From Ignavibacterium sp. (GTDB lineage Bacteria; Bacteroidota; Ignavibacteria; Ignavibacteriales; Ignavibacteriaceae), in the NCBI GenBank assembly GCA_037478755.1, contig JBBFMB010000001.1, forward strand, positions 2,178 to 66,177: a stretch of 64,000 nt of DNA, read 5' to 3'. Under the pieces are notes generated by a model, which saw nothing but the letters and a program-made list of their open reading frames with translations, had not been told where the DNA came from and searched no databases. Shown one piece after another: positions 1-64,000 of the stretch. The position numbers and the translations under genes were made by a program. How positions within the stretch are numbered: the first letter of the stretch is position 1; the number at the start of each line of letters is the position of its first letter.

Positions 1-212
1 ATCACTTCACCTTCTAAATCTTTGTAGTCGCTTCTAATTATCAGCTTATAAGCATCACCGAATTCATATTTATCGAGTTTGTAAGATACTTTTTGTCCAT
101 TTACGGAAAATGTGCTGGTAATTGGATAGTACTCACCAAATACTGATTTAAAGTATGATAATAAAAACACTATCACGAGTGAACTTAACCATAGAATAAA
201 TGATTCTTTCAT
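1..212 (-). CDS. Partial hypothetical membrane-anchored protein (runs off the left edge)
   Basis: ATG at 212 opens MKESFILWLSSLVIVFLLSYFKSVFGEYYPITSTF..., with no stop before position 1; hydrophobic N-terminus. Not in the ORF track. Confidence 0.7.
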   Translation of the reverse strand, partial: MKESFILWLSSLVIVFLLSYFKSVFGEYYPITSTFSVNGQKVSYKLDKYEFGDAYKLIIRSDYKDLEGEV

Positions 213-243
213 GTTCTGAAATATTTTTTGAACAAACATAAAT

Positions 244-273
244 AAAAAAGCCCCGTGAATGAACGGGGCTTTT
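244..273 (-). terminator. Rho-independent terminator of the 294-3434 operon
   Basis: AAAAAAGCCCCGT-gaatga-ACGGGGCTTTT hairpin with a U-tract on the minus strand, 20 nt past the stop at 294. Confidence 0.85.
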
Positions 274-293
274 GAGTAAATAAAAATGTTAAA

Positions 294-1466
294 TCAGAAA
301 GATGTGCCGAGTTTAAATCTGAGGTTTACAAATATTTTCGTGAATCCTATTTTGCCCGCATCAGTTCTGGAAATACTTGCTGAAGGACCAATTGCAAATG
401 CACTAAAGCCCCATCCTTCCATGATTTTCTGTACAAGCAAATTGATATTATACTGAGGTTGTCTGTATTTACTTGAAGGCATTGCATCAAATTGTAGATC
501 AAAAGTGCTACCGGCAAGAGACATTTCTCTGAATCCAAATCCGAAATGGAGTTCGTCTAAAAATTTTGCAACATAAACTTTTCCTCTTGTTGAGCCAAGC
601 ACCGAAACAGGATAACGAAATTCCCAATTGAGATAAGAATCATTGTTATGAATAACTCTTGCCTGATATTTTACAGAGCCGTCATCATTTAATACAACAG
701 TGCCTTCAGTTGGTTTTAGATAGCTGTTTAATTTTATTTGTCCGATTTCAGTTGTGGCTTTAAGATAACCAAATTCGAAAAAGTTGCCGAAAGGAATTGT
801 GTAGTAAACCTGAAATCCCTGACTGAAAATCAGATTATTATGATTTTGCTCTTTAACAGGTTCAATCATTGCATCAATATGATTGAACATACCTGCACGA
901 ACTCCGAGGATATGAAAATTCGCTTCGAAGAAATTTGTTTCGAGCGGACCGGAGTAAGGGGTTCCAAAACCAAAAGACAATCCAACATCCTGTTTTAACG
1001 AAACTCCCAGTCTTTCTCCTCCTTGCAGCTGAAGAAACGGATTGATATATCCAAGAGTGGGAGAGATTTGAGTTTTTGTTGGAGGTTGAAGTACCTTTCC
1101 GAATCTTATCTTTTCAATCACACGAGTGAAGACACTTCCGTAATGAATATCTTCTTCAAGATTAATCTTGAATGGATAAGTAATAATTCTTGCTCGCAGT
1201 TCTGGCTGCAATGCAAGCATTGGATATAAAGCGCCCTTAATAGAAATAGTTTGATTATTAGCATCTCTCAGGTCAACTATTATTTCTGCTTTCGGATCAG
1301 GCGGATCAATAAACAGAGCTTCCTGAATCTGAATAAATAAGCTGTCATCAAGCGGCTCCATTTGATAATACCTGATTTGTTCATCTTCTTGCTGAGCAAA
1401 TGACAAACTCAGAAAGAAAGATGAGACAATAAACAACACAGCAGAAATCAGAACAGTTTTTTTCAT
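294..1466 (-). CDS. Exported protein, probable outer-membrane beta-barrel with an N-terminal periplasmic region
   Basis: Sec signal peptide (..SLSFA/QQ); amphipathic Gly/aromatic-rich strands in the C-terminal two thirds; ends VNLRFKLGTSF (BAM-type terminal Phe). Confidence 0.65.
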   Translation of the reverse strand: MKKTVLISAVLFIVSSFFLSLSFAQQEDEQIRYYQMEPLDDSLFIQIQEALFIDPPDPKAEIIVDLRDANNQTISIKGALYPMLALQPELRARIITYPFKINLEEDIHYGSVFTRVIEKIRFGKVLQPPTKTQISPTLGYINPFLQLQGGERLGVSLKQDVGLSFGFGTPYSGPLETNFFEANFHILGVRAGMFNHIDAMIEPVKEQNHNNLIFSQGFQVYYTIPFGNFFEFGYLKATTEIGQIKLNSYLKPTEGTVVLNDDGSVKYQARVIHNNDSYLNWEFRYPVSVLGSTRGKVYVAKFLDELHFGFGFREMSLAGSTFDLQFDAMPSSKYRQPQYNINLLVQKIMEGWGFSAFAIGPSASISRTDAGKIGFTKIFVNLRFKLGTSF

Positions 1467-1487
1467 ATAAGTTTCACCTGATTATTT

Positions 1488-2435
1488 TTACTTTGAAAAA
1501 TCTGTGAAGAAAAATGAATCACCTACCTGAACGCGATCTTTTGTTCTTTCATCAACAGCAGTGAAGAAAAAGTTTACTTTGTATCTTCCATCTGATTCAC
1601 GAAGATTTCCGTTCTTATCTAACCAATCATCAAATGCAGATGATGTTGAAGCAATCTTCAATGAAACATTGTAAATCAGATTTCCATTGCTGTCTTTAAC
1701 TGGTCCTGTGACACTTATCGGACCATTCCAGTTAATCTTTAACTGATCAGGTCTGTTATCAATTACTGTTACTTTGAATACAGTAATGCGCTGCAATTCC
1801 TGAACATAAATATCACGCGCATTCATTTTGGTCGTAACTTTTTCAATTTTTATTTCAGGAGGTTTATTAGGAATTACTTTTATCCGATCTTCCTGTGAAC
1901 CAAATTTTACTACAACCTCTGTCTGATCTGTTAAATCAAATTTTCGTTCTTGTCCGGCAGGAATTACTACAATTGGTTTACTTCTGTCACGAGGATCATA
2001 AATTTCTACAGGAACACTTCCGGTGTTTGATGCGAGATTCCATGTATATTGAATAAAAGTTTGTTTTGAAGAAATCGGCAATGGCATTAATGTTTGTTCT
2101 TCAACAACAGGTTCTTCTTCTTTTGGCGGAGGTAATTCCTGAAGTTTTGTTTGAACTTCCTGAAGTTTCTGGTTTAATGAAGCTAACTTCTTTTTAAGTT
2201 CTTCATTTTCAACGGGAAGATTTTGATCAATCTTTATATCGAACTTCAAACCAAGTGCATACAATGAATCAATAAGAGTTACTAATGAATCACGAACTTT
2301 TTTATCAACAGTTTCTTCTTCAAGAGCAACACGACGTAAATCTAAATCTGCTCCTTTAAGAGCAAGCACAGTAATCACAAAAATGTAAAGCACCTGGTAA
2401 ATAACGAATTTACTATCTCGGTTTTTGTAAATCAT
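1488..2435 (-). CDS. GldM/PorM-like single-pass inner-membrane protein (divergent, short)
   Basis: N-terminus KFVIYQVLYIFVITVLAL parallels the GldM TM (RQKMINLMYLVFIAMLAM, recalled) with K9, Y17, I21, L24, A25; followed by a coiled coil, a PPP linker and beta-rich Ig-like periplasmic domains. Confidence 0.55.
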   Translation of the reverse strand: MIYKNRDSKFVIYQVLYIFVITVLALKGADLDLRRVALEEETVDKKVRDSLVTLIDSLYALGLKFDIKIDQNLPVENEELKKKLASLNQKLQEVQTKLQELPPPKEEEPVVEEQTLMPLPISSKQTFIQYTWNLASNTGSVPVEIYDPRDRSKPIVVIPAGQERKFDLTDQTEVVVKFGSQEDRIKVIPNKPPEIKIEKVTTKMNARDIYVQELQRITVFKVTVIDNRPDQLKINWNGPISVTGPVKDSNGNLIYNVSLKIASTSSAFDDWLDKNGNLRESDGRYKVNFFFTAVDERTKDRVQVGDSFFFTDFSK

Positions 2436-2444
2436 TTTACTCTC

Positions 2445-3434
2445 TTATTTCTTTACAACAATTGATTCGAGATATTTTAATCCGGTTAAAGTTTTTTCAT
2501 CAGATAGAGAATTGCTTGCCTGCTGTATAGAATTTGCGAGCGAGCTTAATTCCTGAATTTTCTGACTGCTTAAGGTATCAATCTGATTTATTTTTTCTGC
2601 AAGCATAGAGATTGATGCGAAATTCTTATGCATTATTTCACTAAGCTTTGCTGAATGCTCTATTAAAAGCTTATACTTTTCCAAATCAGCTAATGATAGA
2701 TTTGGTGCAGATACATTATTACCACCTGCAAATTGATTTAATTGCTTCATCAGATTTTTTGAATTCTCAATCTGAATTCTTGAAAAATATTTTTCACGAA
2801 TATCTTCTACGTGATTAACTACATTCTGAAATTCTACGCCAAGCTGATCAAGCACAGGTTCAAATAATTTTCCGATTGCTAAAACAATTAATGCTTTAAC
2901 TTCAAACGGAACAGAAAGTCCAAGAAAAATTTCTTCACCAAGCTTAATACTAATTAAAAGAATTGCAGCACCAATTAAAGGCAGCGCAGTTGATATACTG
3001 TCAATTACACTAGTGTATGAACTTATAATTCTGTCGATTGTTGCACTCGCGGGAGTTCTGATAATTTCGAGTTTTAATTTATTGAACGCAAGAAAAGCCA
3101 TAAAGACAAAGAAAGCATAAGTTAAAACAGGAAGCCACCAGAAACTATATGGTGAAATTTCTTCCTGAACCGGCTGCCAGTTTGGGAATAATGCTCTTGC
3201 AAGATCGACGGTTACATTTCCAAGAATTGGAACGGTTGACAAATCAAGAAAGAAGGAAAGTATTAGTGCAGCAAATGAAATCAATGCGGGCTTGAATACA
3301 ACTGAAAACTGAATATTTCTAACTGCAGATTTAGTGTATTCTTCAAGCTCTCTTTCAAGCTCATTATTTGTTATGTCAGGATTAAGAAAATCCCTTGTGT
3401 TGTCTTTGGGTGGTTTAACAGCTTGAGTTACCAT
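2445..3434 (-). CDS. 4-TM ion-motor subunit-like protein (GldL/PorL- and MotA/ExbB-like) with a C-terminal coiled coil
   Basis: Four hydrophobic segments; TM3-TM4 read LPLIGAAILLISIK...FEVKALIVLAIGKLFEPV; helical heptad-rich cytoplasmic tail. Confidence 0.55.
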   Translation of the reverse strand: MVTQAVKPPKDNTRDFLNPDITNNELERELEEYTKSAVRNIQFSVVFKPALISFAALILSFFLDLSTVPILGNVTVDLARALFPNWQPVQEEISPYSFWWLPVLTYAFFVFMAFLAFNKLKLEIIRTPASATIDRIISSYTSVIDSISTALPLIGAAILLISIKLGEEIFLGLSVPFEVKALIVLAIGKLFEPVLDQLGVEFQNVVNHVEDIREKYFSRIQIENSKNLMKQLNQFAGGNNVSAPNLSLADLEKYKLLIEHSAKLSEIMHKNFASISMLAEKINQIDTLSSQKIQELSSLANSIQQASNSLSDEKTLTGLKYLESIVVKK

Positions 3435-3477
3435 TATTCTCCTCTAATATGTTTTTAAGTAAAGTTTATTCGTCAAC

Positions 3478-3576
3478 AAAAAAAATACTTGCCGAATAAT
3501 CTTTTTCGAGTTGCAAGCAGGACAAGTATCATACCATAAGAATAAAAATTTTGTGTGCTGAAAGAATTATCGGCAA
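3478..3576 (-). promoter_or_regulatory. Candidate attenuator (terminator/antiterminator) in the 5' leader of the motor-like operon
   Basis: Segment 3485-3507 can pair with 3521-3529 (9-bp stem with a G-U on the minus strand, followed by U8 at 3478-3485) or with 3560-3576 (longer imperfect stem). Confidence 0.4.
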
Positions 3577-3807
3577 CAATTAAAATTGAATTGCTTACAA
3601 ACTTTTATGTATTATTTCAAAAAAGCAAGATTAAAATGCTAAATGAGTAAAGAATATTTTTACTTGTTGATGTAAAAAAGTAATTATCATTTAATAATTT
3701 TTTTATCAAGTAATATTTACAGGAAAAATGTTCTTTGTGTAATTTTATTTTACTTCATAATTAATAGCACATCATTAGTTATTTTTGAATGGAAGATATA
3801 AATAATT

Positions 3808-5283
3808 ATGATTTATAATAATCCGAGAATATTAGAACTTAATACAAGAGTCTGGCTAAAGAAAAAAAATTTTAAATCAATCGGTGAAATAACTGATTCT
3901 GTGATTGATGAATGGGTAGATTTAGGTTTTGATTTTATTTGGTTAATGGGGATCTGGAAGACAAATAAAGATATCGTTCCTCAATATTGTTTTGAACCAG
4001 ACCTTGTGCAATCATACACCAACGCTCTCAAAGATTGGAAGACTGAAGATATAATAGGCTCGCCTTACTCGATTGATTGTTACGAAATTAATCCTGACCT
4101 TGGCTCACAAGAAGATTTACTTTCTTTGAAAGAAAGATTGAATAAAAAAGGAGTAAGATTAATTCTTGATTTTGTAAGCAATCATTTAAGCGTCGGTTCG
4201 AGACTGGTGAAAGAGAAAAAAGAAATTTTTCTTCCTGCAGATGAATATCTTTTCAGAAATGATCCTTATACATTTTTCAAATCACCTTACAACTCAAAAG
4301 AATATTTTGCTCACGGAAGAGACCCACTTTTTCCTCCCTGGCGCGATACAATCCAAATAAATTTTTACAGTGCCGATGCAAGAAAATTTTTGACTGATAC
4401 TTTGCATTCGATTTCATCTTTATGCGATGGTGTCAGATGCGATATGGCAATGCTTTCAATGAATAATATTTTTTACAATACTTGGATTGGTGCACTAAAA
4501 AAATATGGATACGAAAGACCTAAAGAGGAATTCTGGTCTGAAGCAATAAGCTCTGTTAAATCTTCAAATCCTGAATTTGTGTTTATTGCTGAAGCTTACT
4601 GGGATCTTGAGTGGCAGCTTCAGCAGCTGGGATTTGATTTTACTTATGATAAAAGACTTCTGGATAGACTTTCCGGTTATGATGTAAAAAGTATTAAAGA
4701 TCATCTTCGTGCTGAAAAAGACTTTCAACTTAAATCAGTCAGATTTATAGAAAATCACGATGAAGAAAGAGCTGCTGCAAAACTTGGCAAGGATAAATCT
4801 CTCGCTGCAGCGACAATTATCAGCACAATTCAGGGAATGATACTTTATCACGATGGGCAATTTGAAGGTAAGAAAATAAAACTTCCTGTTCAGCTTGCAC
4901 GCGAACCTTTTGAAAAGGAAGATGACCGAATCAAAACTTATTATTATAAACTGCTTCGGATTACAAAAGATAATATTTTCAGAAACGGCGAATGGTTAAT
5001 GCTTGATCCAACCCCATCTGCAAACTCAGATTTCAGCTTTGAAAATATTTTAATCTGGCAGTGGAAGTATGAAAATCGTTTGATAATTGTAGCAGTAAAT
5101 TATTCCAACTCAACTTCAAGATGCCGCGTTAAATTTGAAACACCTGAAAATAAAATTGTATTAAATCTTAATGATATCCTCAACTTAGTAAGTTATGAGA
5201 GAAGTGTTGAAGAAATTAACGAAAGAGGTTTATACATCGAATTAAAACCATATTCCAGCCACATATTTTCATTCAATATTTAG
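3808..5283 (+). CDS. GH13 alpha-amylase family glycosyl hydrolase
   Basis: Conserved regions DFVSNH, GVRCDMA (nucleophile), IAEAYW (acid/base), FIENHDE. Confidence 0.9.
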   Translation: MIYNNPRILELNTRVWLKKKNFKSIGEITDSVIDEWVDLGFDFIWLMGIWKTNKDIVPQYCFEPDLVQSYTNALKDWKTEDIIGSPYSIDCYEINPDLGSQEDLLSLKERLNKKGVRLILDFVSNHLSVGSRLVKEKKEIFLPADEYLFRNDPYTFFKSPYNSKEYFAHGRDPLFPPWRDTIQINFYSADARKFLTDTLHSISSLCDGVRCDMAMLSMNNIFYNTWIGALKKYGYERPKEEFWSEAISSVKSSNPEFVFIAEAYWDLEWQLQQLGFDFTYDKRLLDRLSGYDVKSIKDHLRAEKDFQLKSVRFIENHDEERAAAKLGKDKSLAAATIISTIQGMILYHDGQFEGKKIKLPVQLAREPFEKEDDRIKTYYYKLLRITKDNIFRNGEWLMLDPTPSANSDFSFENILIWQWKYENRLIIVAVNYSNSTSRCRVKFETPENKIVLNLNDILNLVSYERSVEEINERGLYIELKPYSSHIFSFNI

Positions 5284-5374
5284 AATTCTCATTACAAAAT
5301 TTTACCTTTTCATAATTTGATTTATTATTAAATTTCGCAACCAAAATTTCATTTAATCATCTTACTATACAGAA

Positions 5375-5602
5375 ATGGCAAAACAGAATAAAAACAAAGA
5401 AAGAAAAATTGGCTCTCAGGTAGTTGAGAAAAAATCCTGGTGGAGCAATAAAAAAAACAGAAGCAGGTTCTGGACAGCTTTGATTTTGTTAATACTGCTT
5501 TATTTCTTTATCGTTAATAACACACGAGAAGAACCAAAAGAAGGACCTTATCCTCCGGGATATCAACCACAAACTGAACAAACTAATAATTCACAAAATT
5601 AA
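5375..5602 (+). CDS. Small single-pass membrane protein
   Basis: Basic N-terminus and one hydrophobic helix; co-oriented 12 nt before the TlpA gene. Confidence 0.65.
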   Translation: MAKQNKNKERKIGSQVVEKKSWWSNKKNRSRFWTALILLILLYFFIVNNTREEPKEGPYPPGYQPQTEQTNNSQN

Positions 5603-5614
5603 AGGTTATTAATT

Positions 5615-6145
5615 ATGAAAAAGTTTTTTGTTATAGCGCTCTTAGTGATTTCCTTTATCTCGGCACAATTTATCTCTTCGGAAGCACATTCAATTTCCGA
5701 TGAATCAAGTAATACATTACTAAGCGACAAAAAAGCTGCTGACTTTAAGTTGAAAACTCTTGATGGAAAAGAAGTAAAGTTATCAGACTATCGGGGGAAG
5801 ATTGTTATTATTGATTTCTGGGCTACCTGGTGTCCGCCTTGCAGAAAAGGAATTCCCGATTTGATTTCACTACAGGAAGAGTTTAAAAAAGATTTAGTCG
5901 TTATCGGTATTTCACTCGATCAGCAAAATACAATTAAGGATTTAAAACCATTTATAGAGAACTACAAAATAAATTATCCTGTAGTTCTCGGAGATGAAAA
6001 GGTTGTGAAAGATTACGGTGGAATATCTGCAATTCCTACATCTTTCATTATTGATCAAAAAGGTAATATAGTTGATTCTCATATTGGTTTAGTTCCTAAA
6101 ACAGTTTATTCAGATCAGATAAAAAGTTTACTGAAGAAAAAATAA
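5615..6145 (+). CDS. TlpA/ResA-family thiol:disulfide oxidoreductase
   Basis: Signal peptide; DFWATWCPPC; AIPTSFIID cis-Pro loop. Confidence 0.9.
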   Translation: MKKFFVIALLVISFISAQFISSEAHSISDESSNTLLSDKKAADFKLKTLDGKEVKLSDYRGKIVIIDFWATWCPPCRKGIPDLISLQEEFKKDLVVIGISLDQQNTIKDLKPFIENYKINYPVVLGDEKVVKDYGGISAIPTSFIIDQKGNIVDSHIGLVPKTVYSDQIKSLLKKK

Positions 6146-6153
6146 CTATTAGT

Positions 6154-6192
6154 AGCTGCTTAATCGTTAATTGATTGAGCAGCTTTTATTTT
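6154..6192 (+). terminator. Rho-independent terminator
   Basis: AGCTGCTTAATC...GATTGAGCAGCT stem followed by TTTATTTT. Confidence 0.7.
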
Positions 6193-6211
6193 TAAAATAT
6201 TAAATAAAATT

Positions 6212-6613
6212 ATGGATGGGGGAAATAAAAAATACTCAGTTTTAGTTGTTGAGGATGATCCTCAAAACTTAAAATTCCTCAAATTACTTCTTTCCCGGGA
6301 TTTCAATGTCCTGACTTGCAGCTCTGAATCAGAATTTTACAGAATACTTGTTCATCAGCAATTCGATGCAGTGTTAATGGATATTACACTGTCTGGTAAT
6401 AAATCAGGCATATCTTTAATCAAATCATTGCGGCAAATTCCACTTTATAAAAATACTCCAGTAATTTGTTTATCTGCCCATATTGCTGAATCAGATGAAC
6501 TTGAAGCATTGAATGCCGGCGCTAATCTTTACTTAAGAAAGCCAGTTCAGAATAAGATTTTAATTGATAGTATTTTGGAAGAAATTGCGAAAAGTAAAAT
6601 TGAGATTAGATAG
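6212..6613 (+). CDS. Stand-alone receiver (CheY-like) response regulator
   Basis: VVEDD, LMDI (phosphoacceptor), LSAH, RKP. Confidence 0.9.
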   Translation: MDGGNKKYSVLVVEDDPQNLKFLKLLLSRDFNVLTCSSESEFYRILVHQQFDAVLMDITLSGNKSGISLIKSLRQIPLYKNTPVICLSAHIAESDELEALNAGANLYLRKPVQNKILIDSILEEIAKSKIEIR

Positions 6614-6619
6614 CAAAAT

Positions 6620-6648
6620 AAAAAACCCGACATTGAATGCCGGGTTTT
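6620..6648. terminator. Bidirectional terminator between convergent genes
   Basis: AAAAAACCCGACATTGAATGCCGGGTTTT hairpin flanked by A/T tracts. Confidence 0.8.
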
Positions 6649-6670
6649 GTTAAAAAGTGTTCAGTATAGA

Positions 6671-7708
6671 CTATAATCCTGTTCTTAAAAATCTTGGTTC
6701 TTCAAGAGTAAGCATAATTGAAATTCTGTGTGAGTCTGGTAATCTGTCAATTTCAGATTCACTGAACCGTGCAAACGAGTAATCAATATTCAGTTTTGGT
6801 AATTTAACTCCTGCACCGACAGTAAATTGTTTAACATCATTATATCCACCGCGAACATATATAAGATTTTTGAAAGTATATTCTAATCCTGCGTGCATAT
6901 CAAAACTTACCGGACCCAAATTAAATTGTGAAGCAAATCTTCTGTTCTCAAATCTGACATCAAAATCCAGAGCTGGCATTATATAGCCGCCAAGAAACTC
7001 AGTTAACTTATAAGCTGCACCAAGCTTCAAAGTGGGTGAGACAAGTTCATTTCTGCCAGTGCTCCACGCAACCAGTGTAGTAGTTGCATCCTGAAGATTT
7101 GCACCAAGATAAAGATTTTCATAAGGTGTATAAAATGCTCCAACATCAAATCCAATTCCTGTTGCACTGTATTCTGCTAAAGTTCTTCTGATAACTTTCG
7201 CATTAACTCCCCAATAAAAATTATCTGATTGTCTTTTTGCAAATGTTAAATAAAATGCCCAATCCTGATTGCTGAATTCAGTAATGCGGCTGTAATCTAA
7301 TCTGTCATCACGAATATCAATTACACCATCTCCGTTTGCATCATAAAGTGCATTTCTCGTATCTGGAATACCATCAACACCCAAACGCATTACACTTAGT
7401 CCAAAACTCATATCTGTGCTGAAAGGAATTGCAACTGCTCCATAATCATAATTAACAAGATTTCCGAATTGTTCAGAGTGCATAAGTGCAATTTGAGGAT
7501 AATTCAGATTTGCTAAACCAGCCGGGTTGTAGTAACCTGAAGTTACATCGTTTGCAACAGCAACAAAAGCTCCGCCCATACCAAGTGCTCTTCCTCCAAC
7601 GCCCAAAGCCATAAACTCGCCAGCGTATTTTGCGAAAACAGTTTGTGCGTTAATTGTTGCAGCAGTTGAGAATAAAACAACTAATATTAAAAAGATTTTA
7701 GAGCGCAT
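6671..7708 (-). CDS. PorV/PorQ (FadL-like) family outer-membrane barrel, T9SS-associated
   Basis: Signal peptide, then ALGVGGRALGMGGAFVAVANDVTSGYYNPAGL, the N-terminal signature of PorV/FadL-like barrels. Confidence 0.75.
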   Translation of the reverse strand: MRSKIFLILVVLFSTAATINAQTVFAKYAGEFMALGVGGRALGMGGAFVAVANDVTSGYYNPAGLANLNYPQIALMHSEQFGNLVNYDYGAVAIPFSTDMSFGLSVMRLGVDGIPDTRNALYDANGDGVIDIRDDRLDYSRITEFSNQDWAFYLTFAKRQSDNFYWGVNAKVIRRTLAEYSATGIGFDVGAFYTPYENLYLGANLQDATTTLVAWSTGRNELVSPTLKLGAAYKLTEFLGGYIMPALDFDVRFENRRFASQFNLGPVSFDMHAGLEYTFKNLIYVRGGYNDVKQFTVGAGVKLPKLNIDYSFARFSESEIDRLPDSHRISIMLTLEEPRFLRTGL

Positions 7709-8066
7709 AACTACTCCGCTTTATCTCTAATTTTTGTGGTGAGAAAATCAATAATTTGAGTTTTAATGTCAAGGCTAAATTTAGATACAAAATAACTTGA
7801 TTCTTAAATGGTTTGAACAAATATAAATCGATGATATCTATTGTAATCGCACAATATATTATTAAATGTTTGTAACTAGGATAAATCATTATTCTAATTC
7901 AAAAATGATTTGAAATTTTTATTCCTTAATTTCTCTTGAGGTTCATAATCTTACCATATAAAATCTAATTTAACCATTCAATTAATAATCGTTCATAATA
8001 GTTAAACGACAACTTAGTTTTGCCACCGAATTCAATTTTTATTTACATTTTCAAAAAGGAGGTCTT

Positions 8067-8921
8067 ATGAAAAATGTTATTCTGATTCTGATAGCTTTAC
8101 TCATTCTTAATGAACACTCATCAGCACAATTACTTAACAATAGTTTTGAGAATTGGGATAATGGAGAAGCTGTCAACTGGTTGTCTAATGATATTTCTGG
8201 TGACCTGGTGTCTCAATCATCAGATGCAGTTGAAGGAAATTCTTCTGTGAAGTTACAAGTTGGAGATTTTGCAGGTGTTGGATTACCTGTTTTTATTACC
8301 TCAGCAGATCTGGATGGTAATGGTCATCCTGTAAATCAAAAATATCAGACACTTAAAGGTTCTCATAAATTATCTGCTAACGGAAATGATCAGCTTTGGA
8401 TTTCTGTGGTGATGGCAGTGAATGATTCAACGACTTTGGGTGGTGGAATGATCTACCTCAATGAAGACAAAAGTGAATGGACTGAATTTACTGTTCCAAT
8501 TCTGTATGATGAAAATAGTCCAGTTCCTCAAATGGCTTTTGTTACTATTTTCCTGCTTGATACTTCTACTGGTTCGGCAAATATCGGTTCATTTGCACTG
8601 ATTGATAATTTGCGATTAGAAAATACGACATCTGTTGATGAAGAAATAAAAAGTGCCTCAAGTTTTAAGTTAGATCAGAACTATCCAAATCCATTTAACC
8701 CAAGCACAAAAATTAGCTGGAATACTTTTTCAGCTGCCCGTAACACTTTGAAAGTCTATAATATACTTGGAAATGAAGTTGCAAAACTGGTAGATGAATA
8801 CAAACCAGCAGGCACTTACAGTGTTAACTTTGATGCAAAGGGATTACCAAGCGGAATTTATTTTTATACTCTCCAGGTTGGGAACCAAGTTCAAACTAAG
8901 AAAATGATTTTAATTCAATAA
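8067..8921 (+). CDS. Secreted protein with a CBM-like domain and a T9SS type A C-terminal sorting domain
   Basis: Signal peptide; LLNNSFENW start; C-terminal FKLDQNYPNPFNPST...GIYFY...KKMILIQ; AGGAGG RBS. Confidence 0.85.
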   Translation: MKNVILILIALLILNEHSSAQLLNNSFENWDNGEAVNWLSNDISGDLVSQSSDAVEGNSSVKLQVGDFAGVGLPVFITSADLDGNGHPVNQKYQTLKGSHKLSANGNDQLWISVVMAVNDSTTLGGGMIYLNEDKSEWTEFTVPILYDENSPVPQMAFVTIFLLDTSTGSANIGSFALIDNLRLENTTSVDEEIKSASSFKLDQNYPNPFNPSTKISWNTFSAARNTLKVYNILGNEVAKLVDEYKPAGTYSVNFDAKGLPSGIYFYTLQVGNQVQTKKMILIQ

Positions 8922-8952
8922 AGTTTTTAATCTTAATCAGGAAATATGAATT

Positions 8953-9627
8953 ATGGAAATTAAAAAAACAGATCTCTTCACTTTTATTCATAAAGCAATA
9001 CGCAATATGATTTATACAGTTGGAACCGAGCTTCAGACAGTCGATTTTGCTGATAAATCAGAGAGTAAAAAATTTCTTGATTCACTGAATAACAATCTTG
9101 AACTTTTACACGAGCACGCAATTCATGAAGATGAAATTATTTTCCCTGAAATACAAAGTAATGAATCTGAAATGATTGAATCGCTTACTCTTGAGCATCA
9201 AGCGCTGGATAAAAAGTTGAACCAAATTAAAAGCATGATTTTAGAGTTTGAAAAATATGATGATCAGGCAAAACTGATAGAGCAGGGCAATAAACTTAAT
9301 TTTATGTGTAATGATTTCTTTGCGAGTTATATTATTCATATGAATCACGAAGAAGAAACTGTATTAGAAGCGAGCCAAAAATATCTAAGTGATGAAGAGT
9401 TGATTGCAATCCGTAACAGGATTCAATCAAAAATACCGTCAGAGAGATATAAAGTCTGGATGAAATATATGCTGCCCTCACTGAATTTTTATGAGTTGAC
9501 AGGTTTGCTTTCTGGTTTAAGAAAATCAGCACCAGTTCAAGTATACGAAAATTTTTTAATGGTAGCGGAAGAATTGATTAACAAGGATAGATGGGCTAAA
9601 GTTAAGGAAGCGATTTTATCTGAATGA
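8953..9627 (+). CDS. Hemerythrin/HHE cation-binding domain protein
   Basis: HKAIR, HAIHEDEIIFP, EHQAL, HMNHEE motifs. Confidence 0.85.
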   Translation: MEIKKTDLFTFIHKAIRNMIYTVGTELQTVDFADKSESKKFLDSLNNNLELLHEHAIHEDEIIFPEIQSNESEMIESLTLEHQALDKKLNQIKSMILEFEKYDDQAKLIEQGNKLNFMCNDFFASYIIHMNHEEETVLEASQKYLSDEELIAIRNRIQSKIPSERYKVWMKYMLPSLNFYELTGLLSGLRKSAPVQVYENFLMVAEELINKDRWAKVKEAILSE

Positions 9628-9661
9628 AAAAAATGAGAGCCGAAAAATGTTTTCGGCTCTC
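9628..9661. terminator. Terminator between the convergent hemerythrin and gpmA genes
   Basis: GAGAGCCGAAAA-atg-TTTTCGGCTCTC perfect 12-bp stem, with a U-tract on the minus strand. Confidence 0.8.
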
Positions 9662-9670
9662 TGTTAATAA

Positions 9671-10417
9671 TTATTTTGCTTTACCTTGCGCAGCAACTGC
9701 CGCAGCAGCTTTCTCAATCTCTTCAGGATTTCCTAAATAATAATGCTTTATAGGTTTTAAGTTTTCATCAAGTTCATAAACCAGAGGAATACCTGTTGGG
9801 ATATTGAGTTCTACAATTTCATCATCCGGAATATTATCAAGATATTTTACAAGTGCGCGTAAACTATTTCCGTGAGCTGTAACCAAAACTTTTTTGCCAC
9901 TTTTAACCGTTGGTGCTATTGTGTTTTCCCAATAAGGAACAAACCGCGCAACAGTATCTTTTAAGCATTCAGTTAATGGCAGCTCTGATTCACTCAGTTC
10001 TTTATATCGAGGATCGTGCCCTGGATATCTTGGATCAGATTTTTCTAAAGCAGGAGGTTGAATATCATAACTTCTTCTCCAGATTTTAACCTGTTCTTCA
10101 CCGTATTGTTTAGCTGTTTCGGCTTTATTCAATCCCTGCAATGCACCGTAATGTCTTTCGTTCAAACGCCAGTTACGAATAACAGGAATCCACATTAAAT
10201 CCATTTCATCAAGAACAATCCACAAGGTTCTGATTGCTCGTTTCAATACAGAAGTGTAAGCAATATCGAAAGTATAACCTTCTGCTTTAAGAACTTCACC
10301 GGCTTTCTTTGCTTCTTCTTTACCCTTTTCAGATAAGTCCACATCTGTCCAACCAGTAAAACGATTTTCTTTATTCCAGATGCTTTCGCCATGTCTTAAT
10401 AAAACTATTTTATACAT
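9671..10417 (-). CDS. gpmA: 2,3-bisphosphoglycerate-dependent phosphoglycerate mutase
   Basis: [35 protein letters not shown]. Confidence 0.97.
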
Positions 10418-10568
10418 ATTAACTCCACTTTGTTTCTGAATAATCTATTGCAAAAATATAAACAGTTCCTCAGCTCTAAAATGTTGGAGATCATACTGCA
10501 AATGCAATTCAAATTATTAGGAAAATAGATTTATCGAAGAGAACTCTTTTTCAGAGGTTTGTTTCTTA

Positions 10569-11177
10569 TCAACTTAATTTTTTCCACGATTTCAAAATCT
10601 GATAGCAGGCATAAGTAAAAATGAAAGCAGCAAACACATCAATTGAGTAGTGTATATGTTGTAACAAAACACAAATAGCAACTGCGATTGTGCAGAACAA
10701 AAAAATCATTCTGAGTTTTTTATCATCGGATGTGAGGAATAAAATAAACAAAGTTGCTGTATGTCCGGAAAAGAACAAATCTTTTGTAAGTGTCTTTCCT
10801 GTTCCGAAAAATTCAACAAAAGGGTCGTTAAGTAAAATCATTTTTTCAGGAGGATTTAATGGAAGCAGCCACATTGAGATCATTCTTACAATTACCATTA
10901 AAGTATACAATTGAATTGCAAACAAAAGTTTTTCAGGTTTTGAAACAAGACTAACAATAGCAGTAATCAATGCACCGTAAATTAATGCGAAGGTAAGCCA
11001 GGTTAAATCTATGGGTTCAAATAGTGATAAGATTGGGTCTGAAAAAGAAAATCCATTTCTCGATTCAACATAATTCAAGAAATTAGTTAAAGAGAAAAGA
11101 ACAACTGCTAAGAGTAAAACGGATATGAAAAACTCAAGTCGGTTTTTCGTTGAAGAGAAATATTCTTTCCAAATCAT
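10569..11177 (-). CDS. Sphingomyelin synthase-like / PAP2-family membrane phosphotransferase
   Basis: About 6 TM; DLFFSGHT and HIHYSIDV match the SMS/IPC-synthase D3 and D4 motifs. Confidence 0.75.
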   Translation of the reverse strand: MIWKEYFSSTKNRLEFFISVLLLAVVLFSLTNFLNYVESRNGFSFSDPILSLFEPIDLTWLTFALIYGALITAIVSLVSKPEKLLFAIQLYTLMVIVRMISMWLLPLNPPEKMILLNDPFVEFFGTGKTLTKDLFFSGHTATLFILFLTSDDKKLRMIFLFCTIAVAICVLLQHIHYSIDVFAAFIFTYACYQILKSWKKLS

Positions 11178-11205
11178 TTAATCCCCTGAAGTGAAAATAT
11201 TCAAA

Positions 11206-11937
11206 TCAGAATTTAATAAACTCAAGAAAATACGGTAACATTTTTCTCCAGGTTGGCCAGTCATGAGGCATATCGTAACCCCAGAGATCAAGCCAGTGAC
11301 GAACACCTTTTGCATTTAGAATGTCAGATAATCTTCTTGAAGCGTCAGGATCTTCGTATGCACCCTGACCGCTTGCAATAATAATTTTTCCTTTACGCAT
11401 ATGACTTAACATATATTCATCATTCCAGTGAGGCAGATAATCTACCGGCGAGTTGAAATAAACATTATCATCATAATAACCTTTTGTGTAGCTTTTTAAA
11501 TCATAACTTCCACTCATAGCAATTGTACCAGAAAAAATATCCGGTCGTCTGAAAAAATTGTTAGCCGCGTGAAGTGCTCCAAGTGAAGCTCCTGTTGTTA
11601 TTATTGGAACTAATCCGCGGCAATGACTGTGAATAAAAGGAACAACTTCTTCAACAATATATCTGTTGTATTGCTGATGACGAATAGCTTTTTGTGCAGG
11701 ATGCATCTGATTGTTCAACCAGCTTTCACTGTTGATACTATTTATAGAGAATGCTTTTAATTTCCCCTGCGCTAAATATGGTGATATGCTGTCAATCAAA
11801 TGAAATCTTTCATATTCAAGAAAATCTGCTGCAGCTGTAGGGAACATCAGTAATGCATAACCATAAGTTCCGTACACAACAATTTCCATATCTTTGTTAA
11901 GGTTAGGGCTGTACCATCTATGGATTTCTCTGCTCAT
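11206..11937 (-). CDS. Alpha/beta-hydrolase esterase family protein
   Basis: GASLG nucleophile elbow; HDWPTW catalytic His. Confidence 0.85.
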   Translation of the reverse strand: MSREIHRWYSPNLNKDMEIVVYGTYGYALLMFPTAAADFLEYERFHLIDSISPYLAQGKLKAFSINSINSESWLNNQMHPAQKAIRHQQYNRYIVEEVVPFIHSHCRGLVPIITTGASLGALHAANNFFRRPDIFSGTIAMSGSYDLKSYTKGYYDDNVYFNSPVDYLPHWNDEYMLSHMRKGKIIIASGQGAYEDPDASRRLSDILNAKGVRHWLDLWGYDMPHDWPTWRKMLPYFLEFIKF

Positions 11938-12081
11938 TTTTCTCCTGTGTGCTTGTGGAAAGTTTCAAAATTCTACCGGTGAATGTAAATAAATGATAAA
12001 AAAAATTAAAACTTTATTTGTTGATGATTTAAGCTGTGTATTTATCTTTGAAGTAATTATAATTTTTGTTGAGGAATAAAT

Positions 12082-13368
12082 ATGACTGAAACCACTCAGA
12101 AGAAAAATATTTTCAAATCCTTCTCTCTCAATTACTGGATTGTAATCATAATGGAATTTTTTGAACGCGGCTCTTACTACGGAATGATGAGTATACTCTC
12201 TGTTTATATGACTGATCAATTAAACTTTTCTAAAGAAAGTGTAGGTGTTATTAAAAGTACAATCCAACCTTTACTTTATATACTTCCTATTCTTGCCGGT
12301 GCTATTGGTGATCGCTTCGGTTATAAAAGAACACTTACATTTGCATTTATTTTTCTCGGATTGGGATATTTCCTCACAAGTCAAACCACTGAATACGCAT
12401 TAGTGTTTGGAAGTCTTGTTATTATGGGAATTGGTGCCGGTGCATTCAAACCTATGATTTCTGGAACTATTGCACGAGAGACAGATCAAAGCAACAGTAC
12501 ACTTGGCTTTGGAATTTTTTATTGGTCAATAAATCTTGGAGCATTTTTATTCCCGCTCATTTTGGTTCCTTACATTAAAAATACTTTCGGTTGGAATTAT
12601 GTTATGATTGCATCTGCAATCTGTACAACAGCAATGCTTATTCCTACATTTTTTATTTATAAAGAACCAAAGAAACCTGAAAGCCAGAAATCGCTTGCAG
12701 AAGTATTGAAAGGTGCAGTATTAGTTTTAACTGATTTCAAATTTATTGGATTAATTTTGATCTACTCCGGTTTCTGGATACTTTATTTTCAAATGTTCGA
12801 CTCTGTTTTGTGGTATGTTCAAAAATATGTTGACGCAACTTCACTGAATAATTTTGTTAATGGAATCTTTAACGCTCTTGGAATTGATTTAAACTGGAAG
12901 TTTGATGTTGAGCATGTTACAGTCATAAATGCTGGAACTATTATTTTACTTCAAATTGTTGTTTCAAACATCGTAAAAAACACTAAAGCATTACCAACTA
13001 TGATTACCGGTATTGCTATGGGAACAATCGGAATGGCTATTCTTGCAATTAACACTAACATCTGGGTGTTTATGATTGGAATAATCATTTTTTCAATAGG
13101 TGAAATGACAGCTCATCCAAAGTTTATAAGCTATGTTGGTTTAATTGCACCTGAAGATAAAAAAGCACTTTATCTTGGTTATTCATTCTTATACGGTGTC
13201 TTTGGAAGCTTTGTTGGTGGAATACTTGGTGCCAATCTTTATGTGCATTTTGTTGATAATCTGAATCAACCTTCAACTTTGTGGATTATATTCAGTTTAA
13301 TCGGAGTTGCAACAATTATCGGATTGATGCTTTATAATAAATTCGTTTCTCATCATAGAGGAATTTAG
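12082..13368 (+). CDS. MFS transporter, POT/PTR peptide-transporter-like
   Basis: EFFERGSYYG (ExxER motif), GDRFGYK, FYWSINLGA; about 12 TM. Confidence 0.88.
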   Translation: MTETTQKKNIFKSFSLNYWIVIIMEFFERGSYYGMMSILSVYMTDQLNFSKESVGVIKSTIQPLLYILPILAGAIGDRFGYKRTLTFAFIFLGLGYFLTSQTTEYALVFGSLVIMGIGAGAFKPMISGTIARETDQSNSTLGFGIFYWSINLGAFLFPLILVPYIKNTFGWNYVMIASAICTTAMLIPTFFIYKEPKKPESQKSLAEVLKGAVLVLTDFKFIGLILIYSGFWILYFQMFDSVLWYVQKYVDATSLNNFVNGIFNALGIDLNWKFDVEHVTVINAGTIILLQIVVSNIVKNTKALPTMITGIAMGTIGMAILAINTNIWVFMIGIIIFSIGEMTAHPKFISYVGLIAPEDKKALYLGYSFLYGVFGSFVGGILGANLYVHFVDNLNQPSTLWIIFSLIGVATIIGLMLYNKFVSHHRGI

Positions 13369-13479
13369 CACTAATTGACGAATGCGAAATATCTGTTTCT
13401 TATAGAATTTAATTCAATTATTTTTAAAAAGCGCATTTAATAATCCTGTTGCGCCTCTTAACTCATTCAGAGGCATTTT

Positions 13480-15924
13480 ATGAAAGAGGCGTTTATCAAT
13501 CTCAAAATAATTTTTGGGATTGACTTAATACTTTTCTTCTTCTGTCTTTCTGGTATAGTTCAAATCAGCGAAAAGGCAAAACTGCCCTTTGAAATTTCGC
13601 AATCGGACAATCATATATTTATAACTTCTTCCCGAAATAATCATTATAATTTTCTAAATAAAACTGAGCTTATATCTGTTGATGGATTACCGGTAACAAG
13701 CACTGAATCAGTTGAGCTGATAACAGATTTAAAAAATATTGGAGATAAAATTCAGTTAAGAGTTATATTTGATGGTAAATCAGAATTGACCGAAGCTGTT
13801 CTCACTAGTTTTTATTCAAATTGGTATATCGCTGAGATATCATTTGTTTCGCTTCTCTTCTTTATAACTGCTGTGTTTCTTCTGCTGCGAAAACCAAAAG
13901 AAAAATCAGCACATATTTTTCATTGGGCTTGTATTGGAATTGTGTGCATTATTGATTTAACCTGGGGAAATAATAATGTTGACATAATTATTCCATATTC
14001 TTTATCAAGATTTCCATTTCATATATTCTACGCATTAACACCTTTTTTATTTCTTCATTTTACTTTTGTTTTCCCAAAAGATGACAGCGACAAGTATAAA
14101 TTATTTTTAAGAATAGTTTATGTCATTGCCTTCGCAATTGGATTTGCTGCATATATTAATTATAACTCTTTCACACAATCTCCTGATGAAAAATCATTAA
14201 ATCGTTATCTTGATTTTTTTAATATAATCCGTTTGATGCTGATTGTTTTTGTTTTACTTGCAGTGTCAAATTTCATTCTAAGATTTATTAGAGAAAAAGA
14301 AATTTCATCCAGGAAAAAATTAAAATGGGTTTTGCTTGGCTTTGTTATCGGTCCTCTTTGTTTCGCTCTGTTGTGGGCATTACCAATTTTAATCTGGAAT
14401 GAATCGCTGATTAGTGAAGAACTCATTTTGTTATTTATATGTGCAGTTCCGATAACCTTTGCAGTTGCAATAGTTAAATATCATTTGTTTGATATTGATT
14501 ACATCCTTAACCGCAGTATTGTTTACTTAATTGTGATTGCTATTCTGACAATTTTATATATTTCATTTCTTAGCTTGATAGTATCTAATGTATCTACTCA
14601 AAGCACTGGAATATTTTCTGTTATTTCTGCAGTGGTAATTGCAATAATCTTCCAGCCGCTTAAAAACAAAGTGCAGTTATATGTTGATAAAAAATTTTTC
14701 AGAGTGAATTATGATTTTAAGAGAGCATTAAACACACTTCTTTCATCGATTCAGAATTTTTATCAGATAAAACCACTTGCTGATTATCTTATAGATGAAA
14801 TTGATAAACTGATGCCTCTGGAAAAAATTGGATACTGCGAGTATGAAAAGAATTCAAAAAAGTTAAAACTTATTGGAAGCAAAAATTTTAATTACCTCGA
14901 CAATAAAAGTCTTTTTATCAAAGATGAAACTCTAAGAAAGGAATTCTTCCGAATTGCAGCTGACCAAAAATGTGTTGAACCCGAAGCAGTGGTCTCTTTC
15001 ATACATCAGAAAACTTTATTGCGATGGAACATTAGTGTTGTGGTTCCGATAATTTCACCCAAAGGATCATTATTTGGGGTATTAATTATTGGAAAGAAAA
15101 AATCCGGAACAAAATACTCAGTTGAGGACATAGAATTGCTTAAAGCAGTTGCAATTCAAACAGCAGCATCAGTTGAGAGAATAAAACTTCAGGAAGAAAT
15201 TATATCTGAAAAGCTAGAGGCTGAAAAGCAGATTGAACTGAACAGACAGAAATCTTTATTCGTTTCAAGTGTGTCTCACGATCTTAAGACTCCAATTACT
15301 TCAATAAAACTGTTTGCAGAAAAAATTTTAGAGGAAGAAAAAAACCTTTCAGACAAAGCATTTCGAAACCTTAAAATTATTAATGGAGAATCAGACCGTT
15401 TAACAAGATTGGTAAATAATATTCTTGACTATTCTAAAATTGAAAAGGGTATTCAAGAATATCATTTTAAAAAAGTTTCCCTGAATGAAATAACAGATAA
15501 AGTTATATCCTCAATGGAATACATTTTCAAAATCAATCAGTTTACTATTCAAAAAGAGATAGAAGCTGTAGCTGACACAATCAAAGCTGATGAGGATGCA
15601 ATAATTGAAGCGATTGAAAATGTAATATCAAACTCATTGAAATTTTCAGATAAAAACAAAACAATAATTATTAAAACTTACAATCATAACGGATTTGTCT
15701 GCCTTAAGATTTCGGACTTTGGAAAAGGAATTAATCAGCAGGAACTTGGCAAGATCTTCGAACCTTATTATCGTTCTCAAAGTTATTCTGCAACCGAAGG
15801 AACAGGGCTTGGTTTGGCAATAGTTAAACATATAGTTGATGCACATTTTGGGAAAATTGAAATTAAAAGTAAGCTAAATAAAGGCACAGACTTTGAAATT
15901 TCTTTTCCATTAATTCACGATTAA
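13480..15924 (+). CDS. Multi-TM sensor histidine kinase (PDZ-like, membrane, GAF, HisKA, HATPase)
   Basis: SHDLKTP H-box, NSLKF N-box, DFGKG, GTGLGL; GAF-like region ending YSVEDIELLKAVA; ISVDGLPV PDZ-like strand. Confidence 0.9.
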   Translation: MKEAFINLKIIFGIDLILFFFCLSGIVQISEKAKLPFEISQSDNHIFITSSRNNHYNFLNKTELISVDGLPVTSTESVELITDLKNIGDKIQLRVIFDGKSELTEAVLTSFYSNWYIAEISFVSLLFFITAVFLLLRKPKEKSAHIFHWACIGIVCIIDLTWGNNNVDIIIPYSLSRFPFHIFYALTPFLFLHFTFVFPKDDSDKYKLFLRIVYVIAFAIGFAAYINYNSFTQSPDEKSLNRYLDFFNIIRLMLIVFVLLAVSNFILRFIREKEISSRKKLKWVLLGFVIGPLCFALLWALPILIWNESLISEELILLFICAVPITFAVAIVKYHLFDIDYILNRSIVYLIVIAILTILYISFLSLIVSNVSTQSTGIFSVISAVVIAIIFQPLKNKVQLYVDKKFFRVNYDFKRALNTLLSSIQNFYQIKPLADYLIDEIDKLMPLEKIGYCEYEKNSKKLKLIGSKNFNYLDNKSLFIKDETLRKEFFRIAADQKCVEPEAVVSFIHQKTLLRWNISVVVPIISPKGSLFGVLIIGKKKSGTKYSVEDIELLKAVAIQTAASVERIKLQEEIISEKLEAEKQIELNRQKSLFVSSVSHDLKTPITSIKLFAEKILEEEKNLSDKAFRNLKIINGESDRLTRLVNNILDYSKIEKGIQEYHFKKVSLNEITDKVISSMEYIFKINQFTIQKEIEAVADTIKADEDAIIEAIENVISNSLKFSDKNKTIIIKTYNHNGFVCLKISDFGKGINQQELGKIFEPYYRSQSYSATEGTGLGLAIVKHIVDAHFGKIEIKSKLNKGTDFEISFPLIHD

Positions 15925-15948
15925 TTTTTTTTAAGAGAGGAAATATCT

Positions 15949-16629
15949 ATGCATAAAATTCTTTTAATTGAAGATGATGCGGCAATAAGACTGGCTATTA
16001 AAGAATCGCTTGAATCAGAAAATTATTTCGTTGATGAAGTTGATAATTCCTCTGCAGCTTTTAATAAAATTCATAATGATAATTATGACTTGATATTGCT
16101 TGATCTGATTTTACCAGATATGGATGGAGTTGAGCTTTGCAAAAAACTTCGGGCAGAAGATATCCGCGTTCCGATAATTATGGTTACCAGCAGAAAAGAT
16201 GAAATTGATAAAGTAATTGGTTTGGAAATCGGCGCAGATGACTACATTACAAAACCTTTCAGTATGCGTGAGCTTTTAGCAAGAATAAAAGCAATCTTAC
16301 GCAGAGTAAGTTTTGATGCTAGCAAGCCAGAGAAATATAGTTTCGGAAATGTATCCATTGACTTCAAAAAATTTGTAGCATTAAAAGAAGATAAACCAAT
16401 AAAACTTTCTGCAACTGAATTCAGGATTTTGCATTACTTTATTCAGCACGAAGGTGAAGTGATTAGCCGTGATAAATTTCTTGATGATGTCTGGGGCTAT
16501 GATTCATTCCCGACTACCAGAACAGTTGATAATTTTATACTTTCTTTGAGAAAAAAGATTGAAGATAATCCTGCTGAACCAAAACATTTGATAACTGTGC
16601 ATAAAATTGGCTATAAGTTCACACGATAA
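15949..16629 (+). CDS. OmpR/PhoB-family response regulator
   Basis: EDD, LDLILP, GADDYITKPF; winged helix RTVDNFILSLRKKIE...GYKF. Confidence 0.95.
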   Translation: MHKILLIEDDAAIRLAIKESLESENYFVDEVDNSSAAFNKIHNDNYDLILLDLILPDMDGVELCKKLRAEDIRVPIIMVTSRKDEIDKVIGLEIGADDYITKPFSMRELLARIKAILRRVSFDASKPEKYSFGNVSIDFKKFVALKEDKPIKLSATEFRILHYFIQHEGEVISRDKFLDDVWGYDSFPTTRTVDNFILSLRKKIEDNPAEPKHLITVHKIGYKFTR

Positions 16630-16642
16630 AATCTTTACCTGA

Positions 16643-16662
16643 TTTTGACAATTTTTTGACAA
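16643..16662 (+). promoter_or_regulatory. Tandem direct repeat, putative OmpR-family binding site
   Basis: TTTTGACAA at 16643 and 16654 (11-bp period), between the regulator and the downstream operon. Confidence 0.55.
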
Positions 16663-16716
16663 ATCGTTCTTTGTTTAATCTTAGTTTTCTCTCAGAAAAA
16701 GAGAGAGGTAGTAACT

Positions 16717-17121
16717 ATGAAAATGTTTTGCATACTTATTTCAGTTTCTTTTTGCATTCTTATGTTAACTATGCCAGGATGTTCCTGGTCGTATGAAGCA
16801 GCTAAAGTCGAGATCGACACATTACAACCTTTCCAAAATTATTCATCTCCTACGAAAGTTTTTCTTCGCAATGATAATGTTCTAATCTTTCCGGAAGGAT
16901 TTACACTTCGTTACAATCATTTAATTGGCAATCATAGCACTTTTAATTTTAAGGGTGAGGAGCTTAAATCTGACTCAACTGTTTCTCTGGATAGTATTGT
17001 GGCAATCGTTCAATACGAAGAAAACACATCAGGAGGAATGTATTTCGCTGATGTAATGAATGGGATATTTGGAACCTTATTAACTACTACTGCAGTCTAT
17101 TGTTTAATATGTCCAAAATAA
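16717..17121 (+). pseudogene. Lipoprotein-like N-terminal fragment (probably truncated)
   Basis: Lipobox-like MPGC; stops abruptly after a hydrophobic helix at CLICPK, overlapping the next ORF in another frame. Confidence 0.45.
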
Positions 17122-17747
17122 TGAATGAGGATAAAGTCTATGCAATGCAATTCAAAACAGTGTATGATATGTTCTCCGGAATAAATATGGAAGTCTATCG
17201 GAATAATGGCTGGATTGATTTGGGAAAGTTTGAGGATGCTGGTCCAATTAACTGGAAATATTCAGTTGCAGAAATACCTGTAAATCCGGATGGATTAGTT
17301 CGGTTAAAATTAAGTTTTATTCCTGATAACATTATGATTGATTACATCGCTTTCGATACAACTGAAACTGAAAACAATTTTACAATAGAAAGACTATTTC
17401 CAATATCAATTAGAGATCATAATAATTCTGAAAGAATTGATCTGTATGAATTTATTTCAACAGATGATTCAACTTATCTCGTAACCAATCCCGGCGACAA
17501 TTATCTGTTAAATTATTTCGTAAACACATCGACTGACTCTTCAGTTACATTGTTTGTCGAATCGAAAGGGTATTACAATGAATGGATAAGAGGAAACTGG
17601 ATAAGAGAAAAAAATGTGAATTATACTTTTAATCTGTTTGATATTCATGGAACACTAAACAGACTTGTTGACAGTTGGCTTGAAAACAAAGATTTATTGG
17701 AAGAGGAATTTTTTAATACAAGAATTCCTCTTAAGGAGGCAAAATGA
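17121..17747 (+). pseudogene. C-terminal fragment (or separate small protein) following the truncated lipoprotein
   Basis: ATG at 17121 overlaps the upstream TAA; no RBS or signal peptide; DAGPI and SKGYYNEWIR segments look like the C-terminal half of a larger exported protein. Confidence 0.45.
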
Positions 17748-18319
17748 AATCAATATTAATCACTTGTATTGTAAGTATAATTATTTGTAGCTGTGGAAGC
17801 AGCAAATTTACAACAACACATTTCGGTCACAAAGTAGAGATTGAAACTGAAACTACAAATCTTTGGGCAGAGTTGGTTGCTGTCCAGGATAATGAATTAA
17901 TTATTCTCCTTGCTAATGAAGTTTACATGGGAAGAAGTAAAATAAAACCCGGATTGGCAAAAATTAATTTCAAAAATATTAATTCAATATCTATATCAGA
18001 TCTGCAAAATTCAGGTAATGATAGGGTTTTACTTTTTCAAATTCTACCAGCTGCATTATTGGGGATAACCGCTGGAGCATATTCTGGTGGAGGTGGTGTA
18101 GCAATAGCTTTTGCCGGCGTTCTGATGATTCCAGGATTAATAACAAATATGATTTATAATGCAAGTACTCCGGATCCAGTTGAATGGAATAGTGATATAC
18201 CGAAAGAAAATATTTATGATTTCAGAATTTATTCCAGAATAACTCATAAACTAACTGAAGAACAGCTAAACGAACTTCTTGATTATTATAAACAAAAAGA
18301 GATCATAGTCTTAAAGTAG
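17744..18319 (+). CDS. Hypothetical lipoprotein with a Gly-rich hydrophobic hairpin
   Basis: Lipobox-like ICSC; AAGGAGG RBS; ATGA overlap with the previous ORF. Confidence 0.7.
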   Translation: MKSILITCIVSIIICSCGSSKFTTTHFGHKVEIETETTNLWAELVAVQDNELIILLANEVYMGRSKIKPGLAKINFKNINSISISDLQNSGNDRVLLFQILPAALLGITAGAYSGGGGVAIAFAGVLMIPGLITNMIYNASTPDPVEWNSDIPKENIYDFRIYSRITHKLTEEQLNELLDYYKQKEIIVLK

Positions 18320-18327
18320 AGAGTTTT

Positions 18328-19431
18328 ATGAAAACGAATTTAATAATAATGGTAATTTTAGTTTCATTGCTGAGTTTTTATAATCAGTCATATTCACAAT
18401 CAGATTCAGCAAGGGCAAATATTGAAGCTTTGCCAATTCTGAGCTATGACTCAGATGTTGGAATTGGTTTCGGAGCGAAGTTATTTCTTTTTGATTTAAT
18501 GAAAAGCAAAGAAAGTTTTGACTTTATTCTTTTCGGCAGTACAAAAGGTGAACGCTGGTTTAAGATAGTTTACTCTTCTCCAGATTTTGAAAGCCGGCAA
18601 GGAAAAAAGTTTCCTGTTTCATTTGATATTATTGCCGAGTATGACAAGTATAGTAAATACTATTACTATGTTACACGAACAAGTTTAAATCCATCAACCA
18701 TTTCTTATGAATTAAAAGACTACAAAAACGAAAGCACTTATGAAAAAATTAATTTAGGAATCTTTATATCGAGAGGATTTCTGAAAGATTTTACAGGAAC
18801 ACTTGCACTTCAATATAAAAACTTCAGTCTTTACGATCTTAAACTTGATTCACTGTTGTATTATGAATATGATTATCCTGTGCCGGAAAGTGGAGGTTTT
18901 CTATCCTTACTAATTAATTCGAAATGGGATACGAGAAACAGTTACATTAATCCTTTATCCGGATTATTGATGCAATTGGAATACGAATTAATTCATCAGA
19001 TGTCTCCTTCTAATCATTTGTACTCACGACTGATGTTAGCATTTCAACAGTATAATGAAATTATTGAAAAAAATTTAGTAATAGCTTTAAGAATTAAAGC
19101 TGAAACAACTGGCGGTGGTTTAGGCTCTTCAACCTTTATATTGCTGCCGGTTGGTGGCAGTAATAATTTAAGAGGTTATGCACTGGATAAATACAGATTT
19201 ACTATGATGATTTTAGCAAATGGAGAATTAAGATTTCCAATCTGGTGGAGATTCGGAGGAATTGCCGGGGTTGATTATGCGACAGGTACTTTACCTAATG
19301 ACGAGAGCAAAAGCTTAATCAATGCTGTATGTGGCTTAAGATTACTGATGGACAATTTTGTTGTTAGGGCTGATGTTGGTTTTAGTAAAGATGAAACAGG
19401 CTTCTATCTGAACTTTGGACATCTTTTCTGA
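18328..19431 (+). CDS. Omp85/BamA-TamA family barrel-only protein (no POTRA)
   Basis: Signal peptide; LPILSYDSDVGIGFG, WDTRNS, VGGSNNLRGY, C-terminal FYLNFGHLF. Confidence 0.85.
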   Translation: MKTNLIIMVILVSLLSFYNQSYSQSDSARANIEALPILSYDSDVGIGFGAKLFLFDLMKSKESFDFILFGSTKGERWFKIVYSSPDFESRQGKKFPVSFDIIAEYDKYSKYYYYVTRTSLNPSTISYELKDYKNESTYEKINLGIFISRGFLKDFTGTLALQYKNFSLYDLKLDSLLYYEYDYPVPESGGFLSLLINSKWDTRNSYINPLSGLLMQLEYELIHQMSPSNHLYSRLMLAFQQYNEIIEKNLVIALRIKAETTGGGLGSSTFILLPVGGSNNLRGYALDKYRFTMMILANGELRFPIWWRFGGIAGVDYATGTLPNDESKSLINAVCGLRLLMDNFVVRADVGFSKDETGFYLNFGHLF

Positions 19432-19493
19432 TTTGCTAAATAATCTGTTCTTTATAAAAAATATTTTTTAACAAAAAATCACGCGAGGCATTT

Positions 19494-21794
19494 ATGAAAA
19501 ATTTTATTCGCTGTTTCGCTTTAATAATTCTTTTCTCGGTTGTACTTTACTCACAACCAGATACAATTACAATTCTTCATATTAATGATTCACATTCAAC
19601 ACTTGAATCAATAGGTCCACGAGATGATAATTTGCAGGGAACACTCGGCGGAATTTCGAGAGTAGCCACACTTGTTGGTTTAACTGAAATGACAGAGCCG
19701 AATGTTCTTTTCCTGCACGCTGGTGATATTTCAATCGGTGATGTGTTCTTCAACAGAAATTTTCATGTCCCTGAACTTCAATTGCTAAACTCACTCGGAC
19801 TTGATGCAATGACTTTGGGAAATCATGAATTTGATTTAGGTCCTGCAGCGTTGCTCGGTTCATTACAATATGCTTTTCCAAATCCTGCTGATGCTTTTCC
19901 GCTTCTTTCTGCCAATATTGATTTTTCTGATCCTTCAATCAGTGAAATGCAGGATTATGTTTATCCTTATGTGATTAAACAATTCGGCAGCACTAAGGTT
20001 GGAATATTTGGTTTAACGACACCAGCAACAAATCTTTTATCAAATCCATCACCAGCAATAGTTAGTGATGATATTGCTACTATTGCGTTTACTACAGTTC
20101 AGACTTTACGGAATGTTGAAATGTGCAATGTTGTTATTCTTCTTTCTCATCTCGGTTTTGAGCTTGATCAGCTTATTGCTGCAAATGTTCCGGGCATTGA
20201 TGTAATTGTTGGAGGTCACGATCATTATAAATATGAAACTCCGATTTCGGTTACGAATAGTTTCGGCGGAACTGCTTTGATTGTTCAGGCGAGATCAAAT
20301 TATATGTATGCTGGAAATATGAAACTCGAGATTAATGGTTCTTCAATTAATTTGATTGATTATCAGCTTATTCCAATTGATGAAAATATTCCTAAGGAGC
20401 CAACAGTTCAAGCCGCTGTTGACGCGATGATAACAGACATAGAAACATTTTATGGAATACCATTTTACACTCAACCGATGGGTTATGCAGTTTCATACTT
20501 TGAAGAAGAAGCAACTAATCTGCTAAATCTCGGACCTCACGATACACCTGCAGGAAATCTTGTTACTGATGCTTTTAAATCTTACACTCAAACTGACATT
20601 GCAATACAAGCAGGCGGTTCAATTGCGCTTCCGCTTTGGGAAGGTGCATTTACTCCGGCAGATGTTTTTCGCCTGAACGGTTACGGATTTAATCTGACAA
20701 ATACACTGGGATTTCAACTTGTAACTTTTAATATTAGTGGTGCAGCACTAATTGCAGGACTTGAGTTCGGTTTATCTGAAATTGAAAAGAGTGACGAGTT
20801 CTTCATTCAGACTTCTGGTGTTGAATACACTTACGATGGAACAAAGCCGCAGGGTTCAAGAGTTGTTTCGGTTAAAATTAATAATCAACCGGTTAATCCA
20901 AATTCAATCTATTCTGTTACAGCCAATGAAATGGTAATTTCAATTCTCGATTATCTTCAGATTCCATATTCTGATTTGAATGTTTTTACTGGTGTTACAG
21001 AATTTCAGGCATTGACTCAATACATAATGGGACAGGGAAATGTATTAGTTCCCAAAAACCTTGGAAGAATATTAAATGTAGGAGACAGAATTCAGAAAGC
21101 GTCAATATTCGGATTTGGCTATATGAATGTTACAATACCATCTCTGTCTTCATTGGAAATGATAAATGCAAAATTATACTTTGAACTTCATGGCATAGAC
21201 AGAGGATTAAACCATAATCCGCAGGGAAAAGTTAATTTGACAATTCCAAAAATTGGAATGATTTTCAGAAGCAATTCTCTCGATTGGCTGCTTGTAGAAA
21301 ATAATAATGCTGTATTAAGAGGAACTGGTAAAATAAATTTTCAGGGGAATTACGGTTATCTTATTTTAGCAATGAACCATCCCGATAAATTGAGAGTAAT
21401 TATTTGGGATGAGAACGATAATGATAAACTTATCTTTGATAATAAGAGCTTACAAAATGTTAATGGCCTTATAAGTTTTGGCAACAGCTTGATGTTTGCT
21501 AAAGATGATTTTACATCAGAGGAAATTCCTGGCAGATTTGTTCTTGAACAAAATTATCCCAATCCATTTAATGCAGCAACTATTATCAGATATTCAATCC
21601 CTGAAGCTGCTAATGTAGAACTTAAAGTTTATGACATACTTGGTAATGAAGTTGCAACTTTGGTTAATGAATTCAAGCCTGCCGGAAGTTACGATGCTCA
21701 ATTTACAATGAATGATTTTGCTTCTGGAATTTACTTCTACAAAATAATCGCTGGTTCATTTATCGATACGAAGAAAATGATAATAATTAAATAA
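19494..21794 (+). CDS. Secreted 5'-nucleotidase/calcineurin-like metallophosphatase with a T9SS C-terminal domain
   Basis: HINDSH, AGD, LGNHEFD, SHLG, GGHDH; 5'-nucleotidase C domain; LEQNYPNPFN...KKMIIIK CTD. Confidence 0.9.
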   Translation: MKNFIRCFALIILFSVVLYSQPDTITILHINDSHSTLESIGPRDDNLQGTLGGISRVATLVGLTEMTEPNVLFLHAGDISIGDVFFNRNFHVPELQLLNSLGLDAMTLGNHEFDLGPAALLGSLQYAFPNPADAFPLLSANIDFSDPSISEMQDYVYPYVIKQFGSTKVGIFGLTTPATNLLSNPSPAIVSDDIATIAFTTVQTLRNVEMCNVVILLSHLGFELDQLIAANVPGIDVIVGGHDHYKYETPISVTNSFGGTALIVQARSNYMYAGNMKLEINGSSINLIDYQLIPIDENIPKEPTVQAAVDAMITDIETFYGIPFYTQPMGYAVSYFEEEATNLLNLGPHDTPAGNLVTDAFKSYTQTDIAIQAGGSIALPLWEGAFTPADVFRLNGYGFNLTNTLGFQLVTFNISGAALIAGLEFGLSEIEKSDEFFIQTSGVEYTYDGTKPQGSRVVSVKINNQPVNPNSIYSVTANEMVISILDYLQIPYSDLNVFTGVTEFQALTQYIMGQGNVLVPKNLGRILNVGDRIQKASIFGFGYMNVTIPSLSSLEMINAKLYFELHGIDRGLNHNPQGKVNLTIPKIGMIFRSNSLDWLLVENNNAVLRGTGKINFQGNYGYLILAMNHPDKLRVIIWDENDNDKLIFDNKSLQNVNGLISFGNSLMFAKDDFTSEEIPGRFVLEQNYPNPFNAATIIRYSIPEAANVELKVYDILGNEVATLVNEFKPAGSYDAQFTMNDFASGIYFYKIIAGSFIDTKKMIIIK

Positions 21795-21823
21795 TTTTCA
21801 CAAATGATTTTCAGGAGGTAAGT

Positions 21824-22678
21824 ATGAAAAATTTAATTTTAATCTCAGTAATCAGTTTATTTGTTTTTAGTGCTTGTACAATTAAAGATGCTTACCTCCT
21901 TCATTCAAATGTTGAATCTCCTTTGGTTCAGCCGCCGCTTCATTTGAATAATCCGGCTTCAGATAAAAACTTATCTCTGAATATAAATGTTAGCGGATTT
22001 ACTGAAAGAAATGTTGAAGGCATTGTCAGTAAATATGAACCTAACAGATTCACAGACAGCATCTACAACGGGAATAATTTTAATTGGAAATTATCACAAT
22101 ATTTATTTGAGCTTGACCTTGATTTTAAGTTATCCAGAACTGTCTTCTTATTCGGCGGCTTGAATTATTCCGGAAATGATAATTCAGACAGAGTTGGTGG
22201 AAATGTTGGTTTAGGATTTGCCGGCGGAGATTCAGTCAATCATTTCAGGTTAGATGTCGGTGCAAACTTTCAGTCAACTGACTATTCACTAATTTATTAC
22301 GCAGATGCAGAATTTCTTCCATGGAATCTGGATTTTAATTTCATCGCTTTCGAGGAAAATACTAAAACAAATTTTAATCCTTTTGTTTCTCTGACATTTT
22401 ATACAACTCATTTTGATTGGTTTGCAAACCCATTTATGCAACTTTCGTACTTGCAGCAAAATCATTTTAAGGTGAAAGTTGGCGGCGTACTTGCACTGAA
22501 TGAAGTTAATATTGAAAGTGATGTAAGTGTATTAAACATTAAACCAGGATTATCTTTTACTTTAGGTGAGAATTATTTTCTCTCGGCAGGAGCTTCAATT
22601 CAATTTTTAATGGGAATGGAAAAAGCTTCCCAAGAATTTTTTGTAACTCCATTTGCTCAGATAAATTTTAATTTTTAA
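21824..22678 (+). CDS. Hypothetical lipoprotein-signal outer-membrane beta-barrel
   Basis: FSAC lipobox; amphipathic strands; C-terminal AQINFNF. Confidence 0.6.
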   Translation: MKNLILISVISLFVFSACTIKDAYLLHSNVESPLVQPPLHLNNPASDKNLSLNINVSGFTERNVEGIVSKYEPNRFTDSIYNGNNFNWKLSQYLFELDLDFKLSRTVFLFGGLNYSGNDNSDRVGGNVGLGFAGGDSVNHFRLDVGANFQSTDYSLIYYADAEFLPWNLDFNFIAFEENTKTNFNPFVSLTFYTTHFDWFANPFMQLSYLQQNHFKVKVGGVLALNEVNIESDVSVLNIKPGLSFTLGENYFLSAGASIQFLMGMEKASQEFFVTPFAQINFNF

Positions 22679-22712
22679 TGAACCACAAATTTCATCTGAG
22701 TTTTGCCTTATG

Positions 22713-22828
22713 AGGCTGTCTCAGAAGTGTCATTCCGAATTTATTTCGGAATCTGATATTTCATTTCTGATTCAAAATAGAACCTGAAACAAGTTCAGGT
22801 TGACAAAATTAACCTTTTGAGACAGCCT
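22713..22828. mobile_element. 116-bp MITE/REPIN-like element containing an inverted REP doublet
   Basis: Terminal inverted repeats AGGCTGTCTCAGAAG / CTTTTGAGACAGCCT (14/15); internal hairpins TGTCATTCCGAA-tttat-TTCGGAAT and AACCTGAA-acaag-TTCAGGTTGACA in opposite orientations. Confidence 0.7.
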
Positions 22829-22839
22829 TTACGATTTTG

Positions 22840-25800
22840 TTATAATTCTTTTACAAGTCCTGAGTATTTTCGTTCAATCTTGAATCCGAAACGGTAAAAA
22901 TATTCTGGTCTGAAAAATCCAGTCGTAACATATTTAATATTTTTAGCTTTCATTCTGTTGAACAATTCATTCATCAATCCTTCGCTTATTCCTTTTCTTC
23001 TGTAACGGTTTGCAACAACTATTTTTTCCATCTGAACAGTATCTTCACTTGTGCGGTAGTAGAACAATCCTCCAATGATAAATCCACGATCTGATACAGC
23101 AACAAGATAATTATGCTCGGGTCTGAATGTTACAATAAGATTTGCTTCGAGGAACAACTTATGAAGTTTTGATATTTCTTTTGGATTAATTGGTGAACGA
23201 ACCAAATAAGGATTTCCATCATTATCAGTTAGTTGCACAACCAAACCAGAAGTAAATGCAGCATCGCTCTTAATTTTAAGGAAAGCAGCTGTATCAGTCG
23301 GCTTAAGATGAGGATAACTTAATCTTGTAAGGAAAAAGTTTTCTTTTTCGGTAAGTTCAAACTCAAAGCTGATGTTTGAGAGAAGATTTATAATTTCATC
23401 TTTATTCAACTTTTTAGTTCGCTGCTTTTTGATAATATCCCAAAGTATCTTCTTGAATTTATCCGAAGAATCTTTCAATACAGTTTCGATGAAAAATCTT
23501 GTTCGCACAGCAGGATAATCTTCTTCAAGGTCGAACAGACGATAAGTCTCGTAAATATCATAAATGGTTTCTGCCTGTGCAGTGAGTGAAGCTTCTTTAT
23601 TTAGTTCATACCATCTGTTAAATCTTTTAATTGCGAAGTAAAGTTGCTTGGGTAAAAATCCAAAAGTCTTAACATTTTGCAGAAACGAATCAGCTTCATT
23701 CAAAAGTTCGTTTTGGTTTGGAAAATTTCCGCGGGATTGTAACTCTTTTCTAAGTCTTTGAATAATTTCTATTCCTTTTTCTGTTCCTTCAACTTCACAG
23801 ATTGCTGAAAGCAAACTGCTGAGTGCCAAATCATTTTTCAGAACCGGAAATTCTTCTTCTGCTTTTAGAATAAATTTATTGTAAAAGTTCAGAATAAACT
23901 GATAATATGAAACAGAATTTTCTCTTTTATAAAATGATGTAATATATGAGCCAGTCTGATAATCGTGAGGCGGAAGTATAATATTTTCGGGAGCAGGATT
24001 TCCTAATTCAATTTTATCATTGGTAAATTTTCTGAATTTCAGATATGCAGCAAAAGCACTCCAGACAAAAAATCTCCACAACCATTTTATTCTGTCACTT
24101 CCGACTGAGTTGACTTTCTTTACTTCTCTGCGCAGAAATTTTGCAACTGATTCACCGGCGATATATTCCTCCGTCCACATTGAATACTCTTCCCACAATC
24201 CGCCAAACTGAGCTGCAATTCTTTCACCGCGAATTTCTTTGCCTGCAATAATTATCCATTTTATTTCTTCTTCAAGTTCTTCTTTGAAAATAGTTTTATT
24301 TACATGAAGAATAAAATCAAACGAACCATGAAATCTTGTTTGAACAGTAATTCTATAAACATTCCGAAGTTCAGAAGAATTTAAGAAGCTAATCCAAACA
24401 CCGGATGGCAATATGCTGTTTAAGTCAATCAAGATTCCATTTGAAAAAAGAAAAACAGCTTCACGAATTATTGGCTGCTCAATCAACGCTTCTGAAATTA
24501 TAAACTTATCCGCAGTATCAACATCTTCTTCAAACACAAGAACATCTTCCCACGAATATTCTTCACCTGTTTCAGGATCAATTGCATTTTTCTGATTTGC
24601 GCCCAACCATATTCTTAATCCTTTTCTCAATTCTAATCTGTTTTTAAGTGCAAGCTGACGAAGTCGTTTTGATTTTGGATAAAGCTCATACTCAAGCAAA
24701 GCAATTCTTATTCGCTTGAAAGTGATAGGATGTCTGGAACCGTAAGCAACCAATAATTTGAAATATGAAGAAATCGGAAGAACTGAAAGCTGAATTCCTG
24801 AACAATGCTGTTCATAAAAATATTTTAATGCTGAAAGTATCTCATTCAGATTATCAAATCCTTTACTGATTGTGCAGATAAAATCGATAATTTCATCATC
24901 CAGAATTGCAGGATGATTTTCTGTGTAATTGATAAGAATTGTTCTGAACTTTTCTTTTGATGAAGTCTGCAGCAGCAGCTTAAGAATTTCTTTCTTAATA
25001 CTGAATTCAAAAATTAATTCAGGATTTGAAAGCACTTCGTTTACTATTGCAAGAAGATGATGACTTTGGCTTTTGATTATTTTTCTAAAAAATAATTTTA
25101 GGTTTTCTTCAGTTGCCTCATCAGTTTTGCATTGAATTAAAGTTAATGCATTATGAAGATTAAGTAATGAGAAATCACCTTTACCAAGTGCATCTGAAAA
25201 TTTTTCAGAAACAACCAGGTCTGATGAGAGTCTTTCGAATGGCTTAATAAAATTAATATCAGCATCTTTTGTGTCTTTTCGCTGCCATTGAATTATTTCC
25301 TCACCTGTGAATGAAAGCAACTGCGAATTACCAAGCCAGTAAATTGGATTTGTAATTAAATCCTGTAAATCAATAGTTTTCCTTTTGAACTTGTAAAGAA
25401 AAGAACCAACACGCAAAATGTTTTCTTCAACATTAATAATTTCAACAGGAAGCTTTTTATTTAATTTAGGAATGACAATGTTATTATCCTTCAGATGAAT
25501 ATCGCGGCTCAGTATTCCGACTTCTCTGAGAAACCACGATGGAATTTTAATCCTTAAATTGTCTGCTTTCAGCTCAATGTAATTTTTCTCATACATTGAA
25601 TCAATCAGTTCAGCAAAATTCTTTTCAATAACTCTTCTTTTGAAAGTTCCTTTCGGAGTAAGTTCACCTGCTTCAAGAGAAAACGGTCTGTCGGTTAATC
25701 TGAAATCAACAATTCTTTCAAACGGTGCAAGGAAGTTATTCACAGAAACTATCAATGATGCGAAATATTCCTGTCGTTGTTTCTCATCTAATTTTTTAAT

Positions 25801-27594
25801 GGGAGATGTTTCTGATTCTGAATCAGGATAAATTAATACTGTGTTGAAAGGACGATGATCACCAACAAGAAAAACCTGTTTAACTGCTTCAAAATCACGG
25901 AAGAGATTTTCAATTTTTTGTGGCGCAATAGTTTCGCCTTTGATGTTCTTATAAATTTCTTTTTTCCGATCAACTATTTCAATAAATCCTTCATCATCCA
26001 TCGACATTAAATCTCCGGTTGGAAGCCAGCCATCTACGAAAGTTTTTTCAGCATCTTCACCAAAATATCCCATCATTACATAAGCACCTTTGATTAGCAA
26101 TTCGCCATCATCAGCAACTTTAATTTCAATTCCGGGTAAAGCTTTACCGAGTGAATCAGGTTTGTATTTGTGTGGAGGTGTCATTGTAATTCCTCCAGTT
26201 GCTTCAGTCATACCGAATCCGCTCATCAATTCAATTCCGTATCGTTGAAAGAATTGAAAAATTTCGGAAGGAAGATAACCAGCAGCTGAAAGTCCCCATT
26301 TAAGATTCCCGCCGGTTAATTCATCTACAATTTCTTTTATCTTTTTTTCATCTTCGGATTCAATATCTACTTTGCTTGTAATCGCTTCATAGAGCTGCAT
26401 CCATTTTTTAGGAATGCTGATGAAAATTGATGGCTTAACTAATCTGAAATTGTTTATCATAGTTTCAATGGAAGGATTTTCCATAAAAACATATTCCGCT
26501 GCCCAGAAGATTGCACCAGTCATTTCAAGCCATCTTCCAAATGTATGATACAAAGGAAGGTAAGACAGAAATCTGTCTGATTCACCAATTTCAGGAATTG
26601 CCATTGCTCTGCAAAATCGTTTGTAAACAATGTTGAGATGAGAAAACATTATTCCTTTTGGATCACCAGTTGTTCCTGAAGTATACATTATTGTTGCAAG
26701 TGTATCAGTGCTGATTTTCTTTTGAAGTATTTCAGATTTTTGATTATCTGAAGCCAACTTCAAAAAATTATCAAAATGAATTACATAATCATCAATTGCA
26801 GAACCTTTGAGCAGGATAGCTTTCTTAAGATAATTAAGATTTTCTTTTATAGATTTTATTTTCGAAAGCTGAATCTCATCATCAACAAAAATGTATTTTG
26901 CTTTAGTTTGATTGAGAATAAATTCAATGTGCTGAGGGACTGAATTTGCAGGTATCATAATATTGATAACACCTGAAGTAAGACAAGCAAGATCAAGGAA
27001 AATCATATTCAGTGAATTATCTAAAAGAAAAGCAACATAAGTTTCTTCATCGCTTTCTGAGAGTAAAGCGAGTAGAGCTTTTTTGTATTCATTAACTTTA
27101 TTATTTACCAAACTCCAGGAGTAATCAATTGTTTTTTCTCCGTCAATAATTCTGAAAAGATTTTTTTGTTCATATTGACTGATTCTCTGGGCAAAAAGCT
27201 TATCAAAAGTAAAATTACTTTTTATGATTAGCTGAAGAATAAGTTCTTCCCATTTTTTGTCGTCATAAATTCTTTTCAAAAAGCTGGGATAACGAAATAA
27301 ATTTAAGTAGCTATGCGTAATAGAATTATTTTCTTCGCTTTGCTCTAATAATTTCTTACCGGTTGAATAAAAAACTTCTGTCGGGATTTCATCCATCAAA
27401 TCGTAATCGAATCCACTTCCGATGATTTTCTCAATCAGATTCTGAAAATCAGAATTGTTGAGCGCTGAGTTGTTGAATTGCTCAAAAGCTTCAATCAGCT
27501 TGGAGACTATTTGCTTATAATCTTCTTTTTCTGCTGCAGACTTACCGGCAAGAAGAATTTCGGAAAGAGATTTCAAATCATTATTCATCGCCAA
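22840..27594 (-). CDS. Long-chain acyl-CoA synthetase (AMP-binding) fused to a helical region, a kinase-like segment and a C-terminal GNAT
   Basis: YTSGTTGDPKG, GFGMTEA, TGD, IVDRKKE, ELTPKGTFKR; C-terminal VVANRYRRKGISEGLM and FYRFGF (GNAT motifs). Confidence 0.85.
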   Translation of the reverse strand: MAMNNDLKSLSEILLAGKSAAEKEDYKQIVSKLIEAFEQFNNSALNNSDFQNLIEKIIGSGFDYDLMDEIPTEVFYSTGKKLLEQSEENNSITHSYLNLFRYPSFLKRIYDDKKWEELILQLIIKSNFTFDKLFAQRISQYEQKNLFRIIDGEKTIDYSWSLVNNKVNEYKKALLALLSESDEETYVAFLLDNSLNMIFLDLACLTSGVINIMIPANSVPQHIEFILNQTKAKYIFVDDEIQLSKIKSIKENLNYLKKAILLKGSAIDDYVIHFDNFLKLASDNQKSEILQKKISTDTLATIMYTSGTTGDPKGIMFSHLNIVYKRFCRAMAIPEIGESDRFLSYLPLYHTFGRWLEMTGAIFWAAEYVFMENPSIETMINNFRLVKPSIFISIPKKWMQLYEAITSKVDIESEDEKKIKEIVDELTGGNLKWGLSAAGYLPSEIFQFFQRYGIELMSGFGMTEATGGITMTPPHKYKPDSLGKALPGIEIKVADDGELLIKGAYVMMGYFGEDAEKTFVDGWLPTGDLMSMDDEGFIEIVDRKKEIYKNIKGETIAPQKIENLFRDFEAVKQVFLVGDHRPFNTVLIYPDSESETSPIKKLDEKQRQEYFASLIVSVNNFLAPFERIVDFRLTDRPFSLEAGELTPKGTFKRRVIEKNFAELIDSMYEKNYIELKADNLRIKIPSWFLREVGILSRDIHLKDNNIVIPKLNKKLPVEIINVEENILRVGSFLYKFKRKTIDLQDLITNPIYWLGNSQLLSFTGEEIIQWQRKDTKDADINFIKPFERLSSDLVVSEKFSDALGKGDFSLLNLHNALTLIQCKTDEATEENLKLFFRKIIKSQSHHLLAIVNEVLSNPELIFEFSIKKEILKLLLQTSSKEKFRTILINYTENHPAILDDEIIDFICTISKGFDNLNEILSALKYFYEQHCSGIQLSVLPISSYFKLLVAYGSRHPITFKRIRIALLEYELYPKSKRLRQLALKNRLELRKGLRIWLGANQKNAIDPETGEEYSWEDVLVFEEDVDTADKFIISEALIEQPIIREAVFLFSNGILIDLNSILPSGVWISFLNSSELRNVYRITVQTRFHGSFDFILHVNKTIFKEELEEEIKWIIIAGKEIRGERIAAQFGGLWEEYSMWTEEYIAGESVAKFLRREVKKVNSVGSDRIKWLWRFFVWSAFAAYLKFRKFTNDKIELGNPAPENIILPPHDYQTGSYITSFYKRENSVSYYQFILNFYNKFILKAEEEFPVLKNDLALSSLLSAICEVEGTEKGIEIIQRLRKELQSRGNFPNQNELLNEADSFLQNVKTFGFLPKQLYFAIKRFNRWYELNKEASLTAQAETIYDIYETYRLFDLEEDYPAVRTRFFIETVLKDSSDKFKKILWDIIKKQRTKKLNKDEIINLLSNISFEFELTEKENFFLTRLSYPHLKPTDTAAFLKIKSDAAFTSGLVVQLTDNDGNPYLVRSPINPKEISKLHKLFLEANLIVTFRPEHNYLVAVSDRGFIIGGLFYYRTSEDTVQMEKIVVANRYRRKGISEGLMNELFNRMKAKNIKYVTTGFFRPEYFYRFGFKIERKYSGLVKEL

Positions 27595-27644
27595 AAAAGT
27601 TTTGTGAGAGTTTATATTAAAATTATATCAATGCGAGGGCAAAT

Positions 27645-27678
27645 AAAAAATGCCTTAGCGTTATCAATTGCTAAGGCA
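27645..27678 (-). terminator. Rho-independent terminator
   Basis: TGCCTTAGC...GCTAAGGCA stem with A6 on the plus side (U-tract on minus), after the 65-aa gene. Confidence 0.75.
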
Positions 27679-27725
27679 AAAAACTATTAGAAATTTTTTT
27701 AATAAAAATAAATGAGCTTCAATAT

Positions 27726-27923
27726 TTAGTCATTCAATTTGGATTTTCTGGATTTATCGATAATAACACCTAATCCTCCGACTAAAATTCCACTTACTAA
27801 TCCAAGAGCAATGTTGTGCAAAGCAGCTCCCAAAGCTATACCTAAAGCTACACCAACACCCATTTGAACAAAATTCATCTTCTTTGTTGAATTTGAATTA
27901 ATATTCTTTTCGGAGTTTGTCAT
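27726..27923 (-). CDS. Small Gly-zipper membrane protein
   Basis: GVGVALGIALGAAL..IALGLVSGILVGGLG hydrophobic hairpin. Confidence 0.7.
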   Translation of the reverse strand: MTNSEKNINSNSTKKMNFVQMGVGVALGIALGAALHNIALGLVSGILVGGLGVIIDKSRKSKLND

Positions 27924-27934
27924 AATTATTTATT

Positions 27935-27966
27935 TTGTAGAGACACGCAACAGCGCGTCTCTACAA
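27935..27966. repeat. GTAG-family REP palindrome
   Basis: TTGTAGAGACACGC-aaca-GCGCGTCTCTACAA, a GC-rich palindrome with GTAG ends just after the gltA stop. Confidence 0.7.
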
Positions 27967-27983
27967 GGAGTTTACTTTAAAAA

Positions 27984-29297
27984 TTATTTTTTAATACCAG
28001 CTGCTTCTTCAAGCATTTCTGTTGTAACTGATTTGGGTCTTTCAATCGGATAACCAAGTCCACGATCCCATATAATGTTTGCACAAACACCCAAAGCTCT
28101 TCCAACAGCAAATAATACTGTGTAGAAATCATATTCTCTTAGACCATAATACCATTGAATTACACCAGATTGTGCGTCAACATTTGGCCATGGATTTTTT
28201 GCTTTACCTTGTTCTAACAAAATTGGAGGAACAACTTTATAAAGCAAGTCAACATACTTGAATAATGGATCATCTGGTAAATGTTTCAGACAAAATTCTC
28301 TCTGAGCAGTATAGCGCGGATCAGTTTTTCTGAGAACAGCATGACCAAATCCGGGAATTACCTGACCAGATTTCAATGTATCCCAAACAAACTGTTTCAT
28401 TTCTTCTTCAGTTGGAACTTTGCCGCCTTTCTTTTCATAAATTTCCTGAATCCATTTAAGAACTTCCTGATTTGCAAGTCCGTGTAATGGACCAGCAAGA
28501 CCATTAACCATTCCTGATATTGAGTAATAAATATCAGACAAAGCGGATGCAATTAAGTGTCCTGCGTGTGCGCTTACATTTCCGCTTTCGTGATCACTGT
28601 GAAGAATAAAATACATTCTCGAAACATCATCATAAGGTTTTGGAATTCCCATCATATGAGCAAAGTTTCCGCCCCAATCAAGATTTGGGTTTGAAGGAAT
28701 TATATCACCATTTTTATATTTCCATCTGTAAATGAATGAGGCAATCCGTGGAAGCTTTGCAAGCAGATTTAATGAGTCTTCATAAGTTGGAGCCCAGTAA
28801 TCATTTTTATGAAGTTTGCCTTCTTCATATTCTTTGAAGAATATTGATTCTCTTTGCATCGAAACAATTGCAGCTGACAGCATTGCCATTGGGTGAGAAT
28901 CTTTTGGTAAAGCTTTCAACATATCAAAAACATACTGCGGAACTTCCTGTCTTTTCTTGAATTCTTCAGCAACTTCTTCAACATCCTGCATTGATGGAAT
29001 ATCACCAGTTAAAAGAAAGTAGAAAAATCCTTCAACATAAGGCATTTCACCGCCAGGAACTTTCGGAAGTTTTTCTAAAACTTCGGGAATTGTTAATCCT
29101 CTGAAACGAATTCCTTCAAAGGGATCGAGATAAGAAATATCAGTAACAAGACATTTGATATCCCGGGCACCGCCAATTACTTGTCCGATTGTAACTTCGT
29201 CAATTTTAACATTTCCGAATTCTTTAATCAATCGGGCTGTTCTTGGACGCCATCCTTCAATTTTTTCTTTGAGTTTGTTTTTGAGTATCTGAGACAT
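27984..29297 (-). CDS. gltA: Citrate (Si)-synthase, eukaryote-like type
   Basis: HSDHESGNVSAH, GLAGPLHGLANQE, PGFGHAVLRKTDPR, NPWPNVDA, IERPKS. Confidence 0.95.
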   Translation of the reverse strand: MSQILKNKLKEKIEGWRPRTARLIKEFGNVKIDEVTIGQVIGGARDIKCLVTDISYLDPFEGIRFRGLTIPEVLEKLPKVPGGEMPYVEGFFYFLLTGDIPSMQDVEEVAEEFKKRQEVPQYVFDMLKALPKDSHPMAMLSAAIVSMQRESIFFKEYEEGKLHKNDYWAPTYEDSLNLLAKLPRIASFIYRWKYKNGDIIPSNPNLDWGGNFAHMMGIPKPYDDVSRMYFILHSDHESGNVSAHAGHLIASALSDIYYSISGMVNGLAGPLHGLANQEVLKWIQEIYEKKGGKVPTEEEMKQFVWDTLKSGQVIPGFGHAVLRKTDPRYTAQREFCLKHLPDDPLFKYVDLLYKVVPPILLEQGKAKNPWPNVDAQSGVIQWYYGLREYDFYTVLFAVGRALGVCANIIWDRGLGYPIERPKSVTTEMLEEAAGIKK

Positions 29298-29373
29298 GAC
29301 TCCTCCTGATAAGTAGTTGTAGGAATGCTCATTCTCATAAAGAATGAAATTTGTTTATACAAATATAAGAAGT

Positions 29374-30759
29374 TTATTTATTCAATATTTCTTGATTTGA
29401 CAAAACTATTTCCTTTCCGCAAACAGCTGAATATACTTTTGTTTCTTTAAAGGATGATAAAATTTCTTTCCCTATCCAATTGATTGCCTGCTCATCACCG
29501 TGAATAAGAATTACATTATCAGGTTTTAGTTTTTTTACTATCGCTAATAACTCTTCTCTTTTTGCATGAGCAGAAAATCTGAAATTTTTTATTTCACATT
29601 TTACTTCAATTGCTTTATCAGAATCATCAAGAAAAAGTTTTTCACCTTTTCTGGCATTTGCAATCTTAAATCCGGGAGTGTTTTCATCCATATATCCAAC
29701 TGTAAAGATTGCAGAATTCTTTTGCTGCAAAAATCTTTTGGCAAATTCATAAGAGCTTGTTCCTTTGATCATCATTCCGCTTGATGCCAAAACAATTGAT
29801 GGATTTTTGAAAAAATCATCTGGAGAAGTTAGTTCATTATAATCGTTTTGCGGAATTGAGGATAGTTCAAATTCTTTATCAACACGATTAACAACATATC
29901 TGTTATAATCATAAACCCGATTTATTTTTGTGCCAATTCCACCAGTAAAAATATCAACTTGTGAGAGTTTACCTTTTTGCATTAACAACCAGATTGTCGC
30001 GAGCAATTCCTGAAGTTTCCCAAGTGCAAAAACAGGAATCAGTATTGAGCCACCTGAAGTAAGAACCTTGTTTGCTTCTTTTGCAAATCGTTCTGCTTCT
30101 TTGTTCCAGCTTAAAAGTTGTGATGTATCGGTTGCTCCGTAAGTAGTTTCAAGAATAAGTGTATTAACTTTTACTTTTGGTAAAATCGCTGAAGTCTGAA
30201 TTGCCTGATTTGATAAATTGATATCACCTGTATAGAATATTTTATAACCATTGTTATCAAGTAAAATTCCTGCTGAACCAAGAATATGTCCGGCATCAAA
30301 AAAAGTTGCAGTTACATTTGCTTCAGTTTGCTGATGGAATGATTGAAGAAGAAACTCCTTTTCATATTCTTGATAATTAATCATCTTAATAAGTAAATCA
30401 ACTTCATCGTGTGTATAAAATTCAAATTGTTCTTCTGAGATTTCTTTCATCAGAATTGAAACAGTGTTGTGAAGTGTGAGCTCAGCTAAAGCTCTGGTTT
30501 GAGGAGTGCTGAATATTTTAATGTGAGGAAATTTTTTTATCAGAAAGGGAAGTGCAGCAATATGATCCTGATGTGCGTGTGAAATCAGAATATAATCTGA
30601 TGATTTATTTTCCAGCAGTTCAAACTTTGGCAGTGATTCAAATCCAGTTTTTTGAGGATGTATTCCGCAATCGAGAATTAATCCATTACCATTAAAATTT
30701 ATATAGAAACAATTTGCACCGATTTCATTTCCGCCGCCAACAGGAAGAAAACTGATCAT
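29374..30759 (-). CDS. Metallo-beta-lactamase/beta-CASP RNA-processing nuclease
   Basis: LDCG, SHAHQDH, AGHILG, TGD, ETTYG, FSAHA, LIHGD. Confidence 0.9.
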   Translation of the reverse strand: MISFLPVGGGNEIGANCFYINFNGNGLILDCGIHPQKTGFESLPKFELLENKSSDYILISHAHQDHIAALPFLIKKFPHIKIFSTPQTRALAELTLHNTVSILMKEISEEQFEFYTHDEVDLLIKMINYQEYEKEFLLQSFHQQTEANVTATFFDAGHILGSAGILLDNNGYKIFYTGDINLSNQAIQTSAILPKVKVNTLILETTYGATDTSQLLSWNKEAERFAKEANKVLTSGGSILIPVFALGKLQELLATIWLLMQKGKLSQVDIFTGGIGTKINRVYDYNRYVVNRVDKEFELSSIPQNDYNELTSPDDFFKNPSIVLASSGMMIKGTSSYEFAKRFLQQKNSAIFTVGYMDENTPGFKIANARKGEKLFLDDSDKAIEVKCEIKNFRFSAHAKREELLAIVKKLKPDNVILIHGDEQAINWIGKEILSSFKETKVYSAVCGKEIVLSNQEILNK

Positions 30760-31448
30760 TTAGTTTGCTGCCTTAATTGATTTTCAATATCGTCAAGATC
30801 AACTTCTGTAATTGTAACATCATTTGGTGGAGTAAACTTCTCTTCAGGAACATTTACATTTACTTCAAATTTTTTTGCAACACTGTTTATTTCAACTCCG
30901 CCAAGTTTTGTGATTGTCTTTAACGGAATCCATTTCCAAATCCACATTTTAGTGCCAGTGCTTTGTATTTCGTAAATGTCACAATCTCTGTCAAGAAATT
31001 CTTCCTGACCAACTTTCATTGCTCCTGCTTTGAGTAAAATCTGTTCGCCAAATTCACCAAAACTTTTTTGATTCTGCAACTCTGCAATTAATTTTTTAAC
31101 AGGATTCTTTGTCCTCGTTCCGGTTCTTCTTTCTAAATCAATAATATAGTTTGAATCTGCTTTAACAATATTCAGAAGATTAATGTTTTTACTGAAATTA
31201 CCAACCTGCAAAACTGAGTTCGTATATTCTGCCTGACGCATTCCCCAATTATCAAAGTATAAAGTCTTAATTCCGGATTGCGAACCAGTTATTGTGTATT
31301 CAACAATTGCAGATTTAACTCCATATCTTTTATTAAAGTCAGTTGTTCCGGAAGATTGTTCATTTCCAGCTGAGTCTTTTTCAGAATCACCGCAGCTGTA
31401 GATTGAAAATAGAATTGCAGCAAAAAACAAATAAAAAATTTTTTTCAT
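30756..31448 (-). CDS. Hypothetical lipoprotein (LolA/DUF4412-like fold suspected)
   Basis: YSC lipobox; GQEEFLDRDCDIYEI and MWIWKWIPLK segments. Confidence 0.65.
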   Translation of the reverse strand: MKKIFYLFFAAILFSIYSCGDSEKDSAGNEQSSGTTDFNKRYGVKSAIVEYTITGSQSGIKTLYFDNWGMRQAEYTNSVLQVGNFSKNINLLNIVKADSNYIIDLERRTGTRTKNPVKKLIAELQNQKSFGEFGEQILLKAGAMKVGQEEFLDRDCDIYEIQSTGTKMWIWKWIPLKTITKLGGVEINSVAKKFEVNVNVPEEKFTPPNDVTITEVDLDDIENQLRQQTK

Positions 31449-31459
31449 TTAAATTTCCT

Positions 31460-32098
31460 TTATTTAATTGCCCAGATTACATCAGCTAAAGTTGTAAAAT
31501 CTTTACTAAGCTTTAGTGAAAATAATTTATTTGGCTGAAAGTCAGAAAGATAATTTTCAATTAAATCCCTTAGCCAAATGATATCAGCTTTTAGTTTCCA
31601 GTGATTTTTATCTTTGCTGTAAAGAACAATAAACAATCTGTTGTGATAATGTTTTCTTTTTTGTCCGGATTGATTTTCATACAGCCATTTGATTAAAGCT
31701 ATTGGATTTTGTTTTGCCTGTTCGAGTGTTGCTCTGAATTTTTTTGGAAAGACAGTTGTTTTATGGTCAAAAGTAATTCCGTGAATAGAGAAATCTTTCA
31801 ATCTGTCTTTATGATTAATCGCAGGTTTTACATTCGGAAGTGAACAGAAAATTTTTTCAACAGCAAATGCACTCCAGAAATTGAACCATCGATTAAGTGA
31901 GTAATTAAAATATGAGTTGAAATCTTTGTCTGATTTAAATCGCTTGTCAATTTCAAGCAGAAGTTCTTCAAAAGTATTTATCTGATAAATAAAATTTGTT
32001 TTGTTATCGAAATCATCATTTTGAAGCCTCATCCATTGGTAGGGAAATGCAAGCCGTTTCTGAAGCTCTGATTGTATTTTTAATAAATCTTCATTCAA
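31460..32098 (-). CDS. Putative PD-(D/E)xK restriction endonuclease
   Basis: E(KIF)...KDFSIHGITFDHKTT fits E...D-x(7-8)-(D/E)xK; directly downstream of a DNA methyltransferase. Confidence 0.5.
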   Translation of the reverse strand: MNEDLLKIQSELQKRLAFPYQWMRLQNDDFDNKTNFIYQINTFEELLLEIDKRFKSDKDFNSYFNYSLNRWFNFWSAFAVEKIFCSLPNVKPAINHKDRLKDFSIHGITFDHKTTVFPKKFRATLEQAKQNPIALIKWLYENQSGQKRKHYHNRLFIVLYSKDKNHWKLKADIIWLRDLIENYLSDFQPNKLFSLKLSKDFTTLADVIWAIK

Positions 32099-32128
32099 AA
32101 GTTATTGAGCCCGAAATTATTTTAATTT

Positions 32129-33178
32129 TCATTTCTTCTGAAACAGAAATATATATTCGTGTTTAAAGATGTAGAATCCACCAACCAAAGCACGATAACG
32201 CCAGAGTTCTTTCTGATTGCGTTTGGCAGTTGTATCTTCAAAATTTTTCACAATGATTGATTTTAATTTAAAGTTGTGCTTCAGAACTTCCTGCATTGTT
32301 AAAAATCCAAGAGGAATCCATTCACCATCTGAATATTTATCTCCGATTACAACTGCAAGATATCTTTTCTTTTCAAGATGAGCTGAAGTGTTCACTAAAA
32401 CATCATTAAACATTTTAAGAAAATCTTTTACACTCTTTGCATTTGATAAATCATTCTTCGCATTGGAAAATTTAATTATATCCCAGTAAGGAGGATGCAA
32501 TATTACCAACTGAAAATTTTTTACTTGAAATCTGTTAAGATGATTTTTTAAATCAGTTGTTGAACTATCATCATTTATTATTTCAGTGGCAACATTGAAA
32601 GGATTTTTTTCTCTGGAAAGATTGGCTTTACTTATTTCTGCGGCTTCCTGCGATAAATCAATTCCAATGGCATTTCTTCCAAGTCGTCTGCATTCGATTA
32701 AAGTAGTTCCGCTTCCTGCAAATGGATCCAAAACCCAATCACCTTTTTTCGTGTATCTTTTAATTAGCTGATTAGGAATTTGAGGAATAAAATTTCCCCA
32801 ATAAGATGCATTATGTGCACCGGTGTTATCCCGTTTATTGAAAATCCATAAACTATCGGTAATTATATCTTCATATTCTTTCCAGCGATTTAAATTCAGA
32901 TCGTTGATTTTAGAGTTCTTAACTTCTGTAAGACTTTTAACAAGCCGGTTCACATAATATTTTGCTCTTTCAAAAGTCTGAGCTTCGATTATCTGTTCAA
33001 GCTCTTCGAGAAGAATGTCTCTTCTCATTTCAGATTCAACTTGCTGATAATAAATTTTTATATAAGAATCGATTTTTGAGTTTGCAACTTTGTGTAGAAT
33101 TGAGTTGAATAACTCTTTCAATTCCTTGTGAGATGAATTCAAAGATTGCTGAATGGTATTTGTCAAATCAATCTTCAT
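32129..33178 (-). CDS. N4/N6 amino DNA methyltransferase
   Basis: VLDPFAGSGTT (SAM motif I) followed by ILHPPY (motif IV variant). Confidence 0.8.
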   Translation of the reverse strand: MKIDLTNTIQQSLNSSHKELKELFNSILHKVANSKIDSYIKIYYQQVESEMRRDILLEELEQIIEAQTFERAKYYVNRLVKSLTEVKNSKINDLNLNRWKEYEDIITDSLWIFNKRDNTGAHNASYWGNFIPQIPNQLIKRYTKKGDWVLDPFAGSGTTLIECRRLGRNAIGIDLSQEAAEISKANLSREKNPFNVATEIINDDSSTTDLKNHLNRFQVKNFQLVILHPPYWDIIKFSNAKNDLSNAKSVKDFLKMFNDVLVNTSAHLEKKRYLAVVIGDKYSDGEWIPLGFLTMQEVLKHNFKLKSIIVKNFEDTTAKRNQKELWRYRALVGGFYIFKHEYIFLFQKK

Positions 33179-34387
33179 CTAATTCAACTTGAAATTTTTA
33201 ATAATCATATCAGAAATAGTATCACCGATACTGAGTGATGCAGTTGCAGCAGGAGAAGGTGCGTTTAATACATGAATCATTTTATCCGTTTGAATTATTC
33301 TGAAATCATCAAGCAGTTTACCATCCCGGTCTAATGCTTGTGCTCTAACACCAGCACCGCCGGGAACAATATCATTTTCTGTTAAGTCCGGGATTAACTT
33401 TTGAAGAGATTTTACAAACAACTTTTTACTGAATGACCTTCTAAACTCTTCAATCCCCATTTTATAATGCTTCTTTGCCATCTTCCAGAAACCCGGATAG
33501 GTAATCATTTCCAGAATATTTGAAAAATCAATATCAGATTTTTTATAACCAGTCCGCTTAAAAGCCAGCACTGCATTTGGTCCTGCTTCAACTCCACCAT
33601 GAATCATTCTGGTGAAATGAACACCCAAAAATGGAAACTGTGGATCTGGAACAGGATAAATAAGATTCCTGACAAGATGTTGTTTTTCTTTTTTCAGTTC
33701 ATAGTATTCGCCTCTGAAAGGAATGATTTTTACATCAGGATTGATTCCGCTCATTCTCGCTACTTTGTCTGAATATAATCCGGCGCAGTTAACAAGATAT
33801 TTTGCTTTGAATTCATCTTGTTCAGTAATCACAACAATTTCATTGCAAGTAATCTTAATCTTTTTTGCTTTTGCATTTAGTTTTATTTCGCCGCCGTTTT
33901 TAATAATAAGTTTCGCATATTTATTAGTTACAGCTACATAATCAACAATACCAGTTTGCGGAACAAAAAGAGCTTCAATTCCATTTGCATAAGGTTCATA
34001 TTCTTTTATTTGTTCTTTAGTCAGTCTTTTAATTCCGGTTAAACCGTTTGCAATTCCTCTTTCTTCAAGCATTCGCAATGCAAGAATTTCTGATTCATCG
34101 GTTGCAACAACTAATTTACCACATCTTTCATATGGAATTGAATTGGTCTCACAAAATTCATAAAGCATTTCTCTGCCTCGTGTGCAGTTCAAAGCTTTTA
34201 AAGAGCCGGGTTTATAGTAAAGTCCGGAATGAATAACTCCGCTGTTATTTCCAGTCTGGTGTTTAGCCAAAGAATCTTCAGCTTCAATTAACAGGATTCG
34301 AAGGTCTTTCTTTTGCAATAATTTTAAGGCGGATGCTGTTCCGACTATTCCGCCACCAATAAAGATAAAATCGTAATTTTTGCTCAT
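33179..34387 (-). CDS. lhgO: L-2-hydroxyglutarate oxidase
   Basis: GGGIVG, HQTGNNSGVIHSGLYY, PFRGEYY, PFLGVHFT, NAPSPAATASL. Confidence 0.93.
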   Translation of the reverse strand: MSKNYDFIFIGGGIVGTASALKLLQKKDLRILLIEAEDSLAKHQTGNNSGVIHSGLYYKPGSLKALNCTRGREMLYEFCETNSIPYERCGKLVVATDESEILALRMLEERGIANGLTGIKRLTKEQIKEYEPYANGIEALFVPQTGIVDYVAVTNKYAKLIIKNGGEIKLNAKAKKIKITCNEIVVITEQDEFKAKYLVNCAGLYSDKVARMSGINPDVKIIPFRGEYYELKKEKQHLVRNLIYPVPDPQFPFLGVHFTRMIHGGVEAGPNAVLAFKRTGYKKSDIDFSNILEMITYPGFWKMAKKHYKMGIEEFRRSFSKKLFVKSLQKLIPDLTENDIVPGGAGVRAQALDRDGKLLDDFRIIQTDKMIHVLNAPSPAATASLSIGDTISDMIIKNFKLN

Positions 34388-34558
34388 TTGAATAAATTCC
34401 TCAAAAAGTAGGAAGCAAATTGAACTTGACTTTAATATTTATGTGTTATAACATACAAATACATTTTTTGAATTTTCAGAAAAGATTGTCTCAATTTCTT
34501 TTCAAATTTAACTAATTGTTATGAGCAATTAAACTTAGCCAAATTATAAGAGGAAAAC

Positions 34559-34837
34559 ATGAATTCTAAACAAAAATTGGTTTTAATAATTGGAATTATT
34601 CTGATTATTGCAGTGTTAGCTTATTGGTATTCTCAGGGAGCAGAATTGTTTACAAAAACTCAGGTTTTGGTAGATAAAACTACAGAGCTTGATAGGATGC
34701 TCGGTGTTGAAAATAAAGAGTATGTAGATAAATTCGTTCTCGGGCTTGATTATGCAGGAGCTATTTCTGCTGCTATTGCAGTTATCTCAGGAGTTTTAAT
34801 TTATTTATTCAAAAACAAACGAAAGGAAACACTATGA
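34559..34837 (+). CDS. Small 2-TM membrane protein
   Basis: Two hydrophobic helices; ATGA overlap with the YceI gene. Confidence 0.75.
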   Translation: MNSKQKLVLIIGIILIIAVLAYWYSQGAELFTKTQVLVDKTTELDRMLGVENKEYVDKFVLGLDYAGAISAAIAVISGVLIYLFKNKRKETL

Positions 34838-35475
34838 AAAAAATCTTTGGTTCAATTTCAGTTCTCTTAATTCTTTTTACTTCACTTGCATTTGCACAAG
34901 GATTCAAGGTAAAAGCAAGTGGAGAGCAATCATTTAACTTTGCTGATAAAGGCGGAAGAAATCAGGCTTCTTTCTTTAGCACAACTCCGCTTGAGGACAT
35001 CAGAGGTCTCTCAAACGATGTTAAAGGAACAGCTACTTTTAATGTAAGCGATATCAAAACATTAAAAGGAAAAATTTCAGTTTCAACAGCATCTATTAAA
35101 ACAGGAATTGACTTACGAGATGAACATCTCAGAAGTGAAAATTGGCTTGACGCTGGTAAGTATCCCGAAATTACATTTGAAATCAAAAAAGTCACCGATG
35201 TAAAACAGCTTGCTGAGAATAAATTGGAAATAAGACTTCTTGGTGATTTTACACTCAAGGGAGTCACTAAAGAAGTTTCTGCAACTGCTACCCTTACTTA
35301 TCTTGATGAAAGTGAACAAACTAAAATGAGAGCTCCGGGTGATTTGCTTGGTGTTCAGGCAACATTTAAAGTAAAACTTTCTGATTTTGGTGTAACAAAT
35401 AAAATTGTTGGTCAAAAGGTAGCAGAAGAAGTTGAAGTAAGTGTTAACATGGTTGGCTCGAATAAAGTAAACTAA
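34834..35475 (+). CDS. YceI-family periplasmic lipid/isoprenoid-binding protein
   Basis: Signal peptide; SIKTGIDLRDEHL, YPEITF, GDFTLKGVTK. Confidence 0.9.
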   Translation: MKKIFGSISVLLILFTSLAFAQGFKVKASGEQSFNFADKGGRNQASFFSTTPLEDIRGLSNDVKGTATFNVSDIKTLKGKISVSTASIKTGIDLRDEHLRSENWLDAGKYPEITFEIKKVTDVKQLAENKLEIRLLGDFTLKGVTKEVSATATLTYLDESEQTKMRAPGDLLGVQATFKVKLSDFGVTNKIVGQKVAEEVEVSVNMVGSNKVN

Positions 35476-35495
35476 TCGTTCCGTAAACGTTTATT

Positions 35496-35527
35496 AAAAA
35501 AGGCAAGTGTAAAAGCTTGCCTTTTTT
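35496..35527. terminator. Bidirectional terminator
   Basis: AAAAAAGGCAAG-tgtaaaag-CTTGCCTTTTTT between convergent genes. Confidence 0.88.
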
Positions 35528-35553
35528 ATTTCAATCAATCTTTAATTAAATAA

Positions 35554-38500
35554 TTAATTTCCTGATAATCCTTTTTGAAGTGACTTTTCAACTGCTTGTT
35601 TAAAGCTGCTAAGATTAACCGGCTTTTGAAATACAAACTCAACTCCAAGTTCATTATAATCAACTGCTATGCTCCTGTCGATGTCACTGCTTAATACAAT
35701 CACTGGTGGTTTGTCTTTTATATCTGATTTTTTCAATTCTTTTACAAATTCATAACCATTCATTACAGGCATACCGTGATCGGTAATTACAAGTGCAGGT
35801 GGAGATTTTAAGATTTTCTCAAGCGCTTCTTTTCCATTTGATGCAACTTCAACTTCATACTCAGGTGTAATGTTCTTGAGAATTTTAGAATAGAGTAATC
35901 TGTCGGTTTTACTATCATCTACAATTAAAATATTTGCAGAAGCCACAGGAAGTGTAAATTGAAAATTTGAACCTTCGCCAGGTTTACTTTCGACCCAGAT
36001 TTGTCCGCCGTGTTTTTCAATAATTTCTTTTACAAGTGATAAACCAAGTCCGCTTCCTTTTTCACCGGCAGTTCCTTCGGTAGTGAATTTAGAATCAACT
36101 TTAAAAAGCTTCGGTAAATCTTCCGGTTGAATTCCTATTCCTGTATCCCGAACACTGAACTTTACAAATCTTTTATTCTCCGCAGGAGAAGCACTTATAG
36201 TTACAGTTCCATTCTTGTAAGTGAATTTTATTGCATTCGATATCAGATTGTTAAATACCTGAATGATTAGACTCTTATCAATAAATAAGTATAATTCATT
36301 TTTTAGTTCGGATATTAAATCAATTTGTTTTTGAATTGCTGAACCACGAAGAGCAGATATAGAATCATTTATTATTTCTGTAACATTAGTTTTCTGAGGT
36401 TCAAATCTGATTCTGCCAGTCTGAAGTCTTGTCCAATCGAGTAATGAATTAACCAAAGAGAGCATTGAGCGTGAAGCTTCCTGAATATATTTAATGTATT
36501 GCTTTCGTTCTTCTTCAGAAAGTTCGTCATCATTTTCAAGCAAATCTGTAAAACCAAGAATTGAGCTGAATGGTGTTCTCAAATCGTGAGAGATGATGGA
36601 AATAAATCTATCCTTAGTCTCGTTTAGTTTGATAAGATTCTGAGTTGATTTGCGAAGTTCTTCTTCTGCTTTTTTCCTGAATGTGATATCACTTACCAGT
36701 CCAAATAATTTTTGTATTCTTCCTGTTCCGGAACGAATGAGATTCAGTTTAGTCCTTACCCAAACGATGTTTCCTTGCTTATTGATTATCCTGAATTCAA
36801 ATTCTCCTGAAAGCTGAATCCTGCTTTTCAATAAGCTCATAAGTTTTGGCTTCAGTGTTTTAAAATCATCCGGATGAATTATTTTCAGGAATAATTTTGA
36901 GTCTGATAAGAAATCAGTCTGAGTATATCCGCTTATTTTCTGAATTGATGAAGTGCAGAATACTGGTCTTAGACTAAAACCAATTCTCTCGAATGTGAAA
37001 AGAAAATCGTCGATGTTTTCGGTTATGTTTCTGTATTTCTCTTCAGATTCTCTTATTGCTTTTTGTGCACGAATTCTTTCGGTGATATCTCTTGCTATTA
37101 GAACTATGTATGTATTTTTATCAACATCAAAAGTTCCAACGGATATTTCCGTATGCAAATAAGAATTATCTCTTTTCTTTCCAAGAAAATCAAATCTTGA
37201 AGGAGCTTCTTTTTTTCTTTCGAGAAGTCTGAAGTATTCGGCAACTTTTATAATATCATCGTTAGAAGATAAATCAAGTATTTCTTTGTTTATTAGCTCT
37301 TCACCGTAATCATAACCAAAGATTTTTGCGAACGATTTATTAGCAATGATTATTCTTCCATCCTGAACAAGTGCAATTCCATCGTGTGAAGCTTCAACAA
37401 GAGATTGATACAACAGAAGCTCTTTTTCTTTCGATTTAATTTCTTCAAGGTGATTAAAGTAACAACTGATATGAAGCAAATTTCCTAAATCATCAAACAC
37501 AGGAATAAATACTGATTGAAGATTGATTGTGGTTTCCCATTTTGTTTTTATTGGCAATTCAATTTCATTTGAAGGCTTTGAACTAAACGCTGAGAGTTCG
37601 AAAACATTTTTTTCAAAATAATCAGGATCAATCAGATTGTATAAAGTTGTATTCAATAAATCTTCTTCAGTAAATCCAAGTGTAAATGTTAAGACTTCAT
37701 TTGCAAAAAGTATCTGACCATTTAAATCAACCTGGCAAATCATCTGTGGAGCTTTAAGAATTGTTTGCTTCATTCCTTTCAGCGAAGCAATAAGACTCTC
37801 TTCAAAATGAATTTTGGAAGTGATGTCTTCACACTTAACTACTGTAAAATTTTTATCATCCTCCAACTTCGCAAATGAGCATTCAAATACAACCTTATTT
37901 TTCAGCTCATCATACTCAGTGATTATGGTTTTGTGATAAGGCTTGATCTCTAATTTTTCTTCGATGCCTTTGAGAAAATCTTTGGTTAAAAATTTAACGT
38001 AACGGCTTACTTGTTTATCGTATAGTTCGGTTTTCTTTTTTCCAATGTATTCTTCTGCTTTGGAGTTCAGAAAAGTTATTTTGTAGTCTTTATCATATAC
38101 TATGACAATTTCATCGAATGCGTTGAATAGAGATTTGTAGTAACTTAACTCCTCACTAATAATCGAATCATCAATTTGCTTTAATGATTTATCAGCAACT
38201 CTTCTGAAAAAGAGATAGAATTGAAGAATCTCTTCTCTGAGATTTGTAACAGGAATAATTCTGCATTCATATTTAGTGTTGCTAACAGTTTCACATACAA
38301 GAGAAGTAACATCTTTGGTGCTTAAACTTTTTTCGAGGTTCTGAATTAATTCAAAATTACTCTGAGGCAAGAGAATATTTTTGAAGTCATTAAAACCTGT
38401 AAATTCTGAAAGCGTGTTAAATTCTTCAGGCAATTGTTTTGAATGCTGAAGCACCGAAAAATCATCAGACATTACAAAGTAAAAGTCGTAACTCTTTTCG

Positions 38501-38946
38501 ATTACATTTTGCAGATGATTTAATTTTTTTCTGTAATCAGAAACAGCATCAAGAGCAACTTTAATATCTTCAATAACAAAAACAGCTCCGCTTACTTCAT
38601 CTTTGTCAACAATCGGAGTTCCTTTAATTATAAGTCTGATGATCCCTTTATTCTGAATGTCCTGATTTACAATTTCTTTTTCAAACGGATAACCATTCAG
38701 AAGTTGTTCAACATCATCTTTAAGTTGGGAAGAGAAAATAATCGGAAGTGAAAAAATATTTTGTGAGATAAGATTAGTCGGGATATTAAGATTGTAGAAA
38801 TCAGACAGATTAAGAAATGTTCTGTTTGCAAATTCTATTTCGAGGTTATTATTTGTAATAATAATACCAATCGGAAGGTCATTTAAGATTTCAAATGACT
38901 TCAAATCAAAATTCTTCTCTGCACTATTTCTAAATTTATTTTCCAA
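35554..38946 (-). CDS. Cytoplasmic multi-PAS hybrid histidine kinase with a C-terminal receiver
   Basis: Several PAS/PAC repeats (DIT.., IHPDD); SHDLRTP, NAIKF, DTGIG, GSGLGL; receiver VDDS..TDH..QKP. Confidence 0.92.
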   Translation of the reverse strand: MENKFRNSAEKNFDLKSFEILNDLPIGIIITNNNLEIEFANRTFLNLSDFYNLNIPTNLISQNIFSLPIIFSSQLKDDVEQLLNGYPFEKEIVNQDIQNKGIIRLIIKGTPIVDKDEVSGAVFVIEDIKVALDAVSDYRKKLNHLQNVIEKSYDFYFVMSDDFSVLQHSKQLPEEFNTLSEFTGFNDFKNILLPQSNFELIQNLEKSLSTKDVTSLVCETVSNTKYECRIIPVTNLREEILQFYLFFRRVADKSLKQIDDSIISEELSYYKSLFNAFDEIVIVYDKDYKITFLNSKAEEYIGKKKTELYDKQVSRYVKFLTKDFLKGIEEKLEIKPYHKTIITEYDELKNKVVFECSFAKLEDDKNFTVVKCEDITSKIHFEESLIASLKGMKQTILKAPQMICQVDLNGQILFANEVLTFTLGFTEEDLLNTTLYNLIDPDYFEKNVFELSAFSSKPSNEIELPIKTKWETTINLQSVFIPVFDDLGNLLHISCYFNHLEEIKSKEKELLLYQSLVEASHDGIALVQDGRIIIANKSFAKIFGYDYGEELINKEILDLSSNDDIIKVAEYFRLLERKKEAPSRFDFLGKKRDNSYLHTEISVGTFDVDKNTYIVLIARDITERIRAQKAIRESEEKYRNITENIDDFLFTFERIGFSLRPVFCTSSIQKISGYTQTDFLSDSKLFLKIIHPDDFKTLKPKLMSLLKSRIQLSGEFEFRIINKQGNIVWVRTKLNLIRSGTGRIQKLFGLVSDITFRKKAEEELRKSTQNLIKLNETKDRFISIISHDLRTPFSSILGFTDLLENDDELSEEERKQYIKYIQEASRSMLSLVNSLLDWTRLQTGRIRFEPQKTNVTEIINDSISALRGSAIQKQIDLISELKNELYLFIDKSLIIQVFNNLISNAIKFTYKNGTVTISASPAENKRFVKFSVRDTGIGIQPEDLPKLFKVDSKFTTEGTAGEKGSGLGLSLVKEIIEKHGGQIWVESKPGEGSNFQFTLPVASANILIVDDSKTDRLLYSKILKNITPEYEVEVASNGKEALEKILKSPPALVITDHGMPVMNGYEFVKELKKSDIKDKPPVIVLSSDIDRSIAVDYNELGVEFVFQKPVNLSSFKQAVEKSLQKGLSGN

Positions 38947-39158
38947 CTTTTCAGCATTTAATTAAACATTTTTTTGAAATGGTTTAAGCCCAGCATTATA
39001 ACAAAAATAATTTATGTGCCACCGAAGCACTAAAAAAAGCCAATAATCTTTCAAATAATAACAATTATTTAACAAGCGTAAAATAGTTTATTGTCTCTTT
39101 TTGGTTAAATGTATTGTTATAGAAAAACAAAGTAAATTCCTTCATTGGAACAATAGTA

Positions 39159-39968
39159 TTGATTAAATTTCACTCACAAAAAATAAAGATTATTTTGATA
39201 TCAGGATTCTTACAAAAACTTGGTAATAAAACACTTGGCTTTTTTCAGGAGTTTGGCCAAATATCAAACTTACTCGGAAGTATTATAAAATTCTTTCCTC
39301 AAATTCCCCGCAGCAGAAGATTGATTCTTTTTCAAATGGAACACATTGGTGTTAATTCATTACCATTGGTGCTTATTATCGCAATATTTACTGGTGCGGT
39401 TTCTGCATGGCAAGCTGCATATCAGTTAAAAGGGATTGCACCTTTGTCTTTCTTGGGCGGAGCTACAAGTCGCGCAATCATTACTGAGCTGGGTCCAGTG
39501 TTAACAGGAATAGTAATCGCGGGAAGAGTAGGTGCTTCAATTGCAGCTGAACTTGGAACTATGAAAGTTACTGAACAGATTGATGCACTCGAAACTATGG
39601 CAATTAGTCCGATTCGGTTTCTTGCAATGCCCAGATTTCTTGCTGCAATAATTATGATGCCTATACTTGTAATCTTTGCAAATGCCATTGCTGTTTTAGG
39701 TGCATATATTGTTTCTAATTATTTCCTTGGAGTTTCGTTTGCAGTGTTTTTCAATTCAGTTAAAAGATTTTTCATTATGGGTGATTTAATTGCGGGTTTG
39801 GTTAAAACAGTTTTCTTTGGAGGAGTAACAGCTTTATTAGGTTGTCATATCGGATTCAGAACTGAGGGCGGCGCTGAAGGTGTAGGTTTAGCAACTATAA
39901 GATCATTCGTTGTATCAGCTGCATTAATTTTAATTCTCGATTATGTTTTATGGATGCTGATTTTTTAA
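39159..39968 (+). CDS. mlaE: MlaE-family ABC permease (start uncertain)
   Basis: ELGPVLTGIVIAGRVGASIAAELGTMKVTEQIDAL; GGAEGVG. Confidence 0.9.
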   Translation: MIKFHSQKIKIILISGFLQKLGNKTLGFFQEFGQISNLLGSIIKFFPQIPRSRRLILFQMEHIGVNSLPLVLIIAIFTGAVSAWQAAYQLKGIAPLSFLGGATSRAIITELGPVLTGIVIAGRVGASIAAELGTMKVTEQIDALETMAISPIRFLAMPRFLAAIIMMPILVIFANAIAVLGAYIVSNYFLGVSFAVFFNSVKRFFIMGDLIAGLVKTVFFGGVTALLGCHIGFRTEGGAEGVGLATIRSFVVSAALILILDYVLWMLIF

Positions 39969-40078
39969 AAACCATATAATTTACAATCAGCAATCTCTGT
40001 GTTACGAATTTAATTTCATTTGTTCTTTATTTTCTTTAAATATCGTATAAAGCATTTAAAATTTTGGAAGGACATATC

Positions 40079-41167
40079 ATGAAAAACAAAATCATTTATC
40101 AGTTGAAAGAAAGAAGAGAGAAAATCACCCTTCCTGAGAAACTAGGTTTTGGACAATATTTTACTGATCATATGTTTGAGATGGATTATTCAGATGAACT
40201 TGGGTGGCACAATGCAACAATAAAACCTCTCAGCGATATTTACTTACATCCCGCTACATCCTTTATACATTATGGACAGACAATATTTGAAGGACTTAAA
40301 GCATTCAAAACCGCTGACGATGAAGTTCAGATTTTCAGACCTGATGTGCATCTTCAAAGATTAAATAATTCTGCCAAAAGAATTTGCATGCCCTCGGTCG
40401 ATACCGATTTTGTTTTAGAGGCAATGAAAGAGTTAATTGCAATTGACAGCGACTGGATTCCAACTAAAAAAGGCGAATCACTGTATATCAGACCTTTTAT
40501 GTTCGGTTCTGATCCTGCTTTGGGTGTAAGACCATCTTATACTTATAAGTTTGTTATTATACTTTCTCCTGTTGGAGCTTATTATCCAGAAGGATTTAAA
40601 CCGGTTAAGATTCTTGCTCAGGACGATTATGTAAGAGCAGTAAGAAAAGGATTAGGAGAATGTAAAACTGCTGCCAACTATGCTGCAAGTCTTCTCGCTG
40701 CAAAAGAAGCTGCACAAAAAGGATTCACCCAGGTTCTTTGGCTGGATGGTGTTGAACAGAAATATATTGAAGAAGTTGGAACAATGAATATTTTTATTCA
40801 CTTCAAAGATGAAGTTGCTACTCCAAAACTGACTGGCTCTATACTTCCGGGTGTGACCAGACGATCAGTAATTCAACTATTGAAAGAATGGGGCTACAAT
40901 GTGAATGAAAGATTAATTTCTATGCGTGAAGTTATAGATGCTTATGATTCTGGCAATCTGGTCGGAGTATTTGGATCCGGCACAGCTGCCGTTATCTCTT
41001 CGGTTGGATTATTGTCTTATAAAGGAAAAGATATGATTATTAATAATGGTAAAGTTGGCGAACTTGATTTGAAACTTTTCAATGAACTAACTGCAATTCA
41101 CTACGGAGAAAAAGAAGACACACACAACTGGATTTTTAAGGTTGAAAAGAAAAGCATAGAAGTCTAG
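40079..41167 (+). CDS. ilvE: Branched-chain amino acid aminotransferase
   Basis: HYGQTIFEGLKA, YIRP, KTAANYA, EEVGTMN, ILPGVTR; ATG 40079 follows AAGGA. Confidence 0.95.
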   Translation: MKNKIIYQLKERREKITLPEKLGFGQYFTDHMFEMDYSDELGWHNATIKPLSDIYLHPATSFIHYGQTIFEGLKAFKTADDEVQIFRPDVHLQRLNNSAKRICMPSVDTDFVLEAMKELIAIDSDWIPTKKGESLYIRPFMFGSDPALGVRPSYTYKFVIILSPVGAYYPEGFKPVKILAQDDYVRAVRKGLGECKTAANYAASLLAAKEAAQKGFTQVLWLDGVEQKYIEEVGTMNIFIHFKDEVATPKLTGSILPGVTRRSVIQLLKEWGYNVNERLISMREVIDAYDSGNLVGVFGSGTAAVISSVGLLSYKGKDMIINNGKVGELDLKLFNELTAIHYGEKEDTHNWIFKVEKKSIEV

Positions 41168-41196
41168 TTCTCATATTCTTCTCATTATTTTTAGAC

Positions 41197-41233
41197 AGGC
41201 TGTCTGATGATTATTCATTAGACAGCCTTTTTT
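41197..41233 (+). terminator. ilvE terminator
   Basis: AGGCTGTCTGATGA-ttat-TCATTAGACAGCCT followed by a T-tract. Confidence 0.85.
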
Positions 41234-41263
41234 ATTTCCTCAAAATTTTTATTTAAAAATATC

Positions 41264-41313
41264 TTGACAAGTGAACACTCGTACACTATATTTGTAGTGA
41301 ACAAATGAGCAAT
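41264..41313 (+). promoter_or_regulatory. lexA sigma70 promoter with two putative SOS boxes
   Basis: TTGACA(41264)-17 nt-TATATT(41287); AGTGAAC-actc-GTACACT fills the spacer; second copy AGTGAAC-aaat-GAGCAAT at 41296-41313. Confidence 0.8.
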
Positions 41314-41317
41314 AATT

Positions 41318-41962
41318 ATGAAAAACAAATTAACCGATCGCCAGAAAGAAATTCTGGATTTTATTCAAAAGTTCATAAGTGAAAATGGGTTTCCACCGAC
41401 ACTTAGGGAGATTGCATCGAATTTTGGAATGGCTTCTACTTTCGGAGTTAAACGTCATCTCGATGCACTAAAGAAAAAAGGATATCTGAAGATTGAAAGT
41501 TTCGCAAGTCGGGCAATTACACTAAACAAAATACCATCGGCTGGTGAATCAGATAATAACTTTATCAATAATAAAGTTATTTCAATTCCTGTTGTTGGAA
41601 GGGTTGCAGCAGGTTCACCAATCTTATCAGAAGAAAATCTGCAGGGAACAATTGCTATAGATTCTAATTTTTTCAGAAACAATAAAGATTGTTTTGCGTT
41701 AAAGGTTACCGGTGATAGTATGATTAACGCTGGTATCTTTGATGGTGATCTGGTGATTGTAAATCCGAATGAAAAAGTATCACAGCATGATATTGTTGTT
41801 GCAAGAGTTGATGATGAAATTACAGTAAAGAATTATGAAAAGAAAAACAACAAAGTTTTTCTGATTCCTCAAAATGATAAGTACGAACCAATTACCGTTA
41901 CTGAGAGAAATAATTTTTCTCTTATCGGAAAAGTCGTTGGTGTATTAAGATGGTTTAATTAA
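41318..41962 (+). CDS. lexA: SOS repressor LexA
   Basis: LTDRQ..GFPPTLREIA wHTH; GRVAAG cleavage site; GDSM (Ser) and TVK (Lys) dyad. Confidence 0.96.
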   Translation: MKNKLTDRQKEILDFIQKFISENGFPPTLREIASNFGMASTFGVKRHLDALKKKGYLKIESFASRAITLNKIPSAGESDNNFINNKVISIPVVGRVAAGSPILSEENLQGTIAIDSNFFRNNKDCFALKVTGDSMINAGIFDGDLVIVNPNEKVSQHDIVVARVDDEITVKNYEKKNNKVFLIPQNDKYEPITVTERNNFSLIGKVVGVLRWFN

Positions 41963-41976
41963 GAAAGGAGTAAGTA

Positions 41977-42225
41977 ATGAAATCAGAAATTTTTCGTGAA
42001 GCTATAAAATCAAGATCCAAAGTCAGGTTTTACTATGGCTTATTTGAATGGGTTGTTGAACCATATTACTTAAGTAAAGATAGAAATGGCAATAAAGTTC
42101 TTTATGCAAAGGTTTCTTCAACCAACGAAGTAAAGAAATTTGATTTCAGAAAAATGGCAAACATTAAAGTATTTAATGATTACAAATTTTCTCCGGTCAT
42201 ACCAATAATTCCGATGGCATCTTAA
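41977..42225 (+). CDS. Stand-alone WYL-like (Sm/SH3-type) small protein
   Basis: AIKSRSKVRFYY..VVEPYYL..KVLYA..KKFDFRKM parallels the WYL pattern; AAGGAG RBS. Confidence 0.6.
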   Translation: MKSEIFREAIKSRSKVRFYYGLFEWVVEPYYLSKDRNGNKVLYAKVSSTNEVKKFDFRKMANIKVFNDYKFSPVIPIIPMAS

Positions 42226-42236
42226 AGGAGGTCTTT

Positions 42237-42665
42237 ATGAATTACGACAAAAGAAAAGATATTGATGCTTTAATTGAGCAATTCTGGAAAAGAGGTTATA
42301 TGACAGTATCCAGAAAATACGGAACATATTTGCCCGAACCAGACAAAGTTGGAATTTACGATGTTGATGTCATTGCCAGATATAATGATTCCTTTGCAAT
42401 CGGAATAGTTTTAAATGATGAAGATTTTATTGATTTAATGAAAACTCAAAATAAAATAGTTTACCTTTCAACAAGACAAACAAAATATAATGGCAAACGT
42501 GTGGCATTGTTTATTGGTGTTTCTCTGAAAAATTATAAAACTGCCAAAAGTTTGCTCGACACATTGCCTGATGAAATAAAGAGGAACATTCGTTTAATCC
42601 AGATAATTGACCGTCAAAATTCTGAACAAAGTCCACGCAGAAAAAATAATGTTCTTTTTTCCTGA
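42237..42665 (+). CDS. Hypothetical protein, PD-(D/E)xK-like fold with degenerate active site
   Basis: KRGY..PEPDKVGIYDVDVIAR..FAIGIV: helix-GY-strand-D pattern, but no (D/E)xK; AAGGAGG RBS. Confidence 0.5.
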   Translation: MNYDKRKDIDALIEQFWKRGYMTVSRKYGTYLPEPDKVGIYDVDVIARYNDSFAIGIVLNDEDFIDLMKTQNKIVYLSTRQTKYNGKRVALFIGVSLKNYKTAKSLLDTLPDEIKRNIRLIQIIDRQNSEQSPRRKNNVLFS

Positions 42666-42779
42666 TTGATTTGCAAATCATTAGATTTATTATTAAGTGA
42701 GCAGAGTAATACTACTCATTAGTTTCTTGATTTTCTAACCCTCCGAATTTAACTTTACACGCTCAATCATTAATAGGAT

Positions 42780-43613
42780 TTGAAATTGAGTAAGAAAAAA
42801 TCAGCTTCTGATGAAAAGCTGCAGAACGAATTAAAAAAGTCTGGCGAAATACCAAAACACATTGCCATAATAATGGATGGCAACGGCAGATGGGCAAAAA
42901 AAAGAGGATTACCCAGAGTTGCAGGGCACAAAAGAGGTGTTGATACCGTCAAAGACATTGTTGAAGCTTGTGCTGAAATAGGAGTGAAGTATTTAACGCT
43001 ATATACTTTTTCAACTGAAAATTGGAAACGCCCGAAAGATGAAGTATCAACTCTGATGCGCTTATTATTGAATAGCTTAAAAGATCGTGTTGATGAACTT
43101 TGCGAAAATGATATCAAGCTCACAACTATTGGTGATACTGAGGCACTTCCGTATGAAGTTCAGAAGCAGCTGAAAGCTGATATCGAAAGAACCAAAAATA
43201 ACAAGAAGATGGTTCTTAATCTGGCTTTAAGCTATAGCGGCAGGTGGGAAATTCTTGAAGCGGTTAAAAAAATTTCTAAAGCAGTTGAAAAAGGGGATAT
43301 CAGAGCTGAAGATATTAATGAAAAATTATTCTCACAGTTTTTAACTACTAAAGATTTACCGGATCCGGATCTGGTAATCCGAACAAGTGGGGAATTCAGA
43401 GTAAGTAATTTTCTATTGTGGCAAATTGCATATTCTGAATTTGTTATTACAGATATTTATTGGCCTGATTTTAACAGGCATCATTTATATGAATCTATTC
43501 GTGCTTTTCAGAAGCGCGAACGCAGATTTGGTAAAGTTAGTGAACAAATTAAAAAAGAAGTCAACTCAAAAGGCGTTACGAATGCAGAAAAACTCCCTTC
43601 TCAGATTAGTTAA
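42780..43613 (+). CDS. uppS: Undecaprenyl diphosphate synthase (isoprenyl transferase)
   Basis: HIAIIMDGNGRWA, FSTENWKRP, RTSGEFRVSNFLLWQ. Confidence 0.96.
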   Translation: MKLSKKKSASDEKLQNELKKSGEIPKHIAIIMDGNGRWAKKRGLPRVAGHKRGVDTVKDIVEACAEIGVKYLTLYTFSTENWKRPKDEVSTLMRLLLNSLKDRVDELCENDIKLTTIGDTEALPYEVQKQLKADIERTKNNKKMVLNLALSYSGRWEILEAVKKISKAVEKGDIRAEDINEKLFSQFLTTKDLPDPDLVIRTSGEFRVSNFLLWQIAYSEFVITDIYWPDFNRHHLYESIRAFQKRERRFGKVSEQIKKEVNSKGVTNAEKLPSQIS

Positions 43614-46083
43614 TCTTGTCATCATACTTTCGTTTATCTTTTCTATTCAGATTGCTTTTGCACAAGGACAGAGTAAAGTTTATAAAGTTCTTGGTATTAC
43701 AGTCGCAGGCAATAAAACCGCTGATGCAAATGCTATAATTTCAGCAAGTGGTATTAAGGTTAATGATGAAATACAAGTTCCCGGAGATAAAACTATAAGC
43801 GCGATAAAAAATCTCTGGGCATTAAATATTTTCAAGGATGTACAGCTGATTGTTGATAAAGAAATCGGCGACGGAATTTTTCTTCAGATAAAGGTTGAAG
43901 AATATCCGAGATTTGAAAAAATTATCTTTGAAGGCAATGATGAAATAAGCACCAGTGATCTTGAAAAAAATGTAACCTTTTTAAGAGGCACCGTAATTAA
44001 ACCGCAGGATATAGCTAAGCTGAAACAAAAAATTCTTAAGGAATATGAAAAAGAAGGATTGCTTAGTGCAAGCATTCAGGATAAGTTCTATACTTTTCTT
44101 TCCGCAGATACCACCGAAGAAGAAATTATCACACGATGGAGAAATGACAAGGATTTTTCTGATGAATTTGAATTCCGATATAACAGAGGCGATACTAAGT
44201 ATTCAGATCTTATTTCCAGAATTAAAGACAGAGTTATAATTAAATTTATCATAGATGAAGGTGAAGAAGTCCGCGTTAGAAAAATTGAGTTTGTTGGAAA
44301 TAAAGCTTTTGATGAAGATGATCTCAAAGATGCAATGGAAGAAATTAACGAAGCAAAATGGTGGAAGTTTTGGGGCAGTGGAAAATTTGATTTTGAAAAT
44401 TATAAAAAAGATAAACAGGCAATAATCAAATTCTACAGAAAGAATGGTTATCGTGATGCTGCTATTATTTCGGATACTCTGATTTATTCAAATAATAAAA
44501 AAGATCTTACTATCCGAATGGAAGTTTATGAAGGATTGCAATACAAGGTTAGAAACATTAATTGGGTTGGCAATACTGTGTATCCGAGCGAAGTTCTTTC
44601 AGAAAGATTAGATATTGCCAAAGGAGATATTTTTGACGCGGATAAGTTCGAAAAGAATTTAAGAGGTAATGAAAAACAAACGGATGTGTCTTCACTATAT
44701 CTTGATAACGGATATCTTACATTTAATCTCCAGCCAAAAGAAATAAAAGTTGCAGAAGACTCAATAGATATTGAAATAAGAATTGAAGAAAGAAATCAGT
44801 TCACAGTAAACAGAGTTGATATTGAAGGTAACGATAAAACAAAAGAAAAAGTTATTCGACGTGAACTTTATACAATACCAGGTGATTACTTTAATCGCGG
44901 CTTATTGTTAAGAAGCATTCAGAACCTTGCAAACCTTCAATACTTTAATGTGGAAAAACTTTATGGTGCTGAAGGAATTGGAACTAAGTTAGCAAGCGAC
45001 AGCACAGTTGATATTTCATTCCGAGTTGAGGAAAAATCAAGTGACTATTTAAATGCCTCTGTTGGTTATAGTGGTGCGTTCGGATTCAGCGGAGCAGTTG
45101 GTATTACTTTAACAAACTTTTCCATTACTGAACCTTTCCAGCTTGGCGGAGGACAAGTTTTAAGTTTTAACTGGCAGTTTGGTGTTGGTAGTTTGTATAG
45201 AACATTTACACTTGGTTTTACCGAGCCCTGGTTGTTCGATACACCAACTTCTGTCGGTGCAGAAATTTTCGATACCAGACAACAATATGTATATGACCTG
45301 AGACAAACAGGTGCCACAATCAGAGTTGGCCGAAAACTTCGCTGGCCGGATGATTTCTTCTATATTCAAGGTCGTGTTAAATATCAATACAACAATGTTC
45401 TCGAAGGTCAGGGATTTTATGTTGAAGGCAGAACCAATCAATATACTGTCGGTGGATTAATTGCTAGAAAAGATATTGACAATCCGATTTTCCCATCAAT
45501 TGGTTCTTCAGTTCAACTCGATGCTGAATTATCCGGCGGTCCTTTACTTCCCGGTGATGTTGATTATCTGAAAATTGGTTTTACTGCTGAATGGTATCGC
45601 AGACTTTTTAATACAAACAGAATTACATTATATACAATTGCAGATCTTGGCTATATAGATGAGATTGTTCGCGGAACAAAGATTCAACCTTTTGAATTTT
45701 ATTATATGGGCGGAAATGGACTGATTATCGCAACAACATCTCTAAGAGGTTATGATGACAGAACAGTTGGTCCGAAAAATGTTAATGGACAAGTCATTGG
45801 TGGAAGAGTGATGGCAAAATTTGGAACTGAATTAAGATTAGCAGTTTCGATTGAGCCGATTCCACTTTACATTCTTGCTTTTGCAGAAGCAGGCAATGTT
45901 TTTGAAAGTTTTGAGAAAACAGATATTTTTGACCTTCGACGATCAGTTGGATTTGGTGCCAGATTACTTATAAATCCAATTGGTCTGATAGGTTTTGATC
46001 TTGGTTATGGTTTTGACAGAAAAGCTGTTAGTGGAAACGATCCGGCTTGGCTTTTCCACTTTCAGTTTGGAAAAGGATTTTAA
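43582..46083 (+). CDS. bamA: Outer membrane protein assembly factor BamA
   Basis: ATG 43582 gives a signal peptide; POTRA repeats (GN..T...IRRE); LRGY; ends FQFGKGF. Confidence 0.95.
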   Translation: MQKNSLLRLVNLVIILSFIFSIQIAFAQGQSKVYKVLGITVAGNKTADANAIISASGIKVNDEIQVPGDKTISAIKNLWALNIFKDVQLIVDKEIGDGIFLQIKVEEYPRFEKIIFEGNDEISTSDLEKNVTFLRGTVIKPQDIAKLKQKILKEYEKEGLLSASIQDKFYTFLSADTTEEEIITRWRNDKDFSDEFEFRYNRGDTKYSDLISRIKDRVIIKFIIDEGEEVRVRKIEFVGNKAFDEDDLKDAMEEINEAKWWKFWGSGKFDFENYKKDKQAIIKFYRKNGYRDAAIISDTLIYSNNKKDLTIRMEVYEGLQYKVRNINWVGNTVYPSEVLSERLDIAKGDIFDADKFEKNLRGNEKQTDVSSLYLDNGYLTFNLQPKEIKVAEDSIDIEIRIEERNQFTVNRVDIEGNDKTKEKVIRRELYTIPGDYFNRGLLLRSIQNLANLQYFNVEKLYGAEGIGTKLASDSTVDISFRVEEKSSDYLNASVGYSGAFGFSGAVGITLTNFSITEPFQLGGGQVLSFNWQFGVGSLYRTFTLGFTEPWLFDTPTSVGAEIFDTRQQYVYDLRQTGATIRVGRKLRWPDDFFYIQGRVKYQYNNVLEGQGFYVEGRTNQYTVGGLIARKDIDNPIFPSIGSSVQLDAELSGGPLLPGDVDYLKIGFTAEWYRRLFNTNRITLYTIADLGYIDEIVRGTKIQPFEFYYMGGNGLIIATTSLRGYDDRTVGPKNVNGQVIGGRVMAKFGTELRLAVSIEPIPLYILAFAEAGNVFESFEKTDIFDLRRSVGFGARLLINPIGLIGFDLGYGFDRKAVSGNDPAWLFHFQFGKGF

Positions 46084-46121
46084 TAATTGTTTAACAACTC
46101 ATAAAGAAAGAGGATTAAAAA

Positions 46122-46643
46122 GTGAAAAAGTACTTTCTAATTATCGCAGTTCTTTTTGCTACTTCAATTTATGCACAAGCTCCTTTAAAAATTGGCTATG
46201 TTGATTCAGAAGTAATTCTAACTCAATTTTCTGAAGCAATTAAAGCTCAGGGTGATCTTGATGCACTAACTAATAAATGGTCTTCACAACTTGATTCAAT
46301 GACACAGGCATATCAGTTAGCTATTCAGGACTACCAGAAGCAAGCTGAAACTATGCCTAACGAAAAGAAACTTGAAGCTCAGCAGCGAATCGTAAAAATG
46401 GAACAGGAAATTCTGGAATTCAGAAAGCAAAAATTCCAGCAGGGAACCGGTGAGATTTATGCTAAGCAGGAAGAATTATTTGCACCAGTAAAGAAAAAGA
46501 TTTATGATGCAATTCAGAAAGTAGCAAAAGAAGAAGGAATGTCATTTGTGTTCGATAAAAGCGGTGATATTCTGCTGCTCTATGCTGATTCTGCTTTTGA
46601 TATAACTTTTAAGGTATTGGATACTCTTAAAAGAGGCAGTTAA
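46122..46643 (+). CDS. skp: OmpH/Skp chaperone
   Basis: KIGYVD, coiled coil, FVFDK..LLYAD..DIT. Confidence 0.9.
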   Translation: MKKYFLIIAVLFATSIYAQAPLKIGYVDSEVILTQFSEAIKAQGDLDALTNKWSSQLDSMTQAYQLAIQDYQKQAETMPNEKKLEAQQRIVKMEQEILEFRKQKFQQGTGEIYAKQEELFAPVKKKIYDAIQKVAKEEGMSFVFDKSGDILLLYADSAFDITFKVLDTLKRGS

Positions 46644-46654
46644 ATTTTTTAGTT

Positions 46655-46691
46655 AAAGTTCTCCCATAATTTTTGGTGGGAGAACTTTTTT
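46655..46691 (+). terminator. Intra-operon terminator/hairpin between the two skp genes
   Basis: AAAGTTCTCCCA...TGGGAGAACTTT followed by T residues. Confidence 0.7.
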
Positions 46692-46735
46692 ATTTTATTG
46701 TAACTTTCCTTCAGAAAAATCTGCAGGTATTAAAA

Positions 46736-47242
46736 ATGAAAAAGTATATTTTATTTGCTCTCTTAATAATTCCCACAATTTCTTTCGCTCAGCTTAAAAT
46801 TGGTTACATTGATTCGAATGCAATAATGGATCAGCTGCCAGATGTGCAGGATGCAAGACAAAGACTGGATGCTTTAATTCAGGAATGGCAAGCTGAATTA
46901 AACAGACTTGAATCTGAGTGGAAAGCGAAATATGACGACTATGAAAAAAGAAAACTGATTATGTCTGAACAAACCAGAGCAGAAACCGAATCTGAACTTG
47001 TTAAACTTGAAAATCAGATTGCTGAATATCGTGAGAAAAAATTTGGAACTAACGGTGAGCTTTTTCAAAAACAGGATGAACTTATGAAACCGGTTCAGAA
47101 TAAAGTTTTCAATGCAATAAAAGAAATTGCTCAGGAAGAAGATCTTGATTTTGTTTTTGACAGAAGCGGAGATATAATGATTCTTTATGCTAAAGATAAG
47201 TATGACATAACAGCAAAGGTGCTTGCTAAACTGAAAATCTAA
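46736..47242 (+). CDS. skp: OmpH/Skp chaperone (second copy)
   Basis: ATG 46736 gives MKKYILFALL signal peptide; KIGYID, FVFDR..ILYA..YDIT. Confidence 0.9.
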   Translation: MKKYILFALLIIPTISFAQLKIGYIDSNAIMDQLPDVQDARQRLDALIQEWQAELNRLESEWKAKYDDYEKRKLIMSEQTRAETESELVKLENQIAEYREKKFGTNGELFQKQDELMKPVQNKVFNAIKEIAQEEDLDFVFDRSGDIMILYAKDKYDITAKVLAKLKI

Positions 47243-48292
47243 ATGATTAATCTTACAGTAAAACAAATTGCTGAACTTGTCTCAGGCAAAGTAATCGGAG
47301 ATGAAAATACCTTAATTCATTCTCTTGCTAAAATAGATGAAGCAGCTCCGGGTGATTTATCATTCATATATTTACCTGCTTACGAAAAATTTCAGCAAAC
47401 AACAAAAGCATCTGCATTATTAGTCAAACCAGAACTTCAGAAAACAAGATCTGATTTAACATATATTGAAGTTGAATCTCCTGAAAAAGCTTTCTTCTCA
47501 ATACTCAGAGAATTTTTTACTCCGGAATTTCCTTTATCAGGGATAGATGAAACAGCATTTGTTCATCCTGAAGCAAAGCTCGGAAAAAATGTTGCCCTCG
47601 GAAAAAATGTTGTTGTGTCAAAAGGATGTGTAATTTGTGATAATACAAAAATTTTTCATAACACAGTGTTATATGAAGATGTTGAAATCGGAAGTGATTG
47701 TTTGATTTTTTCAAACATAAGTATAAGAGAAAAATGTAAGATTGGTAATCGTGTTATAATTCATTCCGGAACAGTTATCGGAAGTGATGGTTTTGGTTTT
47801 AATCCTGATGAAAAAGGTGTTTATCATAAAATTCCACAGATAGGCAATGTAATTATTGAGGATGATGTAGAACTTGGTGCAAATGTTGCAATCGATCGTG
47901 CTGCTTTGGGTTCAACAATAATTAAACGAGGAACTAAGATAGATAATCTTGTGCAGATTGCACACAATGTTGTCGTTGGTGAAGATACAGTTATTTCTTC
48001 ACAGACAGGAATTTCAGGAAGCACTAAAATCGGAAACCATGTGATTATCGCCGGACAGGTTGGTATAGTAGGCCATATTGAAATTGGAGATAATGTTGTT
48101 CTGATGGCTCAGTCAGGAATTTCTAAATCAATCAAAAAGCCAGGATATTATTTCGGATATCCTGCTAAAGAATTGAAAACATCACAAAAGCTCGAAGCTC
48201 ACATTCGCAATCTTCCCGATTACGCAGAAAAAATTAAAAAGCTTGAAGAAGAAATTAAAAATCTCAAGCAAACCAATAAGAAAGATTCTTAG
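47243..48292 (+). CDS. lpxD: UDP-3-O-acyl-glucosamine N-acyltransferase
   Basis: Hexapeptide repeats; [31 protein letters not shown]. Confidence 0.95.
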
Positions 48293-48314
48293 CTTACATC
48301 TAATTTATAATAGA

Positions 48315-48767
48315 TTACTCTGCTTCAACTCTTCCCAACTTTCTGCAAATATTTTGCAATAATATTTTTTCTTCTTTAGATAAAATGTCAAAGTCAGATT
48401 TTACTGCTTCCAGAAAATATGGGAACAGTTTTTCATATTCTATTTTTCCTTTTTCAGTTAATGAAATTATAAAAACTCTTCCATCATCTTTGCTTCTGAC
48501 TCTTCTAATAAGTTTTCTTTTCAGAAGATTTGAAATTATCATCGTAAGATTACCTTCAGTTCGCATTATCTTTTCAGAAAGAGTTTTTTGTGACAAACTT
48601 CCTAAATGATAAAGTGTATCAAGAACAAAAAACTGACCATCGGAATAACCACTTTCATTTATAACTCTGGTTGAATTATTTCTTATCAACTCTGATGCAC
48701 GGAATAATTTTATAAAACAATCTAAAGCTAATTTTTCTTCAGCTGAGCCCTGAAATTTTGTTCCCAC
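48315..48767 (-). CDS. MarR-family transcriptional regulator
   Basis: QFFVLDTL..LSQKTL..GNLTMII..DGRVFIISLTEKG. Confidence 0.9.
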   Translation of the reverse strand: MGTKFQGSAEEKLALDCFIKLFRASELIRNNSTRVINESGYSDGQFFVLDTLYHLGSLSQKTLSEKIMRTEGNLTMIISNLLKRKLIRRVRSKDDGRVFIISLTEKGKIEYEKLFPYFLEAVKSDFDILSKEEKILLQNICRKLGRVEAE

Positions 48768-49039
48768 TAATCGTTACTCCTTGGAACAATTAGTGTTAAG
48801 ATGGCAGTAAATAATGCAGCGCCGACAATTGACCAGATGATTGGATATTTAATTCCTCCGGCTTCAAAAGAAAACAAATCCGGGAAGTTAAACTCTCGTG
48901 CAAGAATAGTTCCGATGTATGCACCGATGAATCCAACTACGATAGAAATAATGCAGCCCCCTTTCTTAAAACCAACAAGTGTTCTTCCGATGCTTCCTGT
49001 TATTGCTGCAATAATCAATAGAATTATTATGTCCAGCAT
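48767..49039 (-). CDS. GlsB/YeaQ/YmgE (transglycosylase-associated) membrane protein
   Basis: ATG 49039 after GAGG; IVVGFIGAYIG, SIVGAAL. Confidence 0.85.
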   Translation of the reverse strand: MLDIIILLIIAAITGSIGRTLVGFKKGGCIISIVVGFIGAYIGTILAREFNFPDLFSFEAGGIKYPIIWSIVGAALFTAILTLIVPRSND

Positions 49040-49147
49040 TTTAACCTCAAATAATTTATACCAAAAAATAAGTTTTATTACTGAAAAAATCTTATAATAT
49101 TTGAGAGAGTATATATCCTGTAATATTTCCATTAGAAAAAGATAATT

Positions 49148-50077
49148 ATGAAGAGGAAAGAATTTCTAAAAACATCACTTTATTCATTACTGGGTTTTAT
49201 CTTTTGGAATAATGATCTTCAACCGAAATCCGAAACAAAACCAAACAACTATAAGCCCAATCCATCTGAATGGAAACAAGATGAAATTAATGTAGCGTGG
49301 ATTGGCCACTCAACTGTGCTTATTAATTTTTATGGAATAAAAATCTTAACCGACCCTGTCTTTTATGAAAGAGTTGGACTTTATTTCCTTGGTTTAACCT
49401 GGGGACCAAGCCGATTTACACTTCCAGCGTTAAGCATTGATGAAATTCCAAAACCAGATATTGTTCTTCTTTCACACGCTCACATGGATCATATGGATTA
49501 TAAATCTTTGCTTGATTTGACAGATAAGTTTCCTAAACAAATAGATTGCATTACTGCTTATAACACTAAAGATGTAATTGAGGATTTGGAATGGAAATCA
49601 TTACAAGAGATAGACTGGAATGAAGAAACAGTTATTCACGATATAAAAATTAAAGCTTATGAAGTTCAGCATTTTGGCTGGAGATATCCATGGGAAAGAG
49701 ATCGCTCCAGGGGACATTTTGAAAACGGAAGAAGTTACAATGCATATTTAATTTCGTATAAAGATAAAAATATTTTCTTTGGTGGTGATACTGCGATGAC
49801 AGACAAGCTAAATGTTATTAATGATAAAATTCATCTAGCAATAATGCCTGTTGGGGCATATCGTCCTTGGAGAAAAAATCACTGCAATCCCGAAGAAGCT
49901 CTGATAATGGCAACTGAATATCTTCGAGCAGAACATTTTATACCAATTCACACAAAGACATTTAAGCAGGGAACAGAACCAATCGAAGAACCTTTGCGCT
50001 GGTTGGAAGAGTCCGTAAAGAATTATCCAATCAATTTAGCTCTGAATGATATAGGACAAACATTTAATCTAAAGTAG
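49148..50077 (+). CDS. MBL-fold metallohydrolase (NAPE-PLD/RomA-like), Tat-like leader
   Basis: WIGHST, LTDP, SHAHMDHMD, FGGDT, PVGAY, PIH; N-terminal KRKEFLK. Confidence 0.85.
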   Translation: MKRKEFLKTSLYSLLGFIFWNNDLQPKSETKPNNYKPNPSEWKQDEINVAWIGHSTVLINFYGIKILTDPVFYERVGLYFLGLTWGPSRFTLPALSIDEIPKPDIVLLSHAHMDHMDYKSLLDLTDKFPKQIDCITAYNTKDVIEDLEWKSLQEIDWNEETVIHDIKIKAYEVQHFGWRYPWERDRSRGHFENGRSYNAYLISYKDKNIFFGGDTAMTDKLNVINDKIHLAIMPVGAYRPWRKNHCNPEEALIMATEYLRAEHFIPIHTKTFKQGTEPIEEPLRWLEESVKNYPINLALNDIGQTFNLK

Positions 50078-50091
50078 ATTAAGAGGAATTA

Positions 50092-50658
50092 GTGCAATCA
50101 ATAAAAATTCTGAAAAATCAATTTATTACTGATTCCGAATCATTCTTAAATGAGGTGAAGAAACTAAATGATCTAACCGAAGATCAAATTAATTGGAAAC
50201 CCTCAGCTGATGTTTGGAGCATTGCAGAGTGTCTTGAACATCTTTTAATTACTAATAGTATTTACTTTGATGAAATCGAAAAACAATTTTCTTCAGAACA
50301 AATTATTTGTAATGCTGATGAAACACAAGTTAAACATAAATTTTTTGGCAAGCTAATCATAAAAGCTGTTGATCCATCTAATAATAAAAAAACTAAAACA
50401 TTTCCGGTATTTCAACCCTCAAAAAGTTTTATTGAAAAAGATGTAATTAACAGACTAATTGAACTTCAGAAAGGATTTATTAATCTGATTAGTTCTTCAA
50501 TTAATCTTAATACGAACAAATATATTTTGTCTTCACCAGCATCAAAGCTAATCAGAGAAAATTTTTCAGATGTTCTGGAGATTATCAGACTTCATAATAA
50601 AAGGCATTTGATGCAAATAGAAAGTTTATTGCTTCATAAAAATTTTCCAGAAAAATAA
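50092..50658 (+). CDS. DinB-family protein
   Basis: NWKP..WSIAECLEHL; HNKRHLMQ. Confidence 0.88.
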   Translation: MQSIKILKNQFITDSESFLNEVKKLNDLTEDQINWKPSADVWSIAECLEHLLITNSIYFDEIEKQFSSEQIICNADETQVKHKFFGKLIIKAVDPSNNKKTKTFPVFQPSKSFIEKDVINRLIELQKGFINLISSSINLNTNKYILSSPASKLIRENFSDVLEIIRLHNKRHLMQIESLLLHKNFPEK

Positions 50659-51191
50659 TGAGCAAACTATCAAGAGGTTTTATTCATATTTACACAGGTA
50701 ATGGAAAAGGCAAAACTACTGCTGCTATTGGTCAGGCAGTTCGTGCTGCCGGTGCAGGATTAAAGACTTATATTGCTCAGTTTATGAAAGAATATCCTTA
50801 CTCAGAATTGGAAAGTTTAAAGCGATTAAATGATTTTATTACTGTTGAACAATTCTGCGGTGATGATTTTGTATATAAGCGACAATTGCCAGATGAAGTA
50901 GAATTAAAGAAAGCATCAGAAGGATTAGAAATTGCAAAACAAAAAATGCTCAGTAGAGATTATGATTTAATCATTCTTGACGAAGCTATTGTTGCAGTCT
51001 ACTTCAAATTACTGACAGTTAATCAATTAATTGACTTAATTAACAATAAACCAGATGATGTTGAACTGATTCTCACAGGCAGATACTGTCCTGATGAACT
51101 AATTTCCCGAGCTGATTTAGTAACTGAAATGAGAGAAGTAAAACATTATTATAGTTTGGGAATTACATCAAGAAAAGGAATTGAATCATAA
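50658..51191 (+). CDS. cobO: Cob(I)alamin adenosyltransferase, CobO/BtuR type
   Basis: YTGNGKGKTTAA, QFMK, ILDE, LTGR, ADLVTEM..KH. Confidence 0.93.
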   Translation: MSKLSRGFIHIYTGNGKGKTTAAIGQAVRAAGAGLKTYIAQFMKEYPYSELESLKRLNDFITVEQFCGDDFVYKRQLPDEVELKKASEGLEIAKQKMLSRDYDLIILDEAIVAVYFKLLTVNQLIDLINNKPDDVELILTGRYCPDELISRADLVTEMREVKHYYSLGITSRKGIES

Positions 51192-51282
51192 TTATTTGCC
51201 GAATACAAAAGAAGATTTTGAACTTTTTTATCTGATTAATGATTTATTAAATGCATATTTGTTATAACAATTATAAAACTTT

Positions 51283-51921
51283 ATGAGTAAAATTAAACAG
51301 TCATACTTTTTAGATTTTTATAACAATCTAACAGAAGGTAACAAAGATAAGTGTGCTGAGATAGTAAAAAATCTTCTTGACGAAGGAATAGATCTCAAAG
51401 AGATTTATGTTGAACTTTATCAGAAAGCTCTTTACAGGATTGGTAAACTTTGGGATCATAATGAAATTACAATTCCCGAAGAGCACATGGCAACCCAGAT
51501 TATTGAAACTTTATTAAGTAAATTTATTCCTGAAACCAGGACTGTTAATAATAAGAAAGTTGTAGTTACTTGTATAGATAAAGAGTTTCATGAAATCGGC
51601 GCAAAGATGGTCTCTCATATCTTTGAACTGAATGGCTGGAAAACTTATTATCTTGGAGCTTCTGTTCCTTTGCGTGAATTGACTAAATTTATTAACAGTG
51701 CAAATCCGGAAGTCATTGCTCTCTCTTGGAGCTTATATCTTAATCTCGGTCGCTTTCTTGAGGTTGTTGATACACTTACGAAACTTTATCCCACAAAAAA
51801 AATCTTAGTTGGCGGACAAGCATTGGAAGAAAATTCTGATCAATTGCTTAAAAAATATCCTAATGTTATTCATATCAAATCAATTTATGAACTAGACGAC
51901 TATCTTAAAAAGAATTCTTAA
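51283..51921 (+). CDS. Stand-alone cobalamin-binding protein (CarH/AerR-type, no DNA-binding domain)
   Basis: IGKLW-x9-EH cap motif; EFHEIG, YLG and VGG Rossmann B12 motifs. Confidence 0.88.
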   Translation: MSKIKQSYFLDFYNNLTEGNKDKCAEIVKNLLDEGIDLKEIYVELYQKALYRIGKLWDHNEITIPEEHMATQIIETLLSKFIPETRTVNNKKVVVTCIDKEFHEIGAKMVSHIFELNGWKTYYLGASVPLRELTKFINSANPEVIALSWSLYLNLGRFLEVVDTLTKLYPTKKILVGGQALEENSDQLLKKYPNVIHIKSIYELDDYLKKNS

Positions 51922-51969
51922 TTGAAGAGCAAAGTTTTTTCTTTGCCTTTTAATTTGCTTTATTATATT

Positions 51970-51985
51970 TTTAAGTGAGCTTAAA
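51970..51985. promoter_or_regulatory. Putative DtxR/MntR operator
   Basis: Palindrome TTTAAG-tgag-CTTAAA 21 nt upstream of the DtxR-family start. Confidence 0.6.
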
Positions 51986-52006
51986 TAATAAATCAAATAA
52001 ACTTAA

Positions 52007-52666
52007 ATGAAAAATATATCCAAAGAAGACTATCTTAGTGCAATTTATAAGTTGCGCGATGATGCTGGCGAAATTAAACCTAATCTTATTGCTGAAAATC
52101 TTGAAATTTCTCCTGCTGCTGTTACAGATATGCTTAAAAAGTTATCGGCAGATGGTTTAGTTCAATACAGAAAATACAAGGGAATAAAGCTCACAGCGAA
52201 AGGAGAACGATACGCAGTTAATATGATTAGGAAGCATCGCTTATGGGAAACTTTTTTATACGAAGTGTTGAAAATGCCGTGGGAAAAAATTCACGATGAA
52301 GCTGAAAAGCTTGAACATTCATCATCAGATAATTTAGTTGATAAACTTGAGGAGTTTCTTAATTATCCAAAATTCGATCCTCACGGATATCCGATTCCGG
52401 ATAAAAATGGTTTGATACCAAAGCATAAGCCTGTAATTGCACTATCAGAAATGAATAAAAATGATAAAGGTGTAATTGCAAGAATCAGCGATTTTAAGAG
52501 TGAATTGCTTGTATATGCTTCCAAAAAAGGAATATCGATAGGTCAGAAAATTACCGTAAAAGACAAACTTGAATTTGATGGCTCTGTTACAATCAAAGTC
52601 GGTATGAACGAAGTGAGTCTTAGCAGGAAGATAGCTTCAAACATTTTTATAATGATGGAAGAATAA
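52007..52666 (+). CDS. DtxR/MntR-family metal-dependent regulator with a FeoA-like C-domain
   Basis: EDYLSAIY, SPAAVTDM, RKHRLWE, EKLEH, DPHGYPIP. Confidence 0.93.
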   Translation: MKNISKEDYLSAIYKLRDDAGEIKPNLIAENLEISPAAVTDMLKKLSADGLVQYRKYKGIKLTAKGERYAVNMIRKHRLWETFLYEVLKMPWEKIHDEAEKLEHSSSDNLVDKLEEFLNYPKFDPHGYPIPDKNGLIPKHKPVIALSEMNKNDKGVIARISDFKSELLVYASKKGISIGQKITVKDKLEFDGSVTIKVGMNEVSLSRKIASNIFIMMEE

Positions 52667-52668
52667 AA

Positions 52669-53712
52669 ATGAGTGAACCATTAACACTTTTGCTTATCGG
52701 GCTTGTATTTCTGTTATTTTCATTTATTCTATTGCATCCTGAAAAAGGAATAATCACAAACATCAGAAGAAATAAAAGCGCAAACCAAAAAGTGCTTCTT
52801 GAAGATGCACTTAAATTCATTTATAACTGTGAGTATAATAATATTAATTGCACACTAAACAGCATTGCAGGTAATCTGAATATTTCTGCTGACACTGCAG
52901 CTGAAATAGTTGCCAAACTTCAGAATATGGGCTTGATACAGGTTGATAAAGAATATATCACCCTCACTTCTGAAGGAAAATCTTATGCATTAAGAGTAAT
53001 TAGAGTCCATCGCTTGTGGGAAAAATTTCTTGCTGACGAAACAAGCATGACTGAAAAAGAATGGCATAAAGCTGCTGAAGAAATTGAACATAAACTTTCC
53101 AAAGAAGATGCTGATAAATTAGCAGCACAGATTGGTAATCCGGTTTTTGATCCGCATGGTGATCCAATTCCAACTGCTTCTGGTGAAATTCCTGATAAAA
53201 CAGGAAAACATTTAACAGAAATGAAACCAGGTGAAATGGCAACGATTATTCACATTGAAGATGAGCCGCACACAATTTATAGTCAGATTGTAGCAGAAGG
53301 TTTGTACCCGGGAATGCAAATCAGAATGAATGAAGTAAATGACAAGCGAATAAAATTCGAAGCAAATGGTGAAGAGTGTATTCTATCTCCACTCATTGCA
53401 AAAAGCGTTACCATTGGTCCAATTAAATTTGAAAAACCTGTGGAAGGAAAATTAAAACCACTTTCTAGTTTAAAGGTTGGTGAAAAAGGAATTGTATTAG
53501 GAATTGCTAAATCACTTCGAGGTCAGCAGAGAAGAAGACTTATGGATCTTGGAATTGTTCCCGGAACTGAAATAGAAGCAGAACTGGCAAGCATTACTGG
53601 TGATCCGGTTGCATATAGAGTTCGTGGAACTACAATTGCTCTTAGAAAAGAACAGGCGGATAAAATTTATTTAGTTAAGGAAGAGGAGGGAAATTATGAA
53701 CTTCAACACTGA
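52669..53712 (+). CDS. Membrane-anchored DtxR-like protein with two FeoA domains
   Basis: N-terminal hydrophobic helix; [25 protein letters not shown]; GLYPG and [18 protein letters not shown] FeoA motifs. Confidence 0.85.
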
Positions 53713-54499
53713 TAATTGCGCAAATTGTCCGGCTCATAATTTATCAAATCTTAAAAAGCTGGGAATTGATATGAGCAGTTACGATTATGTAGTTGCATTA
53801 GCTGGCAATCCTAATACTGGCAAAAGTACCGTTTTCAATTATCTGACAGGATTAAAACAACATACAGGCAACTGGCCGGGTAAAACAGTAACAAGAGCTG
53901 AAGGCGGATTTGAATATAATGGTAAAAAATTTAAGCTAGTTGATTTACCGGGAACATATTCACTGCTTTCAACAAGTGTTGATGAAGAAGTTGCAAGAGA
54001 TTTTATTCTTTTTGGACAGCCAGATGTTACTGTAATTGTAATTGATGCAACCAGAGTTGAAAGAAATCTTAATCTTGTACTCCAGATACTTGAAATTACA
54101 GACCGAGTTGTTATTTGTCTTAATCTTATGGATGAAGCCAGAAGAAATGCAATTGAGGTGGACGCAAGAACTCTTTCAAAAGAACTCGGTGTTCCTGTTG
54201 TTCCTGCTGCTGCAAGGCAGGGAGAAGGAATGAATGAACTATTAAAATATATTTACGATGTTGCTACCGGTGCATATATCTGTAAGCCCTACAGAATAAA
54301 AAGTAAATCAAAAGAAATGAATGAAGCAATTGATAAGCTCAGCAAAGCAATTCAAGCCGAGTTTCCTGATCTTCCAAATACGAGATGGGTTGCCCTGAGA
54401 TTGCTTGAAGGTGATCAAACAATTATTGATGCGATAAGAAACGGCGAACTTGGAAATCTTCAACAGCAAAAAATTCTGCAGCTGGAAGAATCAAATTAA
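53696..54499 (+). CDS. feoB: FeoB N-terminal GTPase (split FeoB, soluble part)
   Basis: [27 protein letters not shown]; N-terminal CANC. Confidence 0.9.
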
Positions 54500-54507
54500 T
54501 AGATGAG

Positions 54508-55944
54508 ATGAGTATGAATAAAAATTTAGATAGACGAGAAGCTATAATTGCAGAAGCTAATAAACTTCGCTGGGAACTTGGCGAAAATCTTCACGATATT
54601 CTGATGGAGAATATTTATGAGAATGCAACTGAAATCGCTAAAAAAGCTGTAAAGTATCCTGACAAAAAGTTAGCATTTAGTTTTGACAGACAGCTTGATA
54701 AAATTCTTACTAGTAAATATCTCGGATTTCCTATAATGTTTCTTATGCTCGGAATCGTTTTCTGGTTAACGATTCAGGGCGCAAATTATCCTTCTTCACT
54801 TTTGTCTGAGCTACTTGTTGATAAGTTTCATCCTTTGCTAAAAGATTTTGCGGTTAGTATCAACCTTCCCTGGTGGTTAACAGGTGTTCTGGTTGACGGA
54901 GCTTATCTTGCAATGGCTTGGGTTGTTAGTGTGATGCTTCCACCAATGGCAATATTTTTTCCTCTTTATACTTTGCTTGAAGATTTCGGTTATCTTCCGA
55001 GAGTTGCATTTAATATGGATCCACTCTATAAAAAAGTTGGTGCTCACGGAAGACAAGCTTTAACAATGGCGATGGGTTTTGGTTGTAACGCAGCGGGAGT
55101 TATTGCAACCAGAGTAATTGACTCCCCACGCGAAAGATTAATTGCAATTATTACAAACAATTTTTCTTTATGTAACGGCAGATGGCCGACACAAATTTTA
55201 ATTGCTACAGTTTTTATCGGAAGTGCTGTACCAGCTTATTTAGCAGGTTTAGTTTCTGCTGCAGCAGTTGTATTTATTGCAATTCTGGGAATAGCATTCA
55301 GTCTTTTGGTTTCTTGGTTTCTCTCTAGAACAATGTTGAAAGGAGAAGCTTCAGCATTCAGTCTTGAATTACCTCCTTATCGTCCGCCACGAATTCTTCA
55401 GACTCTCTACACATCTTTGATTGACAGAACAATTTTTGTTCTTTGGCGCGCAATTGTTTTTGCTGTGCCGGCAGGAATGTTAATCTGGCTGGTTGCAAAT
55501 TTGAATATAGATGGTGTTTCACTCGCAAATCATTTTATTCGGATTGTCAATCCGGTCGCTTTTATATTCGGATTAAACGGAGTAATATTTCTTGCATACA
55601 TTATTGCAATTCCTGCTAATGAAATTGTAATTCCAACTATTCTAATGCTTACGGTTGCAAATCTTGGAATTCAGGGAGTTGGTGCAGGCAGTGGTGTTTT
55701 ATTCGAATTAGAATCTGCAAATGATGTTGCAGCAATTTTACAGGCAGGCGGATGGAATTTGCTAACAGGAATTAATCTTATGCTCTTTAGTTTATTACAT
55801 AATCCTTGTTCAACAACAATCTTCACAATTTATAAAGAGACTAAAAGTTTGAAATGGACTTTGGTCTCTACATTCTTACCGATTGTGATGGGTCTTACAG
55901 TTACATTTTTCGTAACTCAAATCTGGAGACTATTAGTTAATTAA
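54508..55944 (+). CDS. feoB: FeoB membrane domain (split FeoB, gate domains)
   Basis: [29 protein letters not shown]. Confidence 0.9.
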
Positions 55945-55958
55945 ATTTCATCGAAGCA

Positions 55959-57071
55959 ATGGTAGATAACAAAACAAAGAAAATCTGGAAGAAGAGATTA
56001 CAGGAAGAAATTGATGCAGCATTTCTTTATCACACACTTGTCAATCTTGTAAGTGATGAAAAGAAAAAAGAATTATACGGCAAACTTGCATCAATTGAAG
56101 AAAAACATATAAATGTTTGGATTGAACATCTTAAAAAAAATTCAATTCAAATTGATACTCCAAAACCAACCTTAAAAGCCAGATTACTGAGCAAAATCAG
56201 TAAGAGGTATGGAGCTTCACTGTTAAGCAGATTAATGCTTCAAGAAGAGTCTTCGGAAGTAAAATCATATCTTAGTTTATATAAAAACTCTCAATCAAAA
56301 CAGACTAAAGATATTGCATTGAAACTTGCAAAAGATTCTGCTGCACACGCAAAATCTTTAATGCACTCAAATGGTGAACAATCGGAACCCTGGCACACAG
56401 CAGAATCTGGTGGTTTGTTACGAAACATAGTATATGGTTTTAATGATGGATTAACTGCAAACTTCGGTTTGATAGCTGGTGTTATTGGAGCATCAGCTCA
56501 GCCGCATATAATTTTGATTTCTGGTATTGCAGGAATGATTGCTGATGCATTGTCAATGGGTGCTTCCGGATATCTTGCGGCTGTTAGTGAAAAGGAAGTG
56601 TATGAGCATGAAAAGGCAATGGAAGCAGAAGAAATTAAACTTATGCCCGAACTTGAGACTGAAGAACTTGCATTGATATATGAATCCAAAGGAATTCCAA
56701 AAGATGAAGCAATGCAGAGAGCAAAAGAAATAATGCAGAATCCGCAGCAGGCATTAGAAGATAAAATGCACGAAGAACTTGGTCTTGCAGAAAGAAGTAT
56801 CAGTCCTCTTACAGAAGGTTGGGTAACCGGACTTTCAACAGCGATTGGAGCTTTAATTCCCATCTTTCCATTTTTCTTTTTTGATGGTGCGATTGCAATC
56901 TGGATATCTTTCATTATTTCTATGTTATCGCATTTTGCGGTTGGTGCTGCAAGAAGTTTCTTTACAGGTCGCGGCATTTTTAGAAGCGGATTTGATATGT
57001 TTATTGTTGGCTTCGGTGTAGCAGCAGTTGGATATGTTATCGGAGATTTAGTCCTTAAATTTTTAATGTAG
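55959..57071 (+). CDS. Rubrerythrin/ferritin-like domain fused to a VIT1/CCC1 transporter
   Basis: [12 protein letters not shown] ferritin-like N-domain; [18 protein letters not shown]1 motifs. Confidence 0.9.
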
Positions 57072-57078
57072 GAAATCT

Positions 57079-57867
57079 ATGAAAACTATTCGGTTACTTT
57101 CCTGGAATGTAAATGGTATTCGCGCAATTCATAAAAAAGGATTTGTTGAATGGGTGTTGAAAGAAAATCCAGACATACTGTGTTTACAGGAGACCAAAGC
57201 TCACCCTGAACAACTTCCGAAAGAATTAATTTCGATAAATGGTTATGAGGCTTATTTCTCTTCATCAAAAATTAAAAAGGGATACAGCGGAGTTGCAGTT
57301 TATTCAAAACAAAATCCCGTTGAAGTTAAATACGGTTTTGGAATTCCTAAATTTGATGATGAAGGTAGAACTCTTATTCTTGACTATAAAGATTTTATCC
57401 TGTTTAATATCTATTTCCCAAATGGTAAGATGTCGGATGAAAGACTACAATATAAATTAGATTTTTATGAAGCGTTTCTTGAATATGCAGATGCTCTTGT
57501 TCGGCAAGGACGGAAACTTATAATTTGTGGAGATGTAAACACAGCTCATAAAGAAATTGATCTTGCCCGACCGAAAGAGAATGAAAAAACATCTGGCTTT
57601 TTACCGATTGAAAGACAATGGATTGATAAATTTTTATCGCTCGGATTCATTGATACTTTCAGAATGTTTAACGATCAACCTGGAAATTATACCTGGTGGG
57701 ATATGCAAACCCGCGCTCGTGAAAGGAATGTGGGTTGGAGAATCGATTATTTCTTCGTTTCGGAAAATTTCAAATCAAATCTAATCAATGCTTTTATTTT
57801 GCCTGAAGTTATGGGCTCTGATCATTGTCCCGTTGGGATTGAAATACTTCCCGATAATTCTAAATGA
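57079..57867 (+). CDS. xth: Exodeoxyribonuclease III / AP endonuclease
   Basis: [34 protein letters not shown]. Confidence 0.95.
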
Positions 57868-57940
57868 ATTTTTTATTTGAAACTCTTGTTATAACTTCAC
57901 ACCAAGTTTAACAGTATCTTAATTCAAATTCATTTTTATT

Positions 57941-58768
57941 ATGATTAAAAATCTTTTATACAGCTTATTCTTGTTCCAGCTTGTTTTTTCTGGTTTTGCA
58001 CAAGTTAAAAATGAGCCAGAAGTCAAGATAATCTTTGACTCATTTTCTTTAGAGAAAAGCAGAAACATAAATGCAGCAGTTGTAGTAAAACTTAATGATG
58101 GATGGCATATCTATTGGCGAAATCCAGGTGATAGTGGAATGCCAACTTCATTTGAGTTTATTCTACCTGAAAATGTAAAAGTTTCAGAAATTAAATGGGC
58201 TGTTCCGAAGATTTTTGAATTTGAAGGATATGCAAGTTACGGTTATGAAGGGTTGGCTGTTTTTCCATTTAGCATTTACATACCAGAAAATTTTAAGCAT
58301 GATGAAATCACTTTAGAAGTAAATTTAAAGTCGCTTATTTGTAAAGATGTATGTAAACCATTCAATCAGAAAATAAGCAGAACTATTAAACTCGATGAAA
58401 TGTATATTGCAAGTAAAGAAGATTCAGATTTACTGTTTTCTGCGTACGATAATCTTCCTGCAGCAAATGATAAATTAGAATTGCAGGCAAAAAATTTTTC
58501 TGATTCTGTTGTAATAAATATCTCTTCGGACATAATTAAAATTAACAGGATCAAGGATGTTCATTTTATTCCTTATGAAAATGGAATCTTTAAAAATTCA
58601 GTAGCGCAAAATTTTACAGTATCTGATTCCGATTTAGTGTTGACAGTTGAGTTTGATCCATTCAAAACTAAAATTCCTGACACTCTTTATGGAATCTTAG
58701 TAATTAATTTAATCTCAGAAGAAGGAAACTCTAAATTAGCTTTTGAAGTTAATGAAAAAATTCAATGA
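57941..58768 (+). CDS. DsbD N-terminal domain protein
   Basis: GWHIYWRNPGDSG; CKDVC; signal peptide. Confidence 0.85.
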   Translation: MIKNLLYSLFLFQLVFSGFAQVKNEPEVKIIFDSFSLEKSRNINAAVVVKLNDGWHIYWRNPGDSGMPTSFEFILPENVKVSEIKWAVPKIFEFEGYASYGYEGLAVFPFSIYIPENFKHDEITLEVNLKSLICKDVCKPFNQKISRTIKLDEMYIASKEDSDLLFSAYDNLPAANDKLELQAKNFSDSVVINISSDIIKINRIKDVHFIPYENGIFKNSVAQNFTVSDSDLVLTVEFDPFKTKIPDTLYGILVINLISEEGNSKLAFEVNEKIQ

Positions 58769-58808
58769 TGTTTTTATTTATTCATCAAACAAATCAAAGG
58801 AGGTTCGA

Positions 58809-59408
58809 ATGAAAAACAAATTCATAACTCTGATAGTTTTGTTGTTCGGAATAACATTATTTGCACAGCAGGCAAAGCTAAATGAGTCAGCACCAAACTT
58901 TACATTAAAGGATTCTAATGGAAAAGAGCATTCATTAAGTGACTTCAAAGGAAAGATTGTTGTGTTGGAATGGATTAACTATGATTGTCCTTTTGTTAAA
59001 AAGCATTATAACTCAAAGAATATGCAGGCCCTTCAAGAGAAATACACAAGTAAAGGAGTTATCTGGCTGGCAATCTGTTCATCTGCACCAGGCAAGCAAG
59101 GAAATTTCTCTGCTGATGAAATAAATAAAAGAAGCAAAGATCATAATGCACAGTTCACTGCATATCTTGTTGACGAAAATGGTAAAGTTGGAAAAATGTA
59201 TGGTGCAAAAACAACTCCTCATATGTTTATCATAAATGCTGAAGGTAAGCTTGTTTATGCAGGCGGAATTGATGATAAAGCAACAACTGATGTGGATGAT
59301 GTCAAATCAGCAAAGAATTTTGTATCAGCTGCTTTGGATGAATTACTAAATGGCAAACAGGTTACAACTCAAAGTTCAACACCTTATGGCTGCAGCGTTA
59401 AATATTAA
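58809..59408 (+). CDS. Exported thioredoxin/redoxin-family protein
   Basis: ATG after AGGAGG; LEWINYDCPFV, YGAKTTPH, YAGGIDD, YGCSVKY. Confidence 0.88.
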   Translation: MKNKFITLIVLLFGITLFAQQAKLNESAPNFTLKDSNGKEHSLSDFKGKIVVLEWINYDCPFVKKHYNSKNMQALQEKYTSKGVIWLAICSSAPGKQGNFSADEINKRSKDHNAQFTAYLVDENGKVGKMYGAKTTPHMFIINAEGKLVYAGGIDDKATTDVDDVKSAKNFVSAALDELLNGKQVTTQSSTPYGCSVKY

Positions 59409-59440
59409 AATCAACAACTGTTGAGTAGATTATATCTTAA

Positions 59441-60784
59441 ATGATTAATGAAAAGCGAGTAAGACTACTTCAAAAAGGTAATGAAACTAATGGCCCGGTT
59501 ATCTACTGGATGAGCCGCGATCAGCGTGTTCACGATAACTGGGCTTTACTATTTGCACAAGAATTGGCAGTTGAAAAGAAAAAGAATTTAGCGGTCGTAT
59601 TTAATCTTGTTCCGACTTTCCTTGAAGCAACAATTCGGCAATATGGATTTATGATAAAGGGACTTAAGCAGGTTGAATCTGAGCTGAATAAATTTAACAT
59701 CCCTTTCTTCCTGACTAGAGGAAATCCCGAAAATGAAATTCCTTTGTTGCTGAATAAATTAAATGCTTCAATTTTAGTTTCAGATTTTGATCCTCTAAAG
59801 ATTAAAAGAATTTGGAAAAGAGATGTTGCAAAAAAAATTAATATTCCTTTCTTTGAAGTTGATGCTCATAATATAGTTCCTTGTCTTTTTGTTTCTAACA
59901 AAGTGGAGTTTGGTGCTTACACAATTCGACCTAAAATTCATAAAGCATTACCTGAATTTTTAGATGAATTCCCTGAACTCAAAAAGATGAAGTCATCTGA
60001 ACTTCAGTCAGAAAAAATTAATTGGACTGAAATTATCAATTCACTTGAAGTAAATAAAAAAGTTAAAGAGGTTGACTGGATTAAACCGGGAGAAGCGAAC
60101 GCACAAATTACATTAAAAGAATTTCTTGAAAGCAGATTAGACAGATACGCGGAAGACAGAAATGATCCGAATAAAAATGCTTTATCAAATCTTTCACCCT
60201 ATTTACACTTTGGTCAAATCTCTGCACAAAGAGTTGCCCTTACTGTCGAACAATTTTATAAAAAGAATCCCTCAGCAGAAGCATTTCTTGAAGAACTTAT
60301 TGTGCGAAGAGAATTATCAGATAACTTTTGCTATTACAATCCTAAGTATAATTCGTTTGAAGGATTTCCAGATTGGGCAAAAAAAACTTTGAACGATCAT
60401 AGAAAAGACAAAAGAGAATTTACATACACACTAGAAGAGTTTGAACAGGCAAAAACTCATGATGAATTATGGAATGCCGCACAAATGGAAATGGTCACAA
60501 CTGGTAAAATGCACGGATACATGAGAATGTATTGGGCTAAAAAAATTCTTGAATGGAGTAAGTCACCTGAAGAAGCATTGAGAATTGCAATTTACCTGAA
60601 TGATAAGTATGAACTTGATGGCAGAGATCCCAATGGCTATGTAGGTTGTGCCTGGTCAATTGGTGGAGTTCATGATCGTGCCTGGACTGAAAGACCTGTC
60701 TTTGGAAAAATCCGTTATATGAATTTCAACGGGGCTAAAAGAAAATTCGATGTCCAATCCTATATTGATAAACATCTCAAATAA
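59441..60784 (+). CDS. phrB: Class II CPD DNA photolyase
   Basis: YWMSRDQRVHDNWAL, LSPYLHFGQIS, RRELSDNF, MHGYMRMYWAKK, DGRDPNGY. Confidence 0.93.
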   Translation: MINEKRVRLLQKGNETNGPVIYWMSRDQRVHDNWALLFAQELAVEKKKNLAVVFNLVPTFLEATIRQYGFMIKGLKQVESELNKFNIPFFLTRGNPENEIPLLLNKLNASILVSDFDPLKIKRIWKRDVAKKINIPFFEVDAHNIVPCLFVSNKVEFGAYTIRPKIHKALPEFLDEFPELKKMKSSELQSEKINWTEIINSLEVNKKVKEVDWIKPGEANAQITLKEFLESRLDRYAEDRNDPNKNALSNLSPYLHFGQISAQRVALTVEQFYKKNPSAEAFLEELIVRRELSDNFCYYNPKYNSFEGFPDWAKKTLNDHRKDKREFTYTLEEFEQAKTHDELWNAAQMEMVTTGKMHGYMRMYWAKKILEWSKSPEEALRIAIYLNDKYELDGRDPNGYVGCAWSIGGVHDRAWTERPVFGKIRYMNFNGAKRKFDVQSYIDKHLK

Positions 60785-60940
60785 CCAACAAGTTATTTTT
60801 GCAAAAACATTCTCAAATTGGTGCAAATTTTCATCTCCCACACTGCATTTTAATCAATAAATTAAATATTTCTGTCGGTATAATCTTTGGGAAGATTAAA
60901 TAACCTAAATAAATAAGGATTTGATTCTTTGGGGCCTTTT

Positions 60941-62884
60941 ATGAAAAATTATTCGCAGAAACTACAGTTAAAGCTCACCATTGAATTTGCTATTTTCTTT
61001 ATTATAGTCTCAGCTGTAATCTATGTTTTTACAACTGATAAATTCGAAACAGACCTCAGAGAGAAGTTCGAATACAAAGCTTCTATTTTTGCTAATTACC
61101 TTGAACAAAATCCCCAATTCTTCTGGACAGATTCAATTGATAACAAAGACCTGCTGGTAAAATTAGCTCAGCTTAACGATGCTGAATATCTTGTTATTGA
61201 AAACAGCAGGGGAAAATTAATTGATGCAATCAATCTTGATGTTGCAGAAAAGTATCTATATATCAGATCAGATATTGATGGCGGTATTTCTCAGGACAAA
61301 CAAATTTACAGAACAGTTAAGCAAATTTATCCAACAAAAATTCTTGCAGGAAAATTCTATGCAGGATTTAAAGCTGCTGATCAGATAACAAAGCTTCATA
61401 GAATCAAATTATTAACTGCACTATTTAGTTTAACAATTCTTCTAACAGGAATTATTATAACTTATATTCTGAGTCTGCTTTCATTCAGACCAATTATCGC
61501 AATCATTAATGCATTAGACAGAACTATTAAAGGGAATTACACAGTTAAAATAAAATATGAAGGAAAGAATGAATTAGGTTTGCTTGTAGAGAAAATTAAT
61601 GATGTACTAGATGAACTTCAGAAAAAAACAGAGAATAATGAAAAACTTGATCAGAAAATTGCTGATGTTTTACGCGATAAATTATCTGAAGTCGGAGCGG
61701 AAATTTCTGAACAGGAAGCTGCCAGAAGAATTTTAAGAAAAAGTGAAGAACAGTTTAAACTGCTTTTTGAAAATGCACCTATCGGAATGGTGATAATTTC
61801 TTCTGAAGGAAGAATTATGAGCATTAATAAATCTTTCTGTGATACCCTTGATTACACAACAGATGAATTACTTGGAGTTCCGATTAAATATTTATTTGAG
61901 AAAGATGAAATTCCTTTTTTCATTACAAAGAACAGTAAAAATGAAAGTGTAATCAGAATTTCTGATATCAATGCTGAAAAGAAACTTATCAAGAAAGATG
62001 GAAAAGAAATTAATGTAATTGTAAAATCAGTTGGCGTTGAAGATGATAACGGTGATGTAGATCATTACATAATGCAGCTGCTTGATATTACCGCAATAAA
62101 ACGAGCTCAGCAGGAATTGATGAAAGCACTTGAAAGAGCAGAACAATCTGATAAACTTAAAACTGCTTTTCTTGCACAAATGTCTCATGAAATCAGAACA
62201 CCTTTAAATGTTATTCTCACATCAATTCCGCTCTTTGAAGATTTAATTCCTCAGGGTGATGATGAAATGAAAGTAATTCTTGATTCCGTGAAAAGTGCAG
62301 GAAAACGCTTACACAGAACAATTGATATGATCTTAAATATGTCATCGGTTCAAAGTGGAAACTATAAACCACATTACGAAAGTTTCAGTTTGTCTGATGA
62401 CCTCAAGAAATTAACCGAAGAATTCAGATCTCTAAGTGAGGATAAAGGTCTTACACTTAACTTTACTAATCTTGCCGGCAGCACTTTCATCACAGCCGAT
62501 CGTTATACAGTAAATCAGATATTCCAGAATCTGATTGGCAATGCAATCAAATACACTCAAAAAGGATTTATCGATGTAATTCTTAGAGAGCAGCCAAATA
62601 AAAAACTTAAGGTTGAAGTCCGTGATACAGGCATAGGAATGAGTAAGGAATATCTTCAGAATATTTTCACACCATTTTCTCAGGAACATACTGGTCATAA
62701 ACGAGAGTATGAAGGCAACGGTCTTGGGCTTGCATTAGTGAAAAAATATGCCGAGATAAATCATGCAGAAATTCATGTTGAAAGTGAAAAGGGTAAAGGT
62801 TCTGTCTTTTCAGTTGTATTCGAAAAAGAAATAGACTTATCTCTCTTGAAAAATTTAGATAGCACTAAATCCATAGAGAAATAA
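60941..62884 (+). CDS. Membrane sensor histidine kinase (HAMP, PAS, HisKA, HATPase)
   Basis: Two TM; NELGLL HAMP; FENAPIG PAS; SHEIRTP; NAIKY; GNGLGL. Confidence 0.92.
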   Translation: MKNYSQKLQLKLTIEFAIFFIIVSAVIYVFTTDKFETDLREKFEYKASIFANYLEQNPQFFWTDSIDNKDLLVKLAQLNDAEYLVIENSRGKLIDAINLDVAEKYLYIRSDIDGGISQDKQIYRTVKQIYPTKILAGKFYAGFKAADQITKLHRIKLLTALFSLTILLTGIIITYILSLLSFRPIIAIINALDRTIKGNYTVKIKYEGKNELGLLVEKINDVLDELQKKTENNEKLDQKIADVLRDKLSEVGAEISEQEAARRILRKSEEQFKLLFENAPIGMVIISSEGRIMSINKSFCDTLDYTTDELLGVPIKYLFEKDEIPFFITKNSKNESVIRISDINAEKKLIKKDGKEINVIVKSVGVEDDNGDVDHYIMQLLDITAIKRAQQELMKALERAEQSDKLKTAFLAQMSHEIRTPLNVILTSIPLFEDLIPQGDDEMKVILDSVKSAGKRLHRTIDMILNMSSVQSGNYKPHYESFSLSDDLKKLTEEFRSLSEDKGLTLNFTNLAGSTFITADRYTVNQIFQNLIGNAIKYTQKGFIDVILREQPNKKLKVEVRDTGIGMSKEYLQNIFTPFSQEHTGHKREYEGNGLGLALVKKYAEINHAEIHVESEKGKGSVFSVVFEKEIDLSLLKNLDSTKSIEK

Positions 62885-62972
62885 TCAAAAGCTCAGTCAC
62901 TCTCCCTCTGGATTAACTTCATTATATTTGCACACCGATTATTTCATAATATAATTCCAAAAGGTTCATTTA

Positions 62973-64000
62973 ATGTTTAAAGTTGTATTAATTAAAGGTG
63001 ATGGCATTGGACCGGAAATTTCTGATGCTGTTGTAAAAATATTTGATGCTGCTAAAGTTCCTATAACCTGGATAGAAAAACAGGCTGGTTTGAATGTAAT
63101 TGATAAACATCCGACCGGAATTCCTGACGATACTTTCCAGGCAATTCAGGAATATAAAGTTGCTTTGAAAGGACCTACTACTACTCCTGTTGGTACAGGA
63201 CATAAATCTGTTAATGTAACTCTTCGAAAATCACTTGAGCTTTATGCCAATGTAAGACCAGCGAAATCATTGCCCGGTGTAAGAACCAGATTTGACAATG
63301 TTGACCTGATTATTGTTCGCGAAAACATTGAAGATACTTATGGCGGAATTGAACATCATCAAACCGCAGATGTAGCCCAAGCACTGAAACTTATAACTCG
63401 TCCCGGTTCAATAAGAATTGCGAAATATGCATTTGAAATGGCAAAGCTTTATGGCAGAAAAAAAGTTATGGCTGTTCATAAAGCAAATATTCACAAACTT
63501 ACCGATGGACTTTTCCTTAAGTGTTTTTATGAAGTCGCTGCAGATTATCCGGAAATTCAATCAAGCGATTTGATTGTTGATAATACTTGTATGCAGCTTG
63601 TAACTAATCCTGAAAGATTTGATGTTTTGGTTTTACCGAATCTTTATGGAGATATTGTGAGTGATCTTTCAGCCGGTTTAGTTGGCGGCTTAGGTGTTGC
63701 TCCGGGTGGAAATATTGGCGATGATGTTGCAATTTTTGAATCAGTTCATGGCTCAGCACCCGATATTGCAGGGCAGGGAATAGCTAATCCAACTGCTTTA
63801 TTACTTTCTTCGTTTCAAATGCTTCAGCATATTGGACTGCACCAAACGAAAAACAGAATTGAAAAAGCACTCATAGAAACTCTTAAAGACGGAATTAAAA
63901 CCAGAGACCTCGGCGGAAAAGCAGGAACAATGGAATTTACAGATGCTATAATAAATCATCTTGAACCTCCTGCAAAAGATGAGTTTAAAGAACCTTCACC
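62973..64000 (+). CDS. icd: Isocitrate dehydrogenase (isocitrate/isopropylmalate DH family), partial at the right edge
   Basis: Not in the ORF track. ATG 62973: MFKVVLIKGDGIGPEI..KGPTTTPVG..SVNVTLRK..YANVRP..VHKANI..PNLYGDIVSD..FESVHGSAPDIAG. Confidence 0.88.
   Translation, partial: MFKVVLIKGDGIGPEISDAVVKIFDAAKVPITWIEKQAGLNVIDKHPTGIPDDTFQAIQEYKVALKGPTTTPVGTGHKSVNVTLRKSLELYANVRPAKSLPGVRTRFDNVDLIIVRENIEDTYGGIEHHQTADVAQALKLITRPGSIRIAKYAFEMAKLYGRKKVMAVHKANIHKLTDGLFLKCFYEVAADYPEIQSSDLIVDNTCMQLVTNPERFDVLVLPNLYGDIVSDLSAGLVGGLGVAPGGNIGDDVAIFESVHGSAPDIAGQGIANPTALLLSSFQMLQHIGLHQTKNRIEKALIETLKDGIKTRDLGGKAGTMEFTDAIINHLEPPAKDEFKEPS

Follow-up and report, generated by a model that had tools for sequence, protein, structure and literature searches.

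A conserved three-gene operon of Ignavibacteria encoding a candidate motor-like envelope module with a predicted outer-membrane partner

Three adjacent minus-strand genes of Ignavibacterium sp., here termed ORF329, ORF315 and ORF390, form a self-contained operon. This module is real and conserved far beyond chance, as all three genes were found in the same order in an identical set of 19 among 151 genomes from the class Ignavibacteria. The three proteins represent undescribed families, and the motor nature of the module is unproven. The best explanation of the data, to which a probability of roughly 40% is assigned, is an undescribed, probably ion-driven envelope machine that acts on a protein of the outer membrane with a link to polysaccharide export. 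The narrower proposal of a new family of ion-driven 5:2-type ring-and-axle motors, which would have no detectable sequence kinship to MotAB, ExbBD, TolQR, GldLM or ZorAB and whose axle would act directly on a porin-like protein in order to power or gate the export of a surface polymer, is considered unlikely.

To our knowledge only a handful of ion-driven 5:2 motor families are known. Each of them opened a field, i.e. flagella, the Ton system, the Tol system, gliding together with the system of type IX secretion (T9SS), and Zorya. A further motor family that has an outer-membrane partner of its own would constitute another energy route to the outer membrane of diderm bacteria, and the narrower proposal, if true, would add a motor-driven outer-membrane export step of an undescribed kind. 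The paralogs of ORF390 in polysaccharide clusters, the aromatic tail of ORF315, the splitting of ORF315 in relatives and a fourth gene for a peptidoglycan-binding protein are new here.

Organization of the operon

The sequence-only reading, an earlier annotation made from the letters of the DNA, had described three closely spaced minus-strand genes that share one terminator, and this arrangement was confirmed by the open reading frames, the short gaps between them and the hairpin at the end of the operon. ORF329 and ORF315 are separated by 9 nt (2436 to 2444) and ORF315 and ORF390 by 21 nt (1467 to 1487), while the terminator-like hairpin follows about 20 nt past the stop codon of ORF390. The operon lies in the window, i.e. 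the whole 64-kb stretch of DNA that was analyzed, and has the following elements.

2445 to 3434, minus strand: ORF329 ("A"), 329 aa
1488 to 2435, minus strand: ORF315 ("B"), 315 aa
294 to 1466, minus strand: ORF390 ("C"), 390 aa
246 to 273, minus strand: intrinsic-terminator-like hairpin with T-run at the operon end, 11 pairs, 6 of them G-C
3435 to 3807: intergenic region upstream of ORF329, 373 nt, about 25% GC

Across the intergenic region a divergent gene of the alpha-amylase family lies opposite to ORF329. The region from 3435 to 3807 is presumed to hold the promoter and the leader of the operon, and matches to promoter-like consensus sequences within it were not found above chance level. 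Contigs of RNA libraries cover portions of all three genes at low depth, and one of them spans the junction of ORF329 and ORF315, which is weak evidence; the metatranscriptome coverage is partial and the uncovered parts of the operon are uninformative. Sequence and profile searches of Pfam, NCBIfam, PADLOC and the PDB with the three proteins and with the alignments of their families returned coiled-coil noise only.

Distribution of the operon

Co-occurrence of the three genes in other genomes, which the sequence-only reading had proposed as a check, proved to be strict, since the same 19 of the 151 genomes carry all of them with synteny kept. The carriers belong to 3 of the 26 families of the class, and one more family was added in a wider sample. 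Outside the class, the operon was not found among 301 Bacteroidota genomes sampled. Within the genomes sampled, the operon is confined to a few Ignavibacteria families.

The cultured and sequenced Ignavibacterium album JCM 16511 also has the operon and therefore makes it testable at the bench. IALB_2935 (95% identity to ORF329) and IALB_2937 (about 90% identity to ORF390) were among the search results, and the middle gene is presumably IALB_2936. A paper on IALB_2935, IALB_2936 or IALB_2937 was not found in the literature.

Predicted architecture and conservation of ORF329 and ORF315

ORF329 is a candidate stator-A-like protein of the inner membrane whose C-terminal coiled coil lies in the cytoplasm. 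The earlier description as a 4-TM protein with a cytoplasmic coil was borne out by its AF2 model (mean pLDDT 82), which is all-helical and comprises four hydrophobic helices followed by a long helical C-terminal region. ORF315 is a candidate GldM-like or axle-like single-pass protein with its N-terminus inside, in which a helical linker leads to two Ig-like domains in the periplasm. Its model consists of an N-terminal TM helix, further helices including the linker, which was modelled at low pLDDT, and beta-sandwich domains at residues 121-199 and 200-315 (pLDDT >90). Hence, the single-pass protein with a periplasmic helical part and beta-rich domains that had been read from the sequence was recovered, with two Ig-like domains in a layout resembling that of GldM. 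The parts of the two proteins referred to below are the following.

2844 to 2996, minus strand: TM3-TM4 core of ORF329, residues ~147-197, the best-conserved part
2349 to 2423, minus strand: N-terminal segment of ORF315 including the TM helix, residues 5-33
1491 to 2075, minus strand: two Ig-like beta-sandwich domains of ORF315, residues 121-315

Sequence identity across the ORF329 family reaches 67% in TM3 and 59% in TM4 as compared to 16-34% in the other parts, and in the ORF315 family it amounts to 71% for residues 5-33 and to 20-29% for the remainder. Residues P152, L153, G155, A156, A157, P176, F177, E178, K189, L190 and F191 of ORF329 are invariant or nearly so, and D7, K9, F10, I12, Y13, Q14, L16-V20, V23 and K27-A29 of ORF315 are invariant. 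Among these, the charged residues of ORF329 (E178, K189) and of ORF315 (D7, K9) are located at the membrane boundaries. Conservation that is concentrated in the membrane is unusual for mere anchors and typical of stator cores. Moreover, the C-terminus of ORF315 is a conserved aromatic tail, SFFFTDF in the protein analyzed here and SFxFGEW in other families.

Comparison with known ion-driven motors

MotA/PomA, ExbB, TolQ and ZorA form 5:2 rotary motors with their B subunits (reviewed in PMC9389320), and GldL-GldM or PorL-PorM is the proton-driven 5:2 motor of the T9SS and of gliding, for which structures have been described (bioRxiv 10.1101/2022.01.28.478170). Like MotA, ORF329 has a four-TM topology with the N- and the C-terminus inside, and with the MotA/ExbB class it shares Pro-x-x-Gly in the third helix as well as an acidic residue in the last one. 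The partner gene comes directly after it, as in that class, and the TM helix of its product ORF315 has an invariant Asp where it meets the cytoplasm, while the long cytoplasmic tail of ORF329 resembles that of ZorA. Unlike in MotA, the cytoplasmic domain of ORF329 is C-terminal instead of being inserted between TM2 and TM3, and unlike MotB, ExbD and TolR, ORF315 has neither an OmpA-like nor an ExbD-like domain. Whereas the Asp of the latter proteins lies inside the TM helix, the invariant D7 of ORF315 is situated at the cytoplasmic boundary.

The two TM helices of GldL contain a conserved Glu (Fjo E49), which pairs with R9 of GldM, and are followed by a cytoplasmic helical domain; GldM has an N-terminal TM helix with Arg9 and Tyr17, followed by the periplasmic helical domain D1 and the Ig-like domains D2-D4. 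The gene order from ring subunit to axle subunit is the same in the operon, and TM3-TM4 of ORF329 together with the helical tail in the cytoplasm are analogous to the pair of TM helices and the tail of GldL. Likewise, ORF315 resembles GldM in its short cytoplasmic N-terminus, its one TM helix, its helical part and its Ig-like domains, and in an ungapped register K9 and Y17, both invariant, fall on the positions of R9 and Y17 of GldM. However, ORF329 has two extra N-terminal TM helices, and its E178, invariant in TM4, is found at another depth than the Glu of GldL when the FEP motifs are aligned. ORF315 is shorter than GldM (315 aa vs ~515 aa) with two instead of three Ig-like domains, gldK and gldN are missing, in place of a periplasmic ring the partner is an outer-membrane protein, and the distribution of the operon does not track the T9SS.

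The motor TM motifs claimed by the sequence-only reading amounted to a sub-significant likeness, and no profile match to GldL, GldM or MotA/ExbB was obtained, an outcome that this reading had itself named as speaking against its interpretation. The NCBIfam GldL model TIGR03513 did not match ORF329, and its search of the genome was empty at E <= 1. The GldM model TIGR03517, which detected GldM in two control genomes, gave nothing over the cut-off for ORF315, and its best match in the genome (E 0.35) was at another locus. Among the approximately 5,400 ORFs of the genome, ORF329 ranked 842nd with a GldL HMM built for this study and ORF315 ranked between 134th and 810th with GldM HMMs; neither protein ranked high with HMMs used whole or cut to the TM parts. 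Using hhalign, the core of ORF329 aligned to the core of GldL in the expected register with P = 0.012 and the N-terminus of ORF315 to residues 14-27 of GldM without gaps with P = 0.029, while reversed-sequence controls gave P = 0.09-0.28 overall and 0.13-0.27 for the latter comparison. For the full families the values were P = 0.0015 (ORF329 vs GldL) and P = 0.0026 (ORF315 vs GldM, 348-445), the latter being a weak match, and neither the full-family nor the core comparison with GldL attains an accepted level of significance. Since a comparison of MotA with GldL yielded P = 0.32, hhalign is blind even to accepted kinship within the motor class; against 20 MotA, ExbB and TolQ sequences the ORF329 family gave nothing significant (P = 0.22-0.49). 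The model PF01618 (MotA_ExbB) missed ORF329 and found four other genes of the genome, at least two of which are followed by genes for ExbD-like partners. The PADLOC models for Zorya (ZorA/ZorB) matched none of the operon proteins, and a regular expression for GldM-like N-termini matched nothing in the genome, the pattern being so narrow that it missed even ORF315. Ignavibacteria are unmentioned in a 2025 survey of MotAB homologues.

In structural comparisons with Foldseek, the best-ranked matches of the ORF329 model were almost all ExbB, TolQ, PomA or MotA (E 0.06-0.9), with TM-scores of 0.12-0.38 against proteins of the MotA/ExbB/TolQ class. VIA matched residues 97-237 to TolQ, ExbB and ZorA with Z scores of about 8, which is unspecific because generic, unrelated helical bundles reached Z 8-10 in the wide search. 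The nearest named language-model clusters of ORF329 were MotA_ExbB or ZorA (scores 0.76-0.79, a lead only), and a shape search of the ESM Atlas returned long-helix proteins only, e.g. chemoreceptors. For the Ig-like domains of ORF315 the wide VIA search returned generic Ig and cadherin folds only, and the absence of GldM or PorM chains among the best 50 VIA rows says nothing either way. A predicted complex of four ORF329 (residues 36-215) and two ORF315 (residues 1-60) chains scored 0.07 as compared to a mark of 0.32, which is evidence neither for nor against the assembly. Taken together, the methods agree on a resemblance to MotA/ExbB/TolQ/ZorA and to GldL/GldM that stays sub-significant throughout and falls short of demonstrating membership in these families.

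ORF390 and the polysaccharide export clusters

ORF390 is predicted to be a beta-rich outer-membrane protein of an orphan family. It starts with a signal peptide and ends in ...KLGTSF, and its high beta moment, the lack of Cys and the aromatic C-terminus are, together with the signal peptide, only suggestive of an outer-membrane beta-barrel. In other families a short charged tail comes after the terminal aromatic residue. Searching the PDB sequences by profile gave no match, Pfam and profile searches detected no TonB-dependent-receptor, plug or other known domain, and the Atlas feature search led to unnamed clusters of the 'outer membrane protein' or 'cell surface protein' kind.

Paralogs of ORF390 (60-62% identical) are located directly after genes that encode a Wzc-type co-polymerase and an export protein with an SLBB domain, and are followed by AsnB-like, GT4 and methyltransferase genes. 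On contig C24 the paralog adjoins OPX and PCP genes, and a third paralog of the same genus does so more loosely. No polysaccharide gene is adjacent to ORF390 itself and one paralog of family f6 lies outside polysaccharide clusters; the polysaccharide link of ORF390 rests on its paralogs, not on ORF390.

Wzp-type porins are 18-stranded outer-membrane beta-barrels related to PgaA. The translocon of class-3 OPX, Wzc and Wzp porin is a polysaccharide export system (PMC9603273, PMC12819527), and the Phe-Phe C-terminal tail of the periplasmic export protein WzaB docks on the porin WzpB (PMC12819527). Similarly, the ORF390 paralog occupies the position of the porin after the Wzc-type co-polymerase and the short SLBB protein, and ORF315 is predicted to span the periplasm and, with its aromatic tail, to face an outer-membrane protein. 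Unlike in this translocon, the inner-membrane partners ORF329 and ORF315 are motor-like, with no co-polymerase or kinase. The short SLBB export protein beside the paralog has a hydrophobic C-terminal helix of its own and may therefore not need a porin.

Proposed mechanism and alternative explanations

In the proposed machine, ORF329 would form an inner-membrane ring that encloses one or more TM helices of ORF315, similar to the 5:2 stators MotAB, ExbBD, TolQR, GldLM and ZorAB. Ions would flow via the core of TM3/TM4 and the TM helix of ORF315, involving E178 and K189 in ORF329 as well as D7 and K9 in ORF315, and this flow would be converted into movement of ORF315. The helical linker and the two Ig-like domains may transmit the movement over the periplasm, and the aromatic C-terminal tail would dock on ORF390 in the outer membrane. 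The work performed there might be to gate or drive the export of a surface polysaccharide, to handle this polymer, or to serve another process of the outer membrane; such work is seen as most likely because members of the ORF390 family sit in Wza/Wzc-type clusters, and type IX protein secretion is probably not the work. The data show the operon with its conservation, the layout of the proteins, the pattern of conserved residues and the genes around the paralogs, and from them we infer the ring-and-axle assembly, the ion coupling, the contact of ORF315 with ORF390 and the substrate. The sequence-only reading had left two options, and a motor-plus-barrel machine separate from the T9SS remains the better one.

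The strongest alternative, which is nevertheless rather unlikely, is a passive envelope-spanning scaffold or signalling complex without ion-driven movement, in which a static ORF329-ORF315 unit positions or regulates ORF390. Such a complex would agree with the lack of significant homology to any motor family, with the generic fold matches, with the pairing of ORF390 paralogs with a Wzc-type co-polymerase, which also sits in the inner membrane and has a helical part reaching into the periplasm, and with the two-component regulators that lie on both sides of the operon in family f6. However, it would be hard to explain why purifying selection is strongest on the TM helices and the charged boundary residues, and the weak matches all point towards one class, the stators.

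A Ton/Tol-like transducer, in which an ORF329-ORF315 motor pulls ORF390 open for nutrient uptake or keeps the outer membrane intact, draws on the same motor-like evidence as the preferred machine, on the best Foldseek ranks of ExbB and TolQ and on peptidoglycan-binding neighbours reminiscent of Pal, but is very improbable, given an ORF390 devoid of receptor or plug domains, an ORF315 devoid of TonB-, TolA- or ExbD-like domains and a genome already equipped with its four MotA/ExbB-family genes and ExbD-like partners for at least two of them.

Relation to type IX secretion

The PorV-like gene and the two CTD cargo proteins that had been noticed in the window were identified as a PorV2/PorQ-family gene and as two proteins with type A sorting domains.

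6671 to 7708: PorV2/PorQ-family gene
8067 to 8921 and 19494 to 21794: two proteins with a T9SS type A sorting domain

SprA, PorU and a protein of the PorV family are encoded in the genome, where the C-terminal sorting-domain region of the PorU model also matched more than 35 further frames. A search for canonical porKLMN and sprA, as suggested by the sequence-only reading, was thus successful for SprA, and GldK, GldL and GldM were not detected. The operon lacks a gene for a GldK lipoprotein, as had been stated, and no GldK-like gene was found over the cut-off in the genome. Canonical GldL and GldM are absent from the genome and from near-complete relatives, and GldL was not found in 81 genomes of the class. 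For Ignavibacterium and Melioribacter, PorV, SprA and the plug have been reported, with no other T9SS protein (PMC11705866). Ignavibacteria thus combine a T9SS pore, sortase and cargo with no recognisable motor, a standing question that the present results narrow.

In principle, ORF329 and ORF315 could be a very divergent GldL/GldM (PorL/PorM) pair that powers the T9SS of these bacteria. The presence of SprA, PorU, PorV and many CTD cargo proteins next to no recognisable motor, the GldM-like layout with its weak matches in register, and the position of the PorV2 gene 3 kb from the operon in the own family of Ignavibacterium would fit. However, the T9SS sortase PorU was found in 150 of the 151 genomes as compared to 19 with the operon, in 3 of 26 families, and therefore most T9SS-bearing relatives manage without it. 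Moreover, the PorV neighbourhood is not preserved in families f6 and f17, the relatives of ORF390 are found in polysaccharide clusters rather than in T9SS clusters, and ring genes resembling PorK or PorN are missing next to the operon. The distribution is too patchy for the operon to be a general answer to the missing motor; the "divergent T9SS motor of this lineage" fits poorly, the operon is probably not the missing T9SS motor, and a GldL/GldM pair of this kind is highly unlikely.

Variants of the operon in relatives

In family f17 the operon is followed on the same strand by a fourth gene, which encodes an OmpA-family or LysM peptidoglycan-binding protein. An anchor to the cell wall is a common component of stator systems. 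In some relatives ORF315 is split in two, the part with the Ig-like domains being a gene of its own. Additionally, solo paralogs of ORF315 occur in family f6, whose N-terminus and TM helix are almost identical to those of the operon copy, and this fits several axles that would operate on one shared ring.

Organization and conservation of the operon

The three genes are arranged in the order ORF329, ORF315 and ORF390 (candidate ring subunit, axle subunit and outer-membrane protein, respectively), with intergenic gaps of 9 and 21 nt. A 373-nt AT-rich region lies between the operon and a divergent alpha-amylase-family gene.

Features of the operon (window coordinates)
2445-3434, minus strand: ORF329, 329 aa
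1488-2435, minus strand: ORF315, 315 aa
294-1466, minus strand: ORF390, 390 aa
273-246: strong terminator-like hairpin, closing the operon region

A further, weak terminator-like hairpin was found inside ORF315 (2348-2365, minus strand); it is probably due to chance, as 2 such sites were counted in the region and 1.9 are expected on shuffling. Metatranscriptome contigs of a related strain (two microbial-mat libraries from one study) covered portions of all three genes at low depth and with DNA carry-over possible, and one contig bridged the ORF329/ORF315 junction.

The organism is an Ignavibacterium, with ORF329 95% identical to IALB_2935 of I. album and ORF390 about 90% identical to IALB_2937, and every database relative of the three proteins is labelled 'hypothetical protein'. 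Searches of the three proteins and of their family alignments against Pfam, NCBIfam and PADLOC models and against PDB sequences yielded no match, only coiled-coil noise. The class Ignavibacteria was searched with a profile of ORF329 relatives and with single sequences for ORF315 and ORF390, and each search matched the identical 19 of 151 genomes. In the carrier genomes the matches were adjacent and the gene order was kept, and the co-occurrence of the three genes exceeds chance. Carriers were found in 2/3 genomes of the own family (f1) and in all genomes of two others (f6, 10/10; f17, 6/6), and the operon was absent from the 23 other families of the class in this sample. Wider sampling, in 301 genomes of the phylum, yielded two additional carriers, both inside the class, and none outside it. 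The ORF329 family is narrow, with only 74 related clusters among 1.8 billion cluster representatives. The three-gene operon noted in the sequence-only reading was confirmed, and it is a real, conserved and undescribed three-part envelope module.

Architecture and intramembrane conservation

For the function of this module we favor, with a probability of roughly 0.4, a ring-and-axle device that would be driven by ions and would act on an outer-membrane protein connected with polysaccharide export. The AF2 model of ORF329 is all-helical (mean pLDDT 82) and has four hydrophobic helices (approximately 46-66, 96-120, 147-165 and 170-197), the last of which is followed by a helical tail of 130 residues; the charge distribution read from the sequence is compatible with an N-in, C-in topology. 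This topology is that of MotA, but the large cytoplasmic part is C-terminal in ORF329, a feature shared with GldL and ZorA. In ORF315 a short N-terminus leads into a single TM helix; helices of poor model quality come next, and then two beta-sandwich domains (121-199 and 200-315, pLDDT above 90), for which the fold matches were generic Ig and cadherin only. The layout resembles that of GldM (TM helix, helical D1, Ig-like D2-D4), compared with which ORF315 is shorter.

Among relatives with less than 60% overall identity, residues 5-33 of ORF315 showed 71% identity compared to 20-29% in the remainder, and TM3 and TM4 of ORF329 showed 67% and 59%, respectively, compared to 16-34% in its other parts. 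Positions with no, or almost no, variation include D7, K9, Y13, Q14, Y17 and K27 of ORF315 and P152, G155, P176, F177, E178, K189 and D196 of ORF329, and the most conserved part is the intramembrane core plus its charged boundary residues. A plain membrane anchor is usually the stretch of a protein that is conserved least, and in stator complexes conservation peaks in an intramembrane core with charged boundary residues. We regard this pattern as the strongest individual piece of evidence for a working device within the membrane. A passive scaffold in place of an ion-driven device, which would be compatible with the sub-significant motor comparisons described below, is considered somewhat less likely.

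Comparison with known ion-driven motors

Every comparison of the two proteins with known motors points in the same direction and none is significant. In a Foldseek search with the ORF329 model, ranks 1-37 were nearly all ExbB, TolQ, PomA or MotA, with E = 0.06-0.7 and low TM-scores. Re-alignment of residues 97-237 with VIA gave Z-scores of about 8 to TolQ, ExbB and ZorA, values that unrelated helical bundles reached as well in an unbiased VIA search. The ExbB and TolQ matches would also suit a Ton/Tol-like transducer, a reading to which we give little weight. On language-model features, the closest named clusters to ORF329 carried MotA_ExbB or ZorA, with scores of 0.76-0.79 that are to be taken as a lead only. 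The partners in the profile comparisons by hhalign were real GldL, GldM and MotA/ExbB sequences taken from the genomes of other Bacteroidota.

Profile comparisons by hhalign
ORF329 core vs GldL core: P = 0.012; reversed controls about 0.28
ORF315 N-terminus vs GldM N-terminus (ungapped, 14-27 on 14-27): P = 0.029; reversed controls 0.13-0.27
Full ORF329 family vs GldL: P = 0.0015; reversed controls 0.09-0.10
Full ORF315 family vs GldM: P = 0.0026; reversed controls 0.13-0.27
ORF329 vs MotA/ExbB: P = 0.22-0.49

By the same method MotA and GldL, accepted members of one structural class, gave P = 0.32 with each other, so that a blank result proves little. When every ORF of the genome was scored with the GldL and GldM HMMs, ORF329 ranked 842nd and ORF315 134th to 810th. 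With these ranks and sub-significant hhalign values, membership in the GldL, GldM or MotA_ExbB families was not demonstrated, and it is from architecture and conservation that we infer that ORF329 and ORF315 would work like such a motor.

Relation to type IX secretion

The sequence-only reading had also offered the operon as a divergent motor for this lineage's type IX secretion system (T9SS). The own genome, which is 86% complete, encodes SprA, the sortase PorU, a PorV2-family gene and many proteins with the C-terminal sorting domain (CTD) of T9SS cargo; GldL, GldM and GldK were not found in it.

T9SS-related features of the own genome
Contig C8, 24418-27732: PorU, model match of 1015 bits
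Contig C94, 3097-9471: SprA
Window 6671-7708: PorV2
Window 19494-21794: 766-aa 5'-nucleotidase/phosphoesterase-family protein ending in a T9SS type A sorting domain (TIGR04183)
Window 8067-8921: 284-aa protein ending in a T9SS type A sorting domain (TIGR04183)

For Ignavibacterium and Melioribacter, a 2024 paper (PMC11705866) describes PorV, SprA and the plug as the only T9SS proteins, and the PorU match, unreported there, adds to the T9SS parts listed for Ignavibacterium. SprA was present in five near-complete operon carriers, and GldM was detected in 0/5 of them by a model that does detect positive controls. GldL exceeded the cut-off in 0/81 genomes of the class and in 14/47 genomes from the rest of the phylum. 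Across the class, T9SS appears to operate in the absence of any recognisable motor. That the operon fills this role is at odds with its distribution: PorU occurs in 150/151 class genomes and the operon in 19/151, and the PorV neighbourhood of the operon is preserved only in the own family. A T9SS motor is considered improbable.

ORF390 and a possible link to polysaccharide export

ORF390 has a signal peptide, no Cys and the C-terminus ...RFKLGTSF, and its beta-type hydrophobic moment was the highest of six proteins compared; in homologues from other families a short charged tail follows the aromatic residue near the C-terminus. A BamA homologue is located at window 43426-46083 (TIGR03303, 410 bits), so machinery for inserting an outer-membrane barrel is encoded in the same window.

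New here is the polysaccharide setting in which relatives of ORF390 are encoded. A paralog with 60-62% identity lies in a polysaccharide export cluster on contig C24.

Polysaccharide export cluster
L051 (G000:C24) 4361-9689, minus strand: UDP-sugar dehydrogenase; 180-aa SLBB-domain OPX-like protein; 742-aa Wzc-type co-polymerase/kinase with Wzz, GNVR and P-loop domains; ORF390 paralog, starting 15 nt downstream of the co-polymerase/kinase

After a third paralog, from the same genus, the same strand carries genes for an AsnB-like protein, a GT4 glycosyltransferase and a methyltransferase; one f6 paralog lies outside any such cluster, which qualifies the polysaccharide link. In Class-3 OPX systems the Wzp porins occupy a gene position like that of the two clustered paralogs (PMC9603273), an analogy tempered by the hydrophobic C-terminal helix that the 180-aa export protein itself possesses. 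The periplasmic export protein of such systems binds the porin by means of a C-terminal Phe-Phe tail (PMC12819527). At the end of ORF315 stands a conserved aromatic tail, SFFFTDF in this protein and SFxFGEW in others, in which F308 and F310 show little or no variation, and by analogy this tail would dock on ORF390.

Variants of the operon in relatives

In two divergent operons (L050 5507-8030 and L083 3005-5886) ORF315 is split into two genes, with extra small genes between them. The first encodes a short protein with the ORF315 TM motif; the product of the second is secreted, and over its last 120 residues it corresponds to the tail and second Ig-like domain of ORF315 (hhalign 96.9%, E = 1.4e-10). 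In family f17 a fourth same-strand gene for an OmpA-family or LysM peptidoglycan-binding protein follows the ORF390 homologue at a distance of 58-78 nt (L039 5368-5994, L040 3502-4128, L042 7468-8265). On contig L082 an OmpA-like C-terminus, recognised by eye, precedes the ORF329 homologue.

Each f6 genome has one or two solo paralogs of ORF315 (L052 4048-4950, L054 4412-5371, L053 4098-5027), the N-terminus and TM helix of which are nearly identical to those of the operon-encoded ORF315 and which may serve a single ring as alternative axles. Of the three that were examined, two (L052 and L054) adjoin a putative LuxR-type response-regulator gene, as judged by sequence, and also a membrane-protein gene. 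In the longer ORF329 homologues of f6 and f17 (L009-L035, about 400-412 aa) the roughly 65-residue C-terminal module is doubled, the profile matching again on positions 225-292.

Follow-up and report, generated by a model that had tools for sequence, protein, structure and literature searches.

ORF315, a 315-residue protein encoded in a 64,000-nucleotide stretch of Ignavibacterium sp. DNA (hereafter the window), is best read as the subunit at the centre of an ion-coupled envelope complex, itself undescribed, which would resemble GldM in its logic without belonging to the GldM family. We give this reading a probability of roughly 40%. Together with the products of its two neighbours, ORF329 and ORF390, ORF315 would constitute an undescribed three-gene module spanning the envelope, in which it would be the single-pass inner-membrane subunit. 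ORF315 is the middle gene of the triad (order ORF329, ORF315, ORF390), which amounts to ~1030 residues in total. A fourth gene on the same strand, ORF258, lies outside the conserved core, and a homolog of it follows the triad only in one other genome (L044). Features are listed in Table 1.

Table 1. Positions of the features discussed (window coordinates unless a contig or locus is named)
Feature	Position	Strand	Description
ORF315	1488..2435	-	Intact 315-aa ORF; bitopic inner-membrane protein
ORF315 residues 1-27 (stretch flagged earlier)	2355..2435	-	9-residue cytoplasmic N-terminus and single TM helix (AlphaFold2 helix 8-26)
ORF315 residues 7-33, family signature	2337..2417	-	D7-x-K9-F-[IV]-I-Y13-Q14-x-L-Y17-I-F-V ... 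K27-G28-A-[DN]-[LI]-[DN]-L33; from the alignment and the tally of 54 representatives
ORF315 residues 27-33	2336-2357	-	Invariant juxtamembrane segment, K-G-A-[DN]-[LI]-[DN]-L
ORF315 Ig-like domain 1	1869-2099	-	Residues 113-189; AlphaFold2, Foldseek, VIA
ORF315 Ig-like domain 2	1491-1868	-	Residues 190-315; AlphaFold2, Foldseek, VIA
ORF329	2445..3434	-	9 nt upstream of ORF315; 4-helix inner-membrane protein with cytoplasmic coiled-coil tail
ORF390	294..1466	-	21 nt downstream of ORF315; signal peptide, predicted outer-membrane beta-barrel, C-terminal Phe
ORF258, 5' part	3..239	-	Polytopic membrane protein running off the window; full gene L002:1640-2416
UPF0164-type outer-membrane protein	6671-7708	-	N-terminal motif looks PorV/FadL-like
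284-aa protein	8067-8921	+	Type IX C-terminal sorting domain
SprA	G000:C94:3097-9471		Same genome
Solo ORF315 gene, family f6	L040:5998-6915	-	Second ORF315 copy
Solo ORF315 gene, family f6	L046:5998-6957	-	Second ORF315 copy

The original prediction had quoted residues 1-27 of ORF315 and aligned them without gaps to the N-terminus of Flavobacterium GldM. The quoted residues match the window translation exactly (MIYKNRDSKFVIYQVLYIFVITVLALK; nt 2435-2355, minus strand). Relatives of ORF315 were collected by a full-library HMMER search, which yielded 83 cluster representatives (clustering at 50% identity), and by a word-indexed search, which gave 983 proteins; among the best 120 of these 983, the named ones were nearly all 'hypothetical protein' from Ignavibacteria. 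Residues were tallied in the 54 representatives that retained the N-terminus, helix positions being scored in 51. K9, F10, Q14, L16 and Y17 were found in 51/51 representatives, D7, I12 and Y13 in 50/51, and K27 and G28 in 54/54. The two residues singled out earlier, K9 and Y17, are therefore conserved in every homolog scored, so the outcome named in the original prediction as refuting it did not arise; D7, Y13 and Q14 have to be added to them.

In its longer form the family signature reads [RK]-D-x-K-F-[IV]-I-Y-Q-x-L-Y-I-F-V-[IV]-x-V-x-A-x-K-G-A-[DN]-[LI]-[DN]-L. Residues 7-33 are by far the best-conserved part of ORF315, whose mean column identity over the whole protein is 33% in the family alignment, and between residues 9 and 20 every face of the helix is near-invariant (tally of 51). 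Comparison with the ortholog from another genus (L044) identified differences in 16 of the 27 motif codons, 16 of them synonymous and none non-synonymous, which shows that the constraint on this motif acts on the protein. K9, Y13 and Y17, whose side chains are protonatable or hydrogen-bonding, share a single helix face in the half towards the cytoplasm. The near-invariant D7 sits at the helix N-cap, before the hydrophobic core, and no acidic residue was present between F10 and L26 in any of the 51 representatives, in agreement with the earlier claim that the helix holds no Asp of the MotB/ExbD type.

AlphaFold2 modelled ORF315 (m90d770aa6f4c) with a mean pLDDT of 79, rising above 90 for residues 125-315. 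The TM helix is followed by a linker and then by two beta-sandwich domains. The linker (~residues 30-112), the most variable region of the family, is partly Pro-rich or disordered, with a heptad Leu pattern at 80-101; residues 33-99 were modelled as short low-confidence helices only, with a disordered stretch after them. Foldseek and VIA-align matched the model to generic tandem Ig/cadherin-like folds at Z 7-8 (maximum 8.3), and GldM/PorM was not among the rows that they listed for the Ig-like domains.

Searches by sequence placed ORF315 in no named family. No Pfam or NCBIfam domain matched it at E <= 1, and Pfam, NCBIfam and PADLOC returned nothing meaningful on all four operon proteins. A profile search of PDB sequences gave weak beta-domain matches only, with no GldM/PorM; no match to the GldM, MotB, ExbD or TonB families was found, and the clusters recovered from the ESM Atlas were all unnamed ones of Ignavibacteria. 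Several points made beforehand were borne out by these results: ORF315 has no OmpA-like peptidoglycan-binding domain (Pfam, NCBIfam) and it has fewer periplasmic domains than GldM. Nor does it match an unrelated known family (Pfam, NCBIfam, PADLOC and PDB sequence searches), which the original prediction would have taken as a refutation. Readings of ORF315 as an MCE/PqiB-like protein, an HlyD-type adaptor or a FecR-type anti-sigma protein were dropped in view of its Ig-like folds and 9-residue cytoplasmic tail.

The Ig-like region of ORF315 also recurs in the giant proteins P0283 (1818 aa), P0303 (1644 aa) and P0307 (2359 aa), and in P0315 (790 aa). The first three contain 6 to 12 matched stretches each, the best corresponding to ORF315 domain 2 (~residues 217-306), and P0315 contains 8, the best at ORF315 residues 116-141, the start of domain 1. 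We take these large proteins to be surface proteins, and the recurrence then suggests a mobile repeat module, not a system-specific one.

The membrane partner, ORF329, carries two invariant blocks. One is in TM3 (T149-A-x-P-L-x-G-A, with T149, A150, P152, L153, G155 and A156 invariant) and the other in TM4 (G172-x-S-V-P176-F-E178-x-K180, with G172, S174, V175, P176, F177, E178 and K180 invariant). The AlphaFold2 model (pLDDT 65) puts E178 and K180 about halfway along helix 4, and this helix extends into a long cytoplasmic one. The ionisable residues conserved within the membrane are then K9, Y13 and Y17 of ORF315 and E178 and K180 of ORF329, and we infer that the two sets contact each other. 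The 'GEE' sequence of ORF329 (E167/E168) was rejected as a proton carrier because it is not conserved, relatives having GPI or GPQ. In the periplasmic loop of ORF329, V68, P69, G72, F83, P84, W99 and P102 are as invariant as residues 27-33 of ORF315; this loop could be the docking site for the ORF315 juxtamembrane segment.

ORF329 had no Pfam match, PF01618 included. Its best Foldseek rows were ExbB, TolQ and PomA, all sub-threshold (E 0.04-0.5); the ExbB and TolQ rows included TonB- and TolA-bound complexes, and chemoreceptor coiled coils also appeared among the rows. A wide VIA-align search with the model recovered generic helical bundles only, and hhalign of the ORF329 family against the genome's own MotA/ExbB proteins gave a probability of 0.06%.

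The triad is syntenic in 6 genomes (L039, L041-L045) belonging to three Ignavibacteria families, down to 29-33% identity. ORF329 is 95% identical to IALB_2935 of I. album, which marks the source as an Ignavibacterium near that species. The ESM Atlas clusters nearest to ORF390 are named 'outer membrane protein', which we treat as a lead only. A natural secreted fusion protein links the two downstream genes. The metagenomic representative P0317 begins with a signal peptide and an ORF390-family N-terminal domain (36% identity, E 1e-22) and continues with an ORF315-family Ig pair (35% identity, E 6e-30); a second representative, P0322, has the same build. Both fusions are devoid of the ORF315 membrane helix and of the ORF390 barrel. 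The P0317 fusion argues that the C-terminus of ORF315 is periplasmic and acts together with the N-terminal domain of ORF390.

Genomes of family f6 harbour a second, solo ORF315 gene, located directly 3' of genes for a HisKA_3 histidine kinase and a LuxR-type response regulator. The solo copy shares 91% DNA identity with the triad copy, and this identity is confined to the coding region. In the fragmented f6 assemblies, many of the ORF315-family matches are incomplete and sit at the ends of contigs.

We propose that the ORF315 helix, probably as a dimer, would be buried in an oligomer of ORF329, in the manner of the central helix of a 5:2 ion-driven motor. The polarity would be that of GldLM, with Lys and Tyr on the inner helix and the carboxylate supplied by the subunit around it. 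Protons flowing through the ORF329/ORF315 interface would move ORF315, and this movement would be passed by the flexible linker and the Ig domains to the ORF390 N-terminal domain at the outer membrane. A linker that is variable and flexible fits pulling or tethering better than a rigid rotating shaft.

Several observations count for such a motor. The three genes are adjacent and inherited together, with synteny maintained down to 29% identity. The invariance of the ORF315 helix on all faces, as in GldM, fits a buried and functionally active helix; in TonB and TolA only one helix face is conserved. The invariant mid-helix P176, E178 and K180 of ORF329, and its long helices running from the membrane into the cytoplasm, are in its favour too. 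The ExbB, TolQ and PomA rows obtained with the ORF329 model, although sub-threshold, point the same way, and so does the P0317 fusion of the ORF390 N-terminal domain with the ORF315 Ig pair. By analogy, E49 of GldL and R9 of GldM form a functional, essential pair in GldLM (PMC8986121; bioRxiv 10.1101/2022.01.28.478170), which supports the importance ascribed to R9 in the original prediction, and the same polarity may apply here. A motor A-subunit whose partner is bitopic, an ExbD/TolR gene being absent, has a precedent (PMC12204202).

Other observations count against it. Neither subunit is significantly similar, by sequence or profile, to any 5:2 motor family. The ORF329 model is modest, its motor-like matches are sub-threshold and VIA-align found generic bundles only. 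The variable, partly disordered region between helix and Ig domains would make a poor rigid shaft for rotation, and the solo ORF315 copy behind a two-component system hints at roles without ORF329.

The last point also bears on the alternative that survives best, that of a trans-envelope complex which is static or signals and is not a motor. ORF329 would then act in the membrane as a sensor or scaffold whose output is its coiled coil, ORF315 would provide the link to the barrel, and the conserved helix residues would serve tight packing only. No homology to any motor family is seen, as this alternative would have it, and the ORF315 linker is flexible and variable. Some ORF329 homologs carry the source label 'methyl-accepting chemotaxis protein', in line with the chemoreceptor rows in Foldseek; in f6 genomes two-component genes flank the module, and the solo paralog follows a kinase and regulator pair. 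Nevertheless, an invariant mid-membrane E178/K180, presumably facing a helix lined with Lys, Tyr, Gln and Tyr, would be costly unless functional, and with ~9 cytoplasmic residues ORF315 cannot itself signal to the cytoplasm. We regard a static or signalling complex as possible, if on the unlikely side.

Next in order comes the view that ORF315 is a peripheral transducer similar to TonB or TolA, its helix lying outside an ExbB/TolQ-like pentamer of ORF329 and its C-terminal domains pulling on the ORF390 barrel. The layout agrees with this: like TonB, TolA and the vWA 'force transducers' (PMC12204202), ORF315 has a helix, a variable and partly Pro-rich linker and a globular C-terminus aimed at an outer-membrane barrel, here a dedicated one. 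New transducer families with other C-terminal folds have been described (PMC12204202), and the best, sub-threshold structural rows for ORF329 are ExbB and TolQ, TonB- and TolA-bound complexes among them. However, ORF315 has no TonB_C domain and its C-terminus is Ig-like, not vWA; no His or Ser occurs at the positions of the SHLS/His motif of TonB/TolA in the 51-54 representatives; and its helix is conserved on all faces, not one. The vWA 'transpore helix' proteins keep a conserved Asp (PMC12204202), which ORF315 does not have. Moreover, the module contains no ExbD/TolR-like gene, so that the ring would lack a central helix. A peripheral transducer is therefore, in our judgement, distinctly unlikely.

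ORF315 also shares traits with MotB/PomB, ExbD and TolR. It is single-pass and directly follows a polytopic partner with helices extending into the cytoplasm, its K27-G-A-D-L-D-L segment sits at the position of the MotB plug helix, and ORF329 shows sub-threshold structural likeness to ExbB, TolQ and PomA, the partners described by PF01618. It differs from MotB, ExbD and TolR in having no Asp inside the helix (D7 being at the N-cap) and no OmpA-like or ExbD-type periplasmic domain, and ORF329 differs from MotA, ExbB and TolQ in not matching PF01618. Elsewhere the genome encodes two canonical sets of ExbB-ExbD and two of MotA-MotB, each with the usual Asp.

A third alternative takes the resemblance to GldM at face value: ORF315 would be a genuine GldM/PorM homolog that has diverged far, and with ORF329 it would form the motor for type IX secretion in Ignavibacterium. 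Similarly to GldM/PorM of the GldL5GldM2/PorLM motor (TIGR03517, PF12081), ORF315 crosses the membrane once, has its N-terminus inside and leaves very few residues in the cytoplasm, and a basic residue 9 and Tyr 17 are invariant in each family. In both, the conserved residues gather in the half of the helix nearer the cytoplasm and cover all its faces, and neither helix contains an intramembrane Asp. Both genes follow one for a polytopic partner whose membrane part holds an invariant Glu and whose cytoplasmic tail is a coiled coil. GldM (~510 aa) has three Ig-like periplasmic domains (D2-D4), and ORF315 (315 aa) has two predicted ones, which match Ig/cadherin folds in general. Y17 of GldM is said to be functionally important, as reported by Hennell James and colleagues in 2021.

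Searching 151 Bacteroidota genomes with the Pfam model GldM_1st located real gldM genes in 36 of them, and 20 were read with the gldL upstream. R9, Q10, M12, I13, Y17, L18, V19 and A25 were invariant in the 20 GldM sequences; Q10 and I13 are replaced by F10 and Y13 in ORF315. The Flavobacterium-type GldM of L024 begins MAGGKLTPRQKMINLMYLVFIAMLALN. The N-terminus given in the original prediction agrees with it at 26/27 positions; position 26 is L where the prediction had M, and with L the gapless match to ORF315 gains one residue. In this match M1, Y17, I21, L24, A25 and L26 are identical and R/K9 and N/Q14 are conservative, so that K9, Q14, Y17, A25 and L26 of ORF315 parallel R9, N14, Y17, A25 and L26 of GldM.

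Statistics gave this alignment little weight. Full-length hhalign of the ORF315 family against the 20 GldM sequences produced a 28-column match (probability 13.5%) and nothing in the N-terminus. With the first 40 residues, hhalign returned the gapless register (15-27 to 15-27) as the best local one, at P = 0.029 and a probability of 1.7%. A gapless profile of the GldM core ranked ORF315 34th of 3314 N-termini of its own genome (ORFs of at least 80 residues), and HMMER with a GldM N-terminal model ranked it 606th. A basic residue 8 positions before a Tyr ([RK]x7Y) was present in 78/807 N-terminal hydrophobic segments of the genome (~10%). The pattern [RK]x4[NQ]x2Yx7A, defined after seeing the match, occurred in ORF315 only among the 807 anchors. 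The likeness is real, but its weight as evidence of kinship is marginal; it is statistically inseparable from that of an ordinary membrane anchor and cannot support a case for homology. These insignificant statistics and the ~10% sharing the K/R-x7-Y spacing would allow for coincidence alone, the N-terminus then being an ordinary anchor, or a signal peptide that is cleaved off, without any special function. Such a coincidence is hardly credible, since the helix is the best-conserved part of the protein across 54 clusters and changes synonymously only, while ordinary anchors and signal peptides drift freely.

Further differences set ORF315 apart from GldM. A profile search against the GldM/PorM models, suggested in the original prediction, yielded no match to GldM_1st to GldM_4th or TIGR03517, and no significant sequence or profile similarity was found. 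The predicted layout and the generic Ig-like matches indicate that the conserved helical D1 domain of GldM (~190 aa), the domain that defines the GldM Pfam family, is absent from ORF315, which has a short variable linker instead. ORF329 has four helices, GldL two; its invariant E178 is not alignable to GldL E49, no TIGR03513 match and no GldL signature were found in its membrane part, and hhalign of its family against 19 GldL sequences matched the cytoplasmic coiled coil only (probability 21%). No GldK/GldN ring genes accompany ORF329 and ORF315; a dedicated outer-membrane barrel gene follows them.

Distribution separates the two as well. SprA is present in this genome, alongside secretion-tail proteins, and in 100/101 sampled Ignavibacteria genomes. 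GldM_1st and GldL were found neither in this genome (86% complete) nor in the sample (0/101 each, for GldL above the cut-off); GldK and GldN were likewise not found in this genome, the GldN search being one without a positive control. A literature search found no paper on GldL/GldM in Ignavibacteria. The ORF315 family is present in this genome and in 12/101 of the sample (families f1, f6 and f17), and the ORF329 family in this genome and the same 12, plus one weak match. The ORF315 family occurs in 0/36 GldM-bearing genomes of the phylum sample, and a 100%-complete genome from the source's own family lacks it too. Its distribution is thus unrelated to that of SprA, and its patchiness marks the module as an accessory, patchily inherited unit. 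The UPF0164-type and sorting-domain genes lie 4-6 kb from the module, a linkage not kept in other genomes.

On these grounds we rejected the idea that the module supplies the type IX motor which the class as a whole is missing (12/101 versus 100/101 for SprA, and absence from the complete same-family genome), and it probably does not serve Ignavibacteria in general as their type IX motor. True GldM kinship does have a best register that is the gapless one, the five parallel residues, the unique if post hoc pattern and a genome with SprA and secretion-tail proteins and no detectable GldL/M/K/N to recommend it. With P = 0.03 only, rank 34/3314, no GldM domain match, no D1, a four-helix partner lacking a GldL signature and this distribution, it seems very improbable. 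What stands of the GldM-type reading is its logic, a base on the inner helix and an acid (E178) on the partner; kinship is not supported, in view of insignificant profiles, the missing D1, the four-helix partner, the lack of gldK/gldN and 12/101 against 100/101.

Returning to the ion-coupled complex we favour, one may go further, tentatively, and regard ORF329/ORF315/ORF390 as an independent lineage of minimal ion-driven trans-envelope machines, a possible but rather doubtful extension. It would have a 4-helix ring with a proton-binding Glu and a central ORF315 dimer with Lys/Tyr/Gln/Tyr replacing the Asp, and would be wired directly to its own barrel, with neither a GldK/N ring nor a TonB-type adaptor. 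To our knowledge, either a phenotype or homology led to the discovery of every known envelope motor family (MotAB, ExbBD, TolQR, AglRQS, ZorAB, GldLM); a motor-like architecture with buried charges and no detectable homology would, if true, widen the known design space. The sampled Ignavibacteria, nearly all with SprA and secretion-tail substrates and none with a recognisable GldL/GldM, raise the question of what powers type IX secretion, to which the module can at most be a lineage-specific answer. If true, its three genes would constitute a compact system converting proton flow into work at the outer membrane.

Follow-up and report, generated by a model that had tools for sequence, protein, structure and literature searches.

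ORF329 lies in a 64,000-nucleotide stretch of Ignavibacterium sp. DNA (the window) and raises the question whether one protein stands between two classes of motor. One class is built on the 5:2 ring subunits ExbB, TolQ, MotA, PomA and ZorA (PF01618), the other on GldL/PorL (TIGR03513; PDB 6YS8, 7SAT-7SAZ), which forms the proton-driven GldL5-GldM2 (PorLM) motor of type IX secretion and gliding. GldLM reportedly shows no similarity in sequence to MotAB or ExbBD that can be detected (10.1101/2020.05.11.089193), and its place among the 5:2 motors has been called unresolved (PMC12505986). A preliminary description of the locus placed ORF329 between MotA/ExbB and GldL and saw in it a possible link between the two.

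ORF329 (P0001; 2445..3434, minus strand) comprises 329 residues, with an ATG start at 3434 and the stop at 2445; a ribosome-binding site, AGAGGAG, was read from the sequence 5 nt upstream of the start (3439..3445, minus strand). The protein is a four-TM inner-membrane protein with a helical cytoplasmic tail and a candidate GldL/ExbB-like ring subunit. Kyte-Doolittle windows are hydrophobic at residues 45-63, 98-116, 143-161 and 169-187, in agreement with the four TM segments originally described; at the same threshold four segments occur in 24/32 family members and three in most of the others. Lysine and arginine together number 6 in the N-terminus, 4 in the loop 118-147 and 1 in the loop 66-97, a bias consistent with a topology in which both the N-terminus and the C-terminus are inside. 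The AlphaFold2 model (pLDDT 84.8) is helical throughout; two long helices, at 130-165 and 167-235, form the TM3-TM4 hairpin and extend into the cytoplasm, and the helical tail comes after them. In Ignavibacterium album JCM 16511 a hypothetical protein, IALB_2935, shares 95% identity with ORF329, and all close relatives originate from Ignavibacteria. HMMER, run exhaustively against 1.84 billion representatives, delivered a family of only 74 clusters. No Pfam model matches ORF329, nor does any NCBIfam model at E≤1, and 32 diverse family members gave no meaningful Pfam match even at E 10 (PF01618 0/32).

Residue conservation was counted in an alignment of 32 sequences of the ORF329 family. The alignments delimit a core at residues 128-202 (2829..3053, minus strand), which consists of a pre-TM3 helix, TM3 (D145, P152-x-x-G155), a short loop and TM4 (P176-F-E178-x-K180), and has roughly the family consensus 'VDGIGTALPLIGAAILL.SI..GP..FLGFAVPFEIKSI.ILA.AKLFE.VFD'. 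The strings reported earlier for ORF329 are all in place: LPLIG at 151-155, GAAILLI at 155-161, E178-V-K180-ALI and F191-EPV. P176 is conserved in 32/32 sequences, D145 and D196 in 28/32 each, and K189 in 27/32. The MotA/ExbB-type P-x-x-G at the start of TM3 is likewise kept throughout the family (P152 29/32, G155 31/32). E178 (codon at 2901..2903, minus strand) is present in 29/32 sequences, the three exceptions being short, degenerate members; this near-invariant mid-membrane glutamate sits on the ORF329 subunit, as the suggested correspondence with the protonatable Glu of GldL had it. GldL is not alone in having an acidic residue in its last helix: the ExbB-like protein of this genome has one there, in 'GIWEAL'. 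Among the other charged residues that had been singled out, K180 is well conserved (28/32), E192 partly (21/32) and K164 not (12/32). The GldL-like FEPV ending is present in ORF329 itself and is not family-wide, the consensus being LFE-S-V; since E192 is found in 21/32 members and P193 in just 7/32, 'FEPV' is a feature of the Ignavibacterium subgroup, a local variant of 'LFE.V'. The conservation of charged residues within the helices argues against a plain membrane anchor.

In both GldL and ORF329 a hairpin of helices, the first rich in Gly and Ala and the last with a near-invariant glutamate (E49 in GldL, E178 in ORF329), leads into a long, helical tail in the cytoplasm. Both lie directly upstream of a single-pass partner in which residue 9 is basic and residue 17 is Tyr, with periplasmic Ig-like domains. 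The profile match between the two is weak, though above controls. Differences from GldL are the four TM helices (GldL has two), the lack of an HMM match, an Asp at the position of Y13, a Pro in each hairpin helix and a TM4 that extends beyond the Glu by one to two more turns. With MotA/ExbB it shares the helix count, the P-x-x-G motif and the nearest (weak) fold matches, whereas no sequence or profile match to ExbB, TolQ, MotA, PomA or ZorA was found and merely ~30 residues separate TM2 from TM3.

Profiles were compared by hhalign. For this purpose 27 GldL proteins were aligned, and likewise 33 MotA/ExbB/TolQ proteins, all of them encoded in genomes of the same phylum. The GldL strings given in the preliminary description (GAAVVI.., TEALIF...FEPV) agree with the GldL genes of 27 Bacteroidota genomes, which read '..YGMGAAVVI.GALFKI..' and '..GL.TEA.IFALSAFEPV..'. 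At full length the ORF329 family matches GldL with a probability of 19% over 39 columns, MotA/ExbB with 0.3%, and GldL matches MotA/ExbB with 0.2%. Hairpin-only comparisons were each set against a null of 100 column shuffles. The ORF329 core scored 20.4 against the GldL hairpin (null 11.1±2.2, reached by 0/100 shuffles; HH probability 15%) and 12.7 against the MotA/ExbB hairpin (null 10.3±1.8, reached by 15/100 shuffles), the latter being background; the GldL hairpin scored 15.0 against the MotA/ExbB hairpin (null 10.7±2.4, reached by 5/100 shuffles). Reversed profiles, used as a control, scored ~10. Seven profiles of real TM regions were also compared pairwise (21 pairs). The top three pairs were core and GldL (20.4), the GldL and MotA hairpins (15.0), and the helices of ORF315 and GldM (14.9), while the core scored nearly the same against the MotA hairpin (12.74) as against the unrelated MotA TM1 (12.70). 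Column shuffling breaks hydrophobic runs, and this null is therefore generous to real TM segments, so that the GldL signal of ORF329 is no more than suggestive; with 15-19% probability over 26-39 columns of TM3 alone it lies below the conventional threshold.

The hhalign register sets D145-G-I-G-T-A over Y13-G-M-G-A-A and G155-A-A over G23-A-L of GldL, and differs from the register implied earlier, which would set P152 at GldL Y13. The tyrosine of GldL is absent from ORF329, as had been noted, the conserved D145 standing opposite to it. E178 pairs with GldL E49 solely when the alignment is forced to be global, at the cost of an 8-residue gap in TM4. P152 and G155 align in register with 'APLLG' of ExbB, at a background score. 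The C-terminal tail of ORF329 scored 18.6 against the GldL tail (null 8.2±1.2; probability 1.3%, 23 columns), a value left uncounted because column shuffling destroys the heptad periodicity; other matches of the tail were discarded as coiled-coil noise. HMMs built from the 27 GldL sequences did not list ORF329 among the 5358 ORFs of the genome at E≤10. TIGR03513 (cut-off 68.3 bits) matched neither ORF329 nor any other protein of the genome at E≤10, and PF01618 found four ordinary genes elsewhere in the genome, ORF329 not among them. A weak TIGR03513 match in a sister genome was rejected as a DUF948/YtxH-like coiled-coil protein. Searches of PDB sequences with the full-family and core profiles returned noise alone (GPCRs, designed helical proteins, a CoA-transferase). 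The profile comparisons suggest a modest, reproducible leaning of ORF329 to GldL and none to MotA/ExbB beyond P-x-x-G; kinship with GldL is weakly supported at the sequence level, and within ORF329 only the core at residues 128-202 matches its profile.

Foldseek comparison of the ORF329 model with 350,542 PDB chains delivered nothing below E 0.001. The top five and most of the top 50 matches were ExbB, TolQ and PomA (E 0.03-0.4, probability up to 0.77), with TM2-TM4 of ORF329 mapped onto TM1-TM3 of ExbB. By VIA a designed helical channel ranked first, and ExbB scored no better than CorA, RND transporters or ribosome recycling factor. GldL and PorL chains were not among the Foldseek or VIA matches listed for the model, which says little because these chains are short hairpins. 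In a language-model feature search with residues 40-215, MotA_ExbB (0.80) and ZorA (0.75) were the sole named families among the matches listed; these are leads only. A complex prediction with four copies of ORF329 (residues 40-215) and two of ORF315 (residues 1-60) gave a score of 0.11 (mark 0.32) and counts neither way. The fold evidence leans to ExbB/TolQ and the sequence evidence to GldL, neither being conclusive: the mosaic of motifs is real, while homology is not demonstrated.

The partner of ORF329 is ORF315 (P0002; 1488..2435, minus strand), a candidate GldM-like axle with an N-terminal TM helix, a helical stretch, a Pro/Glu-rich linker and two tandem Ig-like domains. In its AlphaFold2 model the TM helix and the linker are recognisable, the helical stretch is poorly modelled and the two Ig-like domains are confident (pLDDT ~90). 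The latter match antibody and cadherin domain pairs and are not evidence for GldM, the fold being too common. ORF315 contains no Pfam domain and does not match PF12081 or TIGR03517. The N-terminus is its best-conserved part across loci: D7, K9, F10, Y13, Q14, L16, Y17, K27 and G28 do not vary among 12 sequences whose overall identity falls as low as 20%. N-termini of real GldM read 'PRQKMINLMYLVFIAMLA.N', and a gapless register, which hhalign also recovers, pairs K9, Q14 and Y17 of ORF315 with R9, N14 and Y17 of GldM. The two helices scored 14.7 against each other (null 8.7±2.4, reached by 4/100 shuffles). R9 and Y17 of GldM, together with E49 and Y13 of GldL, are functional residues in GldLM (10.1101/2020.05.11.089193).

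The helix of ORF315 (F10-L26) is devoid of Asp, the invariant D7 lying three residues ahead of it. Unlike MotB, ExbD and TolR, ORF315 thus has no intramembrane Asp, and neither an ExbD/TolR fold nor an OmpA-like domain is present. With GldM/PorM (PF12081; PDB 6EY4 family) it shares the basic/amide/Tyr spacing of the TM helix and the order of a helical segment followed by Ig-like beta-sandwich domains. Differences from GldM/PorM are the shorter length (315 aa with two Ig-like domains, against ~510-530 aa in GldM), the invariant D7, Y13 and Q14 of its own, and the splitting of its counterpart in distant loci. The partner thus appears GldM-like rather than MotB/ExbD-like. The best match of the GldM HMM built here in this genome was a histidine kinase and was rejected. 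A second, orphan ORF315-like gene was observed in two genomes (G138 and G145) of another Ignavibacteria family (L168:1498-2415 and L170:1498-2412, both minus strand); it lies directly 3' of a LuxR-type response regulator gene, with no adjoining motor or barrel gene.

The third gene, ORF390 (P0003; 294..1466, minus strand), encodes a protein with a signal peptide (…SFA/QQ, the slash marking the cleavage site) and a C-terminal Phe, probably an outer-membrane beta-barrel and the outer-membrane partner of the other two. Its language-model neighbours are 'outer membrane protein' and OmpG-type clusters, a lead only. The genes are separated by 9 nt (ORF329-ORF315) and 21 nt (ORF315-ORF390), and the three-gene unit ends at an intrinsic terminator (246..273, minus strand; 11-bp stem, 6 G-C pairs, T-run) 20 nt past the ORF390 stop. 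In comparison with GldL, the operon is devoid of gldK and gldN and carries the barrel gene in their place. The predicted cleavage of the barrel proteins (ORF390 and its homologues in L070, L071, L072 and L166) exposes Gln at +1 (…SFA/QQ, …LYA/QS, …TFS/QV), which recalls the 'Bacteroidetes Q-rule'; the paper on this rule states that it is not valid for the whole FCB group. A GH13 alpha-amylase-family gene (3808-5283, plus strand) is divergent from the operon across a 373-nt AT-rich spacer, and no link between a GH13 gene and the module was seen in the other loci.

ORF329 relatives are encoded by 277 of 185,579 species genomes; the best 80 of these 277 are all Ignavibacteria, mostly Ignavibacteriaceae. 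In the best 80 species-level genomes, the order motor-axle-barrel was found in 71/71 loci with enough downstream DNA, with median gaps of 12 and 20 nt, and the remaining 9/80 loci, in which the DNA ends early, hold as many module genes as fit. The gene order is also kept in more distant loci, where the flanking genes differ. Among the sampled genomes of the class the module occurs in three families only (f1, f38 and f46). Some distant loci split the axle into a TM/coiled-coil protein of 133-136 aa and separate periplasmic proteins, or add an upstream vWA-OmpA protein. In two of them (L072:1669-5796 and L075:3005-5886) two additional secreted proteins are encoded between the axle of 133-136 aa and the barrel, which looks like a division of ORF315's periplasmic part among separate genes, and a trypsin-like protease gene lies upstream in both. 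In another (L071:5860-7956) the gene directly upstream of a distant ORF329 homologue encodes 698 aa with a Pfam OmpA domain and a DxSxS motif that is vWA-like by eye; this cluster goes on with several lipoprotein-like genes and a TPR/CHAT protein. In the metagenome-assembled genome MFD05442.bin.1.421 (Ignavibacteria) the ORF329 core occurs twice, on separate contigs (L109 and L112), so that the module can be duplicated.

With its four helices, its conserved charged, proline and glycine residues, the conserved operon, the domain plans of the encoded proteins and the weak profile likeness to GldL and GldM, ORF329 may be regarded as a polytopic inner-membrane motor subunit of an undescribed three-gene envelope module, ORF329-ORF315-ORF390; we estimate the probability of this reading at about one half. 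For such a module we infer a ring-axle assembly with its stoichiometry, a flow of ions and a load in the outer membrane. ORF315 would dimerise, and a ring of ORF329 would most likely encircle the single TM helices of the dimer, much as GldL surrounds GldM and ExbB surrounds ExbD; TM1 and TM2 of ORF329 would make up the outer layer of the ring, in the manner of MotA. The proton path would run through E178 in the middle of the membrane, together with K180 and opposite Y17 of ORF315, and D145 and K189 of ORF329 together with D7 and K9 of ORF315 could form a second polar layer at the cytoplasmic face. Movement of ORF315, through its helical stalk and two Ig-like domains, would cross the periplasm to the barrel ORF390.

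It is very unlikely that ORF329 is a true intermediate, with detectable homology to both MotA/ExbB/TolQ and GldL, that links the motor classes by sequence. The MotA-like count of four helices, P152-x-x-G155 in the register of ExbB 'APLLG', the aromatic-Glu in the last helix (compare 'WE' in ExbB and 'TE' in GldL) and a GldM-like partner with the invariant D7 just ahead of its helix speak for it, as do Foldseek and language-model neighbours that lean to ExbB/TolQ/ZorA where hhalign leans to GldL. An intermediate is, however, expected to outscore GldL against MotA, and the core scored lower than GldL did (12.7, reached by 15/100 shuffles, against 15.0) and no higher than against the unrelated MotA TM1; GldL itself is thus at least as near to MotA/ExbB as ORF329, contrary to the prediction for an intermediate. 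The full-length probability of 0.3% against MotA/ExbB and the count of 0/32 for PF01618 at E 10 point the same way. From the proposal of the preliminary description the weak likeness to GldL, the conserved Glu, the P-x-x-G and the GldM-like partner are retained, whereas the likeness to MotA/ExbB falls to background and the bridge between the two motor families is not borne out. The preferred reading is that ORF329 represents a family of its own, which leans to GldL and has a MotA-like helix count; it is not a demonstrated intermediate. There is also an appreciable chance, well short of even, that ORF329 is no motor subunit at all and instead an unrelated membrane scaffold, tether or channel, whose likeness to GldL and ExbB reflects convergent hairpin features. 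Every similarity score is sub-threshold, the VIA ranking, led by a designed channel, sets CorA, RND transporters and ribosome recycling factor level with ExbB, and the tail matches are coiled-coil noise. Such a protein would, however, leave unexplained why two neighbouring genes match a pair of neighbouring motor genes with order and register both correct, why intramembrane Glu and Lys residues and prolines are nearly invariant, and why ExbB, TolQ and PomA fill most of the Foldseek top 50 from 350,542 chains.

If the module is a motor, type IX secretion (T9SS) is one process that it could drive. The genome has SprA (1019 bits) and 113 matches to Por_Secre_tail, the T9SS C-terminal sorting domain. 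Two proteins of the window end in this domain (~49-50 bits), at 8682-8909 (ORF 8067-8921, plus strand) and 21555-21785 (ORF 19494-21794, plus strand). No GldK, GldL, GldM or GldN was detected in the 86%-complete genome with curated models or with the HMMs built here; in the search for gldK and gldN TIGR03523 gave no match, and TIGR03525 only match fragments of FGE-sulfatase type. With SprA and the cargo tails present and these four proteins undetected, the operon is a candidate T9SS power unit. A survey likewise found PorV, SprA and Plug and no other T9SS protein in Ignavibacterium and Melioribacter (PMC11705866), and in Flavobacterium without the motor substrates remain trapped on the translocon, their release needing the motor (PMC10994853). 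That the module is the missing T9SS motor of the Ignavibacteriaceae, replacing GldLM and, via ORF390, the GldKN hub, nevertheless appears unlikely. Its role in T9SS is weakened by the many SprA-bearing Ignavibacteria that do without the three genes: 13 such genomes have no GldL, GldM_1st or ORF315 relative, and among the sampled families the triad is confined to the three named above. In a sample of 121 genomes of the phylum SprA occurs in 96, whereas GldL (TIGR03513) and GldM_1st (PF12081) coincide in a single set of 29; it is therefore common for a translocon to lack a recognisable motor, and Ignavibacterium is no special case. No T9SS gene adjoins the operon in any locus read. The combined proposal, that ORF329 and ORF315 are a remote member of the 5:2 rotary motors, with a MotA-like outer pair of helices and GldL/GldM chemistry, and power the otherwise motor-less T9SS of the Ignavibacteriaceae via a barrel of their own instead of the GldKN ring, is highly doubtful.

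As a four-helix, GldL-leaning family with P-x-x-G, ORF329 and its relatives would offer a new independent lineage for the phylogeny and structure of these motors, although the gap in sequence between the motor classes stays. For Ignavibacterium, with more than 100 T9SS cargo tails in the genome studied here, the operon may be considered a concrete and clonable candidate (IALB_2935) for the energy source of this secretion system.
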